Translations under genes and position numbers: made by a program
From: Schmidtea polychroa
Taxonomy: Eukaryota
Length of the DNA stretch: 64,000 nucleotides
Direction of reading: 5' to 3'
Assembly: GCA_044892525.1 (NCBI GenBank)
Contig: CM097886.1
Coordinates: 28,458,001 to 28,522,000 of the forward strand
The notes under the pieces: model-generated
The model's input: the letters and a program-made list of their open reading frames with translations, nothing else
Database searches by the model: none
Told to the model about the DNA's origin: nothing
Shown: in pieces, positions 1-64,000 of the stretch
How the letters are laid out: each line of letters opens with the position of its first letter
How positions within the stretch are numbered: position 1 is the first letter of the stretch

Positions 1-606
1 GAGATTTATGATCTTTTAAAGATTCCAACTGTTTCTGAAGCTTCCAATTCAACAAAAAATAATCAAATTAAAGTCTTTTCCAATAAAGACAGCGAAATCA
101 TTCTGCAAGGACTGTCAGAAAAGGAAGTAGACGATGAAGCAGGGATTTACGAGTTGTTAAAAATAGGCGAAATTAACCGAAAAGTTGGGTCGACTTTGTT
201 AAATATATCTAGTTCTAGATCACATTTGATATTATTCATTAAAATTAGCGGTACCAGTGAGGTTCAAGGAATCACTAGCAGAGGAACATTAACTCTGTGC
301 GATCTAGCTGGCTCAGAAAATATTTGTAAATCTGGCGCTACTGGCACCCGATTTCAAGAAGCAACGTCCATAAATAAATCTCTAACAACTCTTGGTAGAG
401 TTTTCGATTCTCTTCGAAAGAATCAAAAACCTGCTTACAGAGAAAGTAAATTAACTCACATTCTTAAACCGACATTGGGTGGAGATTCTAAATGTCTTTT
501 ATTCGTTAATGTTCGTTCCGAATCTGAGAATGTTCACGAAACGTTAGGGACTTTGTATTTTGGTCAGAATGCAATGCAAGTTATGCCAGAAAAATGTAAG
601 CATTGA
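1..606 (+). CDS. Kinesin motor domain, C-terminal part (kinesin-14/KIFC-like C-terminal motor; 5' end outside window)
   Basis: Frame +1 is open from base 1 (EIYDLL...) and has SSRSH, DLAGSE, INKSL, PAYRESKLT and LGGDSK motifs. The stop follows right after the motor domain. Confidence 0.9.
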   Translation, partial: EIYDLLKIPTVSEASNSTKNNQIKVFSNKDSEIILQGLSEKEVDDEAGIYELLKIGEINRKVGSTLLNISSSRSHLILFIKISGTSEVQGITSRGTLTLCDLAGSENICKSGATGTRFQEATSINKSLTTLGRVFDSLRKNQKPAYRESKLTHILKPTLGGDSKCLLFVNVRSESENVHETLGTLYFGQNAMQVMPEKCKH

Positions 607-1296
607 TATGAAAATTTGGTACTATATATGTAATAAAGTTGATACGTTATTCTATTTTTAGAAGTGAAAAGATAGTGAAAAGATCAATTGTAAAGATGTT
701 ATAAAGGATCTTTACTAAAAGATAACTTCAAATAGTGAAAGTGGCATAATTAAAACAAAGCTACCAAACATGAAATATTCAGACCGATTTCAGTAGTATC
801 ATTTTCAAAGGGATCGTAATTTTGCACAATATAAAATTAACAGATGTGCAATATCTGGCACTGGTTCAGTATCGTCATCTTTTGTGCAAGTATGATACTG
901 GACAAGTACCCACTTTCTTTGGATATATAAAGATTTTGTACACTAAAACTAACATTTACACACTAAGTTTGACCCACTAAAATATCATTTTTGCAACTAA
1001 TATATTACGTCAGGGGTTCGAATCTTATTTTGCTCACGTAGCACCTAATGACCAAAAAAAATTGACAAATCACATATTTTTTCTTTGCCTAAAAATATCT
1101 TGTAAAAGATGTGAATTGTTGTTCTGTATGCTTTAATGTCATACAAGACAACCTTTACAATAAAAGCTTAATTTTTTAAACTTTTTTTTAAGCAGAAAAA
1201 ACATTTTTTTAATAGAGCTTTATTTAACTTTTTCAAATTTGAAAATGACACAAACAATCAATGGGATATTATATTGTTGTTAGTGGCATGTATGTA

Positions 1297-1328
1297 TGTT
1301 GGGCTAGAACTGATTTCTAGATCCAAAG
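1297..1328 (+). mobile_element. First 32 nt of an older same-family LTR (insertion target), ending in TSD AAAG (1325-1328)
   Basis: TGTTGGGCTAGAACTGATTTCTAGATCCAAAG matches the LTR head in the opposite orientation. It continues as AAAGTTAGAATC... at 23299. Confidence 0.8.
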
Positions 1329-2359
1329 TGGTGGGTTACTGATGATCAAATATTTTGCTCTTTAGTGCTGTTACCAGCGTAACCCAAGATACAACATTGT
1401 TTACCGCTTGATACCCGTTGAATGATCAACGTTGGTACTGTATCAAGAGGGTGAGTGCTCGCAAAAAGTGAGCGCACTACTTGCACTGTAATTGTCGAGC
1501 ACTCTACTGGGTTCACGGACTATCGTTAGAAGATATATGTCCGATTTACGCAGGTCCCTTATTATAATTACTTTCTCAACTATGCCTATACAAACTTTCT
1601 ATCCTCAAACGATCATAAGTCATCAGGAATCATACATTAATCTATTAAAACCTGTTCATACAATACCACATCTAAAATGTTTGAATATAAATTAAGTGAA
1701 ACATAGCCATAGTTTATTAAACATACCTTAAGAAATTTTTGAGGATAATGAATTTAATTATAACACAATCAAAAAAAAAACAACTTATATATTAGTGAAC
1801 ATACAAATAAGGGTCAGAAATTTCACCAACCACAACAACAAAATATAATAACTTTACAAGAACCATGATTGTTTATGACCGCGTATTATTTGACTAAGCG
1901 TATTTCGCGGTGACTATGACTGTCCTAGTTGACCTACAATGACACTCCCCTTTGTTGAGCCCGGGTAGTTATAGAGAGATGGTTAGATCAACAATCAAAA
2001 TCTCACAATACATTTTTGTTAATATTATTTTTTTAATTCAAGTTAAATAAATTCAAAATACATCAATAACTGTTACAAAACAATTCCCTATATAATTTTA
2101 AGAGATACTTCTAGAAAATTCAAATTGACTCAAACTTTATTTATTTTTAAAAATTTGTTTTCTATTAATAATAGATTTTTTTTCTAGAATTTTAAGAAAA
2201 TTTTAATTAAAATTTATAATAATATTAAATTAATTTTACAATACTCGTTACTTACATTTTAAACAAAACTTATACGTCAGTTTGAAGTATTTTAAACTTG
2301 TTTTAACTAATTATTTTTTTTTTAACAAACCATTTTTTTTATATTAGTAATATTTTGCA

Positions 2360-3028
2360 ATGAAAATTTTATCAGTTTTTCTTTTCTAATCATTGTTTAC
2401 TATGTAATGTCAGCTACAGTTAATGAAAATAATTGCGAAGGTATTTGGCACTTATTTTTATTATATTTAAAAATTGTTCAGTTTGTGTTAAGTTTGTGAG
2501 ACGCCTGAAAGATAGTATAGATGGAGACGAAAGTACAAATATCGAAAATATTGAAAATAAATTCAAAAAGATGAGCAAAACAAGTAAGGGAAAAGAATAA
2601 AGTCTGGTAAGGTATTATAACTGATTAATATAAAATTGTAATTTATTTTTAGTGTTATTATATTGGAGGATTGGTAACATCTACTGCATATATTGTAAAA
2701 CATTTGTCTCAGCCTTTGAGTTGGGTTATGCCCGCTGAAAAAGTCTGAAAAACTAAAAGCAATTGATTCACAAATTTGTGAATTAAAATATGGTATGTTC
2801 AGTTAAGATTTTAAATATTAATTCAACTATTTTTCAGACAAACCTATTGATCTTACTGGTATTAATGTAAACAAAGCTCGCGTTAAAGATCTCAAAAAAT
2901 ATTAGAAAGCTGGGGTGAAGAATGTAAAGGTTGTACAGAAAAACTGATTTTATCCGATTAATAAACGAAAAATGCCCATTTATGATCTTAAAGCAGCCAA
3001 GCAAAGAAATAGATTCAGGATGTTGTAA
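2360..3028 (+). pseudogene. MANF: MANF/ARMET-like pseudogene, 4 exons, inside 3' LTR
   Basis: Exons 2360-2440, 2482-2606, 2653-2792, 2838-3028 with GT-AG introns. They give a signal peptide, CEVCVKF, CYYIGG, DSQICELKYDKPIDL, RVKDLKK and WGEECKGCTEK (CxxC). Several 1-2 nt deletions and a TAA at 2598-2600 disrupt it. Confidence 0.88.
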
Positions 3029-3989
3029 TTAAATAAAACATTAAAATTCCCTTTGATCGAATATATTTGTGAGAAACAATTTGGAATTATTTAATTGTGG
3101 AAATCTAAAAGAAATTCTGAAAGATATTTTAATATAAGTTTTCCATTTTCCAACCCCAGGAAATGTATTTCATCAGGATGGTCCATCAACTGAGCTCGAA
3201 GGACTTTTTGGTATGAATATGATTCAAAGAAACAATTATGTGAATAAATTTGATGATCGAAATCAATAAACTTAGTCTTTGTTTTTCTTTTTCTTCTTTT
3301 GATCTAGTTAAAAATAAATTTAGTCTCTTTGATTTAGTTAAAAATAAATCCAATAATTTTAATAAATTAATAAATGATTCTACTAAATTACTTCAGTAAA
3401 CTACTCTATCCTCGTTCCATCACCTTAAAGGGGTTGTGACCATCACATAACAGGGGTCTTGAGGGGGAAGGTTATCGTATTGTTATAAGGTTGTTTTATA
3501 AATCGGTATGTACATACACACATCCACTTATATATACACATACATATACACCCACACATATATACATATATGGATATAATTTAAATTGTTAATATTGATG
3601 TCGTTTTCAGGGGGGGGGTGTTACTAAAAATAGATTTTAGTGATTTTCCGTAATTTTATTGGAAGATAGGGCCATTGAAACTAAATTTAGAGATAGGGGA
3701 ATCCCAAAATCAATAATTTGTTTTATAATTTTATTTTTATGAAATAAAGATAATTATTTTAATAATATAATAATAATAATGATAATAGTAATAATAATAG
3801 TAAGAGTNNNNNNNNNNNNNNNNNNNNNNNNNNNNNNNNNNNNNNNNNNNNNNNNNNNNNNNNNNNNNNNNNNNNNNNNNNNNNNNNNNNNNNNNNNNNN
3901 NNNNNNNNNNNNNNNNNNNNNNNNNNNNNNNNNNNNNNNNNNNNNNNNNNNNNNNATAATGAATGTAAATTTATATTTTTATAGGATTA

Positions 3990-4760
3990 CTACATATGGG
4001 GGGGGATCATTTACGAAAATTTATGGAATTATTTTTTTGGTTCAAATATAATTTAACTCTATACGAAGATGATACAATTCAGTATACTTAAGGAATAGTT
4101 AATGGCTACATGAGTTGAAGGGGGGTCATTTATGAAAATTTTCAATTTATATTTTAAAATATAATATAAGTTAAATATATATTAAGATAAGTTAATTTAG
4201 TATGCTTAGGTAATGGGTAAAGACTGTATAATTTTGAGGGGGGTCATTCATAAAAATTTACAATTTATATTTTTAAATATTATATAAGTTAAATGTATAT
4301 TTAGGTAGTAGTTGATGACGATATGGTTTATTGGGGGGTCTTTGATGAAAAATTTTCAACTATGATTTTAAAGGTAATCCAAGTTAAGTATATATATTAA
4401 ATAGTCTAACTGAGTGTATCAGGTAGTGGTTGATGGTTATATGAATTAAGGGGGGTCATTTATCAAAATTTTCCAAATTTATATAGTAAAGATAATGTAT
4501 TAATGTATTTAGACAATAATTAATGGTTAAGTGATCTGAGGAATTATTAAGTTTGATAACTGCACGTATATAAGTTAATTTATTGCTATATATATTGTTC
4601 TCGACTAATGTATAGTTTGAGGGGGGTACTCATGAAAAAGGTAAGTTATACTTTTATAAGTTTCAAATATACATATATAAGTTAGATTATGAATCTGGAC
4701 ATTTGTTTCGACCATTACGTAACTTGGGGGGGGGGGTATTTATAAAACATTTACAACTTA
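3990..4760. repeat. Diverged ~100-170 bp tandem repeat built on G6-9 tracts (GGGGGGTCATTTATGAAAATT), ~7 copies; second copy at ~20320-21090
   Basis: G-run motifs at ~3997, 4119, 4237, 4333, 4450, 4620, 4726. Confidence 0.7.
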
Positions 4761-4789
4761 TTATAGATTATATTTTTATCGCTAACGTA

Positions 4790-5400
4790 GTTTATATTTT
4801 ATACTTTTATGACCAAATTAAGATTATAATTTATAGTCTTTCAGCTAATATAAGTTTATAATTTATATTTTTATGAAATTAAATTTATAGTTTATGTTTT
4901 TAAAGCTAATATAATTTTATAATTTATACTTTTGAGTTTATAATTTATATTTTATGAAGTTAAGTTAAATTTATAGTTTATATTTTAAAGCTAATATAAT
5001 TTTATAATTTATATTTTTATGAAGTCAAATTTATAGTTTATATTTTAGAGCCCATATAATTTTATAATTTATACTTTTAAGTTTATAATTTATATTTGGT
5101 GAAGTTCAATTTATAGTTTATATTTCCAAAGCTAATATAATTTTATAATTTATATTTTTATGAAGTTAAGATTATAATTTATACTTTTATAATTAACTTA
5201 GAGTTATAATTTATAATTTTTATCGTCAATACAAATTTGTAATTTATAAATTCAAGAAATTAAATTTATAATTTATACCTTTATAACTAATCATAATTTA
5301 TATTTTGAAGAAATTAAATCTATAAGTATAATTCACATTTTTATGAAATTGAGATGATAATTTATACTTTTATGGGTTTACGATTTGTATTTTTATAGTT
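4790..5400. repeat. AT-rich minisatellite (TTATAATTTATA(C/T)TTT units) in LTR; second copy at ~21120-21720
   Basis: Many tandem TTATAATTTATA variants. Confidence 0.7.
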
Positions 5401-7199
5401 AGTTTAGAGTCTATTCAATTTAAAATCCAAGTCTTGCTGATACGCATGTCGAACACCTTTATGAATACTATCACTACTAAATCAATCATTTTTAAAAAAT
5501 CTTTACTTTACACTATTACTAGAAAATTTATTTAAGGCATTTATAAATCTAGATTCGACAAACGCATAGGTAGAGTTGGTTCTTGATGATATTTAACCGT
5601 CTACATTAATTGTGAATTGTAGAGTTGTGATTAATTTAGGTCTGAGATCTACTCTGTTTATTAACCTTAGTGTATCGTATTGTGATGATTTTGGATGTAG
5701 ATTTTAACTATGTAAATTATTCATGCATTGAAAGTCGGGAAGAGTGCTTGCTTACACGGCCCCACTGTGGCCGCTACGACAAGCCCTACTGTTGTGTGGA
5801 GTCGAATCATATCGCTGTCGACCTTTAATACATAATTATTGCCATAACAGAGGGGTTTTATCGACATAACTCTATGGTAGAACCATAAAGTGGCCGACCT
5901 CTGATGACCGAACAAAAAGAAACCAATAATATTGATAAGTGCGTGCCAGGCAGTGGCCTGCAATCATTGTGAACTGTGTACTCATCGATGATAAAGTGCA
6001 TAGGTGCAGGGTTGGCTGGGATCTCGCTTCAAAATCAATGATAACCGACGATCTCACTCAAACCTACATTTCTATAGTTAAAAAGAAATAATGAAAACAA
6101 GGTTTCAATAATAATAACTTATAATTCACAATGAAATCGTTCTTACCTACAATCTCAGAAAAATCAAAACCAAAAATTTGGCATAAGAGTAAAAATATTC
6201 ATTTGCATTTTTTTCCTTTCTTCCAAAGTGACGAAATGTGTTAGTTTATATAGCCTCTGTTTGACGTGTAAGTATACATGCGTGCATTGATGCAGTAAAA
6301 CAAATTCAGATTATTTTAATTCTCGAACATTCGATTTTTAATTTTTATCGATTTTGATGGCGATTTTTCAGTAAGAATTTTTGTTTTTATTTTTGAAATT
6401 TTATTTTCGAATTACTTTTTATTAAATTTGCCTCCATGATGGATTTCAGCATTTCCAGAACATTCCATGCTAAATTTAATCTATTTCTTATTTTTAAATT
6501 GTTTTTTATGATTTCTTTTCTAAAATATTTATTTTTTAAACTAAAATATTTATTTTTTATAAATTTTATTGGGTCGTTTGGCGGTCATGATGGATTTCGC
6601 CATTTTTATGAATTGTTCTGGATTTTTATTCAAAATATCGATATAATTTTCTTTACGTAAGATTTTATGAAGATTTTCTTTAATTTTCTTTTTTAATTTT
6701 TACTAATCGCCTTTATTCGAATTTGTTTTTTGTTGTTTTATGTCTTTCGGTTATATTTGAGTAAGTTTTCGTGTAATACTTCTTGCTCGTGTTTTATTTT
6801 ATTTTTAATTCAGATGTTTTATTTTTGGGTATATTATCTCTCTATTATCATTGTTTACTTGGTGTTTTATATATTTTTATTTAAGTAAACTTAATGCTGG
6901 GTATGCGTGTTGTGTACAGACACATTTCGTCCCATTCCTAACTTTGGGTCTAGAAATCAGTTCTAGCCCAACATAAAACACTCGGGGGCCCATAAAATTG
7001 CGACCCGCAATTTAATCAAAAGTTCAAGATATAATTAGACAGAATTGGTTGCACTGTATTACAAGTGCCTACATGTAATTGGGTCCACGAGCTACAGGGT
7101 CGTGACCTCAATACCCACATACATAAAAAGTTTCTACTGATACACTACATGCTACAGATTGGTTTAAAGATGAAGAGAAAGAAGACCACGGTCGGTCCA

Positions 7200-9009
7200 C
7201 ACAAAATTTAATCAAATTGTTATGCTCAAATAATATCAAAGTAATATATAATATTGGCATCAAATCACAATAATAGTCAAATCATATCATTGTCGAATCA
7301 TGTCAGGGTCATTGTTAAATCATATCTAGATCATTTTCAGATCATTGTCAATCGAATCAGGATCATTGTCAACACATAATAAGAACATTGTCAATCAACT
7401 CAAGATCGTTGTCATATTATATCAGGATCATTGTCGGTTTATATCAGGATTTAAACACTCGGTTGTTCGGGATCTCGTCTCGATGACGGCTCTAATTTTG
7501 AAGTTTGTAGAAGATAGATTTGATAGATTTGGTCTCTGGGTATTGGTTCTTCTATTAGAATGCGAATGCTTCGGAATTGTTCTTTCAACTTGAGAGTTTT
7601 GGTGCTTTCATGGATTTGAGTGGGTTAAGGGCTATCAAGCTCAGTATTGTTATTTATCATGAGATTCGCTGCTAACAGGATCAGTACTGTTATGGATTCG
7701 GGGTTTTTTTTACATTCAAAAAAAAAATTTTTTTTTTTATTTATTTTTTTTTCTCTGTTGACCTTGTTTTGATTGCCACTTCTTTCTTTATCTCTCGTCA
7801 CATGCTCACTGTTTTCATTAGTTGGATTGTATCAGTCGAGTTGAGTTCCTCTTCGAGGTTATTTGATTCAGTGTGTAGGGTATTGTTTACTGTCGTCATT
7901 ACTCCTTTCCAGATTTCCGTGAACATCTTTATTAGGACATTTTAGTATGCGAAGTCTTCGTTGAAGGTAGTTGATATTCTCCTCTTTATTCCTTCTAAAG
8001 TTTTGGTCATTGTCTCATGGTTCATCGGGATTTTGTCAATAGTTGTTATTATTTCCATCTATATCTCTCTCAATGTTTTTATTATTTCATCTTGAGTAAT
8101 TGTCTTTTCTTTGACTGCGTTATTTACCCTTTCCTTTATTTCTTCGAGCGTCTTTGTTTCATAGTTGCTCGGACATTCGTTGACAGTCATCATTATTCGC
8201 TGCTTTATTTCTTCTAAGATTTTTATTATTATTGTCATCTGGGATGTGGCTGATTCTTGCTGTGGTTCTCTCTTTAATTTCTGCTTTTCTCGTTACAATT
8301 CGTGTAGTACCTCCATGGCATAATCTACATCATCATAGGGTTTGACGTGTCCTATTAATAATCTTCTACACACTTTGTCCACACACAATAGTCTCTCCTC
8401 GAATTCATCTGACTTGACCTAATATTTTCTTATCAGCTCATAATTAATAGTTTTGTTCCTCCACTTCTCTCCACTTTCCCTCGGCATTCTGCCATGATAG
8501 CGTTTAATTTCGGATTTTCTACTTTGGCTATAATTTTGTTTGTTTACAGGGCTACTTTTCCCTTCTTTTATGCCTCTCTCGTTGAGTCCGGTTCCCCAGT
8601 TCCTGGTAGGCCGGTTATCCATTCAACTATACTCGTGATATCATCATGCTGACGGCCTTCGCGTAATCTCCTGATTTCTCCTGTCTACCATTTTATTTGG
8701 CTTATCAACTGTTTGTTATTGTATTCTAATTGTGCGATTATTTGTTGTTGCTCCTTTATTCTTGTTATATATATCGAGTTTCTATTGATGCTCTCCATTA
8801 ACGCATTCATAACCAAAGAATATTTTTGTCATTAATTCACCTTGTGTTCTTCACATTGATCCTGCTGACTAACTTGGTTGGTTTATCGTTGTACTTGTAT
8901 CAATTTCTACTATTTATGTCTGATTAATATTTACTAGTGGTTGATTTCCCAATTCAACAACATGTGGCATCCTCGTTTGATATACTTGATCCTCGTTTCT
9001 CTGATTCAT
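7200..9009 (-). pseudogene. Decayed accessory ORF3 of the LTR element (coiled-coil-like, unknown function)
   Basis: ATG at 9009 (MNQRNEDQVYQ...) is followed by long mostly-open stretches (LMESINRNSIYITRIKEQQQIIAQLEYNNKQL; TKTLEEIKERVNNAVKEKTITQDEIIKTLRE) broken by stops and frameshifts. DNDPD-like repeats occur near 7260-7450. Confidence 0.45.
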
Positions 9010-9146
9010 TTCTTATTTTTAATACGTAGTTATCATACCCATTTTTTTGTACTTTTTTTTTTTTTTTTTGAACATATTACTAATCTACTAAACTACTTTT
9101 AACATCACGTTTATATACACACTATTTACATCGACTCATCACTTTC

Positions 9147-10655
9147 TTATACCATTGTTGCCAGGGGACCTGAATGCAATGTGCGCATTCCCCCATATCT
9201 TTCATCCGTTAGTCGGTATATGTCAAATTCGTTTACACAATCGTCTAGGGTTTGTATTCTGAGTAATTCTTGCGTCCATAGTCTGCTTGACCTTGGATCT
9301 TCAATCGCTTCGTACTCTTCTGGATTCGGGTCTTCTGTTGGAATACCATATTCGGAATTCTCCACTTGTGGCCATCTTTTTCTGCCTTTAGGTTTTTGTT
9401 TACATATTTTGGAGGTTCTTATCCATTGGATTATTATTGATGTTATCACTGCACTCATTATTGCGCTAGCGATCCACATCATTTTAACGGTTATCAGTGT
9501 CTTGTTGTTGAATTTTCCTGTCGTCATCATCATTTTAGTTTCTGTTGTAGTTGCCTCCTGTGTTTTATTTTTCTTGAGCATCTGGTATAACTGTTTCGTT
9601 TCTTCTGCCGTTAGATGTTCGTTTCCTTTTGGCTTTTCCACTTCTTTTGGTTTTCTGGTTGCCAATGGTATGTTTATCAACCGTGGTCGTTGTCTGGTTA
9701 TTGCTTGGCATGAACTTAAATCGCTTCCGTTTTTAAGAACGCATATGTGGTATCGTCCCTTTCTTTCTCCTATTGTCATTTTAACTTCTGCACCTTTGTC
9801 AAGTAGTGTTTCTATGCAGTCGACTATTCCTGTCCTGTTTAGTACACATACTCTTACTATTGGTTCTTCACCTTGGTTTCTGACCGTGATTACTTCTTCT
9901 CTTTTCTTGTTGAATTCGACATTTACTAGTACTTCTCGTCTCTCATCTTTGATCCATATTACTGTTGTGTTTTTCTTGGTTTGGTGCTGTCCTCTTATCA
10001 TTCCCGTACGGGATTGTTTCTGGGGTTTCTTAATTGCCGGTTTGATCCTTGGTTGATATCTTTTACTAGCCATACTTTTTGGCCTGCTTTTTATTTGCGC
10101 GGTTTTAACTGCTTTACATACCACTATTGCCTGGGTACCTGCGCATACCACCATGTTGGTGTTTGGTTTTACGTTTGTCCAAAAAAATTCGCGATCTCGT
10201 TTCATGTCTACCGTTATACATATGTCTTCGTCATCTCTAAAACATATTTGCGTTGTTGGCAAATTTCCTTTATCTATTATTTCGATACCTTCCATTGTAG
10301 TTTTAATTGCGACATGTACTCCGGTTTCGTTAGCTCTTTCCAATTCTTTTTCTTCTGATGTTATGTCTTCGCAAATGTTGTAGTCTCCGCATAATTCAGG
10401 TTCTCCATTTTGACTATTGAAAATCCTCCCTTTTGTTATCGTTCTAAAATCACAACTTACTCCGGTTCCTTCCATCAATTGGATGCATATCCCGACCGCG
10501 TTTCCGTTGTTGCCGCTGACTTTTATCATGAATAGTTCGCCTTCTTTCAGATTTCCTCTCGTAATTCGCGTATTTTTCGTTTCTGTTAGGCAAATTGACG
10601 TTAGTATTATTAGGATAATTTATAGTAGGAGTGACTGGTTTAGATTCTTCCGCAT
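9147..10655 (-). CDS. Env-like type I membrane glycoprotein (signal-like peptide interrupted by TAA at 10620-10622)
   Basis: The 460 aa ORF extends upstream without stops to MRKNLNQSLLL*IILIILTSICLTET. It has 6 closely spaced Cys pairs, several N-x-T/S sites, a TM segment MWIASAIMSAVITSIIIQWI, then a basic stop-transfer stretch and a Tyr-motif tail. Confidence 0.7.
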
Positions 10656-13600
10656 TACTATGTTATGCATTGGGGACTTTCGTTTGTCGTTCTCTGTTTC
10701 ATTATGTTGGTTGTCTTCACTTTGGTCTGAGTTGTCCTCAGTATCCTTCAAGTCTTCGTCGTCATCTTCTGACTCCTTGTCTTCTTTATTATCTCGTTCG
10801 CCTGAGTTCCCATTTATGTTGTTCCTTTCATGGTTCCCGTCGTCTTCCTCATTTTTGTCGTTATGGTCTTTGTCATTTTTTCCACTCCGGCCTTTTCCAA
10901 AAATGTCGTCTTCGACATTTGATGTTTTGATCATTTCTTCGCGTTTATTTAAATGACTATTCTTCAGTGATTCTCTTACTATTGTCACTTTTCTGTTGGA
11001 TGGCCATGGTAATTCTTGTTCACATCTGATTCCTTCGTATTCACCATATTTTGATATCAACTCCGTTGCTCGTTTATATTCAAATCCCATAATTTCAGTA
11101 TCCCGTATGTCTTTGACAAACTGTTTCATTAGCTGCGGCCATCTTTCCCTCAATCTGTTAATATATTTCTTCGCTTGATCGATTGCTTGTTTTACTAAGA
11201 TTATTTGATTTTCCTTCCTTATCTTTTGTTCGGTCTTCTCTATTTCTGGTTCCACTTCATTGTTGAATATCTGTTGGATTTTCCTCAGTATTTCCGTTAC
11301 TGATGTGTTGTCTCTGTTTTTCTTTAAGATTAAGATATTAACTTCGTTTGACCATCCCATCACATCTACTAGATGTATGCTCATTTTAACTTTATAACAA
11401 TTGTCGTATAGCAGTTTATTCTTTTCCTGTACCCAATTATACAGTTCATCCATATTTGTTACTTTTAATTCAGTAATCTGCATCTGAGTTTCGGGGTGTT
11501 GAATACTCACCCGGCATTGATCTGGCTCAACTTCTTTCAATTTTCCTTTATATTTCGTCACCAAATCTTTCCATGTTGCCGTTAATATACCTCCTTCCCA
11601 CTGGTATGCTTCAGTTATCAGTTTTATACATTTTCTGTATGTTGGTTCGTTGATATAGCTTTCATTTCGTTCTCTTTCCGATACCGTGTCGGAAATTTCC
11701 TCAAATATTTCCTCATCGTCATTTTCTATCGGTGATTCCATATCGTCGCTCTCAGCCTCTTCGTTATTTTGAGATGTTCCTTGTTCATTATTTTCATCAC
11801 TTGATTGAAATAATTCACTTCTCAGGCTACTCACCGCACTTTTCTCGTCTTCCTGGTCCGTCTGATCATTCTGTATTTGTCTCAGCATGTTTATATTGGC
11901 TCTGTTACTTGGTTCTTTCTTTTCGAACCACTCATTTTTCCTGAACCAGTTGTCTTTTACTTTTTCTTTTACTTGCTCATCCGTTAAATTTGGTTCTTCT
12001 CTTCTAATTCTATCTTCAATTTTTTGTAGTAATACCCTCTGAATTCGATTCTTTGTAACAATCTCGTTGCTTTTTGGTTCGTGCCCTGTTTCATCTCTTC
12101 TTCTTCGTCTCTTTTCTTTTTCTTCTTTGGTGAACCTTTGTATTATTTTTATTTTATCCTCGCTACTCAGTTCTGTCAATTGCTCCGTCAATTGATGTGA
12201 CCCATTTTCTTTTATCACTTTTGTCTCGTTGATTACGGCCATATCGCTCCCTTCCTTGTTAACACACTGCTCCGCAGTGTGCGGTTCCCCTTTGTTCATT
12301 AATCTCATCATATTTATTCTTCCGGTGTTGGTTTCTCGCTTTTTCCATCTTTTTTGAATTTCTCTGGCTTTTTCGTTTAGTGGTCTCTGCCCTTCGATTC
12401 GTTGCTGATCTTTTTGTTCTCTTGTTGGTCGTTTTTGGATATCCTCTGGTATCCGTTGGATCATCTTTTTCAACTGTCCTATTTCCTGCATGATGTTGAC
12501 TTGTATATTTTGACTTGACTCGTTTGCTCTTGGTTGATTATGCTTTGTCCTCATCGCGCATTCTCTCGCCACATGTCCAAGTTGGTTGCAACTGTAGCAG
12601 GTTCTAGTCCTTCCTCCTCTCATCGACATCATTGGTCCTCGGCATATATTTTCTGTGTGACCCCTTTTACCGCAATTTTGGCACATCCTTGTCTTATAAC
12701 ACTCGTTGCTCCAATGTCCTAGTCGTTGACATATGTTACACTTCCGATTATTGTTCTCGTTGTTCCTGAAATTATTAGTGTAAAATTGAATATTACCTCT
12801 GTTATCTGGATTTGTCGTTTTTGGCGCCTTGAACAACTGTTGCGATTCTGAGATAAATTGATTCATTCCTAGATTTCCATTGTTGGTTTGATTAATTTCG
12901 GTTGTCGTTGTTGGTGTTGTAGCTATTGGTACTGCTGCCATTGCTGCTACTTGTACTGGAGTCAAGTAGTTTTCACATTTATTAGCGATTTTTAATGCTT
13001 CCTCGAGCGTGTCTGGTGCTCGGCACCCCACTGTTGCTCGTATGTCCTTTCTTTTCATACCCTCTACGAATACGGCTATTATCTTGTCTTCCGGAACTGT
13101 TTGATTTGAGTCGAATGCTTCTTTTGCCAGTCGTCTTAATTCACATGCATATGGTGCGTTTGACTCATTGTATTTCTGCTTTCGATGCAGAAAATCCAAC
13201 ATTTTGCGATTTACTTCCCTTTTGCTACCGAATGTTTTTATTAAAAAATTCTTTATTGATTTCCATGTTTTTAGTTTTGTTGCATCACACTTTGCCTCTA
13301 AATATACATCTTGTGCACTTCCTCTTAAATATAATGGTATTCGCTCTCGTACGACTATGTCTGGCCAGTGACATATCGTAATATATACCTCGAATTCTTT
13401 TATAAACGTTTCTACTTCATTAATATTCCCATCGAATGGTTCTCCTCGAAATCTTTCTCTAAATTCTCCAACATTGACGTTGACATGGTTTATCTCGGGT
13501 GTGTATGTCGACTCTGACCCATTCGGGTTGTTCACTTGGTTTCCGTCTAACATTATATCTCGACACAAACTTGTTATGCCTGAACTACTATCTTCCTTGT

Positions 13601-14069
13601 CTGTTGGTTTGATATCAGTTACCGGATATAATTCGTTTCTTTTAATATCGTCGCTGTTTTCACTGTCGTTGGTTAAGCTGTCTGATTCAAATAATGTTTT
13701 CACTGACGCTGGTCTCTTATTGATTCTTCTGTTTCTCTTGGCTCTTTGTCTCCCTGCGTTTCCTAATAAACTAGAGCCTCCTTTGCTCTGCGATCTCGTT
13801 CGATTGGCTTTATTATCAATTTTTCTTGCTTTAATAATCTCTTTTGAATTTCACTGTGTTTCGTTGGCCAACGCTTTAATTTTCCTCTTGGTATTTAATT
13901 TGACTTTGTTTACCTTTCTTCTATCCTCGTTTGATTCTCTTGATTCTTTGCTTGGTTTCTTTTGAATTTTTGATTTCTCTTTATTACTCTTGAATTCTTG
14001 GCTTCTATTGATTTCCTTCTGAATGGTTTGCTTTATTCTAAAATAATTAACACTCCTAGTACATATCAT
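10620..14069 (-). CDS. Gag-like protein with three CCHC zinc knuckles and a long charged C-terminal extension (one in-frame TGA at 13851-13853)
   Basis: Capsid-like PFDGNINEVETFIKEFE...LYLRGSAQDVY; knuckles CNICQRLGHWSNEC, CQNCGKRGHTENIC, CYSCNQLGHVAREC. The 72 aa ORF 13851-14069 is in the same frame. No protease D(T/S)G, RT or IN motif seen. Confidence 0.88.
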
Positions 14070-14554
14070 AATATTTTATTCATTTTATCCTACCCTTCAT
14101 TTATTTCCTTATTTCCCTTATTTTATACTACTCTTTACTCATTATTTCTCTCGTTGTTCCTTTTCTAATTCATGGTACGCTTTTACTTTTTGTTACTCAC
14201 CCCCTTTGAATTTAAGTCCATTTTTAATTATCTATAACTCGTATGAATTATCTATATCGTCGTATCAATTATCTATCATATAATCACAACATCAATTATA
14301 TAATTGAAAATATATATCATTAGTCATATACATATAAAACTCATCAGTAACTTAATTAATGTCTCCTCATTCGCTTTTCCCCATTCAAAAATTTGGTTTC
14401 AGTTTCTCTTGCGCCAGCGCTCTATCATAATTTTCCTTTACTCATTACATCTTTGTCGCACTTAATCTATTCAATTTAATCAATTTCATCTTAATCGTTT
14501 GTTTATAGTTAATCATCGATGCTTTGGTTCGCGCGATCTCTGCGTCTACATTTA

Positions 14555-15065
14555 TTTACCATCGGCTCCCTGGCCGGTTTAATCAACTCTCTTATTTCAT
14601 TTAAATCATTTCACTCAATTACCATCGGCTCTCTGGCCGGTTTAATCAACTCATTTTAATCCCATGAAGTCTTTTACGACTCCTCGACGCCTGGGCTTTT
14701 ACACCGTTACGCCATATAATCCATTATTACCCATCAACGCTTTGGTTTGTTAGACCTCCACGTCGGCATCGGCTTCCGGCCGGTTTAATCATAATCTGAA
14801 GTCTTTTACGACTCCTCGACGCCTGGGCTTTTACACCATTACGCCATATTATCCATTATTTCCCATCAACGCTTTGGTTTGTTAGACCTCCACGTCGGCA
14901 TCGGCTTCCGGCCGGTTTAATCATAATCTGAAGTCTTTTACGACTCCTCGACGCCTGGGCTTTTACACCATTACGCCATATTCGCGGTCTTCGGTCCCTG
15001 ACCGGTTTCAAATGCCCTAAATGAGGTTTCTTCAACCCCTCGACGCCTTCGGTTTTTACACCTAC
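14555..15065. repeat. GC-rich tandem repeats in the pre-gag leader (132 bp x ~2.5 plus 62 bp x 2)
   Basis: CCATCAACGCTTTGG at 14731 and 14863; GAAGTCTTTTACGACTCCTCGACGCC three times; CCATCGGCTC...GGCCGGTTTAATC at ~14559 and ~14621. Confidence 0.85.
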
Positions 15066-16386
15066 TATCGTCCCTACCGCGATTAAATTGAGTTGACAGT
15101 TGGCTTTCGGACTAATTAAAAATTTAAGGCTCCTCCTACTCAAATTCCTAATCTGCTGAGGCCTCACAACTGGCTCAATTCTTGGCCGCTTATTGAAAAG
15201 AGTCTAATACCGGTAACTCTAATCTCATCGCCGTTTCACTGGGCCTATCGGTACTCGGTGTGGGCATCCGGGTTTTGTACCGACCCCTGCTAGCAATAAT
15301 CACGAAGAAAAAACATCCTATCTATCAGGATTTAAAAAACACGGAAATACCTAATCGCCTCGATCTTGATTCTCAAAAGTGATGAACCAGATCTCCCGAC
15401 TAGTGAAGATAAAAGGAAATTGGATATGCAGTTGACTTTCGGTCCTCCGCCTCACAACTGGTCCAATCTTGGTTGCCTGTTGAGTACGAGTCCTTTACCG
15501 GTTGACCCGCATCTCACAACCGTTTCACTGGGCTCCTTAATACTCGGTGTAGGTAACTGGGTCTCTCTCGCTCGCTACCCTTCCGGGTTTTTGTATCAAG
15601 TCCCGCTAGCCAATCAAAAAAAAATGCGCCCAATACTCGGTGTGGGTATCCGGGTTTTTGTATTGGGTGATCCAGCATCATCAGTCCCTTGGCTGATAAT
15701 CTCCTGGACACTACAGTCCGGTGGTTAGCCGCTGTACTCGGGTGCCTCATCACTCGCTAGGGAAAAATTCATATCAATGAGTACTCCTCATCCGATTTGA
15801 AGTCCAAAAACGGTTTCTTCAAATCCGCAGCTGCTCTCGGATAATGTTAATTTTTAATCTTTTGGTGCACATTTTCAATTTTTATTTTTATCTTTTTCTT
15901 TTTATTTACCCTTCTAGTTTGTCCTAGTCTCCCAAATTAAAAAAAAATATAATAATCGCGTTGGTTCATTTCCCACAAGTGGTGATCAGTCACTCGACAG
16001 AAACTCCCCAACATTTGCGATGGGCCCAATTATACTCTTCTCATCAAGGTGATCAGGATTTCCCCATCCGGGTAAGCATCGTAGGGACGATATGCTTCTC
16101 ATCCCCTTATGGTCCTGTCTCTCTATGCCAGAAATAATAAAACAAAAACAGGAAAAAAAATGGTAATCGTACTGATCTTATAGATCAGCTCACACTTGAT
16201 GCGATCCCAGCCAGTCCTGTATTTAATTCACGGCTTTCGCCAATTTAATTTGTGTGTTGCTTGTCTATTTATTTAACGGCTTTTGTGTATTTCATATGTC
16301 TATGTTCAACGTATGTTTTATACCTTTCGGTTGCTATTATGGAATTAGTTTTACTAACTTTTTACTAACTCACACTCAGCAGCAAT

Positions 16387-16823
16387 TCATTTCATCATCT
16401 TTAATTTTTCTACATCTCCCTTAGGGATGTATACTACTACTCTTTCTCTCACGTTTGCATCACATACATTACAATGGTTTCAGTTTCAATGCATAATCTT
16501 GGTAATAACATCGATGTCCGCAATGTACCATCATTATTTTTATCTCATTGCTTCTACACACACAACATTTGAACTCATTATCGATCGCCTCTCTTATCGC
16601 ATCTTCAACCGTTTAAATTTTTATCTTTAATTCTTGCCATTTGATGTTAAATTTGGCCTTATCTAAACGTAAATTCTGAATCTGATATACTCTTTGAGTA
16701 GTTAATTCCACATTTGGTGTAGCAATTCTCGTCATTATACACAATTCATCATCAACTGGTCTTGGTTTTAAGATCAGTCCTTCTTGGATGTTTGCCAACT
16801 GCTCTGCTTTTCAATTCAATCAT
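16387..16823 (-). pseudogene. Decayed ORF0: helical segment plus C-terminal IAP-type C3HC4 RING finger
   Basis: Reading through TAA 16613-16615 and one 1-nt frameshift gives CCVCRSNEIKIMMVHCGHRCY[Y]QD[Y]ALKLK/HCNVCDANVRERVVVYIP. The spacing is C-x2-C-x11-C-x-H-x3-C-x2-C-x6-C-x2-C, with two Cys lost by single TGY>TAY changes. Confidence 0.72.
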
Positions 16824-17660
16824 TGTAGTGAGTTGTTAGTTAAATTTACGAATTTTCAAGTTTCTTTATAATGTAGCCGGTTAATTCCATCAAGTTATAC
16901 TTTATTAATTCAGCATTTTATTAAGTGTTCTTATTCCCCTTTAATTAGCTTACCTCTACCCATTTATTTCCTTATTCAAATTAAGTAAGTTCAATAGCTG
17001 TTTTACCCTGTTAGTTTAGGCTCCCAATCCATTAAATGATGTTCCGCGCATTCTTATCCGTTCCCTCTAGTTTATTATCTTAGTCTACGTAACCCTTTTG
17101 ATCCCAGCGTGTCCATAATTTTAGTCATTTGATCAAGTACTCAATATAACCCTTTAATCTTTAACTTATTTTTACATCTTCCCCCTATTTTTAATTAATT
17201 GCATCACCTATCTATTTCTATTTCGCAATTCACTGTTTTATGCTTTATCCCCTTTTTCTATATACCGTTATCTTCTATCCCCCCTTTTCCCTATTTTTGA
17301 GTTTTTTATTATTTTCTTATATATACAAAGTATTAGTTGTTTATATTTACAATTTTTATTATTTTTGATTTTAATTTCATTTCTTACCCATCAACATTCT
17401 ATCCCATCAACACGGAACGCTCATACATTATTCTCATACTCAGTTTTATTGATTTTCTATATTTACATAATTTAAAACATTTTATTCATCATGTACAACA
17501 TTCAACATTCATTTTGATCATACACGCATATTCACACATCATGTCTAGTTATTTGAGAAAACAATCTTTCTTACTCTTGCATAAAGCATTTCATTTCCTG
17601 ATCATAAAAACGCTATGCATTCCCGTCTACTTACAGGTTCTTTACCAAGAAAGTTTATAT

Positions 17661-17678
17661 ATCCCGGCTGAGCCCCCA
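17661..17678 (-). promoter_or_regulatory. Primer-binding site for tRNA-Pro
   Basis: Minus strand TGGGGGCTCAGCCGGGAT matches the canonical tRNA-Pro PBS TGGGGGCTCGTCCGGGAT at 16/18 positions, 8 nt inside the 5' LTR. Confidence 0.85.
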
Positions 17679-18718
17679 AATTTGTATGGTGGGTTACTGA
17701 TGATCAAATATTTTGCTCTTTAGTGCTGTTACCAGCGTAACCCAAGATACAACATTGTTTACCGCTTGATACCCGTTGAATGATCAACGTTGGTACTGTA
17801 TCAAGAGGGTGAGTGCTCGCAAAAAGTGAGCGCACTACTTGCACTGTAATTGTTGAGCACTCTACTGGGTTCACGGACTATCGTTAGAAGATATATGTCC
17901 GATTTACGCAGGTCCCTTATTATAATTACTTTCTCAACTATGCCTATACAAACTTTCTATCCTCAAACGATCATAAGTCATCAGGAATCATACATTAATC
18001 TATTAAAACCTGTTCATACAATACCACATCTAAAATGTTTGAATATAAATTAAGTGAAACATAGCCATAGTTTATTAAACATACCTTAAGAAATTTTTGA
18101 GGATAATGAATTTAATTATAACACAATCAAAAAAAAAACAACTTATATATTAGTGAACATACAAATAAGGGTCAGAAATTTCACCAACCACAACAACAAA
18201 ATATAATAACTTTACAAGAACCATGATTGTTTATGACCGCGTATTATTTGACTAAGCGTATTTCGCGGTGACTATGACTGTCCTAGTTGACCTACAATGA
18301 CACTCCCCTTTGTTGAGCCCGGGTAGTTATAGAGAGATGGTTAGATCAACAATCAAAATCTCACAATACATTTTTGTTAATATTATTTTTTTAATTCAAG
18401 TTAAATAAATTCAAAATACATCAATAACTGTTACAAAACAATTCCCTATATAATTTTAAGAGATACTTCTAGAAAATTCAAATTGACTCAAACTTTATTT
18501 ATTTTTAAAAATTTGTTTTCTATTAATAATAGATTTTTTTTCTAGAATTTTAAGAAAATTTTAATTCAAAATTTATAATAATATTAAATTAATTTTACAA
18601 TACTCGTTACTTACATTTTAAACAAAACTTATACGTCAGTTTGAAGTATTTTAAACTTGTTTTAACTAATTATTTTTTTTTTAACAAACCATTTTTTTTA
18701 TATTAGTAATATTTTGCA

Positions 18719-19387
18719 ATGAAAATTTTATCAGTTTTTCTTTTCTAATCATTGTTTACTATGTAATGTCAGCTACAGTTAATGAAAATAATTGCGAAGG
18801 TATTTGGCACTTATTTTTATTATATTTAAAAATTGTTCAGTTTGTGTTAAGTTTGTGAGACGCCTGAAAGATAGTATAGATGGAGACGAAAGTACAAATA
18901 TCGAAAATATTGAAAATAAATTCAAAAAGATGAGCAAAACAAGTAAGGGAAAAGAATAAAGTCTGGTAAGGTATTATAACTGATTAATATAAAATTGTAA
19001 TTTATTTTTAGTGTTATTATATTGGAGGATTGGTAACATCTACTGCATATATTGTAAAACATTTGTCTCAGCCTTTGAGTTGGGTTATGCCCGCTGAAAA
19101 AGTCTGAAAAACTAAAAGCAATTGATTCACAAATTTGTGAATTAAAATATGGTATGTTCAGTTAAGATTTTAAATATTAATTCAACTATTTTTCAGACAA
19201 ACCTATTGATCTTACTGGTATTAATCTAAACAAAGCTCGCGTTAAAGATCTCAAAAAATATTAGAAAGCTGGGGTGAAGAATGTAAAGGTTGTACAGAAA
19301 AACTGATTTTATCCGATTAATAAACGAAAAATGCCCATTTATGATCTTAAAGCAGCCAAGCAAAGAAATAGATTCAGAATGTTGTAA
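18719..19387 (+). pseudogene. MANF: MANF/ARMET-like pseudogene, second copy inside 5' LTR
   Basis: Same exons, introns and disabling lesions as 2360-3028; differs by GTA/CTA and one G/A. Confidence 0.88.
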
Positions 19388-20127
19388 TTAAATAAAACAT
19401 TAAAATTCCCTTTGATCGAATATATTTGTGAGAAACAATTTGGAATTATTTAATTGTGGAAATCTAAAAGAAATTCTGAAAGATATTTTAATATAAGTTT
19501 TCCATTTTCCAACCCCAGGAAATGTATTTCATCGGGATGGTCCATCAACTGAGCTCGAAGGACTTTTTGGTATGAATATGATTCAAAGAAACAATTATGT
19601 GAATAAATTTGATGATCGAAATCAATAAACTTAGTCTTTGTTTTTCTTTTTCTTCTTTTGATCTAGTTAAAAATAAATTTAGTCTCTTTGATTTAGTTAA
19701 AAATAAATCCAATAATTTTAATAAATTAATAAATGATTCTACTAAATTACTTCAGTAAACTACTCTATCCTCGTTCCATCACCTTAAAGGGGTTGTGACC
19801 ATCACATAACAGGGGTCTTGAGGGGGAAGGTTATCGTATTGTTATAAGGTTGTTTTATAAATCGGTATGTACATACACACATCCACTTATATATACACAT
19901 ACATATACACCCACACATATATACATATATGGATATAATTTAAATTGTTAATATTGATGTCGTTTTCAGGGGGGGTGTTACTAAAAATAGATTTTAGTGA
20001 TTTTCCGTAATTTTATTGGAAGATAGGGTCATTGAAACTAAATTTAGAGATAGGGGAATCCCAAAATCAATAATTTGTTTTATAATTTTATTTTTATGAA
20101 ATAAAGATAATTATTTTAATAATATAA

Positions 20128-20187
20128 TAATAATAATGATAATAGTAATAATAATAGTAAGAGTGGTGATGTTATTGGTAACAATGC

Positions 20188-20241
<54 letters not shown>

Positions 20242-20286
20242 CAATAATAATAATAATAATATTAATAACGGTAATAATAATAATAA
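20128..20286. repeat. (AAT)n microsatellite within LTR (N gap at the equivalent site in the other LTR)
   Basis: Direct reading; explains the poly-Ile ORF 20136-20387. Confidence 0.95.
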
Positions 20287-23200
20287 TGAATGTAAATTTA
20301 TATTTTTATAGGATTACTACATATGGGGGGGGGGGATCATTTACGAAAATTTATGGAATTATTTTTTTGGTTCGAAATATAATTTAACTCTATACGAAGA
20401 TGATACAATTCAGTATACTTAAGGAATAGTTAATGGCTACATGAGTTGAAGGGGGGTCATTTATGAAAATTTTCAATTTATATTTTAAAATATAATATAA
20501 GTTAAATATATATTAAGATAAGTTAATTTAGTATGCTTAGGTAATGGGTAAAGACTGTATAATTTTGAGGGGGGTCATTCATAAAAATTTACAATTTATA
20601 TTTTTAAATATTATATAAGTTAAATGTATATTTAGGTAGTAGTTGATGACGATATGGTTTATTGGGGGGTCTTTGATGAAAAATTTTCAACTATGATTTT
20701 AAAGGTAATCCAAGTTAAGTATATATATTAAATAGTCTAACTGAGTGTATCAGGTAGTGGTTGATGGTTATATGAATTAAGGGGGGTCATTTATCAAAAT
20801 TTTCCAAATTTATATAGTAAAGATAATGTATTAATGTATTTAGACAATAATTAATGGTTAAGTGATCTGAGGAATTATTAAGTTTGATAACTGCACGTAT
20901 ATAAGTTAATTTATTGCTATATATATTGTTCTCGACTAATGTATAGTTTGAGGGGGGTACTCATGAAAAAGGTAAGTTATACTTTTATAAGTTTCAAATA
21001 TACATATATAAGTTAGATTATGAATCTGGACATTTGTTTCGACCATTACGTAACTTGGGGGGGGGTATTTATAAAACATTTACAACTTATTATAGATTAT
21101 ATTTTTATCGCTAACGTAGTTTATATTTTATACTTTTATGACCAAATTAAGATTATAATTTATAGTCTTTCAGCTAATATAAGTTTATAATTTATATTTT
21201 TATGAAATTAAATTTATAGTTTATGTTTTTAAAGCTAATATAATTTTATAATTTATACTTTTGAGTTTATAATTTATATTTTATGAAGTTAAGTTAAATT
21301 TATAGTTTATATTTTAAAGCTAATATAATTTATATTATATTTTATGAAGTCAAATTTATAGTTTATATTTTAGAGCCCATATAATTTTATAATTTATACT
21401 TTTAAGTTTATAATTTATATTTGGTGAAGTTCAATTTATAGTTTATATTTCCAAAGCTAATATAATTTTATAATTTATATTTTTATGAAGTTAAGATTAT
21501 AATTTATACTTTTATAATTAACTTAGAGTTATAATTTATAATTTTTATCGTCAATACAAATTTGTAATTTATAATTTCAAGAAATTAAATTTATAATTTA
21601 TACCTTTATAACTAATCATAATTTATATTTTGAAGAAATTAAATCTATAAGTATAATTCACATTTTTATGAAATTGAGATGATAATTTATACTTTTATGG
21701 GTTTACGATTTGTATTTTTATAGTTAGTTTAGAGTCTATTCAATTTAAAATCCAAGTCTTGCTGATACGCATGTCGAACACCTTTATGAATACTATCACT
21801 ACTAAATCAATCATTTTTAAAAAATCTTTACTTTACACTATTACTAGAAAATTTATTTAAGGCATTTATAAATCTAGATTCGACAAACGCATAGGTAGAG
21901 TTGGTTCTTGATGATATTTAACCGTCTACATTAATTGTGAATTGTAGAGTTGTGATTAATTTAGGTCTGAGATCTACTCTGTTTATTAACCTTAGTGTAT
22001 CGTATTGTGATGATTTTGGATGTAGATTTTAACTATGTAAATTATTCATGCATTGAAAGTCGGGAAGAGTGCTTGCTTACACGGCCCCACTGTGGCCGCT
22101 ACGACAAGCCCTACTGTTGTGTGGAGTCGAATCATATCGCTGTCGACCTTTAATACATAATTATTGCCATAACAGAGGGGTTTTATCGACATAACTCTAT
22201 GGTAGAACCATAAAGTGGCCGACCTCTGATGACCGAACAAAAAGAAACCAATAATATTGATAAGTGCGTGCCAGGCAGTGGCCTGCAATCATTGTGAACT
22301 GTGTACTCATCGATGATAAAGTGCATAGGTGCAGGGTTGGCTGGGATCTCGCTTCAAAATCAATGATAACCGACGATCTCACTCAAACCTACATTTCTAT
22401 AGTTAAAAAGAAATAATGAAAACAAGGTTTCAATAATAATAACTTATAATTCACAATGAAATCGTTCTTACCTACAATCTCAGAAAAATCAAAACCAAAA
22501 ATTTGGCATAAGAGTAAAAATATTCATTTGCATTTTTTTCCTTTCTTCCAAAGTGACGAAATGTGTTAGTTTATATAGCCTCTGTTTGACGTGTAAGTAT
22601 ACATGCGTGCATTGATGCCGTAAAACAAATTCAGATTATTTTAATTCTCGAACATTCGATTTTTAATTTTTATCGATTTTGATGGCGATTTTTCAGTAAG
22701 AATTTTTGTTTTTATTTTTGAAATTTTATTTTCGAATTACTTTTTATTAAATTTGCCTCCATGATGGATTTCAGCATTTCCAGAACATTCCATGCTAAAT
22801 TTAATCTATTTCTTATTTTTAAATTGTTTTTTATGATTTCTTTTCTAAAATATTTATTTTTTAAACTAAAATATTTATTTTTTATAAATTTTATTGGGTC
22901 GTTTGGCGGTCATGATGGATTTCGCCATTTTTATGAATTGTTCTGGATTTTTATTCAAAATATCGATATAATTTTCTTTACGTAAGATTTTATGAAGATT
23001 TTCTTTAATTTTCTTTTTTAATTTTTACTAATCGCCTTTATTCGAATTTGTTTTTTGTTGTTTTATGTCTTTCGGTTATATTTGAGTAAGTTTTCGTGTA
23101 ATACTTCTTGCTCGTGTTTTATTTTATTTTTAATTCAGATGTTTTATTTTTGGGTATATTATCTCTCTATTATCATTGTTTACTTGGTGTTTTATATATT

Positions 23201-23298
23201 TTTATTTAAGTAAACTTAATGCTGGGTATGCGTGTTGTGTACAGACACATTTCGTCCCATTCCTAACTTTGGGTTTAGAAATCAGTTCTAGCCCAACA

Positions 23299-24230
23299 AA
23301 AGTTAGAATCGTGACAAAATGTGTCGGAACATAGCATGCATACCCAGAATGAAGTTTACTTAAAATGAAATATATAAACATCAAATAAACAAATAAAATA
23401 GAAAAGCATAACACACAAAAATTAAAAATATCCAAATAATAATAAATTAAAAACCAAGCAAGAAGTATTGGACGAAAACCTACTCAAATATAACCAAAAC
23501 ACATAAAACAACCAAAACAAATTCGAATAAAAGTGGTTAGTAAGCATTAAAAATTAAATTAAAGAAAATTTCAATAAAATTCTACTTAAAGAAAAATTAT
23601 CCAGAACAATCCATAAAAAATGGCGAAATCCATCATGGCCGCCAAACGACTTAATAAAAGTTAGAAAATAAATATTTAAGTTTTAAAATAATAAAAATTC
23701 TAAAAAGAATATGAGATAGATTAAATTTATCATGGAATCGTCTGAAAATGCCCATATCCATCAATGAAGCAAATTTAGTAAAAAACAATTCAAAAATAAA
23801 AACAAAAATTATGACGTCAAAATTGATAAAAATTAAAAATCGGATGTTCTAGAAATAAAATAATTCAAATGTGTTTTACTGCACTAATGCACGCACACAA
23901 ACTTGCACACTAAAATAGGGTATATAAACTAAGACATTTCGTCACTTTTCATTCTTACTCTTATGCCAAAATTTTGATTTTGATCTTTCTAAGATTGAAA
24001 GTAGGGACGATTTTGTTGTGAATTATAAATTATTATTATTTAAACCTCGTTTTCATTTTTTCAATATGCTAAAAAGGTGTTGGTTTGAGTGAGATCGTCG
24101 GTTATCATTGATTTTGAAGCAAGATCCCAGCCAACCCTACACCTATGCATCTTTTCGTTGTTGGGTCCAAAACTCAGCAACGGCTAGCGAACCCAAGTCA
24201 ATAAAATGAATTTTTCTTTCTGGTCGCCAA
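23299..24230 (+). mobile_element. Older diverged LTR head of the same family (remainder of the insertion target)
   Basis: Reverse-complement similarity to ~22230-23265, e.g. GAGTGAGATCGTCGGTTATCATTGATTTTGAAGC and CTTATGCCAAA. Confidence 0.8.
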
Positions 24231-24364
24231 AGATCTAGATGAGCTAGATGAATAATTAATTAATTAGTTTCAGCGTTACAGAGTCCAACGAGACCGTGAA
24301 AGTAGGTAAATTTTAACTAATTTGACCTTTTTCGCATTAAATTACACAATTAACTTTAACATTT

Positions 24365-24693
24365 TCGTGGGGTACTGATGATTAGATATTTTGCTTTTCA
24401 TGCTGTTACCAGCGCAACCCAGGATATAATATTGTTTTACCGCTTGATACCCGTTGAGCAATCAAAGTTGGTACTGTATCAAGTGGGTGAGTGCTCGCAA
24501 AAAGTGAGCGCACTGATTGCACTATAAATGTCGGGCACTCTTTGGGTCCACGGACTATCGATAGAAGATATGTGTCCGATTTACTCAGGTCCCTTACTAA
24601 TATTACTTTCCCTATACAAACTTTCCGTCATTAAACGATCATAAGTCATAGTAAAACATACGTTGATTTATTAAAAACCTGTTCATACAGTAC
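24365..24693 (-). mobile_element. Third, diverged copy of the LTR tail (R/U5-like module)
   Basis: Direct similarity to 1329-1672 and 17687-18030 (CTTGATACCCGTTGA, GAGTGCTCGCAAAAAGTGAGCGCACT, CGGACTATCG, CCTGTTCATACA). Confidence 0.85.
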
Positions 24694-24698
24694 GCTTA

Positions 24699-25163
24699 TC
24701 ACATCTTAGATATTTGAGTCACTTTTGATCTTTCTTGTTCTTGCTCTGTCACCCAGTCTCTCTTCAATATTTCGCGAGTATTTCGCCCTAACCGCTTGCG
24801 CTTCGGTTTGCTTGACTGTGCCGGTGGATATATTTCGGCCAGTTCTATGTGCAGTGGGCGAATCTGAGCTGCTATAGTCTCGTTGATGAATTTCTGGTTC
24901 AACTTGACTTCTAGCTTGCGTATCTGCAACTTCAACGCACGGATTTCTATTTGATCTTGTTCCGCCTGGGTCTGCAGTTGTATGATCTGGGCTGTTTGTT
25001 TTTTCATTTCAGCCGGACTAAACCAAGTGCCTTCGAATTCCCGGCACCTCCCTTTGAGTTTTTCGACCCTAACTCGAAGGTCTTCCGCTTGTTGTTGTGC
25101 CTGCTCGTGGTCCTTCCGTAAATTTTCAAATAGCTTGAACACTGAATAGAAATAATTGTTCAA
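24699..25163 (-). CDS. Coiled-coil ORF (154 codons, basic KPKRKRLGR patch) abutting the diverged LTR tail; unknown product
   Basis: GC-richer open frame with E/Q/K/L heptad-like composition. There is no ATG start (M-Y-T-stop in frame just upstream), and a possible acceptor TTCTATTCAG near 25140. Confidence 0.4.
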   Translation of the reverse strand: MNNYFYSVFKLFENLRKDHEQAQQQAEDLRVRVEKLKGRCREFEGTWFSPAEMKKQTAQIIQLQTQAEQDQIEIRALKLQIRKLEVKLNQKFINETIAAQIRPLHIELAEIYPPAQSSKPKRKRLGRNTREILKRDWVTEQEQERSKVTQISKM

Positions 25164-25707
25164 TCACGTATACATGAGGGAAATCATTAAATCAATATAA
25201 ATATTTCGATTAAAATAGATGTGAGGTGTGATATCACCTCTCTGCCATACAAATTCAGGTGTATACAGAAAACAGTGAGTCCAACTATTCGATATTGCAA
25301 TAATTTATTCAAATACCACAAAGATAGAATCAAAAAAGAGAACGCCTGAGAACAAATTGAGAGCAGCCTTATCAACGATTACTGCAAATCTTGATCGCCT
25401 GTGCTCAGTTAAGCAAGTTCACATTTCTCATTAAACATCTTTTCATATTATATTGATTTAAATAATAAATAAATATTATATAAACATTGGTTTTTTCTTT
25501 GATTTACCTCTAAAATTTCTTGATTTTTGTTAGGTGTACCTTGAACACAAAAAGCTGGCGAAGCACTAATTTACAACAAACCAGAAAGTTAAATATTTCA
25601 CTGATAAATTCACAAAGAAAAAATAATTGAACAAAATTAGAAACAATTTTATTCTTAAAAAAAAACTAGAAAATATTCCCTTATATAACTTGATTCATAG
25701 AAAAGGT

Positions 25708-28446
25708 TCATTGAGTAAACGATTGAATTTTCGCTGTAAGATCATCACAATATTTGGGTGACCTGTGTTTATTGCGCACCTTGGCAATCTCGGATATCGT
25801 GACGCATGGACTTAGTTTCCCAATCACAACCAAGGCTTCATAGACTGCCAATTGGACATCTCGGTTATTGTCATCCAAATGGATTAATAATCCACTATTC
25901 AGCTCTTCAACGTGGGCTTTATAGAGACTGGCATCGAATTTGTTACTAAATGCATTCACCCAGCTCATAATGATTTTAGTTGTGATGATTCTGATCTGAT
26001 AGACATTNNNNNNNNNNNNNNNNNNNNNNNNNNNNNNNNNNNNNNNNNNNNNNNNNNNNNNNNNNNNNNNNNNNNNNNNNNNNNNNNNNNNNNNNNNNNN
26101 NNNNNNNNNNNNNNNNNNNNNNNNNNNNNNNNNNNNNNNNNNNNNNNNNNNNNNNNNNNNNNNNNNNNNNNNNNNNNNNNNNNNNNNNNNNNNNNNNNNN
26201 NNNNNNNNNNNNNNNNNNNNNNNNNNNNNNNNNACTTCTACTACCTAATAAAAACTCACAAAGAGAGCCCTGCTATCAAAATTAGACCTATAGTATCCAA
26301 CACAAATGGATCAACAACTAAAACAAGTTGGCTCCTTTCAAAGATCTTAAAACCATTATCGGACACTGCATCACATCATCTTCAGAAAATGAATACAGAG
26401 AATATTATCAAACTTCTTACTGTTATCCTTGAGAATAAATATTTTACCTTTGAACAAAAGATTCATAAACAAGTTAAAGGTCTGCCTATGGGTTCTAGAA
26501 ATCATCTTTATGGATAACCTCGAACGACAAAAACTAAGGACCATACAATCCATCGGTTTCTATGCAAGATATGTAGATGATATCTTTTTCACGACCAAAA
26601 GCAAAGAAGTGCAAGAAAAATTTCATAGATTTAATGCGCCTCACCGATATATTAAATTTGAAATCGATTATCGGGGCGAAGATGGATCCCACAATCTACT
26701 GGACTTAAAAATTAAAATAGAAACAGATACTCCAACATGCGGATTCTACAGAAAACCAGCTCGCAAAGAAATATTTATGTAACAAAGATCAGCGCTTCCA
26801 TACTTACAGAAAGCACACGTCATAAAAAAAGAGAAACAAAAGATAGCCAATCGATGTACTGAAGAAAACAAAAACTTCAAACAACAATTAAACTTCAATA
26901 AAATCCTACACCAGCGGTTCTCAACCCGTGTTCCACGGAACATCAGTGTTCCGCGATTACGCTTCCAGTGTTCCGTGAAAAAAAATGACATTTTATCCTT
27001 AAATTTGCATTTAAGATACATATCATCAAAAACCTCAATTAATTTTTTTATAAGATGATTCAATAAGAAAGCCGTTACACAGATATATAAACATACAACT
27101 ATAAAAGTGTTTTTATTGCTTGTTTTTGTTGCGCGTGGTATTTTCTTTGCTTATAAGAAGGCATTGTTTACATTCACGACAGATTTATAGTAATTTGTGA
27201 TTGTGGGTCACTCATTGTGGGCAAGTATTTTTTTGTCAGTGCTCCGCGTAAAAAAAATCATGTGAATGGTGTTCCGCGCTTCTATATTAATTGAGAGCCA
27301 CTGTCCTACACATACACGAATATCAAGGTAAGGAAATTGAAAGAATGAATTCTAGTCCAAAAAGATCTAGGGAAATAATACAAACTGCGAGACACCGAAG
27401 AAAATATGCTTCCGAAAAAACTTTGTCTAGTGAATAACGTGCAATGTATATACATTTGAAGTATGATCAGTATCTTGCACTAAAGAATTAAAGAATATCT
27501 AGATTCTGGTGGCAAATCCTCGGTATACATACATCTCCAACAATGTCATTCAAGGAACGAAAGAAAAAATATTTCAACCGAAATCTTAGCCAATGGAAAC
27601 ATCCAAAAGAAAAATGTCAGATTGAAGGAAGCAATTCTCATCATAAACCGACGGCCAACAATCAACACTAAGGAAGAGATCAATGAAATCACCAGTCTGA
27701 TTGACCTTGAGAATATTTTCTTTTTAAAAATAATATAAATAACCAGATCAAATTTTAAGAATCATTAGGAATAAAAATAAAAATATAATTATCTTTAAAA
27801 CATTTTAAAATGCGTATATATATAGTTATTATCAAATATAATTTTTATAAATATTTTATAATATTATCTCTCTATATATAAAAAAACTAAGGGTCCCCTC
27901 CATCCGAATTTTATTTTTTTTAAAATTTTTTTAAAACTTTTTTTTAACTTTTTTAAAATTTTTTTTTAAAATTTTTTTTTAAAATTTTTTTTGTCAAATA
28001 AATAAAATACTTTTTTATTAGTTTGGCTGTTTTGGCGCAAGTCGTGTTAGATGTTTAATGGGTTTACGTCTAATCCATACCTGAACATCATTAACCCCAC
28101 GTTCTAACGGGGTTGGTGAAGCGAAGCGAACAGGGTCAGAGCCGCTAGGATATTAAAAAAAGTTAGGAACCGGTTGAAAAACTTTAAAAATTTTTTATTT
28201 TGAATTTTGAAGTAAATTTAATTTGAGAATTTTTGAAATTTTTTTAGATTTATTATATTTTGAACCAATTAATGACAATAGAAAATAGAAATAAAAGAGA
28301 AGATCAAAAAGCATTTGAAAATTGAAGCAACTAAATTCCAGGAAATTTATAATGGCTATTTTTATAGTTGAAAGTTTTTTCATTTGTATTAAATATATAC
28401 TTCGCAGTAAAATGCTTAAATTATCATTTAAGTGTTTAACAATAGC

Positions 28447-28525
<79 letters not shown>

Positions 28526-31500
28526 TAAAAGTAAGAGGAAACCTCATCAAAAGAGTCATCCATTCGTTTAATAAATGACGGATAAATGTTGTGTAAATAA
28601 TCCTGATTGACGACATTTCGAGTTAGCAAGTCATATTTTGCAACGATATCCAATGAAATTATCAATGCTTTAGCGCTGGTCATTCGTGTATCTTTTAAAT
28701 CTTCATCCAACGCAGCAACTTGTCTACTTAACAGCTCATTCCAGATTGATCCTGGGAGAAAAGAGAAAACATTGTCATTGCCGGATTCATCGGATGATTT
28801 GCAACAACCAACAAGCGTTCCCCATAAACAGGTAATTGCTATTCGCCTTAATGCTTCAGCAGTGCGGCCAGATTGCCAAATAAGATTTGGGAGAATAGCA
28901 GAATCCAACAGCCTATCGAGATGTTTGACTGTGAACATGTTCTGAATTTTTATAGATCATTATATGACCTTATTGTTTAACTTATTTTATTGATTATTGA
29001 AAGCGTTTGATAATACACGAAAAATATAATAATTAATGACTATTGTAAAGATAAACACCATAAATATTTTATTAAATTAAATTAATTTTGTTAAACTCCA
29101 GTACAGTGGTTCTCAAACTTTTCCTTATGGCAGAACGGTAGAAAACTTTCCGATGGCACCAGGGATCGGTGCTACATTTACTAATTATTTTTTTTATTTA
29201 ACCTTAAATATTTCATTTTATTTGTTCAAAGCATGCTTAGAAAATTCTATAATCTTGACTCCATCAACCATTACCGTTTAATACTAATCGTCATATAAAC
29301 TTTGTTTGCTATGTCTGTTTTAAAACTAAAAACACAATAGTAGTTTTTTTAATTTTTAGCTATGCTTAGAAGTTAAGTCTTAATATAGAAGAATATAAAG
29401 AAAATTTTAAAAAACTGTACTAAATGACATGCTTATATTTGAAGGTACGGAAAATGTTTGGAAGTATCACAAATTTAATCACAGTTCTCATATCAAAACA
29501 TACTGTAAACTTTAATTTATATTTAAGCTTTAATTTTACATTGTAAAACAAAAATAACATTAGTTAACACTTAACCCTATATAACATTCAGTGCGAACTG
29601 TGTGCCTGTTTACTATTCACGAGCTTATCCATTTGTGGCTCGATTGTTGATAGTGCTACCCGTAAAGGAGAACATGCATTCATTCTACCCATGTACTTCG
29701 TCTAAGAGGATTATTTATGCACATTATTTAAATTTACGTTTATAGTTTGGTTGTAATATTTCATATGATTTATTTTACAATGGGAAAACAGTTTAACAAT
29801 ATTCTGGCATTATTTTCCTCCTATTCAACTCACGTAGCGGACCATAACTTTGGGAACCACTGCTCTAGTAAATTCATATCATTATTTTATTTAATAAAAA
29901 GTTTAGGGTGTTTATCTTGACGATAACCAAATAAATTGAATAATTAAATTTCAAAATGTGTTGAATTTAATATAAAATAAGTACATGTAAGTTTATAATT
30001 TTGTATAATTAAAATTATACAAGTTTGATTAGATTATTTTTTTAAAATTTGTAATATTTATAGTTCGATCTTTCTATATTCATTTTGTTCTAACCATCTT
30101 TAGAACTGGTGATTAAATGTTAAGGATCATTTTATTGATGTTGATTCTATTATATTACCAGGAGAATCAAATTTATTATCTGAATCAAGTAATCAATATT
30201 GCTCAAATTTCTACATTCCTGTGTGACTTCTATTTCAAAACTTTTGTTAAATCTGATCATTTAAATATTATTTGATGTTTTAAATGTCATTAAATTAGAG
30301 TAAAATGTTTTTGATTCAAAAATTCAAATATCCTCAAATTTAAATTAATTGAGCATAGATAATTTTAAGAAATTTAATTTTTATTTAATTTAATTTTAAA
30401 TAATTTTGTAAAAAGTCGATCACTGTAGTATGTATGCAGGAAATATTGTTTCTATAGTAATCTTTTTAAGTCATACGTTCCATCATTAAACCAATGATCA
30501 TGTTGTCCAAGAAGAATTTTGAATTCAATCATCTTATGGACGCTAAACCAATATTTGAATATTTCTCTTTTGGTTTCATAATTTTCATATCAATATTTGT
30601 AAGACTATAAATCAAAACAATATATAAGGTACATGATATTTCGGCACAGTGTTTATCAAGCATTTATTTCCTGAATATTGAATAGTTTGCAATGTTAATT
30701 GGTTTATCGAATGCTTATTTGCAAACTGAACTTGAAATATTTTTCTTATATTTGTGAAATCATATTTTATTGTTGTTTCAATCGACAAAAATGTTTGGAT
30801 AAAAATTATACATGTCGTTCAGTGGTCTGTATTAGATTGAAGAATTTTTCCGCTCCTTCTAAGTAATTTTGAAAATTTCAGGTGGTTTGATAAATTAAAA
30901 CATTGATAGCATTCGTCAAATACAGGTTTTCGGTTTTAGATAAAAAAGCAGCGGTTTTTTTTCAGTTTTTTGATATTTCTTGATTGTCAAGTCATTTCTA
31001 ATCACAAATTTTTCAGAATTATTTTTTCATATATATGTAATTTTAAAAATTAAAAAAAATAATTGTAAAATTTAAATATGATTTTATAATTCATTACTTT
31101 TCATATTTTCATACATTTTATATTATATCATACCAATATCATAAACTGCTTCATTGGTAATAAAATTTCAAGGATACCAATGCATTTAATAATGTATGAC
31201 AGGATTCCCAACTTGGGAATACCAGTACCGGTACGCGAATTACTTTACTATATGTAAAAGATAAATCTATTAAAAATCTGTTTGGCGAAAAAAACATGAC
31301 TACAATAACCTATACATTTTAATATTTTACAATTTCTAATTTTCTAAAATTTTTAATCCCATTTACGACCACATATGTTTGTACAGTGTATCAAAGATTC
31401 CGAAATGGATAGCATAATTGAGACAATATTCGTCAATATCTTTATAATTTTCATAAATTTGTAATTAATACTGTACTATATCCTGTTCCAAATTTAGGTC

Positions 31501-34500
31501 AAATACAATAATAAATCTATGGCAGCGATTGGTCTATGTTATTATCTCGTAAATCGTGTTACTTGTAATTGGTGTAATGCCACATACATTGGAGAGACTC
31601 CTTGTCATCACTGTACACGAGTTCTAGAAATCCCGATTGAGTGGAAATAGCAATATTACTGAGCATAATAAGACATGTAAATTAAAAATAGGCATTTTCT
31701 AAGAATTTCAAAAACTATTAGGAAAGTATTACTTGTGAGGCCTTGATAATAACATCATTCAATCCAAAAATCAAAATTCAAAATGCATTAACCACGTGCC
31801 TGGTGGTAACAGGTGAGCTGTCAAAATATATTGCAGAAATATATTTTTAAAAATGGGGTTTCCTTATTTATATAAATAAATTACTATTTTTATTTAATAG
31901 TTTATATATTATGAATTAATGAATAATGTGAAATAATCGATAATTAAATAAGTTTAATTAATCATTACCCGAGAATTCAAAGTTACGTTGATATTAGATG
32001 TCAATTTTACGAGAGTGAGAAAGAATTTCAACCGCAGTTCCAATTCTTTGGATTTGTTTAAAGTAATTTCCAGTATCTCAATGACAGGGTCAACAAATTC
32101 ACCAATTATTGGCCCGGCAATCGTTAATAGTTTTGAGCATAGTAGTCGGTCACTACTGTGAGCTGACCAACGGTGTGATTTATCAATTAGTTCCTCCAAT
32201 AATTGTCCCAAATATTTCCTATACAACTCATTGTGATCATTCATTGAAAGTGATTGGGAAAATTTATCAAACACGACTTTTAATTGGCCATCTAAATTCA
32301 TTCCAAAATTATCACTGGCATCTTGAGTTTCATAGGAAGCGAACGACAGTGAAGAATAGAATAATTCGTATCCAATAGTTTCGTAGATCTAATTTTATTA
32401 AAATATCCATAACTTTGATTGGAAATGAAAATGTTTTACTTCAGAATGATTCGAGTTAAATCGTTCGACAATGCTTTGAACGCATCTAAGGCCAGATGAT
32501 TTGATTTTAGTAGAAAATGATCCAGAAACATCATTCAATTTGAGATAGGCGCAAATCTCATCAATAACATTTTCATTGGTTAGTTTTGCACATTCACTGG
32601 ATTCAATGATGCTGCTCAACAAGATCATCTCACCGGCCAAAAACATATCATCCGCATCACAGCGGTTAATCACTGTTCTGAGAATATGCCACCAGACCTT
32701 TGGATAATACCAAATGATTATAAAAAGGAATTCCAGACAAATTGGAAAATAATCATTACAACAATAAAAATTCAATTTTCCCGAAGGCAATAAAAATTTA
32801 AGAAACTCTACTCTAAAAATTTGGAAAGTAATTATAAAGATATTCCTTTAGACTTATAAAATTCATAATGAGTTCGGTAATAAATCTATAACGTCATTTA
32901 GTCTGTGTAAATGATTTAACTTATAATAGGATAAATTAGAGGTACTGCCCGTCATCTTCGTACACGAGCTCATTATTATATCCAACCAAATGGATTCTAT
33001 AGAATTATTTATAATAACAAAACTTTCAAGGAGAACAGATATATTCTAGGATATAATTGATCCGTGTACCTAGCATAAATTTACCCCCTCTTGTCATATC
33101 AAATACTCCCTCCGTCCGGTAATATGGTATACATTTCAACAAAAATCGTAGATTATCGTGAATATAAAAATAAATAGGCAACTGTCATGACATTGTCATA
33201 GTAAATATTCATGACAATATAACCTAAAATATTTGACTTAAGTAATATCATTCTTAGTTAAAAACTTACCGCTCAAACATCAGTGTTTCTTGAGGTAGAT
33301 AAAATTAGTACCGCTGCAAGACGAATATGGAAAATGTGGAAGTAAATTTGTTAAATTTAGAAAGAAGAGATTCAAAATATATCATTTAAGTAAAGGAAAA
33401 CTTCGTCGCGAAGGTCGACTGCTAGAAAAATATGTATGTTCTAAAGAAGCATACAATAAAGCCAAATCAAATTTCGAGTGAACTTATTAATATTAATATT
33501 TATTTTTTAAAATTTTATTTAATATTTACATTAATATTTATTAAAATGTTTCAAATAAAGGTAATATAACAAACTTGTCATGTACATTTTTTGATTTATT
33601 TTATTTTTTCGCAAATGTATACCATATTTCCGGACAACAAAAATCGCTCAAATGTATACCATATTTCCGGACGGAGGGAGTATAATACAAAATTTATTAA
33701 TAGACAAAGAATAGACTTAACTAGTAGACTACACTTAAAATGGTAACAGTAACAAAATTTCGGAAATCCTATGATTTTAAATTTATTACAGTATAAATAG
33801 AGATAAAATTAAAGTCTATATAAAGTTTATATTTATTAATGGTAGCAGCATTAATTCACAGTAAAATAATTAATAAATGATATACTTTTCTTATACTAAA
33901 AATTTAATTTTATTAAAAACAAAAATGAGAATTTTCGATTTTTTCATTGTCGAAAATTCATATTTTTGTTCCTAATAAATTTTATATTTGCTGCATATCA
34001 TTTAATTATNNNNNNNNNNNNNNNNNNNNNNNNNNNNNNNNNNNNNNNNNNNNNNNNNNNNNNNNNNNNNNNNNNNNNNNNNNNNNNNNNNNNNNNNNNN
34101 NNNNNNNNNNNNNNNNNNNNNNNNNNNNNNNNNNNNNNNNNNNNNNNNNNNNNNNNNNNNNNNNNNNNNNNNNNNNNNNNNNNNNNNNNNNNNNNNNNNN
34201 NNNNNNNNNNNNNNNNNNNNNNNNNNNNNNNNNNNNATTAATATTAATACTAATGTTATAATTTATTATTATTACTATTAATTAATTAATTAAAATAAGT
34301 ACACAAACTAGTTAATTTAAAATTTTTTCAAAACATAAAAAACAAACTTTTGGATCAATAAAATATCCTAACAAACGTGAGCTCTCTCTACAAGCTTGCC
34401 TAACTTGCTCCTCCTCATCCACCAACCCTCGAATAAGTGTTGATCCGATAAGTAATTGGCAATGTTGCGTGCAAGCTCCTTCTCCGTTCAAAATCAAATA

Positions 34501-37500
34501 TGGCAATAATTTGGCAGCCTTAATTCTCGTATTTTCCGACCAATCGGATAAATCTCGAGTTAATGCCGGTAGGATTCTTGATAACGTTCGAAACAACAAA
34601 ATTCTGCATCCTAAATCGGTTTCATTTAAAATTTTCATTTTTATTTTCAAAACAAAAATAATAATATTATAATGTTATCTTTATTCATCACAGAATTGTG
34701 AATTCGAGAAACGGTAATCTCAGTGAAAACTTAAGATATTATTTTAAATATATGCAACAAATCTTTGCAAAACTGACATTTTATTAGGGTTTTCAAGGAA
34801 TCGAAAATTCAAACGAAAGTACTTAAAAAGTGTATTTATATGCAGTACTGTTTGATGTATTGGATTCTTTTGAACTTACCATGTTTGCTCCATCTTGGCG
34901 TATATTTTAGATAACTAAAATTTATAATATTAATATGAAACAAATGATCTCTTCCAAAATGTGGAATATAATTGTAGTCACCATAGCCTTGATTACATGG
35001 TATACTGAACCTCGACTTTTACAATAGTTTATAGATTTTCTATATTGCTTAGATCAGGAAGATACATAGACCAAGAAATGACATTATTATAACAAAATGT
35101 ATTATCATGTTGCAATATGCATATGCTACCTGGATTCCAAGAATTCATCTGCGTAAGAAAGTAATTGTTTATTACGGAATTATTTGTGTGTCTTATTAAA
35201 GAGCTAAAATCTCTCATAAAGACTTCTTTCATCCTTCGTATTTATCAAATCGAAGAGTGAGATATCAGGCTTATCACAGTTGAACGATAACTGTTTGTTG
35301 GACAAATAATAGCATGCTTACTCATTTAGTTCTTACAGTTAGGAATTATGGGAACGTATTTCTTGCAAAACATGTTTTCGTTGAATACGCAGTCAATAAA
35401 AGGAAGTGAATAACTAATATCAATCAAATAAACATTAATCATCTCTTTTCTTTTATCTTTTTTACAGGTATGATTTGCCAACCACTATGCTAATTAGTTA
35501 TAAAAAGACATAAATGTATCCTGCAAAACTATAATCAACATCATGATAGGTTATCCCCTTACCTATATTCAAATTCATCTAAAATATACATTAGAACTGA
35601 ATAAAAATAGCGTTTTCTCAAAAGAAGTCCAATTAAATCAAACAGTAATGTATAAAAATAAAGACCATAACAAAATTTTGTCTATAACAATAAAAATAGT
35701 ATAATGGCGGTATTAAAATTCGAATTGAAGCGTGTAATTTAAGGCAACGAAGAATATATTCAAGGCAGTGGTCAATTATACTTTACTTTGGTTTAAAAGA
35801 GAGCACAGTTGTAATGATCACCCTTAGAAATTAATTTCTTATTACCGTCTTTTTCCGAAAATAATCGCTAGATAAAAAATGCAAAAAAAGAATTCGTTTA
35901 AAAATGCTGTTGATTTATTAAGTATAAATAATAATATGTTTAGCTTCCCCAATACTCGTATTTCAGAGAAATGCTTCAAATAAAATATTCCGAGAAAATA
36001 ATTGTTTACCTCTACAGGAATTTATCTTAAAAATACAACACGAGGCAGCAGTCTTTATTGGGCGATAGTGCAAGTACAGTAAATTCTTCATTTAAGTTTT
36101 CATTTTTTTGAGTTCCAAGAAAACTCTAACTTATCCCTCAATGGTTACCAATTAAGCCAAATGGCCATGATCATTCTGATTTATCATGTGTAAATATTTC
36201 ATCAAGAAAAATTTAATTTTTTGAATAACTAAGACTTCTTTTTAGGCTTCTCTTTTTAAAATAATTCTAAATTTTTCACAGATGAAAAATTAAAATTTTG
36301 ACAACTTATATGGTAATATTTAAAAAAATTATTACAAAAATAATTAAAAATTAATTTTTAAAATTAATTATTTAATTAATTCAATTAATCCAAACTATTT
36401 GAATTATTTAATAGATCAATTATTATTATTATCATTTTCCAACGTTCAGTTTAGGAAATAGATTTATAGAGATATTAAATAAATGAAATTAAATTTAAGT
36501 AATTAAAAATAATTAAGTTCCAATTAAAAGTAATTAAAGTGAATCCCAACCCAAATTTGGACGTTCATATTGTTGAGGGTAATTTTCTAAATTGGCATCT
36601 TCGAAATCCATTTGGTCTTTTAAATCTTTTTCATTTTCGTTTTCTTGTAAATATTTTATTCCTGAGGCAAAATGTTGAAAACGACATTGACAGAATCGAT
36701 CATTAATTTACCTATGTCATACCATAAATCATTAGCCAATTCTCGAATTTCATCTTGATTATCGATGTAACCCGATAGAAACACAGGAATTAATTTAGAA
36801 TGAAAAGAATATCTATCTGGAAGATCTAGAAGCCATTTTCCAAATACTTCAATCACAGCTTTTCTTGCATTGACATTGTCATCGAATAATCTCTGGGCCA
36901 AATTAGGACAAACTTGATCGAAAGATTTTCCATTATTATATAACATGACGTTTCCTATGCAATTTATCATATCAACTCGTACCTTGGAATGCTGATGACA
37001 CAAATTACCAATCAATGGCTTTATTAATTGATCAGCATTTCCATAAAAATTATGGTCTTTTACTTTCGATATTTCATTTATAATTGAACAGGAAATACGT
37101 TTAACTTCGGAATAATTATCCGTTAAAGTGATACAACAAATTCTAATTACGTCGGGAATAAAAACCGAGATAGTTTTTCCAGATTTTTCAATAATTAATA
37201 ATAATATTTTCATTAAAAAATACCTAATTTCTTCTGATGGTTCAATAACATCTTTATCCCCAAGTTTTTTGACAAATTCTGGTATTATAATCGGCAAAAG
37301 TTCTTCAATATTTGGCTGACGATTAATTATTTTTTGAAGAATTTCACATACAATTTCTCTATTTCTTTCTCCAGTATCAAAGATTGAATTAATAATTTTT
37401 GTGGTGACAAATAAATCATTATCGAGAGCAGAATTCACACCGATCACTTCCTTCAATATTTTCTCTAAAGCTTGTTTCCTGTTAATGCGATCCTCATCAT

Positions 37501-37552
37501 TTATTTGGACAAATAAACGTGAAAATTCAGTGGATAATTCAATATTCGACAT
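25708..37552 (-). CDS. DNAAF5: Dynein axonemal assembly factor 5 (HEATR2), 7 exons
   Basis: complement(join(25708..25995,28543..28941,31969..32388,32440..32697,34348..34610,36551..36661,36712..37552)) has GT-AG introns and totals 2580 nt (859 aa). Motifs include EPSEEIR, LKDQMDF...RPNLGCR, LPNLIWQSGRTAEALR and LLIHLDD. Confidence 0.88.
26234..27720 (+). mobile_element. Penelope-like retroelement RT/GIY-YIG remnant in DNAAF5 intron
   Basis: FYYLIKTHK...IRPIVS, KQVKGLPMGS, YARYVDDIF, LLDLKI and FYRKP fragments with frameshifts. Confidence 0.8.
26912..27303. mobile_element. hAT (Charlie/Buster-type) MITE nested in the Penelope remnant
   Basis: TIRs CAGCGGTTCTCAA / TTGAGAGCCACTG; 8-bp TSD TCCTACAC. 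Confidence 0.9.
27867..28148 (+). mobile_element. Probable non-autonomous Helitron
   Basis: 5' TCTCTCTATATATAAAA after an A; 3' GCGAAGCGAACAGGGTCAGAGCCGCTAG. The next base is G rather than the usual T. Confidence 0.5.
28448..28524. repeat. (AAT)n microsatellite in DNAAF5 intron
   Basis: Direct reading. Confidence 0.95.
29104..29862. mobile_element. hAT (Charlie/Buster-type) non-autonomous element
   Basis: TIRs CAGTGGTTCTCAAA / TTTGGGAACCACTG; TSD CTCCAGTA / CTCTAGTA. Confidence 0.85.
30440..30900 (-). mobile_element. Possible MULE transposase remnant
   Basis: Minus-strand LLGQHDHWFNDGTY resembles the W-x-x-DGT(F) catalytic motif; otherwise degraded. Confidence 0.3.
31520..31800 (+). mobile_element. 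Penelope-like GIY-YIG endonuclease remnant
   Basis: RVTCNWCNATYIGET and EALII..FNPKI fragments. Confidence 0.65.
33106..33681. mobile_element. Tc1/mariner MITE with Stowaway-type TIRs
   Basis: TA|CTCCCTCCGTCCGGTAATATGGTATACATTT ... AAATGTATACCATATTTCCGGACGGAGGGAG|TA. Confidence 0.9.
35029..35232 (-). mobile_element. Tc1-like transposase remnant
   Basis: ILQHDNTFCY and WSMYLPDLSNIENL resemble QQDNAPCH and WPxxSPDLNPIENL. Confidence 0.6.
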
Positions 37553-39645
37553 AATAATTGGTTGTGATGTCTTTCTTGTAACTTAGTTTCTAAATATATA
37601 AACAAAGAAATTTAAACCAAATGATCCTGGTTTTATAAATTAATTTCTATTAATTAAAATTTAACTTACATATATAAAATATTGTGATGAATTTAATTAC
37701 TAAAAGTCGATGTTATCTAAAGATTACTTTGATTTAAAAATTTATAAATTTAATCAAAATATAGAATTTAATTAAATTACTAAATTAAGAAATTTTATAT
37801 TAAATTAAATTAAGTTAAATCCAATTCATTTTTAAAAGACTTAATTTCGGGCCTTATTTATTAAAAAGTTCCCATTTTATAAAAGTATTGTCAATTATTA
37901 AAACACAAGTTATAATTAAATATTTTCCCTTTTTAAGATTTTCTTCACTTCTTCAGCCATTTAATTATTTCTTTCATTCCTTCTTTCATTCCACGCAATT
38001 AGTGATAGTATTCTGATGACTTTATATTGACTTTTGTACTACATAGCATTATTTAGTCTTTTCTGCGATTCTTCGCGTACTAAATCTTCTTCCTGTTGGA
38101 AATAGTATTAAAACCTGAATAAAAAATATAAAATATTATTAAAATCAATAAAAAGCACCAAAAAACAAATGCATAAAGTTATTTAAAATTTAAGAAAAAT
38201 CGAAAATCAATATTGAACGGGAGAAACTGTATGCTTGAAAACCAAATTGAAAGACAAATTCAAAAATTATAATGAAAATTTAATAAAGGGTTCACAAAGA
38301 AAGTTAAAACGAAAAAATTCAAATTAATTAAAGTTAATTAATCCGTGATGTGAAGTCTGAGTCCATGGGAAACCCGAGCGCTGAAATGAACCCAAAGCGC
38401 TTGAGATCTGACTGATTATATAGGAAAACGAACTCATCCGGACGCTAATCTAGAGTAAACAAATTAGGATGATGTAATACTCCTCAAAATATTTACCCAG
38501 GGTTCCCTAAACACTAACTATTTGCGATAATCGTAAAATCTATAGATAATTGCCATATCAAAAAGACTATAAAAAGAGAGCTCAAAAATAGAGAAGCCGC
38601 CAATTGATTGAAGAAAGAAGGAAGAAACAAAGTGAATAAGTCAGTTAGCGAACAGTAAATAGAATCAATTAATTGAAAGCAATTCTTACTCTCCTACCAA
38701 AAAAGGTGATTTTCCCATTGGTTTTCTACCTTTACAAGCAATATTTATTGGAAAGGTGCAAATCTAGTCACTAATTGTAATTTAATTTGACATTGAATTT
38801 TAATAAATTTGTTCTATGTTGGGTTTCATTTATTTGTTTAAATAAGAACACGGGGAGTCAGAGAAAACACAACACTCCCACACTGCAAAATCACGAATGC
38901 ATCTTTTTGTCGTGTCTATAGCTCACATATTATCAGAAGCTTTATCTGACTTACATCTTGCTTCAAGTTTGAATGTAAATTAACATCCGCTCATAAATTA
39001 TCTTAAATAATAATAAACCTGTAAATAAACCCTCTTTGTTAATTGTTTGATTTAATCGATGTTATTCTATTTTTTATATTTTTGTGATTTTATTCGATAA
39101 TGGAATTATTTTTTGCCTTTTCTTATTTATTTATGTTTTATTTTATTTTCTTTCACTTTGTATTTTATTTCTTTTCTATTTATTTATTTCTTGCATTTTT
39201 CCTATTTTTTCTTTCGTTTTTTCAATTTTTCGTCTTCCTTCCGCTCTTTTTATCACTTCGTCTCATCAGCTTATTTCTTGTTTGTTGCCAACACTAAGAT
39301 ATATTTTCAATTTTTTCCAGTAAAGATAATTTTTTTGCAATTTTGAAAATATTCGATCTCTAAAAAAAATCTAATAACAAATTTGAAAAATAATTCCAAA
39401 AAATTCCAAACATTAAATTGCACTCGTTCGAATTAATTAAAATTTAGATTAAATAATAATGATATTTAATAATTAATTAATAATATTTAATTATAAATGT
39501 TTTAATAATGTTTAAATAATTTATCATAAATTTAAAATAAATTGCTTTAAAAAAATTTAGTTATAAATTAAGAAAATCTTTTCTGCTTTACTCATATATT
39601 TTGAATTTTTTTTTATTTCCCGCAATATTTTCAACTATTTTTACC

Positions 39646-42600
39646 ATGCGAATAACATTATTATCTAAGCTTTTTAATCCTGTTGTAAATAAATTACCTA
39701 ATGAAAATAAATATCTTTCAAAAAGTCAAAAGGTTATAAATATTATAGTTCAAAAATTAATATAATTTACTGTTTAGTTACTTCTTTATTGTAATTTAAT
39801 TTCTCCGAGTAGTTTTGGAACTTACACAATTATGCCTATACTGCAAAGAAGTTTAGATAAATTGATTTTTTTAATTAACAAAGAAATGGAATCTATCGAT
39901 GCACATAAGCTTACAATGCCATCATTAGGTCGATCATCAATCTGGAAACAGTCAGGTTTCAAAGTTTACAATTGGTCCGTCGATGATAATATTTAGGACG
40001 TTGGGATCTATTGGGAGATGAACTATACAAATTTATGGATAGAGATTCAAAAGAAATGTGTTTACAACCAGTAAATATCATTTAGAAATAACTTTAAAGA
40101 TTTTCTATTTTAAGACTCATGAAGAAGAGATTACCAGTTTATTATCCACCTTTCAACCGTTATCAACTAAACAAATGCCCATATTACTTTATCAGGTATA
40201 ATTTTTTAATAACTTACTACTTGTTAAAATTCTATAGCGGTGATCTTTAAATTATTTGTGGTATGCCAGATCAAATACCTGTATTTTGAGACAGCCTCCC
40301 ATTAGGTTACTTGTATTTTAAAGGTATTGAATAGTAATATCAATTATGAGAATTTTTATTTGGTTGTTTATTATGGACATCTAATATTTAATTTGCTTAT
40401 AGAGAAGCCTAAAAGGTTCTGTTCGCCAGAGTAATATAATGGACAGTGGTAGGTTTCATAAAAATATTACAAAGAAACGTAACGACATTTTTAAATTTGT
40501 ATTTGTTTGCATTTATGACACAGTGAAATTAGTAATAATTATAAGAAATATTTCGATAGAAAAACTATAGATTTTATACTCCAAAGCGTATAAGTTATGT
40601 GCAACAAGGACAAATATTATGGGAAAGATTCACTAAATTTACATATTTTCATTACATCATTTTTTGTTAATAATATTATTAAAATTAAAATTTCGTAATT
40701 ATTATGAATGAAATCTTTCGACAATTCTTTTATGTATTTGAAGTAATTTTCTACTTGTTTCATGACTTCAATCAAACTTTTTTGACATTGTAAAATTAAA
40801 TTTAATTATTCTAAATTTAATTGGATAAAAATTAAAATTTAATTAAATAAAAATTTTAATTAATTTTAAGTGTGATATTATTTTAATTAATTTTGAATAT
40901 TTCAAATTTGATTGGATAATAATTAATAATAATAAATAAAATTTTAATTGTGAAATTTTTTAATTAATTTCAAATTGTGAAAATTTTTTAATTGATTTTA
41001 AATATTTCAAATTTGATTGGATAATAATTAAAATAAATAAAATTTTAATTGTGAAATTTTTTAAATTAATTTTAATTATATTAAATTTAATTGGATTATA
41101 ATTGACATATTTTAAATTAATTTCAAATTGTGATATTTTTTTAATTGATTTTAAATATTTCAAATTTGATTGGATAATAATAAAAAATAATTAAATTAAT
41201 TTCAAATTTTGATATTATTTTAATTAATTTTAATTTTTTCAAATTTGATTGGATAATAACTTTGATCCTAACTTTATGCAATTATTATAGATCACAACCA
41301 AGTTTCGAAATGAAGTTGCACCAAAATTTGGACTTTTGCGAGGGAGAGAATTTCTAATGAAAGGTGTTGCTTTTATTGACCTTTTCTATGATTATTTTAT
41401 TGGTAACTGTTGTTAGATCTGTATTCATTTGATTGCGATGAGTCGTCAGCTATGTTGACATATGAAAGAGTTGTTCAGCAATATCATAACATATTCCAAC
41501 AATTGAACGTGAAATTTATTTGTGGTACTGTTTTCATTATTTGTTGGTAATATTACTTGATTGCCTTAGTCGATGCTGATAGTGGTGGAATGGGTGGAAG
41601 TCTATCCCATGAATTCCATATTCCAATGAGTTCGGGAGAAGATACCGTGTTGTTTTGCAACAAGTAGACATTTTATTGAATTTTAAATATATTAAGGTCA
41701 ATTATCTTAACATCAATTCATATAACAATTGAAATACACGCTTGATAAAGACTGTGCTGAAATATTATGTAATTTACAGAATGCTTAAAATCATTAGTAT
41801 CATCACATTGCAAGAACTACAATAAAGTTAAAATACAAAATTTACATCGGCCTAGTCGAATTAACTCCAAGTTTGGTTAATAAATCTCCATAATTTCCTT
41901 GTCATAAGCTTTTTGTCAAAATCAATTTGTACCTAATTTATCGAATTTTATCACTATAAAGTTCCAAAATATTTATTTTGTGGTAAACATTTATACTGCG
42001 AAGTTTAGTAGTTAGGGGTAATTACGTCACGCTCGATTCCTTGAAAACGTGACGAAACGTGACGTGGGTGAGTGGATGAGTTGAGCTGAATGTGACGTCA
42101 CACTAATTGTATTTTATGGACCACAAGAATTATTATTGCTACAATCTTCCTCTGCTGCTGTGCTACAGTGATGCTGATACTTTGACTAGATAACGATGAC
42201 TAACAATTATTGCTGCTACAGCAAGCTCCCAAGCAGCCTAGAAGACCGTGTGTACCACTAGACTACCCTCATTTCTTGAACAATAAAATGACGTAACTAT
42301 GGAGGGTGGATCAACAGAAATGTGACCAAAAGTGACGTAATTATGCAATGACCCCTTATGCATATGAATCATGGGCGTTCGCGAGGGGGGAACAAGTGGG
42401 GGCACCTGTCCCCCACCCTGAATTTCCCAAACCATTCTATTTTTCGATTAATTTAAACACATTTTAATAGATGCGCTCAAACAATCTAATTAATTATATC
42501 TGGAAATCAATGATTTCAAATCATTATATTTGTATAAAAACTTTTGTTGAGGATATCTAAATAACAATTCATAAAGAAATAAATTAAATTAACTGGGGGA

Positions 42601-45006
42601 AGATCGCCATGACAAACGGACGATCTATGGGAACTCAGAAAAGAAAACGGAAGTAAAAAGAAATTAAAAATGAGAAAGATAAAGGAAATAAAAGGAATCA
42701 AACAGGAAAATAAAAACCAAGGTCAGTACTAATTAATTAGTACAAAATGGAAAAGGAATTTTGAAATCGGGGAAAAGGACAACAACAATATCCTTATCTC
42801 GACAGCTTGTCAGTGATAACAAAATTACTGGGAGAAGGCGGTTAAACAAGAAAGGGAAAAGAAAAAATATCTCGACATCTGTCAGAGATAAGGCTGACAT
42901 AGCGGGGAACGTAGAAGAAAATGGAAATGAGAAAATTAAATCTGTCGCCAGTGCCATAAACAAAATAACTATATAAAGGAAAAATGGTGAACACGAAAGG
43001 AGAACAAAATTTGGAAAAGTGGGAACAAAAATTGAGACAATTGTGAGACAATTTGTGAGACGATTTGAGAGACAAAATTATTGGAGGAAAATTAGACAAC
43101 ATCGGACGAAACGTTGTTGGAGAAATGATTGAATAAAAGAATTGCAAAGAAAATAATTGTGAAGAATTATTGTTGGAGAATATTTGAATAAAATAATTAG
43201 TTGAAAAATTAAACGAAAAGAAGTTACTTGAGTATTTGAATAAACATGTGAAGAAGGTCAAAGAAAACAACCAGCTCAAAGTCCCAGCTGATAAACCAAT
43301 CAGTAATTTGTGGTCTTTTAATCCGGTGTTATACGCAAGTGCTATTCCTCACTGAGTGTTGTAATACGCATTGTATAGTCACCAAGCAGGGTGTTGAATT
43401 GATTGTAAATAAACGAAAAAAATCCTATTTTGTATAATGCCCCAATTATTTATTATACACATGTATTTTTTCAACTCTCTTCCCCCTAGATTAATTGTCT
43501 ACTTGGTAAAAAATATATTTTTACCCCCCCCCCCCCTTGGAAAAATTCCTGCGGACGCCCATGATATGAATTGTCGTTTTTAATAATTTCCCTTAACGCA
43601 TTCATTGAGTTTGTCGTTTTATTGGTTCATATATTTATTATAGGCTTTATTCATTTTTTCAGGTGTTCCAAAGGATTCAATGCAGATTTAAAAAAGAAAG
43701 GTTAGAAATTAACAATTCCAGTTGCTTTATTTGAACTTTAATTGAAAGGCAATTTATCAAATTGCTGTAAGGATTCTTCGTGTTCTGGAAGTTTAGAGTC
43801 TACTCAAGCAGTTGAAGTTATTTTTATACAAATATAACTTTTCAAAGTTGAACGCTTCCTTTTTAGATTGGTCATTGCTTTATGCTCGGTGATAGATATA
43901 CGAATGCATTTGATTTGCATTATTATAATGTTAAACAAGAAAAAAGGTTAAAATTCATATTTCTTTAAGACCCAAAATTTTCTACCTGAAAGATCCATAA
44001 ATATAAGAAATACTTATATTGTGACGATTTTTTTTATTTGAGGACGACATTTTTTAGTGATAAAGATTTCCCAAATTCTTGATTTTCACTTTATAAAATT
44101 TCTTTAAATATGACTGCATTCAAAATGTCCAAACTGCTTCCTTAAATAATTTGCAAAAATGTCAGTTAAATATTCTAATTATACATGGGAATGAATTGTA
44201 TCATTATTTGCAATATTATTATTTCTATGACGTTCCAATTTTTTCTACATTAATTTTTCGTGGTCATTACATAATAAATATAAAATTATACAATAACTTT
44301 TATATTAATCGATAACATGAAATAATTGAAAATGTTATCGAATAATGTATAATTTAGCTAATTTAACTAACTTTTTTAAACTATTACATATTGTTAAAAT
44401 TTTTATTTATTTTAAATAAACTCAATTTGTTTATTTGAACCATTCCTATAGGCACGGTAACAGCACAAAAAAATTATGATATGAGTGGCAGGATGAATAT
44501 AATTATGGAAAATAGATTTGTCTAAGAAATCTAAAATTTTGTATCAACTACAAAATTCGATTTTTTAATACTTTCGAAAATATTTAACGAATCAGCTTTT
44601 CAACATAATTGGATTTTTTATTGTTTTTAATATGCAGAAACTTTGTCATGGGCTGTTATGGGATAGGAGTTACGAGGCTCCTGTCTGCTTGCATTGAATC
44701 ATTATCAGATGACAACAATATTAGATGGCCACAAAAGATTGCTCCATTTCGCGTTTCAGTATTATTACAAAAAGTAAAATTGGAGATCTGTTTGTATTAT
44801 CAATCTAGTAAGTGTTTTAATAGAATGGAGCTCATGATTATCCATCAGAGGAACTGAAAGCTAAGATAGTGAATAGTTTAGTAAAAAATTTCAAAAATAA
44901 TTCCCTTTGTCCGAGTGACATTTTATTGGATGATTCTAATTGTACAATTGGGAAAAAACTTTCTAATAGTAATGTAATTGGAATTCCCTGGGCAATTATA
45001 GTTAAA
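39646..45006 (+). CDS. PARS2: Mitochondrial-type prolyl-tRNA synthetase (>=12 exons; last exon not resolved)
   Basis: Exons 39646-39732, 39778-39955, 39997-40070, 40115-40195, 41291-41363, 41417-41524, 41570-41663, 43663-43700, 43749-43816, 43867-43946, 44638-44773, 44824-45006. Motifs: [66 protein letters not shown]. Confidence 0.9.
40780..41260. repeat. AT-rich tandem repeat (TTTCAAATTTGATTGGATAATAA units) in PARS2 intron
   Basis: Motif recurs at ~40900, 41000, 41160, 41240. Confidence 0.75.
42015..42355. mobile_element. PIF/Harbinger-type MITE
   Basis: TTA|GGGGT(del)AATTACGTCAC ... GTGACGTAATTATGCAATGACCCC|TTA. Confidence 0.65.
42370..43563. mobile_element. hAT non-autonomous element carrying a dispersed repeat
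   Basis: TIRs CATGGGCGTTCGC / GCGGACGCCCATG; perfect 8-bp TSD ATATGAAT. Confidence 0.88.
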
Positions 45007-45158
45007 GTACTTAAATATTATTTTTAATTAATTATATATTTAAAGTGATTAAAGGTTATTAAATTAATTTATTAAAAAATTAAAAATGCCAAAATGAGAA
45101 TTCTATTTAACACTCGATTTACGGATTGACCCAATTTGACTCATTTAAAAATCTATTG

Positions 45159-45196
<38 letters not shown>

Positions 45197-48100
45197 CTGA
45201 TTTATTATTTTTTGAATACATATGTTGGTATTTAGATACGTCATGAAATATAGGTAAATATTAATTTCTCTCCTCTACCGACTCCCTCATTTCGCATATC
45301 GAATTAGGTATACCTATTTTTACGGCTAGTAAATCTAGTGTTAATAGCCTAAGAATTTTAAATGGGTATTTATTTGTAGATCATATGTAATCGCATGCTA
45401 AGCTTGATATGACAGAATATCGAGTTTTCCAAAATAAGAATAAATTAAAATTGCACTAATAATAACTTATCTAATAATTTTAATTTTTATAATTGTTATT
45501 ACTATTATTATTATTGTTGAGTTTAAAATAGAAAGTCACTAAAATAGTATAGAATCACGTTTTTTGCTTGATCCCAAAATAAATCGATTTCGACATTTTT
45601 CTGGGTCCAGATATATTGATTGGAAACCGGCAGAACGACACAGTACTGGAGCCGGGACGATGAAGCAGGTGGTAATGAAATCGCGAACTCGAGATATATT
45701 GATTTGGGTGATTGTTTTTCTGTTTAGAATCAGCTGGTGGGATTCATTGATTTTTCTAGAACAACACTGTCGAACCCATTCACGGCTCTATTGTTTTTCC
45801 AGAACTACTTAATCTATGGGCTCAACAACTTCATACATAGTAAAAGAAAACTTCGACAATTGTCTAGCCAATTCCATTTTACTTTTGGGATATTAAATCG
45901 GTATCATTCTGTTGACTAATTCCCAAATCTGTATAGACATCGAATTTTCGAATGCTAAATCTATGATCAATTCTAACTTCAATTTACAAATTAAATTAAA
46001 TACAATTGCTTGTAATTTCACAGAATTGACATATGGACAAAGATTTTCAAATTCAGTAACTATTAGTTTTTTAGATTTTTCTAGAACAACACTAACGAAC
46101 ACATTCACAACTCTATTGTTTTTCAAGAACTACGTCAATAAGTTCAATAAATTCTTAAATTAATTTAATTAATAAGGTGCCCAAACAGCATGGTTAAATC
46201 CAATAAAAACACCAAAAATAATAAAAGTACAAAAATTGAAAATTAATATAGTCCTAGGATAATGGGTATAGTTGAACGCCGAATCCAGAAATGATAATAA
46301 AAATTTAACGAAGAGTCCCTAGAAAAGTTATAAGAAAGTAATTAAAATTGATTAATCCGCTAAACCCAAGCACCATAGAAAACTCGAGTGGTATGGAGAG
46401 CCAAACTGTATAGGAATGTCGAGTGGTTATTAAATAATTTTGTACTGATTTAGATAAAATGTCAAAGCGCGAGGTCAAATTAATTTATTGCGAAAACAAT
46501 TAACCCAAAGTACTATGAATGTTATAAAAAGAGAGTTGTAAGTTGGTCGAAGAAAATTAAACTAAATTTAGAATTTGTAAAGAAACAAAGATGATCAAAA
46601 TTAGAGCAGGCGAGGTTAGAATAAGTAAGAAATAATTATAATCGAGCTTTCTACTGAATAGGCATTTAAGAAAAAGTGATTCTCAATCTGGTTGCAATTT
46701 TTAATTGATTTTGAAGGTCAATAAATTTATTCTGTTTTGGGGAGTCAGATGTTAACCGACCTATTAATTAATAAACCAATATTATTTTAATTATTATATT
46801 AGCTGTTTAGTTATCTTATTATATTAATTTCTTTAATCTTTAATCTATGTATTTCATAATTTATTAATAGATTGATTGATATAAAATTTAATAAATTTAA
46901 AAACAATTAATTGGTATGTGGTTAATTCTTTACCTGTTAATATATTTCGCATGTATTAAGATAATTAAAACAAAATAAATAACGTTTATTACTTCATTTT
47001 GAAAATAAATCTAAATGTTATTGGACGTAATATTTTTCGAGAATTATTGAAAACAAATTTATTTAATTTCTTACTTTAAAAGTCATTGCTTTAATTATTA
47101 TCGTTTTTTTTAATATTTTATATTTATCTAATTTTATTTAACACCGATGGGACGTATTTGATAGTATTATTAGAAAACTTAATGAATATTCACCAAAAAC
47201 ATTTATTTTTAATTACAATTATAATTAATAACGTATTATAAACATAAATTTTGTTCAATAACATAAACTGCGCGGCAGATGATGCGCAATATGAATGTCG
47301 GCGCATGCGAAAACGTGTTAAAAAATAATAGTCTGAAAATTTCAACTTAGAACTTGACTAAATTATATATATTAAGTCGATTCTTAACTTTATGAGACTA
47401 GCTTTATTTTAATAAATTCCATATTATGTCACTAAACTCTATTTTTTACTTATTCAACTAGTTTTTTAAATAATTATGCAATTCAAATAATCTATATTCA
47501 AATTTTAGTCCATTAAATTGTTATTATTAAAAAATCATTTAAACCATATTAAAAAAATATTACGAAATCTTTTATAAGATAGTATTTTATTGACGATTTA
47601 GTTTTTAAATTTTGATAGTTAATAATTTAAAAATTATTTCCATTTTTTACAAAAAAAATTTACCACTATTATCCACATAAAAAATTTGTAGGCAGTTATA
47701 ATTCATTTTTCTTTAAATGCAAATCCTGAAAACACGATGTATAAAATTTTTATCAAATGTGACAAATGTATTTCAGGATTTGTTAACAATAAATTTTATT
47801 TAATTGATGAGTTATAATTTTTATTGAATTTATTTAATAAATGCATTATATTAATAGAATAAAGAAGTATTGGAAACTGTAGACATATATGGAAAAGAGA
47901 CATATTTCTTACAAATTGAAGATGCAATATCGGCAATTAATGGTAATTGTAAACAGTCTTTGGCAAATTCAATCAAATCCGTTGGAAAATGAAAGAATGA
48001 ATTATAATAAATGTCTACTTGTTATTTTATCATTTCCCATTGTAAAGTTTTACTCCTTACAAATGGTTTGAAACTTTGTATTAATTTCCTTCACCTCAAA

Positions 48101-48649
48101 GATTGTAAGGTAATTGAGAGATTTAAAAATGAAACCTTATTTAGGATAAAAAAGGTTATAGTTTCTAAATAATGTTTTATATTGAAATGGGGGAATTTCG
48201 ACATTTTTAAAGAATTTATGGGTAATTTAGCAAAAGATTTACATATTATCTCTATTATGCCAAATGTATTCAATTTCTCCTAATGCTCTGATGGATCCAG
48301 GGTTCATGTTATTAAAAAGCGGGTTTCGTACCCAGATTAAGTTTTTCTTGATTTCAAACTCGAGTCATACCTGATTATGATTTTAAGAAACAAGAAAATC
48401 ATTAATTAAACATTTAATGTTTATACATATTTTTACTTAGAAATACAGAGTCCAGTGTCGTGATATTTATTTATTCTCGTAGCTTTCTTTATTTGACCTA
48501 AGTTATAAGTCTATTTCAATGTTATATGAAAATTACGTCAAGTAAACTAACGTGTCAACTATTTCATTTATTAAAGTTTAATTATCTTTTGTTGTAGTTT
48601 TTACTATTATGTTATTAAAATTAGTAAAAATGTAAATCTTAACTAAAAT

Positions 48650-48960
48650 TGATTATTGAGTTGAGTATTGATAGTTCCTGACACTGTATTTCGGCGATCA
48701 ATGGATCATTTTGTTTGTTGTTGGGATCCACGGTATTTTGAGGGCTCAATGGATTGTCAAAATCCAAAAATAATATTTTTTAAATGTAAAGTTTTTTTGA
48801 AAGATTTGCACTACATTATGATGCTACTTAGAACTTCGAGTGTTTAACAATGGTGTGTCAAAACCTTCAAAGGGTCAAAATATTGATTTTCTCAAACATA
48901 ATTTAAAAGATCGGCACCAGCATGTTGGACCACATCTTACAAGATTTCACAAAAGTTGAA
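48650..48960. repeat. ~300 bp repeat, inverted relative to 51040-51480
   Basis: ACATCTTACAAGATTTCACAAAAGT vs ACTTTTGTGAAATCTTGTAAGATAT; TATTTCGGCGATCAATGG vs CCATTGATCGCCGAAATA (the latter occurs twice, ~51423 and ~51712). Confidence 0.75.
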
Positions 48961-49176
48961 GATTACCAATGTCAAAAGTCCAAAATCTTTAAAGTCTTAG
49001 AAATTTTTTCTGCACATTTTAATTTTTAAAACCTTAATAAAATTAATTATCATAAAGCTTTGCTATTCGCTAAATCACGTTTTTCAAATGTTTTAATTTT
49101 CTCGATTTTGAAGATAATTATTACTATTTAATCAACTATATTTCTTAACCCATGATAAATCCTTGTTAGTAGTATA

Positions 49177-49602
49177 CAGCGTCGGATTTACCTATAGGCA
49201 GACTAGGCACTGCCTAGGGGCCCGCAGTATTGGGGGCCCCAAAATCGAAATCATCTAAGGGGCCACAAAAAAAATATTTTTTTTAATGGATTTTTTATAT
49301 ACTAAAATATAAAAAATTGAAAGCTATTGATTTTGATTCATTGATTGATCAATATGCTCTAGAAAAATTTAGAAATAAAGTTTTGTAAAATTATATTTTT
49401 GACATGACATATGTATCTTATTTTTAAACGGAATTATTTAATAAATATATTTCAAAATATAAATAGGTAGTAAATAATTATTTCTTAAATACTTTTAGCA
49501 AATAAAATAACCTACATAATTTCCTTGAAATATACTAATTAATTTTGAGGGCCCCAAAAAGCTCCTTTGCCTAGGGCCAACAAATGCTTAAATCCGGCCC
49601 TG
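49177..49602. mobile_element. hAT MITE
   Basis: TIRs CAGCGTCGGATTTA / TAAATCCGGCCCTG; 8-bp TSD GTAGTATA. Confidence 0.9.
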
Positions 49603-50025
49603 GTAGTATATCATAGTAATTAAACGTACTGAGTGCTCATTTTGTCTTTAATAACCCTTTTTTTGACAATTGAATCTTAGCGATAAAACCTATTTAGAGA
49701 TAATAATACATATTTTTGAAACTTGTTAGCTGAACCCAAAGAATAGATACTCAAAATGTCCATGTTTTTCTTAAATTACCTACAATTTTGTTAAATGTTA
49801 CTCTAACAGCAATTTATTTATAACAAATTTTCATAAATTATCTAAGATTTTGTAAAAATATTTCCCAAAACAGCAGTGTATTTTACCTGAATTGACTATA
49901 ATTTTTTGAATGTAATAGCAAATACTAACTAAATTGAGTAACGAAAATTGCAACCTTTTTACTAAATTATCTAAGGTATTGCTAAAAATAATTAAAATGA
50001 AGATATATACATTTATTGTCTATAG

Positions 50026-51040
50026 CAGGGCTGTCCAACTGGCGGCCCGCGAGTACATTTTACTATGAATAAATTTATGTTACTAAATTATTATTATTAA
50101 TATTAAAATTATTTTACTATGTGAAATTTTAAATTTAATTTGAATTTAAAGTAGGTATTATTTAGTTTGCGTAACTTCACTTAACCTGGCTGAATACAGC
50201 AGCAATCCGTTTAACGTCTGATGATGGTTCGCGCCACATATTATATTTGTGGTTGGTTGTTGTTTATCTGTGGTTGGTGCACGAGATGCATACACTACCC
50301 TGCGCTATTTGGTTGATTCATGCAATCGTGCGAGTGCAGTCTTGACTAGAATTTGTTGAGGGGTGACTGTGTTATAATATTATTAACTTAATTTCATATT
50401 TATTTTATATTTAAAATAATTATTGAATATGAATGCTACTAATGACAGAAAAATTAAATGAAAGCCATTACATATCAAATTAATATTAATATAATAAAAT
50501 ATATTTATTATTAAATATATTTTATTATATTATTATTAATGAAATAATAATTGAAATTTTTAGAACGCTAATCAAAACTAACCTTCAATGAAGGGCAATA
50601 ATAACTGTAAAAAAATTCGCCTTGTCAATGTTTGAAAGGTTTAAAGACACTGGCAAATGCCAAATAAATAATTGTGGCAAGAAAATCAAAGCAGCTGGAG
50701 GCTCAACATCTGTCTTACAAACACATGTAAAGACTATTCACAACATTAACCTCTTAAAAAGGGAAAATACTGATGACAATCCGTTCGAGAATTCTGTGAA
50801 CTCCATGTGCATCCAATTTCAATCATATTGTAAAAAACTTGTGGATAATTCATTAACTGCTATCTTCTACGCCCGTTTTCTACGCATTCAATTAAAAAAA
50901 TGGAAATGGAGTATGCCACGAAAATAAACAAAGAAACAAGTGAAGAACGTTCGGCTTGTAAGCTAAAAAAAGATTCAGTTTGACGTTAGACGAATGGTTT
51001 TCAACCAGAAACCGCAGATACATGAACATTAATGTACATT
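50026..51040 (+). mobile_element. Truncated hAT element with BED finger and transposase start
   Basis: Left TIR CAGGGCTGTCCAAC; CQINNCGKKIKAAGGSTSVLQTHVKTIH (zf-BED); FSLTLDEWFSTRNRRYMNINVH. Confidence 0.75.
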
Positions 51041-52147
51041 CGACTTTTGTGAAATCTTGTAAGATATGGTCCAACATGTTCTCCATGAAGGTACCGATCT
51101 TTTAAATTATATTTGAGAAAATCAAAATTTTTGAGCCTTTGAAGGTTTTGACACACCATCGTTAAACACTCGAAGTTATAAGTAGTAGTGCACATACAAC
51201 TCTATTTACATTCCAAATATTTTGTCATCTTTCGAAATGAATTTATTTTTAAAAATATTATTTTTGGATTTTGACTATCCATTAAACTCTTCATAATGAC
51301 CCTTGGATCCCCACAATAATCATTCGGATAGACTGAGTAAAACCGTTCGAAATGACCCTTGGAACATCATGTATCCCAACAATACAAATTCGGGAATCAG
51401 AGAAAAACCCTTCAAAACGAGCCATTGATCGCCGAAATACTGTGTAAAGAACTCTCAATAATCAACTTTGAGTCAGCAGTCCATAATTTTAAAGTCGATT
51501 TCACTTACATAGTTTTTCAATAAATTTTCTAAGTATTTGAGTTGACCTACAAATAGTTTATAAAATATTCTTAGGTTAATAGTATACCGGTGAGCGTGTA
51601 TATCAAATTTTCGGTTTTGATCAACCATAAAACCCTTCAAAATGACCATTGGAATATCTTGTATCTCTAAAATAAACATTCGGGAACCAGAGAAAAGTCC
51701 TACGAAATAAGCCATTGATCGCCGAAATACTATGTCAGGAATTCTCAATAATCAAATTTGAGTGGGTCTCTACTTTTAATGTTGACCAGTTAGATGGAGG
51801 AATAGCTTATCCATCCCAGTTTAATGTTGGTCTCTGCTTTCGCGTAAGTGTGCGCGTTTGATGTTAAAATGGTTCCTTCGTGGATGCGTGCGCACACAGA
51901 TGCGGACAAAGGTTTTTATTCTCAAAAAAATGGAATTTATCGAAAATTTTGGAATTATTATTGGTTTGTTTTTCATTGTTTGAGTATTTGAAAAAAATGT
52001 CAACTAATGTTTATTTTAGTTTTCGATAGAAATATTTTTTAAAAATGCTAAATTTCAATCTTCTTTTTAAAATATTTGTCAATAAAAATCTTTTTCAAAT
52101 TTAACAAAATTTCTAATTAAATCTTTAAGAATCTATCAATTTCCTCA

Positions 52148-54480
52148 TATTCCCCTATTTAAGAAATTTATTAAGTCTTTCCACGTTTCTTTCAATCTTT
52201 TTACCATTCTCGTTTCTTAAGATATATCGTCTGTCATGCACTTTCTCGATCACTTTATATGGTCCTTCATATCTTTCCTGGCTTTTGTTGCGTTTTTCTA
52301 ATTTTACCAACACATCTTCTCCTACGTTGAATTTACTCCTTGTTTGTTCTTCTTGTTCTTCCTTTATCTGTTTTTCTTTTGACCTGTACTATTTTTCCCT
52401 GCTAATCCTTTTTCCAAAATCTATATCTGCCGAGCTTTTTCCTGTCATTTTTTGTTTGGTTGCATTTAATGTAAATTCGACTTCTGTTAGTATCTCTGCC
52501 CAACCCGTCTTTCTTCTGTCTCGTAAAGTAGCATTTATCAGCTTCTTCGTTTAACTCCACTTGGTCATATGCATTACCGAGATCGATTGAGCTAAAATAA
52601 ACCGACCTTCCTAACAAATCTAACATCTCGTCTATGATTGGCATTGGGAATGCCTGCCTCTGTTACTGCATTCAGCTGTCTGAAATCCAAGCATAGCCTA
52701 ATATCTTTTTTCTCTTTTTTCCATACGCAGATTAACGGCGTGTTCCAGGGGAGTTGCATTTCCGTAAAATCCCGTTTTCGTACAAATTTTGTATTGCTTC
52801 TTCAATTTTTACTTCCAAATTCAATGGTTAACGATTTGATTTTATGTTTATCGGTTCACCTCTTGTAATTATCTTATGTTTTACTAAATGCGTGCGACCC
52901 ACATCCCATTTATCCGCCATAAACACGTTTCCACTGTTCGTTATTATTTCCTTTAATTTACTATCCTCATTAATCTTTAGGTGTTCTAACGATCGCATCA
53001 ATTGTTCTCCATCCTTTATTTGTCTGTCGAATTTTGCTTCAATGTTACAAATATAGTTCTTGTCTTTTTCACTAGATTCGCTATCTTTCTTTTTTGCCAT
53101 CCTATATCCAAATGCTTCTTGTAATTCTACTCCTCCAACCACCTCTGGTGTCACTTTCTCCGCCACAATGAATATAACTTCCTTAGAAATATCTCCGATA
53201 GTTACTTTAACCTTTGTTCTTCCAATTGTCTCTATCGTACTTTCGTTTGTACGTCGTACTTATCGTCGCTTCTCATCAATTGTTGTCCTCGTAACTTGTT
53301 GAAACAGTTCACACTCATTACATTTATTCGTGCTCCAGTGTCTAATAAACAGTCGAAAATTTCCCCATTCATCATTTCTGTTACACTAGGTCTTCCCTGT
53401 AGCTTGTTATACACAATTTCAACCTCCTGCACCGTTTCAATTGTTCTAATTCTTTCCACTTCCTCTTCAAACTTTTCTCTCCTTAGGAACCTGTATACTT
53501 TCTCACTTACTCTTCCTACATTCTCCCACTTTTCTAGCCCTTCAGGATATGCCATCCATTTTTCTGTTACTATATAGCTCCAACCAACTCTACTGGTGGA
53601 GCCATGTTGTTTGGGTACGTCCTACTAAAATCATCTTCATTTGTCTTTACGCACGATTCCCTTTCCTCTTCTTTCTCGATTCCACTAATCCGACTGTATC
53701 TGATTCCTGTCGGTCTTTATTTCTCTATCGTTTTCTTGTAACTCGACTTTATATAACATTCTTCAGATCTATTACCATTTCTGTTGCATTTTTACACCGT
53801 ATTTCTTGACATAATCTTCTTATATGACCTTCTTTCCGACAACCAAGACATCGTGGCACTTTTTTATATGGACAATTCCTACTTATATGTCCGCTTCTGT
53901 GACACGTCCAGCACTCTATCTTACTTCTTAATGGACAGTCTTTTTGTGTGGCCTATATTGTGGCATAGCCAGCACTTTAGTTCTTCTCGTCGCCTGCCTT
54001 CTTCTCTTTCATCTTTCTGCTTGTACTGTCCTCTTCTCTATGGATCCTGATAGACCACTCTTGAGTAACTTTTCATAGCGTCTATCTGATCTCTCTGTTT
54101 CTCCACTTTATCCATCAGAATTAATGTTTCTTTATCTTTCTGTGCTTTTTATCTTCCGTAATATTACTTCTTTCTCAATTTCTTTATTTTCAGCACATAC
54201 TATCAACATCTTTGCTGTTATATTCTCTTTGGTAAATTCTTTATTCTCAAACAACCTGTTGACAAGGTTCTCCTATTTTTTGAAATATGTTTCAATCTCT
54301 TCGCCTCTTCTTTAATAATTCAAAAAACTTTCCATATTCTTTATTACGTTTCTTTCGTAATCAAATATCATTCGTAACCTGGCTTGAACTCCTTCTGCAT
54401 TTTTCAGTGTTTTTGCATATTTCCCCAATAGACCCTCTTCGATCAAACATGCAGTCAATCTTTCCTGTTCCTTTTTATTG
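52148..54480 (-). mobile_element. Degenerate, internally deleted Ty3/gypsy element (Gag 3xCCHC, protease, RT N-terminus, integrase tail)
   Basis: Knuckles CWLCHNIGHTKKDC, CWTCHRSGHISRNC, CLGCRKEGHIRRLC; protease CLLDTGARINV; RT PIIDEMLDLLGRSVYFSSIDLGNAY; integrase YEGPYKVIEKV; PPT-like AATAGGGGAATA before TGAGG. Confidence 0.85.
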
Positions 54481-55152
54481 ATGACTTAAGCATAGAAATA
54501 AATCTCGCATCTTCTAATGAATTTTGTTAATGAAGCTTGTTAATGATATGTGGCAAAAACTTACAGGTCTCTTTTGAAGGAAAGATTTTCGTAAAAATAT
54601 TATAAAAGAGTCGCGGGAATTTTGATAATTCTTTGTAAAAGAATTTTATAAATATGATGCAAAACGGTCGGACATGAATCTCTTTCTGCACCTTTGGTTA
54701 ATGTCGAAGGAAATTTATCACATTATTTTAATGATTCCATTTATTGGCATTCTATCAATATATATTTTAGTCAAAACATTTATAAATAAAAGGAAATAAA
54801 TGCATGATTGATATGCAAGATAAAATGTAGTAGCACGTAATTTATCAGCTACTATATGGGGTATTGAATTCTTTTGTGTGTCGTTTTTTCAATACGGGAT
54901 AATCATCGTTTTCACTAGCTTTATCCCAATTTGTTCAATAGCAAATAATTTTTCTGCTGACAGTAAATAAACAAGCGCATATGGGGAACCTGTCCAAGGC
55001 AGTTTGCAGCGAATTGGTATTTTACTATAACTTCAATGTCTAAAGACGCTATACAATATATAACTTGTTGATAGAATTGGCAATTTAGCAAAGATCACAT
55101 GACGGGTGTAAGTCATATCGACATTCGGTTGACGTGATTAACGTGCACAATA

Positions 55153-55391
55153 CACTCATACCTCGCTTTACGGCCTAGATACGTTCCAGGAAAGTTGGCC
55201 GCAAAGCGAAACGCCGCATAACGAATTAAATATTTTGATACAATTCCATACACTTTCACATACACAATTCACACTTTTTTTGGCCGTAAAACGAAACATT
55301 TTAGGCCGTAAATCGAAAAAGTGCCGTAATTAAAGTAGGCCGTTGTAGCGAAAAGCCGTATAAAGAGCAGCCGTATAGCGAGGTATGAGTG
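55153..55391. mobile_element. Tc1/mariner (pogo/Tigger-like) MITE
   Basis: TA|CACTCATACCTCGCTTTACGGC ... GCCGTATAGCGAGGTATGAGTG|TA. Confidence 0.85.
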
Positions 55392-56175
55392 TATATAATT
55401 TCAGCGCAAGTTGTTAATGAAAAATCTTGTTTTTTAAAAATACCCAATAATTTTAAGTTGTTTTTCTAAGGAAAGGGTGGCACCTCGGGATCTTGTCCTA
55501 CATTCTACATACCCTAAGTATAAGTAAATTAATAATCCTATATTATATAAACGAAAAAATGCACTAGTTTATTTTTAGTAGTAGAAATGCCAAATTTTTA
55601 TCGCAAGAGTTACAGCAATTAATTTGAGCGCATTATATACCTACTTCTTTCTGTGCATTCTTACTTTTACTATTAAAATATAATAAATTTATAAGATTTG
55701 AAATATTCAAATTTAAATAATTACTATGATAAATTAATGAGATTTAAAATATTTAAATTTAAATAATTACCATAATAAATTATCGTGTAAATTAAAGAAA
55801 TTGAATAAAACTTAATTTAAAAAAATTTATAATTGTAAATGCACAAAATAAATTTCAAATTAAACTGAACCTTAAACTTTGTTCGATTCGTCATTTTTTA
55901 AGATTTTTTTAAAATTATAAATTTTAAAATAATTATTCAAAACAATTTCCATTAAAATCCAATGACTAATAAATAATAAAACTGAAAAAAACCGTAAATA
56001 TTTCTTTTTTAATAAAGCAAAAAAAATATATAAAGATGATAATTATAAAAATTGATTTGAAAAATTATAAAATAGAATAATAAAAAATTATATATTTTGT
56101 TTAATATTACATGTGAAAAATGGATTACAAAATCAGTAAAAATTTGTTTGATTTTTCCTTAATTTTATTATTAAA

Positions 56176-57401
56176 ATGATTGAATCTCTTTCACGTGTAT
56201 ATGTTGATGTTAATAAATTTAAACCAAAAGGCTATTCAGAATATAATGACTTGGATATAACTTACCAGTAAACGTTTCTATTGTTTCCATTTTTTTATTA
56301 ATAAATACTTTTAAAGATCTTGTGACGATTATTCAATTATAAAAAAAATAGGTAGAGGTAAATACAGTGAAGTATTTTTAGGTGTAGAGGATAGCACCAA
56401 TAAAAATATTGTCATAAAAGTCTTAAAGGTAAAATAATTTTAAAAAAATTATTAAAAAAAATTAATTTCAAGCCAGTAGCCGAAATGAAAATAAAAAGAG
56501 AATTAAAAATTCTATCAAATCTTCGAGGATGTGAAAATATTATTACTTTATTAAATGTTGTAATGGATCCAGCTGTAGGTTTTGAATTGGTATTTTTCAT
56601 TATTAATCACGTTTATTTATTCAGTCCGAAACTCCCGCTTTTATTTTTGAATATATCGAAAATGAGAATTTTAAAGAGCTGTATAAAAACTTCACAAAAA
56701 TGGACATTCGATATTATCTTCGACAACTGTTACTGGCATTGGACTGCTGCCATTCTATGGGAATCATGCACCGTGACGTTAAACCGCAAAACATTGTCAT
56801 CAATAATCGAAATAAAACTGTAAATAAAATCCATAGTTAATTTTTAAATTAATTAATATTTTTAAAGCTTCGTTTAATTGATTGGGGGTTGGCTGACTTT
56901 TATCATCCAAGACAAAAGTACAACGTCAGAGTCGCTTCGAGATATTTCAAAGGACCCGAGTTATTGGTCAACTTTGAAATGTATGATTATTCTCTCGATC
57001 TTTGGGCCGTCGGTTGTGTTTTGGCTGGAATGATATTTAGAAAAGACACAATGTTTCAAGGTAAAGACAATGTTGACCAATTGCTGAAAATCGTAAAAAC
57101 CCTTGGAACAACAAGCTTTGAATTATATCTGAAAAAGTATCAAATCAAATTAAATATAAAGTGATTTTAATTCTTTTTGTAATTTAAATTTTAATTATCC
57201 AATTTTTTTAGAGAAGCCAATTTTAAAAAGAAATACCCGATCAAACCATGGACACAATATGTGGACGGGGAGAACCAACATTTGGTATGTCAGGACTCAT
57301 TTCATCTATTAGACAATTTGCTACGATTTGACCACCAGACCAGACTAACTGCAAAAGAAGCCTTGAGTCACAGATTTTTCGCAGCTCATTCACAAGAATA
57401 A
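56176..57401 (+). CDS. CSNK2A: Casein kinase II alpha subunit, divergent paralog, 6 exons
   Basis: Exons 56176-56267, 56317-56428, 56473-56574, 56625-56819, 56868-57160, 57212-57401. Motifs: [48 protein letters not shown]. Confidence 0.93.
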
Positions 57402-57946
57402 TATCAATGAAATATATTTTTTAATAGAATTTATTTTTAATTTATTGTGAAAAATATAACAAATTTTGTTATTGCTATATTAATTTCTTATTTTATAAAT
57501 GAGCTCAATATCAACAAATTTAATGGGCTTCCTTCTTCAACTAGTATTTCACAACCATTTATTTATGTTTTGCGTCACATCTTAAGCAATATTGTTTAGA
57601 TTTTCGAAGTTGTCATTTTAAAGGTGTGAAATTAATGAAAATTTCACGGATCTTAAGGGGTAGGTTAATTTTGTGGAGGCATTTAATTTTATAGGATTTA
57701 GTATCATGATGGAAAAACAAGCGTATAGCATGTGGAAAGGAAGGATTTCTTATCAATTCTGGAGGTGTATTTGAAATTTCACATGTTGCTTTGTTGTCAA
57801 AGCAACTGTATATGGGCTTTCATCCTTAATTAATACAAACTTACGTTCAATAAGGATATTTCTATTCATGTTATCTAAGAATTGTATTTCACCTTCCTTT
57901 TTGGGTAGTTTAGAAGTGAATTGTTATAAGAATTAATCATAATGTT

Positions 57947-58544
57947 GGGGGTGGCTAAACTGAGGCTCGTGAGTCTCATGCGGCTCTTTAACATGTTTCA
58001 CGCGGCTCCCTAGAGCTGCAAAAAATTCATCGGTTTTAAAAATTTAATTTTTACAGAAAACAAAAGAAAATATGAAGAAAATTTAAATTAAAATGGGAAG
58101 ATTATTATGCGTTTATTGAAAGAAACGGTAAACCAACATGTCTTATTTGTAGCCAGACACTTTCTCAATTCAAAGCAAGTAACTTAAAACGGCATCATGA
58201 ACAGAACCACGGAAGTTTTATCATCACTTGTTCCTATCATACCATTATAAGAACTACCAAAATGGATTCGTTAAAATCCAAACAGAATTTGTTATCATCA
58301 TTTACTAATGTATTTTTGTAGCCGAGGCTAGTTACGCCATATCCTGGAATATTGCAGCCAAAATGCAATCCCAAAAAAGAAACATTTGATAGTGAATAAT
58401 AAATAAATTTTGAAATCAATGATTGGTTAAAAAACATTTATGTAAAAATAAATTTTATTCTTTTTATTTTTGTCAAGTTGTGGCTCTCCATAATTTAAGT
58501 TTATGGTTTTTGGCTCTTATGGAAGAAAAGATAGGCCGCCTCTG
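57947..58544 (+). mobile_element. hAT (Buster/SPIN-like) remnant
   Basis: KPTCLICSQTLSQFKASNLKRHHEQNH (BED-like) and EASYAISWNIA; degraded TIR-like ends. Confidence 0.65.
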
Positions 58545-59499
58545 CTATATAAATTAGAGTAAATAAAATTAAAATGTACAAAAATTGGAAAACGAACGTA
58601 AATGCAAAATTAGCAAACTTTGAAAAATTGTTATTACTCTGAGGAAAAGGTATGAACAAGTAAGACAGAAAATTTAAATAAGAATATATTAATTATAAAT
58701 CAAGTGAGACACTAGTCAACGTAATTACAAAAATGCAACCTTAATATAATATCTGTTTGCCAGGTGGCAGTAAAATATATTCATTCAGATTTTGGAAAAA
58801 GATGCCATAACTTGCACATGATTTTGATTAATGTTGTTTTTTTGCAAAATATAGCCGAGGCCAAATCTGGTTAAGCTTGACGGTCCAGCTTGAAAAGTAA
58901 GATTATCGAAATTTCTCAAGAGTATTTAGTGATTGTTACAAATGACCTATTTTTTACAAAGTTTAAGTAATTTTTTTTGGCAAGATCAGATTAGAATTCA
59001 GAATAGTTTGCGACGGATTTTCTTAGGATAATCGCTCCAAGTTTAAACTATTTGACAAGTGTAGAAAAGAGTTGAATCAAGCCGAGTTTGTAATTATGGA
59101 ATCTATTGACGGTTTTCTAATAAAATTGTGGGCTACAGTCAGTAAGTGTGCAATATTTGCCCTGTCTATCGAAAAGCACTAGAACTTGCTCGTCTGTGTC
59201 AATAGATAAAACAATATAGACAAGCACTTAATGACAACACAAATTTGGTATATAAGTTGAGGGAATGTTCAGCCAAATCGCCCAAAAATTCTTAACTCAA
59301 GAAGAATTTCATAGTTGATATCGATTATTGAAAGAATAAAATAGAGCATACAGTAAATCGAGCTCAGAAAACATATTCAATCACACAAACACTTATACAC
59401 ACATAATATATTGAAAGTATAATATATTTTGTATTTTTCAGGTACTCCTCTTTGTAATTGTTATATTAAATAAAATTTACTAACAGTGTCATCTTATTT

Positions 59500-59960
59500 A
59501 TTTATATAAGATACCAAGTTGAGATTCTGGGAACCTCAACACTAAAATTGGAAATCAAAGATTCCAACTAACTTAACTCAAACCTTCAATCAGAATTTTA
59601 CTCACTTAATCACTTGAAGTCAACCTCAACAATCAAAATAAAATATCAAAAGTATAGAAAAAGTAGACACACCCGCCCAAACCAGATATCATGAAATCTC
59701 GTGTGATAAATGCTCAAAAAAGGTCATTGGAGTCCAATATGGCAAAAAAATAATTTGGCCCAAAAATCAGTGAAAAAGATACCAACATCGAAAATGGAAA
59801 CTGGTCAGAAATAAGACATGCTACGATTGACGAACAAAATTCAATAATAGTAGTATCCTTCGATGGCTTTATTACTAGAGTCCCTATGAACCAGGGCTTA
59901 GATCTATAAAATTTTTATCGCAAAATAATTCACAATCCAGTAAGATTTCGTTGATTACTA
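59500..59960 (+). mobile_element. Scrambled Penelope-like remnant
   Basis: EISCDKCSKKVIG (GIY-YIG-like) and IVVSFDGF.TRVPM (RT motif-like). Confidence 0.4.
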
Positions 59961-60169
59961 AAACACGAGCTATAATGAATGATTGATTGGTTGAGCGTAC
60001 GCTTCAGTAGCACTGAAGAATTTATCCTGTAAATCTTTACAAGCTGATAATTTACAAGCTCCATTTTTAAGAAGGGGAAGATGAAGACCCCGGGTTGCAA
60101 GGATCAGAGCTTCAGTTGAAAATTAAATTTTCATCTTAATGTTTTCTTCACATTTATAATTAAAAATTG

Positions 60170-60372
60170 CTATTTTTCATGTTATTGAAAAAATTTTCGA
60201 TGTTATTTTTTCCATTATTTGAAAAATTGGATGTTATTTTTTCCACTTTTTGAAAAAAACGGATGTCATTTTGGCAATTAAAAATTTTCGATGTCATTTT
60301 TTCCATTTTTGAAAAATTGGATGTCATTTTTTCCATTTTTGAAAAATTGGGTGTTAGTTTTTCCATTTTCCC
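60170..60372. repeat. ~30 bp tandem repeat (~6 copies)
   Basis: TTTTCCATTTTTGAAAAATTGGATGTCATT units; explains the EKMTSNFSKM ORF. Confidence 0.85.
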
Positions 60373-60703
60373 ATTTTAAATATTTACTTCCTCAATTGAC
60401 AGTTTATTACTTCAAAAAATGAATTCTTTGTTGGAATTTGGCAATGTCATATTAAATTAATAGACATCTACAACTACAATACATATATACATACGCATAT
60501 ACATTTGGATGTTGAGACCTGTTCATCTGTATTTTTATGGGTTTTGTGTGTATATTTATAGAACTAATAAAAATGAAAAATGCTGAAAAAATAGAAGATA
60601 CCCGTGTAGTACCTCTGACTTTTACATTAATAAAAATATCAATTTAATAATTAAACATAAAATATATTATTAAATTTATAAAATTAAAACCTATTGTCTA
60701 AAT

Positions 60704-61025
60704 CAGCGTTTCCCAAAGTTTTTTCACAGCGGCACCCTTTTTGATTTCAAATTTTTGACGGAACGCTATTTACAAAAATCTTATCAAATATTATTAAAAC
60801 TAATTTTAAATTAATATTTATAATGCGTATTTTAAAACAATATAATTAAAAAAACTGTGGTTTCCCTTTGAAAAAGAATTGAAAATGAATTTTAAATTGG
60901 ATCAAATAAAATCGAGAATTATTTATTAATCTTTATTTATAAATCTTTTTTTATAAATTATTTATTTACGAAAAGTTCGCGGAACCCCTGCTATCAGTCC
61001 ACGGAACCCACTTTGGGAAACGCTG
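60704..61025. mobile_element. hAT (Charlie-type) MITE
   Basis: Perfect 16-bp TIR CAGCGTTTCCCAAAGT; 8-bp TSD GTCTAAAT. Confidence 0.92.
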
Positions 61026-61689
61026 GTCTAAATATTCTTATCATTCAAAAAAACGATATAAAACAATTCATGCATTATTAGACATCTCAAACGTTAAATC
61101 TCATCAAAATCAATAAAAAAATATGCCAAACACTCAAGAAGCTGAAACCTTTATTTTCCTAGCTGTGATCTCTCTGTTGATGAACTTGATCATGAACACC
61201 TTCTATTCAAACCAAATAATACTAATTCTCGATTCTAGTGATTCTGATGATGAAGTTCAAAAAAATAATTATATCGAAATGTTTGGAAGATCATATTTTT
61301 CTCAATCCCGTTAATAACCCTATTTAAATATAGTAGATGGATTGGACCCAGCTGCCTTAATCCTCTCCCACCCCATAGAAGATATGTAGGTCACACAAAT
61401 AATGTTTAATATATAAATGTATGGTTGCTATGGAATCAAGTTTCAAAGTTTCTAAATTAAATGTTTATCACGCCATAATCATACGTAAATTATGAAACAT
61501 TGACGAACTTATAATTAAATTGGTATCTTTGCTCAAATCAAATTTTAAAGATATGGTTGGGTTTTTGGGTCGTTGGTGAAATTTAATTTAATGAATTATT
61601 TCCCTGACTCCAATTGTGCCTTTCTTTGACACACAAATAACAATTGACAACAGAAATCTTTATTGATAATCACAAATAATTTTAACTTT

Positions 61690-62290
61690 ACACTGACAAT
61701 CAATTCAACACTTTGGTTGGTGACTATACAATGTTTATTGCAACACCTAGTGAGGAATAGCACCCGTATACATACCGGATTGACAAGTCAGCAACTACTG
61801 ATTGGTTTATCGACTAGGAATTATATTTGGTTGTTTTCTATGACCTTTTTCGACAACTTCATTCAAATAATCAAATAACTTCTTTTTGTTTATTACTCAA
61901 CTAATTCTTTTCTGAAAATCTTCTGCGACAATTATTCTTCACAATTATTCTTTAACAATTATTCTCCAACAAATTGTTTTCCAATAAATACTCGTCTCAA
62001 TGACTTCTATAAATTTCTCCCACAATTTCTCTGTAAATTTTCTCCGTTAGTTTTTTCGCCTCTTCCGTAGACTCTCGCCTCGGCTTCCGTTTGTTCTCGT
62101 CTAAATTTTCGTCTGATATTTTGTCTGAATTTTGTGTCCCACAGTTCCTCTTCATATAGCTTGTTTCATTTGTGGTACTAGAGATAATCAAATTTTTCCC
62201 ACTTCTCTTTCTCCCGCATTTCCGGACTGTTCCCATTCTATCTCTAACAGATGTCGAGATATGTTTTGCTTTTCCCTTTTTTGTTAGACC
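61690..62290 (-). repeat. Dispersed repeat, inverted homolog of ~42850-43420
   Basis: Shared ATATCTCGACATCTGT.AGAGATA, GATAAACCAATCAGTA, GTGCTATTCCTCACT and TTGTATAGTCACCAA blocks. Confidence 0.7.
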
Positions 62291-62526
62291 GGATAGACTT
62301 TTCTGATTATTTCCAAGTATTAATATTTGTAAAAATCTCTCTCTTCACCACAAAAAAGTTGATATATTTATTAAAAAATACAAAGGGGCTGGCGTGGTAG
62401 TTCGAAAATTAAAATTATTAAAAATTAATAAGGATAAAATATTTTTAACCAATCACATTCTTTCATTAATAATATATGTCAATTGCAATTATATAAATAG
62501 ATCCGCATTTCAACAATTTTCTATAA

Positions 62527-63062
62527 ATGACGCATACAAAATATATAATAAACCTGTTTAATGATCTAGTTTCGAACAAAGAAACTGATGAAGGAATTAA
62601 TAATCTACAATTCCTTGTCAATTGCACAGAAAAAATTGTTGAAGATAATTCTATTGAATATAGCCTCATTCTCAGGCTGGAGACAATCGAAAAAAGAAAA
62701 ATGGAATATTTTATGTGTTATTTGATAATAAAATTACATGGTCACGATTCATCATAGGTTTCATGTGCATGACACATATTTTAGAGAAATAAGGGTCTGA
62801 CTTTGAAAATTATTTTCAATGTTCTGTAGAGGTATATTATTTTGATGATTAACTGTATATTACTATCACCATTATTTAGATAAGTGAATCAAAAATTTTA
62901 CCATGGGTCAATGCACACGGTGGATGGAATATGGTGATTGAAATCGCTATAAAAGCAAATGATAATGATCCCAAATATGAAAAGCTAACAAAATTACTGA
63001 AACTGATAATTGAATTAGGAGTTGTATATATTTGTATAAAGGTCTATCGAAATCTTTACTAA
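62527..63062 (+). pseudogene. Bcl-2 family gene (BH1, BH2, C-terminal TM) with a frameshift and an in-frame stop
   Basis: FDNKITWSRFIIGF (BH1-like) lies in a shifted frame; TAA in EK*GSD; 48-nt GT-AG intron 62832-62879; ILPWVNAHGGW (BH2); hydrophobic tail LLKLIIELGVVYICIKVYRNLY*. Confidence 0.68.
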
Positions 63063-63139
63063 CTCTTTGTAAATGTTTATTTAAAAAATAACTCAAGCAA
63101 GTTCAAAATTTATTAATTAACACATGTACAGTTTTCATC

Positions 63140-63379
63140 TTAGCAATTTTCTTTCATTATATTTTTAACAATATGATTTGGAAAATCATTAGATTCCTGA
63201 TCATCTTCTGGTTTAGGCTCATTTGGTGATTTATCAATTGTAGGGTTCTCAATATATGAGATAATTTCTTCACTAGGTAAATTATTACATTCATGCTCAT
63301 CTTCTTGTTTGGGTTCATTTTCAGATTCAACAATTGTAGGCTCCTCAACAAACGATATATTTTTTACTAATTCCTTCAT
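63140..63379 (-). CDS. Possible terminal exon with a duplicated 32-aa acidic unit; unknown gene
   Basis: ISFVEEPTIVESENEPKQED / ISYIENPTIDKSPNEPKPED; acceptor-like TTATTCAG precedes it. Confidence 0.3.
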   Translation of the reverse strand: MKELVKNISFVEEPTIVESENEPKQEDEHECNNLPSEEIISYIENPTIDKSPNEPKPEDDQESNDFPNHIVKNIMKENC

Positions 63380-63419
63380 CTGAATAAAATCATTTTAATG
63401 TTTCTGAAGCCACGATGAA

Positions 63420-63690
63420 TTCTCTAATTTTTACATATGCAAAAAACCGTGCTGTTGAGAATGAAGGAGAGAGTTTTGTTTTGCAACAGGCGTACACCCA
63501 AAGTGGTGCGAGAAATCCCCGCGTGGAATGCATATCCTGCTAATATATACCTCAGAGGGGTATAGAAAATATGCCACTTTTAATCAAAATAAAACTTTAC
63601 AAATACATTTCTGGATCCAAGCTATTATACTATGCCCGAACACAGGAACAAAAGGATCAAGGAGGTCGGCAATTCCATAGTAGCTTTCAC
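63420..63690 (-). mobile_element. Possible non-LTR RT remnant
   Basis: NCRPP.SFCS and NSLLHSQQHGF resemble the YRPISL and QHGF RT motifs. Confidence 0.3.
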
Positions 63691-64000
63691 TTCCAATTAG
63701 TTTATACATGAAATTTCAGATAAAATTTAATTATCATTTTCTTCCCTCACAAAATACCACCGAGGACCGAGAGATTCCGAGGAGTTATCTTGTTCATAAC
63801 TAGGAAGAATTATGACAACAGGAAAATGAATTGATAAGAATTTTTATTCTAAATAAAATGACCATTGATTTCATCGTCTCATCTTATTTATAATGGTTTA
63901 AGTCAACAGGGTAATTAAATTATGAATACCTAATAATAAATTGACTCAAATCGATACGATTAGAAATTGACGGGATGCGGACGATGAATTACGAGGGAAA

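Follow-up and report, generated by a model that had tools for sequence, protein, structure and literature searches.

The 22-kb element in the window, by which we mean the whole 64,000-nucleotide stretch of Schmidtea polychroa DNA analysed here, derives, judging from its sequence, from the Burro lineage of LTR elements by in-frame deletion, with Gag joined directly to the C-terminal membrane protein of the lineage's polyprotein. It belongs to a family of over a hundred young copies that has amplified independently after the loss of pol. The reading that we favour, with a probability of about 0.7, is that of a non-autonomous, Burro-type satellite that is likely copied by the PR, RT and IN of a helper element and likely packages its RNA with Gag of its own making.

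The element is read on the minus strand and has the architecture of an LTR element that the earlier note had described from the letters alone, including the target site duplication (TSD), the exact tRNA-Pro primer binding site (PBS) and the repeated leader (Table 1). The LTRs end in TG..CA and are about 99.8% alike (5,481 matching positions against 8 mismatched ones and 8 gaps, with the N run excluded), and the PBS is complementary over 18 of 18 nt to the 3' 15 nt plus CCA of the host tRNA-Pro(TGG). Insertion took place into an older, related LTR fragment, the first ~30 nt of which sit at about 1297-1328, across the insertion. The 3' LTR is not preceded by a polypurine tract, purines making up 40% of the last 30 nt; the helper likewise lacks one and carries the same hairpin motif. 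The 42-nt element at this position consists of an inverted repeat of 7 bp around a 3-nt loop, followed by a GC palindrome; it is identical in the helper and has been retained by a second, distant Burro family. Since the RNA of the 3' hairpin region is no more stable than shuffled sequences (z 0.08), the case for the hairpin is one of conservation only. Neither PR, RT, RH and IN nor a fusogen was detected in the element, either in six frames or by tblastn with the polyproteins of the helper and two other families, in agreement with the earlier claim that it has no pol; across the whole element the three polyproteins matched only gag, a scrap of MATH and the C-terminal protein.

Table 1. Features of the element and its insertion site (positions in the window).
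Feature	Position	Strand	Remarks
Left TSD	1325..1328		AAAG
3' LTR	1329..6973	-	5,645 bp; differs from the 5' LTR by 8 mismatches and 8 gaps, N run excluded
42-nt cis element	6974..7015	-	Occupies the polypurine-tract position
'ORF3'	7458..8523	-	Fused, broken relic of two helper genes; stops common to copies
C-terminal membrane protein	9147..10655	-	53-60% aa identity to the C-terminus of the helper polyprotein
Gag part of the single frame	10620..13850	-	First ATG 13553; 72% aa identity to helper aa 6-967
Two in-frame deletion junctions	10926..11027	-	Flank a ~30-aa scrap of the helper MATH domain
132-bp tandem repeat	14665..14982		2.4 copies, within the ~3.8-kb leader
RING (C3HC4) ORF0 relic	16423..16855	-	From the helper's 160-aa ORF0; 3 stops and a frameshift
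PBS	17661..17678	-	18 nt, 8 nt inside the LTR end
5' LTR	17687..23298	-	5,612 bp, TG..CA ends; internal AT-rich tandem arrays
Right TSD	23299..23302		AAAG
Older related LTR fragment	23299..24154	+	76-87% alike, opposite orientation; target of the insertion

A pol-bearing partner with the same LTR ends and PBS, for which the earlier note had recommended a search, is present in the same genome. It is a Burro1/GYPSM1-type element of ~35 kb, likely the satellite's helper by the sequences that the two share, and it encodes a ~4,790-aa polyprotein in the order Gag-MATH-Env-PR-RT-RH-IN-Ank-membrane protein, together with BIR and RING accessory genes. Gag and Pol of the helper share a single open frame, in which no stop or shift was seen. 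A Pfam scan of the helper for Ubiquitin/SUMO-like, BCL2-like and dUTPase-like domains returned only OTU1_UBXL (E 0.025), where HHpred was used in PMC6431247. Satellite and helper share identical runs of 17 nt at the LTR start, 13 nt at the LTR end, 26 nt after the 5' LTR and 42 nt before the 3' LTR, and their leaders are ~83% identical across 1.9 kb. Within the LTRs, approximately the first 700 nt, the last 290 nt and a 340-nt patch can be aligned (67-78%), whereas the middles cannot. The satellite family is ~20% diverged from the helper, and a 100/100 branch separates the two types of gag, with 79-82% identity across it. Of 20 PBS sites sampled outside the known satellite sites, 17 are followed by a helper-type gag, and the four sites that were traced further reached pol and a 3' LTR. 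The helper RT stretches that were scored show 100% identity in 40 of 40 cases. One helper copy, L024, has suffered a one-off pol deletion that occurs a single time and has not spread. A Burro family with a 4,811-aa polyprotein has the same PBS, first 10 LTR bases and hairpin, and is thus also a possible helper.

The deletions that created the satellite frame together removed MATH, Env, PR, RT, RH, IN and Ank, amounting to ~9.6 kb of ORF. The breakpoints have short microhomologies and no GT..AG, on which grounds spliced helper RNA was rejected as their origin. In most copies Gag and the membrane protein form one frame; the stop at 10620-10622 that splits them in the window is private to this copy (1 of 54). 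The Gag part contains a Retrotrans_gag match, three CCHC knuckles, a helical region and an acidic spacer, as well as three repeated R/N-I-N-M-M/L motifs that are candidate protease sites, the motif having been derived from the very proteins in which it is read. The Gag half of the 'Gag/Env-like frame' proposed earlier is borne out; the 'Env' half is, on sequence grounds, a membrane protein distinct from the Env of the lineage, the fusogen region having been deleted. The description as virus-like fits the helper, in which a class III-type fusogen is encoded (PF24664, E 4e-69); the satellite has lost this fusogen.

The membrane protein has an internal signal-like helix, a Cys-rich ectodomain whose membrane-proximal domain is predicted to be Ig-like, a TM helix and a Tyr-rich tail. 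In the structure model the confident part (residues 204-294) resembles generic Ig-like sandwiches (Z 9.3, rmsd 2.8, 87 aligned), while the N-terminal two thirds are of low confidence. One homologue search returned no matches and another three weak ones (E above 5e-6), the protein matched no known family, comparison with PDB sequences gave no match, and the best ESM Atlas score, 0.81, is a lead only. For the helical region behind the knuckles the ESM Atlas held no usable match, and no longer relatives of Gag were found, which is weak evidence; hhalign gave probabilities under 4% for internal repeats in the ectodomain.

The satellite traces back to one founding set of in-frame deletions that then spread to at least 114 sites. 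A 26-mer across the junction occurs at 114 genomic sites, a gag marker at 114 and a membrane-protein marker at 120, with zero hits for reversed-pattern controls, and the three markers are ~2.9 kb apart among the matches listed. Seven outlier sites that were fetched proved to be partial or insertion-bearing satellites, and of 10 copies sampled, 9 are equipped with an LTR pair and a TSD of their own; the earlier suggestion of a non-autonomous family is supported by these counts. LTR pairs are 97.8-99.96% alike in the nine complete satellites and 99.8-100% alike in four helpers, all with 4-bp TSDs, and some satellite copies have 0-1 mismatches between their LTRs, so a helper must have been active very recently. 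The distance from PBS to the 3' motif is bimodal for 77 PBS sites: 21 fall at 9.6-11.3 kb and 31 at 24.7-26.7 kb, with 11 at other distances and 14 unpaired. The sequencing run X6 covers the element deeply; that X6 is RNA is a guess. No verified RNA run contains the element, and the raw RNA run X22 yielded 0 reads, a count that carries no weight either way.

The earlier note had also read the interior as carrying multiple cargo genes. These are decayed remnants of helper accessory genes: the RING ORF0 is broken in the window and in all 20 of the other copies sampled, and ORF3, which derives its N-terminus from a TRAF-like gene of the helper and the remainder from the helper's last gene, encoding a 341-aa membrane protein, is broken in all 12 copies examined.

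The 1,572-codon frame, by contrast with these relics, is intact in 31 of 54 copies, the set that remained after 7 of 61 had been dropped as partial. The first 20 copies were chosen partly by known ORF length, so that single lesions are under-counted; the remaining 40 follow the order of the list, with tandem partners and some that carry nested insertions passed over. Lineages that replicate have been cleared of stops and frameshifts (p about 0.001). The ratio of stops to synonymous changes in the 54 copies is 16:88 among singletons and 1:72 among variants of four or more copies (p=0.0014), and frameshifts in the ORF number 17 single and none widely shared, where the adjacent relic has 32 and 25 (p=0.0003). 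Assembly errors may be among the singleton lesions. Amino-acid changes follow a different course: N/S over the entire frame is alike for single and shared variants (p=0.25), and the variants of the 54 copies reveal no amino-acid constraint on the membrane protein. In the Gag core N/S is 3.1 among singletons (16 synonymous to 50 nonsynonymous) and 1.1 among widely shared variants (14:16), a difference (p=0.035) that concerns one of five regions and would be lost on correction; it hints at an amino-acid constraint confined to Gag.

These data bear on an improbable but serious alternative, namely that the satellite is a pure RNA parasite to which the helper gives every protein, its frame staying open through nonsense-mediated decay of the 10-kb RNA or through the youth of the family. 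Such a parasite would account for the purging of stops and frameshifts alongside amino-acid changes that mostly are not purged, for the membrane-protein part without constraint at the protein level, and for lesions common to two to four copies. One membrane-protein stop is found in four copies, three of which share a frameshift behind the zinc knuckles, and broken copies can thus still multiply. However, the Gag core has fewer shared replacements and no shared lesion, and the fusion protein of the mouse IAP 1delta1 element is reported, in the available part of PMC6466679, to act in cis.

If the satellite does make its own Gag, its RNA would direct the synthesis of a Gag-membrane-protein precursor of ~1,470 aa, with the internal signal helix as its anchor. 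Satellite Gag and the helper polyprotein would co-assemble into mixed particles, and the retained R/N-I-N-M-M sites would be cut by the helper protease. Priming would be by tRNA-Pro, and the cDNA would be inserted by the helper integrase with a 4-bp duplication. It is conceivable, but quite unlikely, that the satellite is instead a mutualistic partner that adds surplus Gag for particles, in the manner of the wheat pair RLG_Quinta/RLG_Cereba, for which a Gag contribution has been proposed (PMC11302176, as far as available). The single frame of the helper fixes its Gag:Pol ratio at 1:1, so a satellite would furnish the surplus, and the two families are equally young. Yet the purging of lesions in satellite lineages suggests a benefit in cis and not donation, and the one-frame design also occurs in the 4,811-aa and 3,334-aa families. 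A bolder picture, speculative and improbable, regards Burro-type endogenous viruses as a two-component system: the satellite would provide a membrane-anchored Gag and an Ig-like surface protein without fusogen, co-assembling with the 1:1 Gag-Pol helper and tuning particle stoichiometry or cell targeting, and both partners would start plus-strand DNA at the conserved hairpin and palindrome and not at a polypurine tract.

Low dN/dS relative to the helper was considered as proof of selection on the satellite and rejected: it is 0.13-0.25 for the frame and equally low, 0.08-0.30, for the dead relics, so most of the divergence is older than the deletion and provides no evidence of satellite selection. 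With a dS of about 0.9-1.2 to the helper and an old coding signal kept by the relics, the parent appears to be a sister lineage. A recent origin from a lost or unassembled autonomous sister subfamily, which would also do the copying in place of the helper found, is nevertheless very unlikely: the matching counts of the three markers and their spacing among the matches listed argue against it, none of the 87 scored matches sits in a frame longer than 1,587 aa, the outliers fetched are satellites, and the copies with 0-1 LTR mismatches point to very recent activity of a helper. Lastly, an assembly artefact or segmental duplication is already refuted for the family, in spite of tandem copies at ~16-kb spacing and a neighbouring copy ~5 kb past the left edge of the window, by the separate flanks and TSDs of the sampled copies and by contigs from two other sequencing runs, of different studies, that span the deletion junction.

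TR-GAG and LARD are pol-less non-autonomous LTR elements. The view in the earlier note that such elements are mainly known from plants understates the animal precedents, which include IAP 1delta1, ETn, VL30 and MaLR of the mouse (PMC6466679) and the bovine ERVK D-type (PMC10924933); here and below, comparisons refer to the available parts of the papers. Burro1/GYPSM1 is described as over 30 kb long, with a ~4,800-aa ORF1, an in-frame env between gag and pol, a three-CCHC Gag, MATH, PR-RT-RH-IN, ankyrin, and BIR and RING accessory genes (PMC6431247). The helper matches this layout by description and the window element descends from the lineage, having dispensed with MATH (the scrap excepted), Env, pol, Ank and BIR; a pol-less family, a C-terminal membrane protein or a missing polypurine tract are not mentioned in the available part of that description. 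RLG_Quinta is similarly a pol-less element with gag plus an unidentified domain that has the PBS and LTR termini of an autonomous family, but the wheat pair is centromeric, has a classical polypurine tract and lacks an envelope (PMC11302176), and the extra domain of the satellite is, unlike that of Quinta, the helper's own C-terminal membrane protein, acquired by in-frame deletion. Pol-less copies of the plant element Athila also keep ORFs under purifying selection, there as separate gag or env-like genes and on the basis of codon models (PMC2410132), whereas selection on the satellite is indicated mainly by the purging of stops and frameshifts. IAP 1delta1 resembles the satellite in that an internal deletion produced a new fusion ORF in a non-autonomous element; it belongs to the betaretrovirus-like elements of vertebrates and has lost 1.9 kb of gag-pol (PMC6466679), compared with ~9.6 kb of ORF here. 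Flatworm GAG-ENV-POL errantiviruses share the gene order of the helper and a class III-type fusogen, and the survey in question gathered intact gag-env-pol elements, its available part making no mention of pol-less partners (PMC13524379). The family, which according to the earlier note may be undescribed, is a derivative of the Burro lineage and no unrelated giant element; a pol-less Burro satellite was not found in the literature searched (Grohme 2018 and Repbase lie outside that search), nor was a Burro match in the available supplements of PMC11410931.

The satellite amounts to a naturally stripped-down form of the largest LTR elements in animals. What has been kept across the 114 copies, each inserted independently, marks the needs in cis (LTR ends, PBS, leader, the 42-nt signal that is not a polypurine tract and an open Gag frame), and the parts that were deleted or have decayed (pol, fusogen, RING, TRAF and IAP) can be borrowed. 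Cis preference of Gag in an invertebrate gypsy element, the building of particles from a 1:1 Gag-Pol polyprotein and plus-strand priming without a polypurine tract now become testable. With 21 satellite-length against 31 helper-length interiors at the 77 PBS sites, annotation based on RT would miss several percent of the activity of the family.

The giant LTR element of the window and its genomic family (together, the satellite) lack pol and would depend on a relative in the same genome, a ~35-kb Burro1/GYPSM1-type element with a ~4,790-aa polyprotein (the helper). The near-identical ~5.6 kb LTRs, TG..CA termini, AAAG target site duplication (TSD) and tRNA-Pro primer binding site (PBS) of the earlier note are all borne out. 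The LTRs (5,645 and 5,612 bp) differ by 8 mismatches and 8 gaps, a masked run excluded; AAAG stands on both flanks, and the PBS, 8 nt from the LTR, is an exact match to the 3' terminus of the host's tRNA-Pro(TGG) genes, the predicted primer of satellite and helper-type elements. The insertion target was an older related LTR fragment in the opposite orientation. The interior holds a 1,076-codon Gag frame (Retrotrans_gag, E 4e-6; zf-CCHC, E 2e-10), a stop and, in phase with Gag, a 490-codon frame; this stop is private to the window copy (1 of 54 copies). About 100 codons ahead of the first ATG are open in satellite and helper alike (dN/dS 0.38), which may point to initiation at a non-AUG codon or to a spliced leader.

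Copy-number analysis revealed a multi-copy family, with marker sites for the deletion junction, gag and the membrane protein numbering 114, 114 and 120 (reversed controls, 0). The 490-aa protein gave 87 scored matches among 578 candidates at 94-100% identity; approximately 55 of the 87, counted by eye, have a stop-free single frame of 1,565-1,580 codons, and none of the 87 has one above 1,587. An assembly artefact is ruled out for the family, as contigs from two sequencing runs of separate studies (X6 and X8) span the deletion junction and 9 of 10 copies checked have complete LTR pairs (97.8-99.96% alike) with their own 4-bp TSD; the 3' LTR of the tenth carries an insertion.

The search for a pol-bearing partner with common LTR ends and PBS was successful. 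The exact LTR-end and PBS junction occurs 376 times in the genome, and 17 of 20 sites, sampled so as to avoid known satellites, led to a diverged gag with 77-82% DNA identity to the satellite; the remainder were a full satellite, a truncated satellite leader and a different derivative. Four helper sites were traced to the 3' LTR, each with a ~4,790-codon frame encoding CCHC, MATH, viral fusion glycoprotein (PF24664, E 4e-69), protease, RT, RNase H, integrase and ankyrin domains, followed downstream by TRAF-like, BIR-RING and further ORFs. This is the Burro1/GYPSM1 layout given in the consulted part of PMC6431247, and it suggests a host of planarian type. Helper LTR pairs are 99.8-100% alike. 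Interiors at 77 PBS sites measure ~25.5 kb (31), ~10.7 kb (21) or another length (11), and 14 sites are without the partner motif. The four cis junctions all carry runs of sequence identical between satellite and helper, while their LTR middles have diverged.

In the 1,572-aa satellite frame, helper residues 6-967 (72% identity) are joined to a 30-aa scrap of MATH and to the C-terminal ~600 aa of the helper polyprotein (53%). Because the breakpoints show microhomology and lack splice signals, they are consistent with template jumps. The true Env lies within the deleted segment; the frame previously called Env-like is instead a second membrane protein, in which a signal-like helix is accompanied by a TM helix, and the polyproteins of 3 of 3 giant families examined end in such a protein. 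Homology searches detected no homologue of the satellite version. Its membrane-proximal domain is modelled as a beta-sandwich (pLDDT 65-80, the remaining model being unreliable) that compares with generic Ig-like folds at Z 9.3 (rmsd 2.8, 87 aligned). The supposed cargo genes must be given up: the RING ORF0 descends from the helper's 160-aa RING gene as a relic disrupted in 20/20 copies, and ORF3 consists of two helper accessory genes, fused and broken, whose stops are common to 12/12 copies.

Satellite-helper dN/dS is 0.13-0.25, which mostly reflects an autonomous past since dead relics are equally low (0.08-0.30). The satellite's parent was a sister lineage of the helper. Variants within the family were counted in 54 of 61 copies (31 intact). 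The open frame is maintained in replicating lineages, as stops and frameshifts are purged from shared variants: stops number 16 per 88 synonymous changes among singletons versus 1 per 72 among variants in at least 4 copies (p=0.0014), and in the ORF 17 frameshifts are single and 0 are widely shared, whereas the relic has 32 single and 25 widely shared ones (p=0.0003; outside homopolymers, 11 and 11). One membrane-protein stop is common to 4 copies. At the amino-acid level the signal is limited to the Gag core (p=0.035, uncorrected), and no constraint was detected over the whole frame (p=0.25) or in the membrane protein (54 copies). Less probably than in the reading preferred below, the satellite might be a pure RNA parasite whose frame is kept open to escape decay, it might serve the helper as a Gag donor, or a closer helper might have existed and since been lost. 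In the gag tree a 100/100 branch divides the satellites (21) from the helpers (11), and a satellite-type gag linked to pol appeared neither in this tree nor among 7 fetched marker outliers, which are partial or interrupted satellites.

The preferred reading is that satellite RNA is translated and that, most likely, its own Gag would package its own RNA; this Gag would co-assemble with the helper polyprotein, and helper enzymes would process, copy and integrate the satellite. The satellite contains the motif R/N-I-N-M-M three times (mean of shuffles 0.17), and in the helper the motif is found at the borders of domains; having been derived from these same proteins, it counts as no more than a candidate site of cleavage. 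The proposed way of working is akin to that of Quinta or IAP 1delta1. Within the sections consulted, partners that retain gag but lack pol are described for wheat (PMC11302176), Arabidopsis (PMC2410132) and mouse (PMC6466679), and new insertions of a bovine ERV as mostly defective elements (PMC10924933). The satellite derives from the Burro lineage without being an autonomous member of it. The consulted portions of PMC8532177, PMC11410931 and PMC13524379 do not mention a pol-less Burro and none was found in the literature searched; Grohme 2018, Jurka 2007 and Repbase lie outside this comparison and may bear on novelty.

A polypurine tract (PPT) is absent from satellite and helper alike. Its position is occupied by a hairpin-plus-palindrome motif with 530 occurrences (control 0); a literature search for a precedent turned up one unrelated paper. 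The distant 4,811-aa family also retains the motif, whereas a normal PPT is present in the 3,334-aa family (both are giant Burro-like families named by polyprotein length). As RNA, the hairpin region is no more stable than shuffles. The inner LTR junctions are mirror-like, with CA, an 8-nt spacer and a G-run.

Coordinates of features in the window and at other genomic loci (L-numbers; G000:C1, genome coordinates)
Feature	Position	Strand	Remarks
LTR element	1329..23298	minus	paired LTRs, TSD
Inner LTR junctions	6974-7015, 17661-17686; L046:7490-7537
Open codons ahead of first ATG	13553-13850
Intronless kinesin motor gene	1-603; L078:8660-10000		C-terminal motor; between window element and opposite-orientation satellite copy ~5 kb leftward (L078, L079)
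End of another old related LTR	24367-25163		85% alike
154-codon coiled-coil ORF	24367-25163	minus	resembles DNA in L058
DNAAF5/HEATR2-like host gene exons	28198-37582	minus	PF25757, E 5e-88 (first exon)
Decayed gypsy-like gag-protease fragment; protein kinase exons	52020-54050, 56404-57161		fragment ~90% alike to L053 DNA; Pfam Pkinase
C-terminal signal helix, ectodomain, TM helix	L060:6689-7822		3,334-aa polyprotein; no Pfam match
C-terminal signal helix, ectodomain, TM helix	L046:1202-2473		4,811-aa polyprotein
tRNA-Pro(TGG) tandem array	G000:C1:130.90-130.95 Mb and beyond (L135)		475-bp period; 3'-end pattern, 1,580 genome-wide matches
Lone helper copy, pol deleted	L024 (G000:C1:39.31 Mb)		Env retained; junction once in genome
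Second pol-less helper derivative	G000:C1:39.42-39.47 Mb (L025, L130, L131)		tandem set of four PBS sites (period 15.8 kb); gag, 1 kb; opposite strand with two ORFs of 322 aa, RRM domain
Polinton-like element	L132 (G000:C1:55.49 Mb)		protein-primed DNA polymerase B ORF; interrupts satellite leader
451-aa intronless tubulin ORF	L059:2450-3802

The protein kinase exons are presumably CK2-like. The tubulin ORF precedes the 5' LTR of a 3,334-aa-family element by ~2.7 kb and is therefore outside that element.

Follow-up and report, generated by a model that had tools for sequence, protein, structure and literature searches.

The window analyzed here, i.e., the whole 64,000-nt stretch of Schmidtea polychroa DNA, contains a young LTR retrotransposon, both of whose LTRs hold a 1.35-kb stretch of the host MANF locus that is antisense to the element and keeps its three introns. 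We consider it probable that this piece is a passenger pseudogene that was captured unspliced, owes its antisense orientation to a filter of polyA signals and splicing, decays neutrally, and, as part of the element RNA, has occasionally paired with spliced sense RNA, a pairing that leaves edits and can remove introns. The chief new points are a serially used antisense slot, an editing footprint that appears to respect borders, and the loss of introns from an antisense cargo.

The element occupies positions 1329–23301 on the minus strand, is 22 kb long and gypsy/Burro-related, and is complete but lacks pol. Repeat comparison and inspection of the ends placed its 3′ LTR (5.65 kb) at 1329–6976 and its 5′ LTR (5.61 kb) at 17687–23301; both have TG..CA ends, and a 4-bp target-site duplication lies at 1325–1328 on the left and 23302–23305 on the right. 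The two LTRs differ by 9 substitutions in 5492 aligned bases (0.16%), and the insertion is therefore recent. A primer-binding-like site on the minus strand (17661–17678), 8 nt behind the 5′ LTR and possibly like a tRNA-Pro site, was found at the same place in two further elements, giving three elements in total. The inner ends at 6977–6996 and 17661–17686 carry a similar short motif, each 8 nt from its LTR. The 80 nt preceding the 3′ LTR contained no purine run that could represent a polypurine tract.

The gag frame (10620–13850, minus strand) matched Retrotrans_gag and zf-CCHC and closes at a stop that is absent from most family copies; an in-frame continuation of 490 aa (9147–10619, minus strand) completes the family frame of 1571–1572 aa. 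The family has 578 candidate copies, and the 87 copies scored mostly had a single frame of approximately 1570 aa, which is interrupted by the stop in the window copy. No family was assigned to the 490-aa frame: Pfam, the atlas, and phmmer on representatives (six weak matches, mostly ankyrin proteins) gave nothing usable. Over 400 aa, the gag shares 37% identity with its counterpart in a Burro-type element that encodes a fusion protein, PR, RT, RNase H, IN, ankyrin and MATH domains, a layout that PMC6431247 describes for planarian Burro1. None of the fusion protein, PR, RT, RNase H, or IN was found in the window or in the family part of three other interior-intact elements. With a gag related to one of Burro layout and no pol, the element was therefore read as a non-autonomous relative of Burro. 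Two long LTR pairs (30.5 and 33.6 kb) were checked as candidates for an autonomous MANF-bearing element and rejected, as their extra length consists of other inserts. Two elements (L097:4800-5792 with L100:5296-6288, and L106 with L108) have extra inserts in both LTRs, antisense to the element, in which a 331-aa frame, possibly a DNA transposase, and RT-like frames were found.

Several further features surround or lie within the element. It was inserted into an older related LTR of opposite orientation, whose beginning lies at 1298–1328 (plus strand) and which continues at 23302–24154 (75% identical); the resemblance of 1298–1328 to the LTR end is therefore not a terminal inverted repeat but the start of this split older LTR. 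Another related LTR end (24367–25163, 83% identical) lies beside a 154-aa frame like those in other Burro-like LTRs, and a 132-bp tandem repeat (14623–14981) lies in the leader upstream of gag. The flanking genes are the 3′ end of a kinesin gene (1–606, plus strand) and a DNAAF5-like HEAT-repeat gene (approximately 25700–37582, minus strand). Rfam returned a single low-score miRNA match, which was taken as chance. Elsewhere, at G000:C1:199.54–199.57 Mb and C2:77.91–77.94 Mb, three MANF-bearing LTRs with 16-kb spacing suggest tandem elements with a common LTR.

The first-pass annotation had described four exons and three GT-AG introns of a MANF-like gene on the plus strand of both LTRs, with identical frameshifts and stop, and comparison with the host gene confirmed each of these points. 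The extent that it gave (2360–3028) does contain MANF, but the captured piece is larger (1791–3140, plus strand, by alignment to the host locus), comprising 570 bp of upstream sequence, the gene, and approximately 140 bp beyond the host stop; position 3028 is not the native stop, which was lost in a 35-nt deletion. As gag and the primer-binding-like site lie on the minus strand and MANF on the plus strand, MANF is antisense to the element.

Host comparison resolved the plus-strand structure as exon 1 with the signal peptide and a frameshift near codon 7 (2360–2440), intron 1 of 41 nt (2441–2481), exon 2 with a stop at codon 66 (2482–2606), intron 2 of 46 nt (2607–2652), exon 3 with a frameshift near codon 100 (2653–2792), intron 3 of 45 nt (2793–2837), and exon 4 with three 1-nt deletions (2838–3011), whose final codons and native stop are gone in the 35-nt deletion. 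All three introns are GT-AG. The exon pieces of the window matched ARMET_N with E values of 2e-8 (over the cut-off) and 2.5e-4 (under it), and ARMET_C weakly (E = 0.099). The second copy, in the 5′ LTR (18149–19499, plus strand), is offset by +16359 and carries the same breaks: 2 nt are inserted near codon 7, codon 66 is a stop, there are deletions near codons 100, 135, 150, and 160, and 35 nt are missing after 3011. Within the gene, the two copies are 2 substitutions apart.

The intact parent postulated in the first-pass annotation was found at locus L031, which encodes 178 aa with a KDEL-like end, shares the same three introns, has non-LTR flanks, and exceeds the Pfam cut-offs for both ARMET_N and ARMET_C; capture of a host MANF gene with its introns, in antisense, was thus borne out. 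It was the single intact gene among the loci examined. A related LTR beside it was considered as the border of the capture and rejected: this 5.3-kb solo LTR has its own 4-bp duplication and interrupts the captured stretch, which resumes beyond it, indicating a later insertion. The solo LTR (L064:5803-L065:1086; G000:C2:64440803-64446086) belongs to a related family and lies approximately 420 bp upstream of the MANF start codon, from where it may influence MANF expression. A Burro-type element (L061–L063, G000:C2:64.405–64.433 Mb) lies 8 kb upstream of the captured stretch. Its frames encode a fusion protein, PR, RT, RNase H, IN, ankyrin, and RING-MATH, making it a candidate for the kind of helper that would supply pol.

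MANF candidates in the genome numbered 249 by DNA search and 238 by Pfam search. We scored 81 distinct copies, a non-random sample consisting of the top matches to the window, the host gene, and Pfam, from which 9 duplicate loci were dropped. MANF is thus carried by other LTR copies, as had been anticipated, and the intact cargo suggested there was found in none of the 81: no LTR copy combines an unbroken frame with a signal peptide and a KDEL-like end. Codon 66 is a stop in 79 of the 81 (the remaining two are deleted or cut there), and later breaks are common to 74, 69, 55, and 33 copies. The breaks are not consensus errors at the window locus, since each is found in 33 to 79 of the 81 copies and the assembly that contains them also contains an unbroken host gene. 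The breaks in both LTRs and the stop in 79/81 copies also uphold the earlier claim that inactivation preceded the last jump. With this stop so widespread and no copy intact, the gene was therefore dead early and spread as a passenger; inactivation probably occurred at or near the founder, before the spread. Identity of the cargo to host MANF is 94.6–98.6% (80 copies). Among 139 distinct exon variants, 41 are synonymous vs 34.8 expected under neutrality (P = 0.13), and decay of the cargo looks neutral by this comparison; counting against neutrality, pN/pS over all variants is 0.57, prior to correction for the mutation spectrum. A tree was built from 80 rows, without L042 and L052; its bootstrap was unsettled, and it served for rough grouping only.

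The position occupied by MANF has held other host genes. Sister LTRs taken from gag-frame matches without a known MANF match (n = 20) carried no MANF, and 11 of the 20 carried a piece of NDUFA7 (complex I B14.5a; Pfam over the cut-off) from the same left junction; NDUFA7 LTR candidates number 308 in the genome. In the window LTR, MANF is flanked by the tail of this cargo (3141–3426, plus strand, comprising the end of the last exon and the 3′ region, by alignment) and by a remaining head of approximately 16 nt near 1773–1788. The NDUFA7 head and the 280-bp tail on either side of MANF therefore indicate that MANF replaced the middle of an older cargo. Comparison of the junctions revealed 5 nt shared at the right MANF junction and 2–3 unclear nt at the left. 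Other sisters carry a 960-bp piece of a Sec61α-like frame, whose source (L192:1159-2412, 99% identical) is an intronless, highly divergent frame of 417 aa with a PDB match (E = 1e-17), no Pfam match, and one 90% relative in the protein collection. Both the NDUFA7 and the Sec61α-like pieces are antisense to the element, as MANF is. The order of capture would be NDUFA7 and then MANF, with the Sec61α-like piece youngest as judged by identity. Piece C (L126 type), a putative host piece also carried by sisters and with approximately 145 candidates, contains a 40-nt intron-like stretch; no host parent was found among 12 divergent matches examined, nor any match in Pfam, PDB, or the protein collection.

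Each of the three identified cargos spans the 3′ end of a gene and terminates 60–140 nt past its stop codon, a hint of some connection with transcription. The first-pass annotation had placed the capture at the DNA level. The unspliced template that this implies is likely, but unspliced read-through RNA fits it as well, and we hold the choice between genomic DNA and such RNA to be nearly even; the three identified cargos are all genes, which would not be expected from pure DNA repair. The pieces might instead have been kept for a promoter, as the region upstream of each cargo would be a housekeeping or ER-stress promoter transcribing divergently into the conserved LTR end, the primer site, and gag. 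In both the MANF and the NDUFA7 piece, the start codon is preceded by approximately 570–640 bp of upstream sequence that faces the conserved LTR end, the arrangement that promoter piracy calls for. We nevertheless consider this explanation highly improbable, as the upstream region is missing from 11 of the 81 MANF LTRs (mosaics), several of them in two-LTR elements, and the Sec61α-like cargo starts mid-frame.

The first-pass annotation had also proposed that antisense orientation protects the introns from removal. MANF agrees with this: all introns are kept in 79/81 copies, precise intron loss was seen in none, and an exact-pattern search of the whole genome found intron 1 present at 215 places and absent at 0. 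NDUFA7 does not: it is antisense too, yet both introns are gone from 35 of its 36 distinct copies (39 loci less 3 duplicates). In the host gene for NDUFA7 (L207, L219), the two introns measure 44 and 43 nt, and one LTR copy with the family junctions (L212, L220, L221) retains both. Loss was precise in the one copy aligned base by base, and an apparent intron in young NDUFA7 cargos was rejected as a local duplication. The simplest order is that NDUFA7 was captured with its introns and lost them later. As the element never transcribes the NDUFA7 piece in the splicing direction, we infer that spliced sense RNA was involved in this loss. Refresh of the exons from mRNA was assessed in the intron-less copies; 4 of 6 have 2–6 private changes in the exons vs 13–21 upstream, which is compatible with refresh and would equally fit selection. 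In two LTRs, L198 (1149–1529) and L199 (G000:C2:19.04–19.05 Mb), intron-less NDUFA7 differs from the younger copies in that its 127-aa frame is open and passes the Pfam cut-off, which possibly reflects recent refresh from mRNA or selection.

Pairing between element RNA and sense RNA would also account for a pattern of substitutions in the MANF cargo. In the MANF exons, T>C changes (A>G on the element RNA) occurred at 31 of 158 sites and A>G changes at 15 of 206 (P = 7e-4), whereas the two types were alike outside the host transcript (56/484 vs 73/497, P = 0.16). Six distinct T>C clusters were found in 78 copies, five of them in MANF exons or the 3′ region and one at the start of the NDUFA7 tail; there were none in the introns, the upstream region, or the LTR ends of these copies, and the other three transition types combined gave 3 clusters. 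Two edited lineages start at the first T of exon 4, with intron 3 spared. In L035, 25 of 40 T were changed over 101 nt, followed by none of 31 over a further 74 host-aligned nt; the border lies 17 nt after AATAAA, the hexamer from which the MANF polyA site was inferred. L035 also has one T>C in a 12-nt stretch absent from the host and two more where the NDUFA7 tail starts. Edited sites were depleted of a 5′-G neighbor (3/58 vs 39/240, P = 0.03), and a preference for 3′-G was not significant (P = 0.19). Avoidance of 5′-G is the preference of ADAR (PMC8586724), and planarians possess an editing ADAR2 (PMC8797187). Because the edited span tracks the exon and polyA borders of the captured gene, it points to an intermolecular duplex. 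These data suggest that the clusters are an ADAR-like footprint of element RNA paired with spliced MANF RNA, although the sense partner could be the transcript of an LTR-borne copy instead of the host mRNA. The antisense LTR transcript envisaged in the first-pass annotation thereby gains what may be fossil support.

We weighed a non-ADAR origin of the clusters, i.e., another mutator, fold-back with a neighboring inverted copy, or assembly error, an explanation that overlaps the other readings. The independent events are few: the edited clusters represent about 4 lineages, and the L034 and L050 groups have 3 sites in common. Moreover, 3 of the 11 T>C clusters in NDUFA7 cargos precede the presumed mRNA (L207 positions 14–49 and 95–143) and 1 follows it, and 21 Sec61α-like loci had no T>C cluster. 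The non-host parts yielded 1 small cluster in approximately 162 kb of copy-bases, in control copies younger than the edited ones. Such an origin is very unlikely in our judgment, since the clustered changes are of one type (A-to-G) on one strand with 5′-G depletion, their borders fall at the start of exon 4 and 17 nt past the polyA signal, and no fold-back partner for the edited region was found within the element. The edited haplotype of L035 also occurs at 3 places on 3 contigs, 99–100% alike, with the next match at 86%.

We therefore return to the passenger pseudogene and to the steps that it would involve. An LTR with an antisense NDUFA7 piece had most of that piece replaced by 1.35 kb of MANF, with a putative 5-nt microhomology at the right. 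The template was presumably unspliced, whether genomic DNA or read-through RNA. Spread would be limited to antisense captures, because a sense piece adds a polyA signal and splice sites to the element RNA. The MANF copy lost its function at capture or shortly thereafter and decayed in an approximately neutral manner while being amplified, with its introns, to about 215–250 LTRs; pol was presumably supplied in trans by a Burro-type helper. As the cargo is part of the element RNA, this RNA may sometimes pair with spliced, polyadenylated MANF RNA, as the pattern of edits suggests; the paired element RNA would be hyper-edited from A to I by ADAR, reverse-transcribed, and spread. The same pairing with mRNA may account for the precise loss of the NDUFA7 introns. 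A benefit to the element or the host is not required.

The same observations raise the possibility of adaptive antisense targeting, as with TART-A and nxf2, in which element RNA or piRNAs would lower MANF, NDUFA7, and Sec61α-like messages, and cargos would be swapped as they diverge from the host. In its favor are the apparent footprints of pairing with spliced sense RNA, the 95–99% identity of the cargos to the host (near enough to target), and the serial replacement in one slot with every cargo antisense; two of the three identified cargos are ER proteins, planarian LTR elements are described as piRNA-rich in PMC8532177, and there are precedents (PMC7785250, PMC13534243). However, the cargos are housekeeping genes and not known silencing genes, no cargo region is conserved beyond neutral expectation, the polyA filter by itself yields an antisense bias, and pairing and editing might equally harm the element; we consider such targeting quite unlikely. 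The slot has taken at least three cargos, MANF among them, and this argues against a MANF-specific role. In a broader version, the slot would be an exchangeable antisense device whose element RNA routinely pairs with host mRNA, so that the mRNA is co-edited, rewrites the LTR by precise removal of introns and renewal of exons, and is knocked down to the advantage of the element. This version we hold tentatively, as an unlikely one. If true, hundreds of LTRs in planarian stem cells would act in trans, as an antisense system directed at MANF, NDUFA7, and the Sec61α-like gene.

The passenger pseudogene that we favor has partial counterparts in known systems. The giant gypsy-like planarian elements Burro and GYPSM1 share with the window family a related CCHC gag (37% identity to that of a Burro-type neighbor), very long LTRs, and a taste for host-like sequence; as described in PMC6431247, they carry host-like domains in frame within a polyprotein, whereas the window family lacks PR, RT, RNase H, IN, and the fusion protein, and its host pieces lie in the LTR, antisense, intron-bearing, and dead. 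LTR-mediated retroposition by template switch (Tan et al. 2016, PMC5131818) and maize Bs1 are alike in the replacement of element sequence by host sequence, here at a putative microhomology, and in the spread of a non-autonomous chimera. The cargo described by Tan et al. is a partial mRNA without introns that replaces an internal ORF; in contrast, the MANF cargo is unspliced, includes the upstream flank, and lies antisense within the LTR. Drosophila TART-A with nxf2 and the telomeric elements with aub and piwi pieces (PMC7785250, PMC13534243) resemble the window family in having a host piece, possible antisense RNA, and recurrent or replaced captures. As presented in those sources, they are non-LTR elements that target the piRNA pathway and come with piRNA data, whereas the window family has housekeeping genes and, instead, a genomic editing footprint. 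The avian retroviruses RAV-1 and ALV (PMC8586724) likewise show fixed, clustered A-to-G changes on the element RNA that avoid 5′-G and are inherited via reverse transcription; the edits of the window family differ in following the exon and polyA borders of a captured gene, and its edited copy spread in the germ line. A literature search found no paper on the family or on MANF in planarian LTRs, although Grohme 2018 or Repbase may describe the family. MANF or ARMET occurs 0 times in the accessible text of PMC8532177, and the relevant passages of PMC8532177, PMC11410931, and PMC8797187 do not name a MANF cargo.

Gene capture by retroelements is known, whereas a duplex between transposon RNA and the captured host message has usually only been proposed. 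Here, the genomic copies appear to record such a duplex, their edits keeping to the exon and polyA borders of the host gene. The NDUFA7 cargo suggests that introns can be lost precisely even from a captured piece whose transcription by the element always runs against the splicing direction. With approximately 250 near-identical MANF pseudogenes in this genome, gene annotation, the mapping of reads, and RNAi of MANF will all be confounded. Finally, the family offers a dated series of captures in an animal in which RNAi of ADAR and PIWI is routine, and regulation of host genes by captured pieces is thus directly testable.

Follow-up and report, generated by a model that had tools for sequence, protein, structure and literature searches.

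A probable pol-less derivative of a Burro-type Ty3/gypsy element in Schmidtea polychroa, with Gag joined in frame to a predicted Ig/FN3-like membrane protein

The window analyzed here, a stretch of 64,000 nucleotides of Schmidtea polychroa (GenBank assembly GCA_044892525.1, contig CM097886.1, positions 28,458,001 to 28,522,000 of the forward strand), contains one copy of a family of long terminal repeat (LTR) elements, hereinafter the short family. Comparison with other genomic copies suggests that this family is, in all probability, a pol-less derivative of a Burro-type element, in which Gag is joined to a predicted Ig/FN3-like membrane protein, and that its copying probably takes place in trans, through the full-length (long) family.

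The minus-strand frame from 14069 to 9147 comprises 1641 codons and contains stops only at codon 73 (TGA, 13851-13853), at codon 1150 (TAA, 10620-10622), and at its end. The sequence-only reading from which this work started had noted that the ORFs 13851-14069, 10620-13703 and 9147-10529 share one frame interrupted only by the TGA and the TAA, which translation confirmed, and that the TAA falls inside a signal-like stretch; this stretch, MRKNLNQSLLL*IILIILTSICLTET, is indeed present, its stop being the TAA at 10620-10622. The same reading postulated a single 1641-codon product, with programmed readthrough as the alternative, and proposed aligning other copies at both stops. In this alignment, the TAA position is a sense codon in 19 of the 19 best-matching other copies and in all 44 further loci of a second copy set (the two sets overlap by a few copies). 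The TGA position holds a stop in all 30 copies of one comparison, the window copy included, and in each of the 39 copies of the second set that cover the position (5 of the 44 lack coverage). Hence, the TAA is a private decay of the window copy, and because the codon is sense elsewhere, its readthrough need not be invoked; the fixation of the TGA in the family implies that the 72 upstream codons are probably outside the protein. Readthrough of the TGA is unlikely as well, given that the upstream ORF shows a piN/piS of 1.0-1.1 and that long sister copies carry extra stops; neither site shows a stop that is both conserved and flanked by codons under selection to its left and right. Among the best-scoring 87 of 578 candidate matches, a sample biased toward good copies, 55 lie in a frame that runs for 1565-1580 codons without interruption. 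Gag, linker, internal signal, ectodomain and transmembrane segment form one frame in the short family, as postulated, and this family frame likely consists of about 1,470 codons rather than 1,641.

The assignment of the N-terminal part to Gag was borne out by matches to the capsid and zinc-knuckle profiles of Pfam (Table 1). In 7 of the 7 copies examined, 463-500 ATG-free bases separate the acceptor-like site at 14038 from the in-frame ATG, compared with 14-20 ATGs in an equal length upstream of that site. These observations point to a 5' UTR, after which translation would start at the ATG at 13553. An earlier start is conceivable because the upstream ATG shares the capsid frame in most copies (21 of 31 long, 2 of 3 short) and the stretch before the ATG at 13553 has a dN/dS of 0.39 between the short and long families; a codon-position test gave no significant result for it (20/23/28, p=0.5). 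In long sister copies, the upstream frame is closed after 36-54 codons and closed again before Gag, so that two or more stops separate the upstream ATG from Gag.

Table 1. Predicted features of the short-family copy, in window coordinates
Feature	Position	Strand	Basis
5' LTR, 5.6 kb, TGTTGGG...CCCACCA	17687..23298	-	comparison with 3' LTR
3' LTR	1329..6973	-	comparison with 5' LTR
Target-site duplication AAAG, 4 bp	1325..1328, again 23299-23302	+	flank comparison
Primer-binding site, 8 nt behind LTR	17661..17678	-	complementary to 3' end of the genome's tRNA-Pro(TGG) plus CCA
Broken remnant of RING-finger-like accessory ORF in leader	16330..16810	-	motif by eye, without library scan
132-bp tandem repeat in leader	14623..14982	-	sequence inspection
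Conserved splice-acceptor-like site (candidate), then 484 ATG-free bases (inferred 5' UTR)	14038..14049	-	sequence
Upstream ORF, 72 codons, ending in family-fixed TGA; likely outside Gag	13851..14069	-	piN/piS 1.0-1.1
Inferred Gag-linker-membrane ORF, 1468 codons from conserved in-frame ATG	9150..13553	-	copy comparison
Capsid	13053..13337	-	Pfam Retrotrans_gag, E 3.9e-6
Three CCHC zinc knuckles	12558..12740	-	Pfam zf-CCHC, E 2.2e-10, and motif
Short MATH-domain remnant between both in-frame deletion junctions	10947..11012	-	parent comparison
Acidic linker from region behind parent's ankyrin repeats	10653..10946	-	parent comparison
Internal signal-like segment, TAA-broken in window copy alone	10584..10652	-	hydropathy and conservation; dN/dS 0.14 vs long family
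Ectodomain repeat 1, with four conserved cysteines whose pattern alone suggests the fold	10356..10577	-	
Ectodomain repeat 2, with four conserved cysteines and a putative fold	10092..10328	-	
Ectodomain repeat 3, predicted seven-stranded Ig/FN3-like beta-sandwich	9696..9956	-	structure model
Transmembrane segment	9411..9479	-	hydropathy
Cytoplasmic tail, 87 residues, four tyrosines, C-terminal T-M-V and terminal stop	9147..9410	-	
3' region, remnants of parent's accessory-ORF block; TRAF and BIR-RING ORFs lost	6974..9146	-	comparison with long family

The frame belongs to an LTR element of 21,970 bp (1329-23298), which is inserted into an older related LTR of opposite orientation (1297-1328 and 23299-24154). 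The two LTRs differ by 8 mismatches over 5489 aligned bases (divergence 0.15%), so that the insertion is very recent. The TG..CA LTRs, tRNA primer site, target-site duplication and Gag identify a Ty3/gypsy LTR retroelement. Inspection of ORFs and Pfam matches between the LTRs detected no protease-RT-RNase H-integrase module, the hallmark of an autonomous Ty3/gypsy element, which the long family possesses.

The LTR-end/primer-site motif occurs 407 times in the genome. Of the first 51 places, 8 were short copies already known and 3 were tandem repeats, and we sampled the other 40; 31 were of the long type, 3 were short, and 6 lacked anchors (L092 was sampled from the wrong side). The long family encodes, in a single frame of about 4,790 codons, Gag, MATH, a gB-type fusion glycoprotein (PF24664), protease, RT, RNase H, integrase, ankyrin repeats and, finally, a membrane domain of the window type; TRAF and BIR-RING ORFs are located behind this main frame. 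LTR ends and primer site are common to the two families, and one long copy of 35.5 kb has the LTR termini and 4-bp target-site duplication of the short family. The window frame corresponds to parent residues 6-967 (69%), 1251-1278, and then about 4200-4791. From this correspondence, the short family derives by deletion from a 35-kb Burro-type Ty3/gypsy element and has no pol: two in-frame deletions removed MATH, the gB-type Env, protease, RT, RNase H and integrase. The deletion-junction motif was found 114 times, indicating that the short family comprises at least 114 copies, and the long-type sequence at the junction at least 80 times. No long copy bearing short-family sequence was found with a left-flank motif (102 matches): the places listed coincide with short copies, and four unclear ones proved, when checked, to be short. 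In a quick, unrooted Gag tree, 15 long and 9 short copies are separated by a branch of 0.24 with a support of 100.

The membrane part had been read as Env-like, an identification that did not survive comparison with the parent. It matches the C-terminus of the parent, behind the integrase and the ankyrin repeats, with 59-60% identity, and does not match the gB-type fusogen region of the parent (best E 0.64); no fusion-glycoprotein family of Pfam matches the window frame. Judging from these alignments, it represents the post-integrase membrane protein of the parent rather than its Env. A hydropathy scan revealed two hydrophobic segments, the signal-like one, which on the basis of hydropathy and conservation is a putative signal peptide, and one transmembrane segment, which a stalk region separates from the ectodomain repeats. 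All 12 ectodomain cysteines are kept in the long family. Repeat 3 (87 aa), the one part modeled with confidence, has seven predicted strands at a pLDDT of 86; the model was built from a constructed alignment of naturally occurring stretches of repeats 2 and 3, which resemble each other weakly (hhalign E 0.017-0.034, probability under 3%); the likeness of repeat 1 to repeats 2 and 3 is not significant. Among the fold matches listed for repeat 3, generic Ig-like sandwiches scored Z 7-9.4 and FN3 domains about 7, with no fusogen domain above background. With its repeat 3 sandwich, hydropathy-based signal and single transmembrane segment, and with a like fold presumed for repeats 1 and 2, the protein is predicted to be an Ig/FN3-like type I surface protein, not an envelope fusogen. 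The AlphaFold single-sequence model of the membrane part reached a pLDDT of 38.6, and PF00041, the profile of fibronectin type III proper, did not match the protein. Protein searches with the 490-aa membrane part yielded no relatives, the ESM Atlas gave no usable match, and nothing among the PDB sequences scored below E 0.78. Six matches were to ankyrin-repeat, Calx-beta or unrelated proteins; the ankyrin-like reading was rejected, as the long family does not conserve the residues in question. The tail ends in T-x-V in 86 of 86 matched frames, which we take to be a class I PDZ-type motif. A PDZ-type C-terminal motif is also carried by the rabies glycoprotein, according to the part of PMC10419289 that treats it.

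Two distant families, 43-51% identical in pol, likewise carry a signal-ectodomain-transmembrane protein behind the integrase, for which no homology to the window protein was detectable. These proteins end in ETRL and ETWV; a PDZ-type end is expected by chance at about 0.02 per family, and the two families are related to each other. The distant-family protein has FN3-like features (score 0.88), which we treat as a lead only. In one of these two families, one copy (L147) lacks RT, RNase H and integrase and retains Env, protease and the second membrane protein.

Between the short and long families, dS is about 0.9-1.0, and dN/dS amounts to 0.07 in the capsid and 0.27 in the C-terminal part, with 0.13-0.29 in the signal, two ectodomain blocks, the stalk, the transmembrane segment and the tail, and 0.48 in a basic hinge; the constraint behind the value of 0.27 may be older than the deletions. 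Within the short family, piN/piS is 0.30-0.35 in Gag (shared versus single variants, p=0.008), 0.33-0.58 in the linker, and 0.93-1.17 in the membrane part, where shared variants include 51 nonsynonymous and 12 synonymous ones. Gag and the membrane part differ in shared variants (p=0.0006). Thus, purifying selection still acts on short-family Gag, but none is detected in the membrane part. None of the 51 shared nonsynonymous variants is a stop, against about 3 expected from singletons, which is weak evidence, and three widely shared ORF indels, as well as both deletions, keep the frame.

We envisage the following scenario. The internal signal would direct the ectodomain into the endoplasmic reticulum, where signal peptidase would free a type I membrane protein, while Gag would stay cytosolic. 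Copying of the short family would depend on the long family as the helper, and short-family Gag would co-assemble with the helper Gag-Pol and favor its own RNA. The role that we consider most likely for the membrane protein, and adopt tentatively, is that of an attachment or sorting protein acting beside the fusogen, with an Ig/FN3-like part outside and the PDZ-type motif inside. A more speculative extension, which we regard as rather doubtful, is that Burro-type elements are enveloped retroviruses with two glycoproteins, a fusogen encoded before pol and an Ig/FN3-like attachment protein after the integrase; the short family would then be a satellite that contributes its own capsid and attachment protein, borrows the fusogen and enzymes of the helper, and has its own cell targeting.

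The frame had originally been interpreted as an ancestral Gag-Env structural polyprotein of the alphavirus/flavivirus type, 1641 codons long, with the stops attributable to decay or readthrough. Most copies do have one frame from Gag to the transmembrane segment, and the internal signal topology agrees with that view. Nevertheless, the Gag-membrane fusion arose by two in-frame deletions within the parent frame of about 4,790 codons and is therefore derived, not ancestral; together with the predicted Ig-like fold, the lack of likeness to the element's fusogen, the fixed TGA, and the stops that long copies hold between the upstream ATG and Gag, the deletion junctions make an ancestral polyprotein extremely improbable. 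Expression of the membrane protein from a separately spliced or internally started mRNA, in the manner of an errantivirus env, with an incidental in-frame link, would suit the usual env position behind the integrase and the methionine present shortly before the signal in both the short and long families. This methionine, however, occupies different codons in the two families, is not accompanied by an acceptor-like tract, and is missing ahead of the second signal in the two distant families. Furthermore, one contig spans 9721-11100, including the junction and the signal, without a joint, in a run that is only guessed to be RNA, whose contigs drop rare forms and whose coverage is not proof of expression. 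Altogether, we consider a separate mRNA improbable.

More weight has to be given to the possibility, in our view still unlikely, that Gag alone matters in the short family, the membrane part being a drifting passenger that happened to stay in frame. The piN/piS of about 1 in this part against 0.3 in Gag, and the corresponding difference in shared variants, are as expected for a passenger, and because the copies are young, open frames can last without selection. Against drift stand the frame-preserving deletions and shared indels, the deficit of stops among shared variants (weakly), the constraint on the linker, and L147, an independent RT- and integrase-less derivative of another family that also keeps its second membrane protein. 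Slightly less likely again, we believe, is a host-modulating or interference protein that blocks receptors or serves as a tyrosine/PDZ signaling decoy and is not part of the virion, in which case short copies may dampen the long family. The TRAF/MATH, BIR-RING and ankyrin cargo of the parent, the conserved tail tyrosines with the PDZ-type end and, weakly, an Ig/FN3-like fold common to cytokine receptors are compatible with such a function, but the place of the protein in a structural polyprotein fits a virion role equally well.

Burro1/GYPSM1 are giant Gypsy-like LTR retrotransposons of planarians, with a published frame of 4,873 aa, compared with about 4,790 codons in the long family (PMC6431247, in the passages on these elements). 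As there described, they exceed 30 kb, have an internal region of about 25 kb, and encode a Gag with three CCHC knuckles, MATH, an in-frame env between gag and pol, and ankyrin and BIR cargo, all of which the long family resembles; this likeness concerns the described layout, not sequence identity. The window element, which lacks env, pol and cargo, is a derivative rather than a full member of this group, and the passages describing Burro1 name neither a post-integrase membrane protein nor an amplified deletion derivative (PMC6431247). GAG-ENV-POL errantiviruses with an HSV/gB-type Env have been catalogued in Platyhelminthes, and the Env of the parent resembles theirs in family (PF24664) and position, whereas the window element has neither Env nor Pol; the passages of that catalogue dealing with gB-type elements contain no second membrane protein and no non-autonomous form (PMC13524379). 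That Env can share a frame with gag and pol is already on record in the relevant parts of both sources (PMC13524379, PMC6431247). Our literature search, beyond the scope of which lay the Repbase GYPSM1 entry and the supplements of Grohme 2018, found descriptions of neither the second membrane protein nor the short derivative.

That several gB-type elements carry a further membrane protein where env usually lies points to separate proteins for attachment and fusion. We know of no such split in retroelements, and a tractable flatworm host offers a handle on the cell-to-cell spread of these elements. In alphavirus and flavivirus structural polyproteins, an internal signal and then a type I membrane protein come after the capsid; the window frame shares this topology only, having a deletion origin, no class II fusogen and no homology to them. 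A purely functional analogy is provided by the Drosophila host genes Sas and dArc1: as described in part of bioRxiv 2022.09.06.506798, Sas is a surface protein that spans the membrane once, with a tyrosine-motif tail that binds the Gag-like capsid of dArc1 and targets vesicles to recipient cells. In its LTRs, Gag-only coding and putative helper dependence, the window element resembles the non-autonomous plant TR-GAG elements (PMC4350172), which are under 4 kb and encode Gag alone, as opposed to 22 kb and Gag plus a membrane protein in an animal. The parts kept by a successful defective element show what acts in cis or gives it an edge, here Gag and an uncharacterized surface protein.

Some copies are arranged head to tail in arrays that repeat every ~16 kb, for example at C1:39424161-39471594 and C2:77913758-77932124, two sequences of genome G000; this arrangement is consistent with LTRs common to adjoining copies. 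Another copy of the short, pol-less family lies on the opposite strand, 12 kb upstream of the window (stretches L062 and L063), and carries a frameshift and a 3' deletion.

The LTR of the long, Burro-type family and the fragment of the older, related LTR both contain a coiled-coil ORF of ~155 codons (window 24702-25163, minus strand; L105:9536-10000), to which no match was found in the short-family LTR. The three additional ORFs of the long-family accessory block span 250-533 codons. This block and other features are listed in the table.

Features of the window and of the long family
Feature	Location	Strand	Remarks
Kinesin motor fragment	window 1-603	+	
RING-finger-like ORF, broken	window 16330-16810	-	leader region common to long family
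DNAAF5-like exons	window 28198-37582	-	
Gypsy protease remnant, a further one	window 52831-53621	-	
Kinase fragment	window 56404-56820	+	
Long-family accessory block	L104:8588-9982, L105:191-5037		TRAF-like, BIR-RING and three more ORFs

The genome contains 1577 matches to the pattern of tRNA-Pro(TGG), the tRNA matching the primer-binding site of the window element, as detected by pattern search, and a tandem array of this tRNA with a 475-bp period is located in stretch L220 (G000:C1:130.90-130.95 Mb).

One copy of another, distant family is an independent derivative lacking RT and IN (L147:7577-10000 and 5768-7225). It retains the gB-type Env, the protease and a second membrane protein of its own, and the next ORF after these parts was judged by eye to be DEDD exonuclease-like. 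Stretches L058-L061 contain ORF clusters in an inverted arrangement, flanked by two LTR-end fragments, that by eye resemble Polinton.
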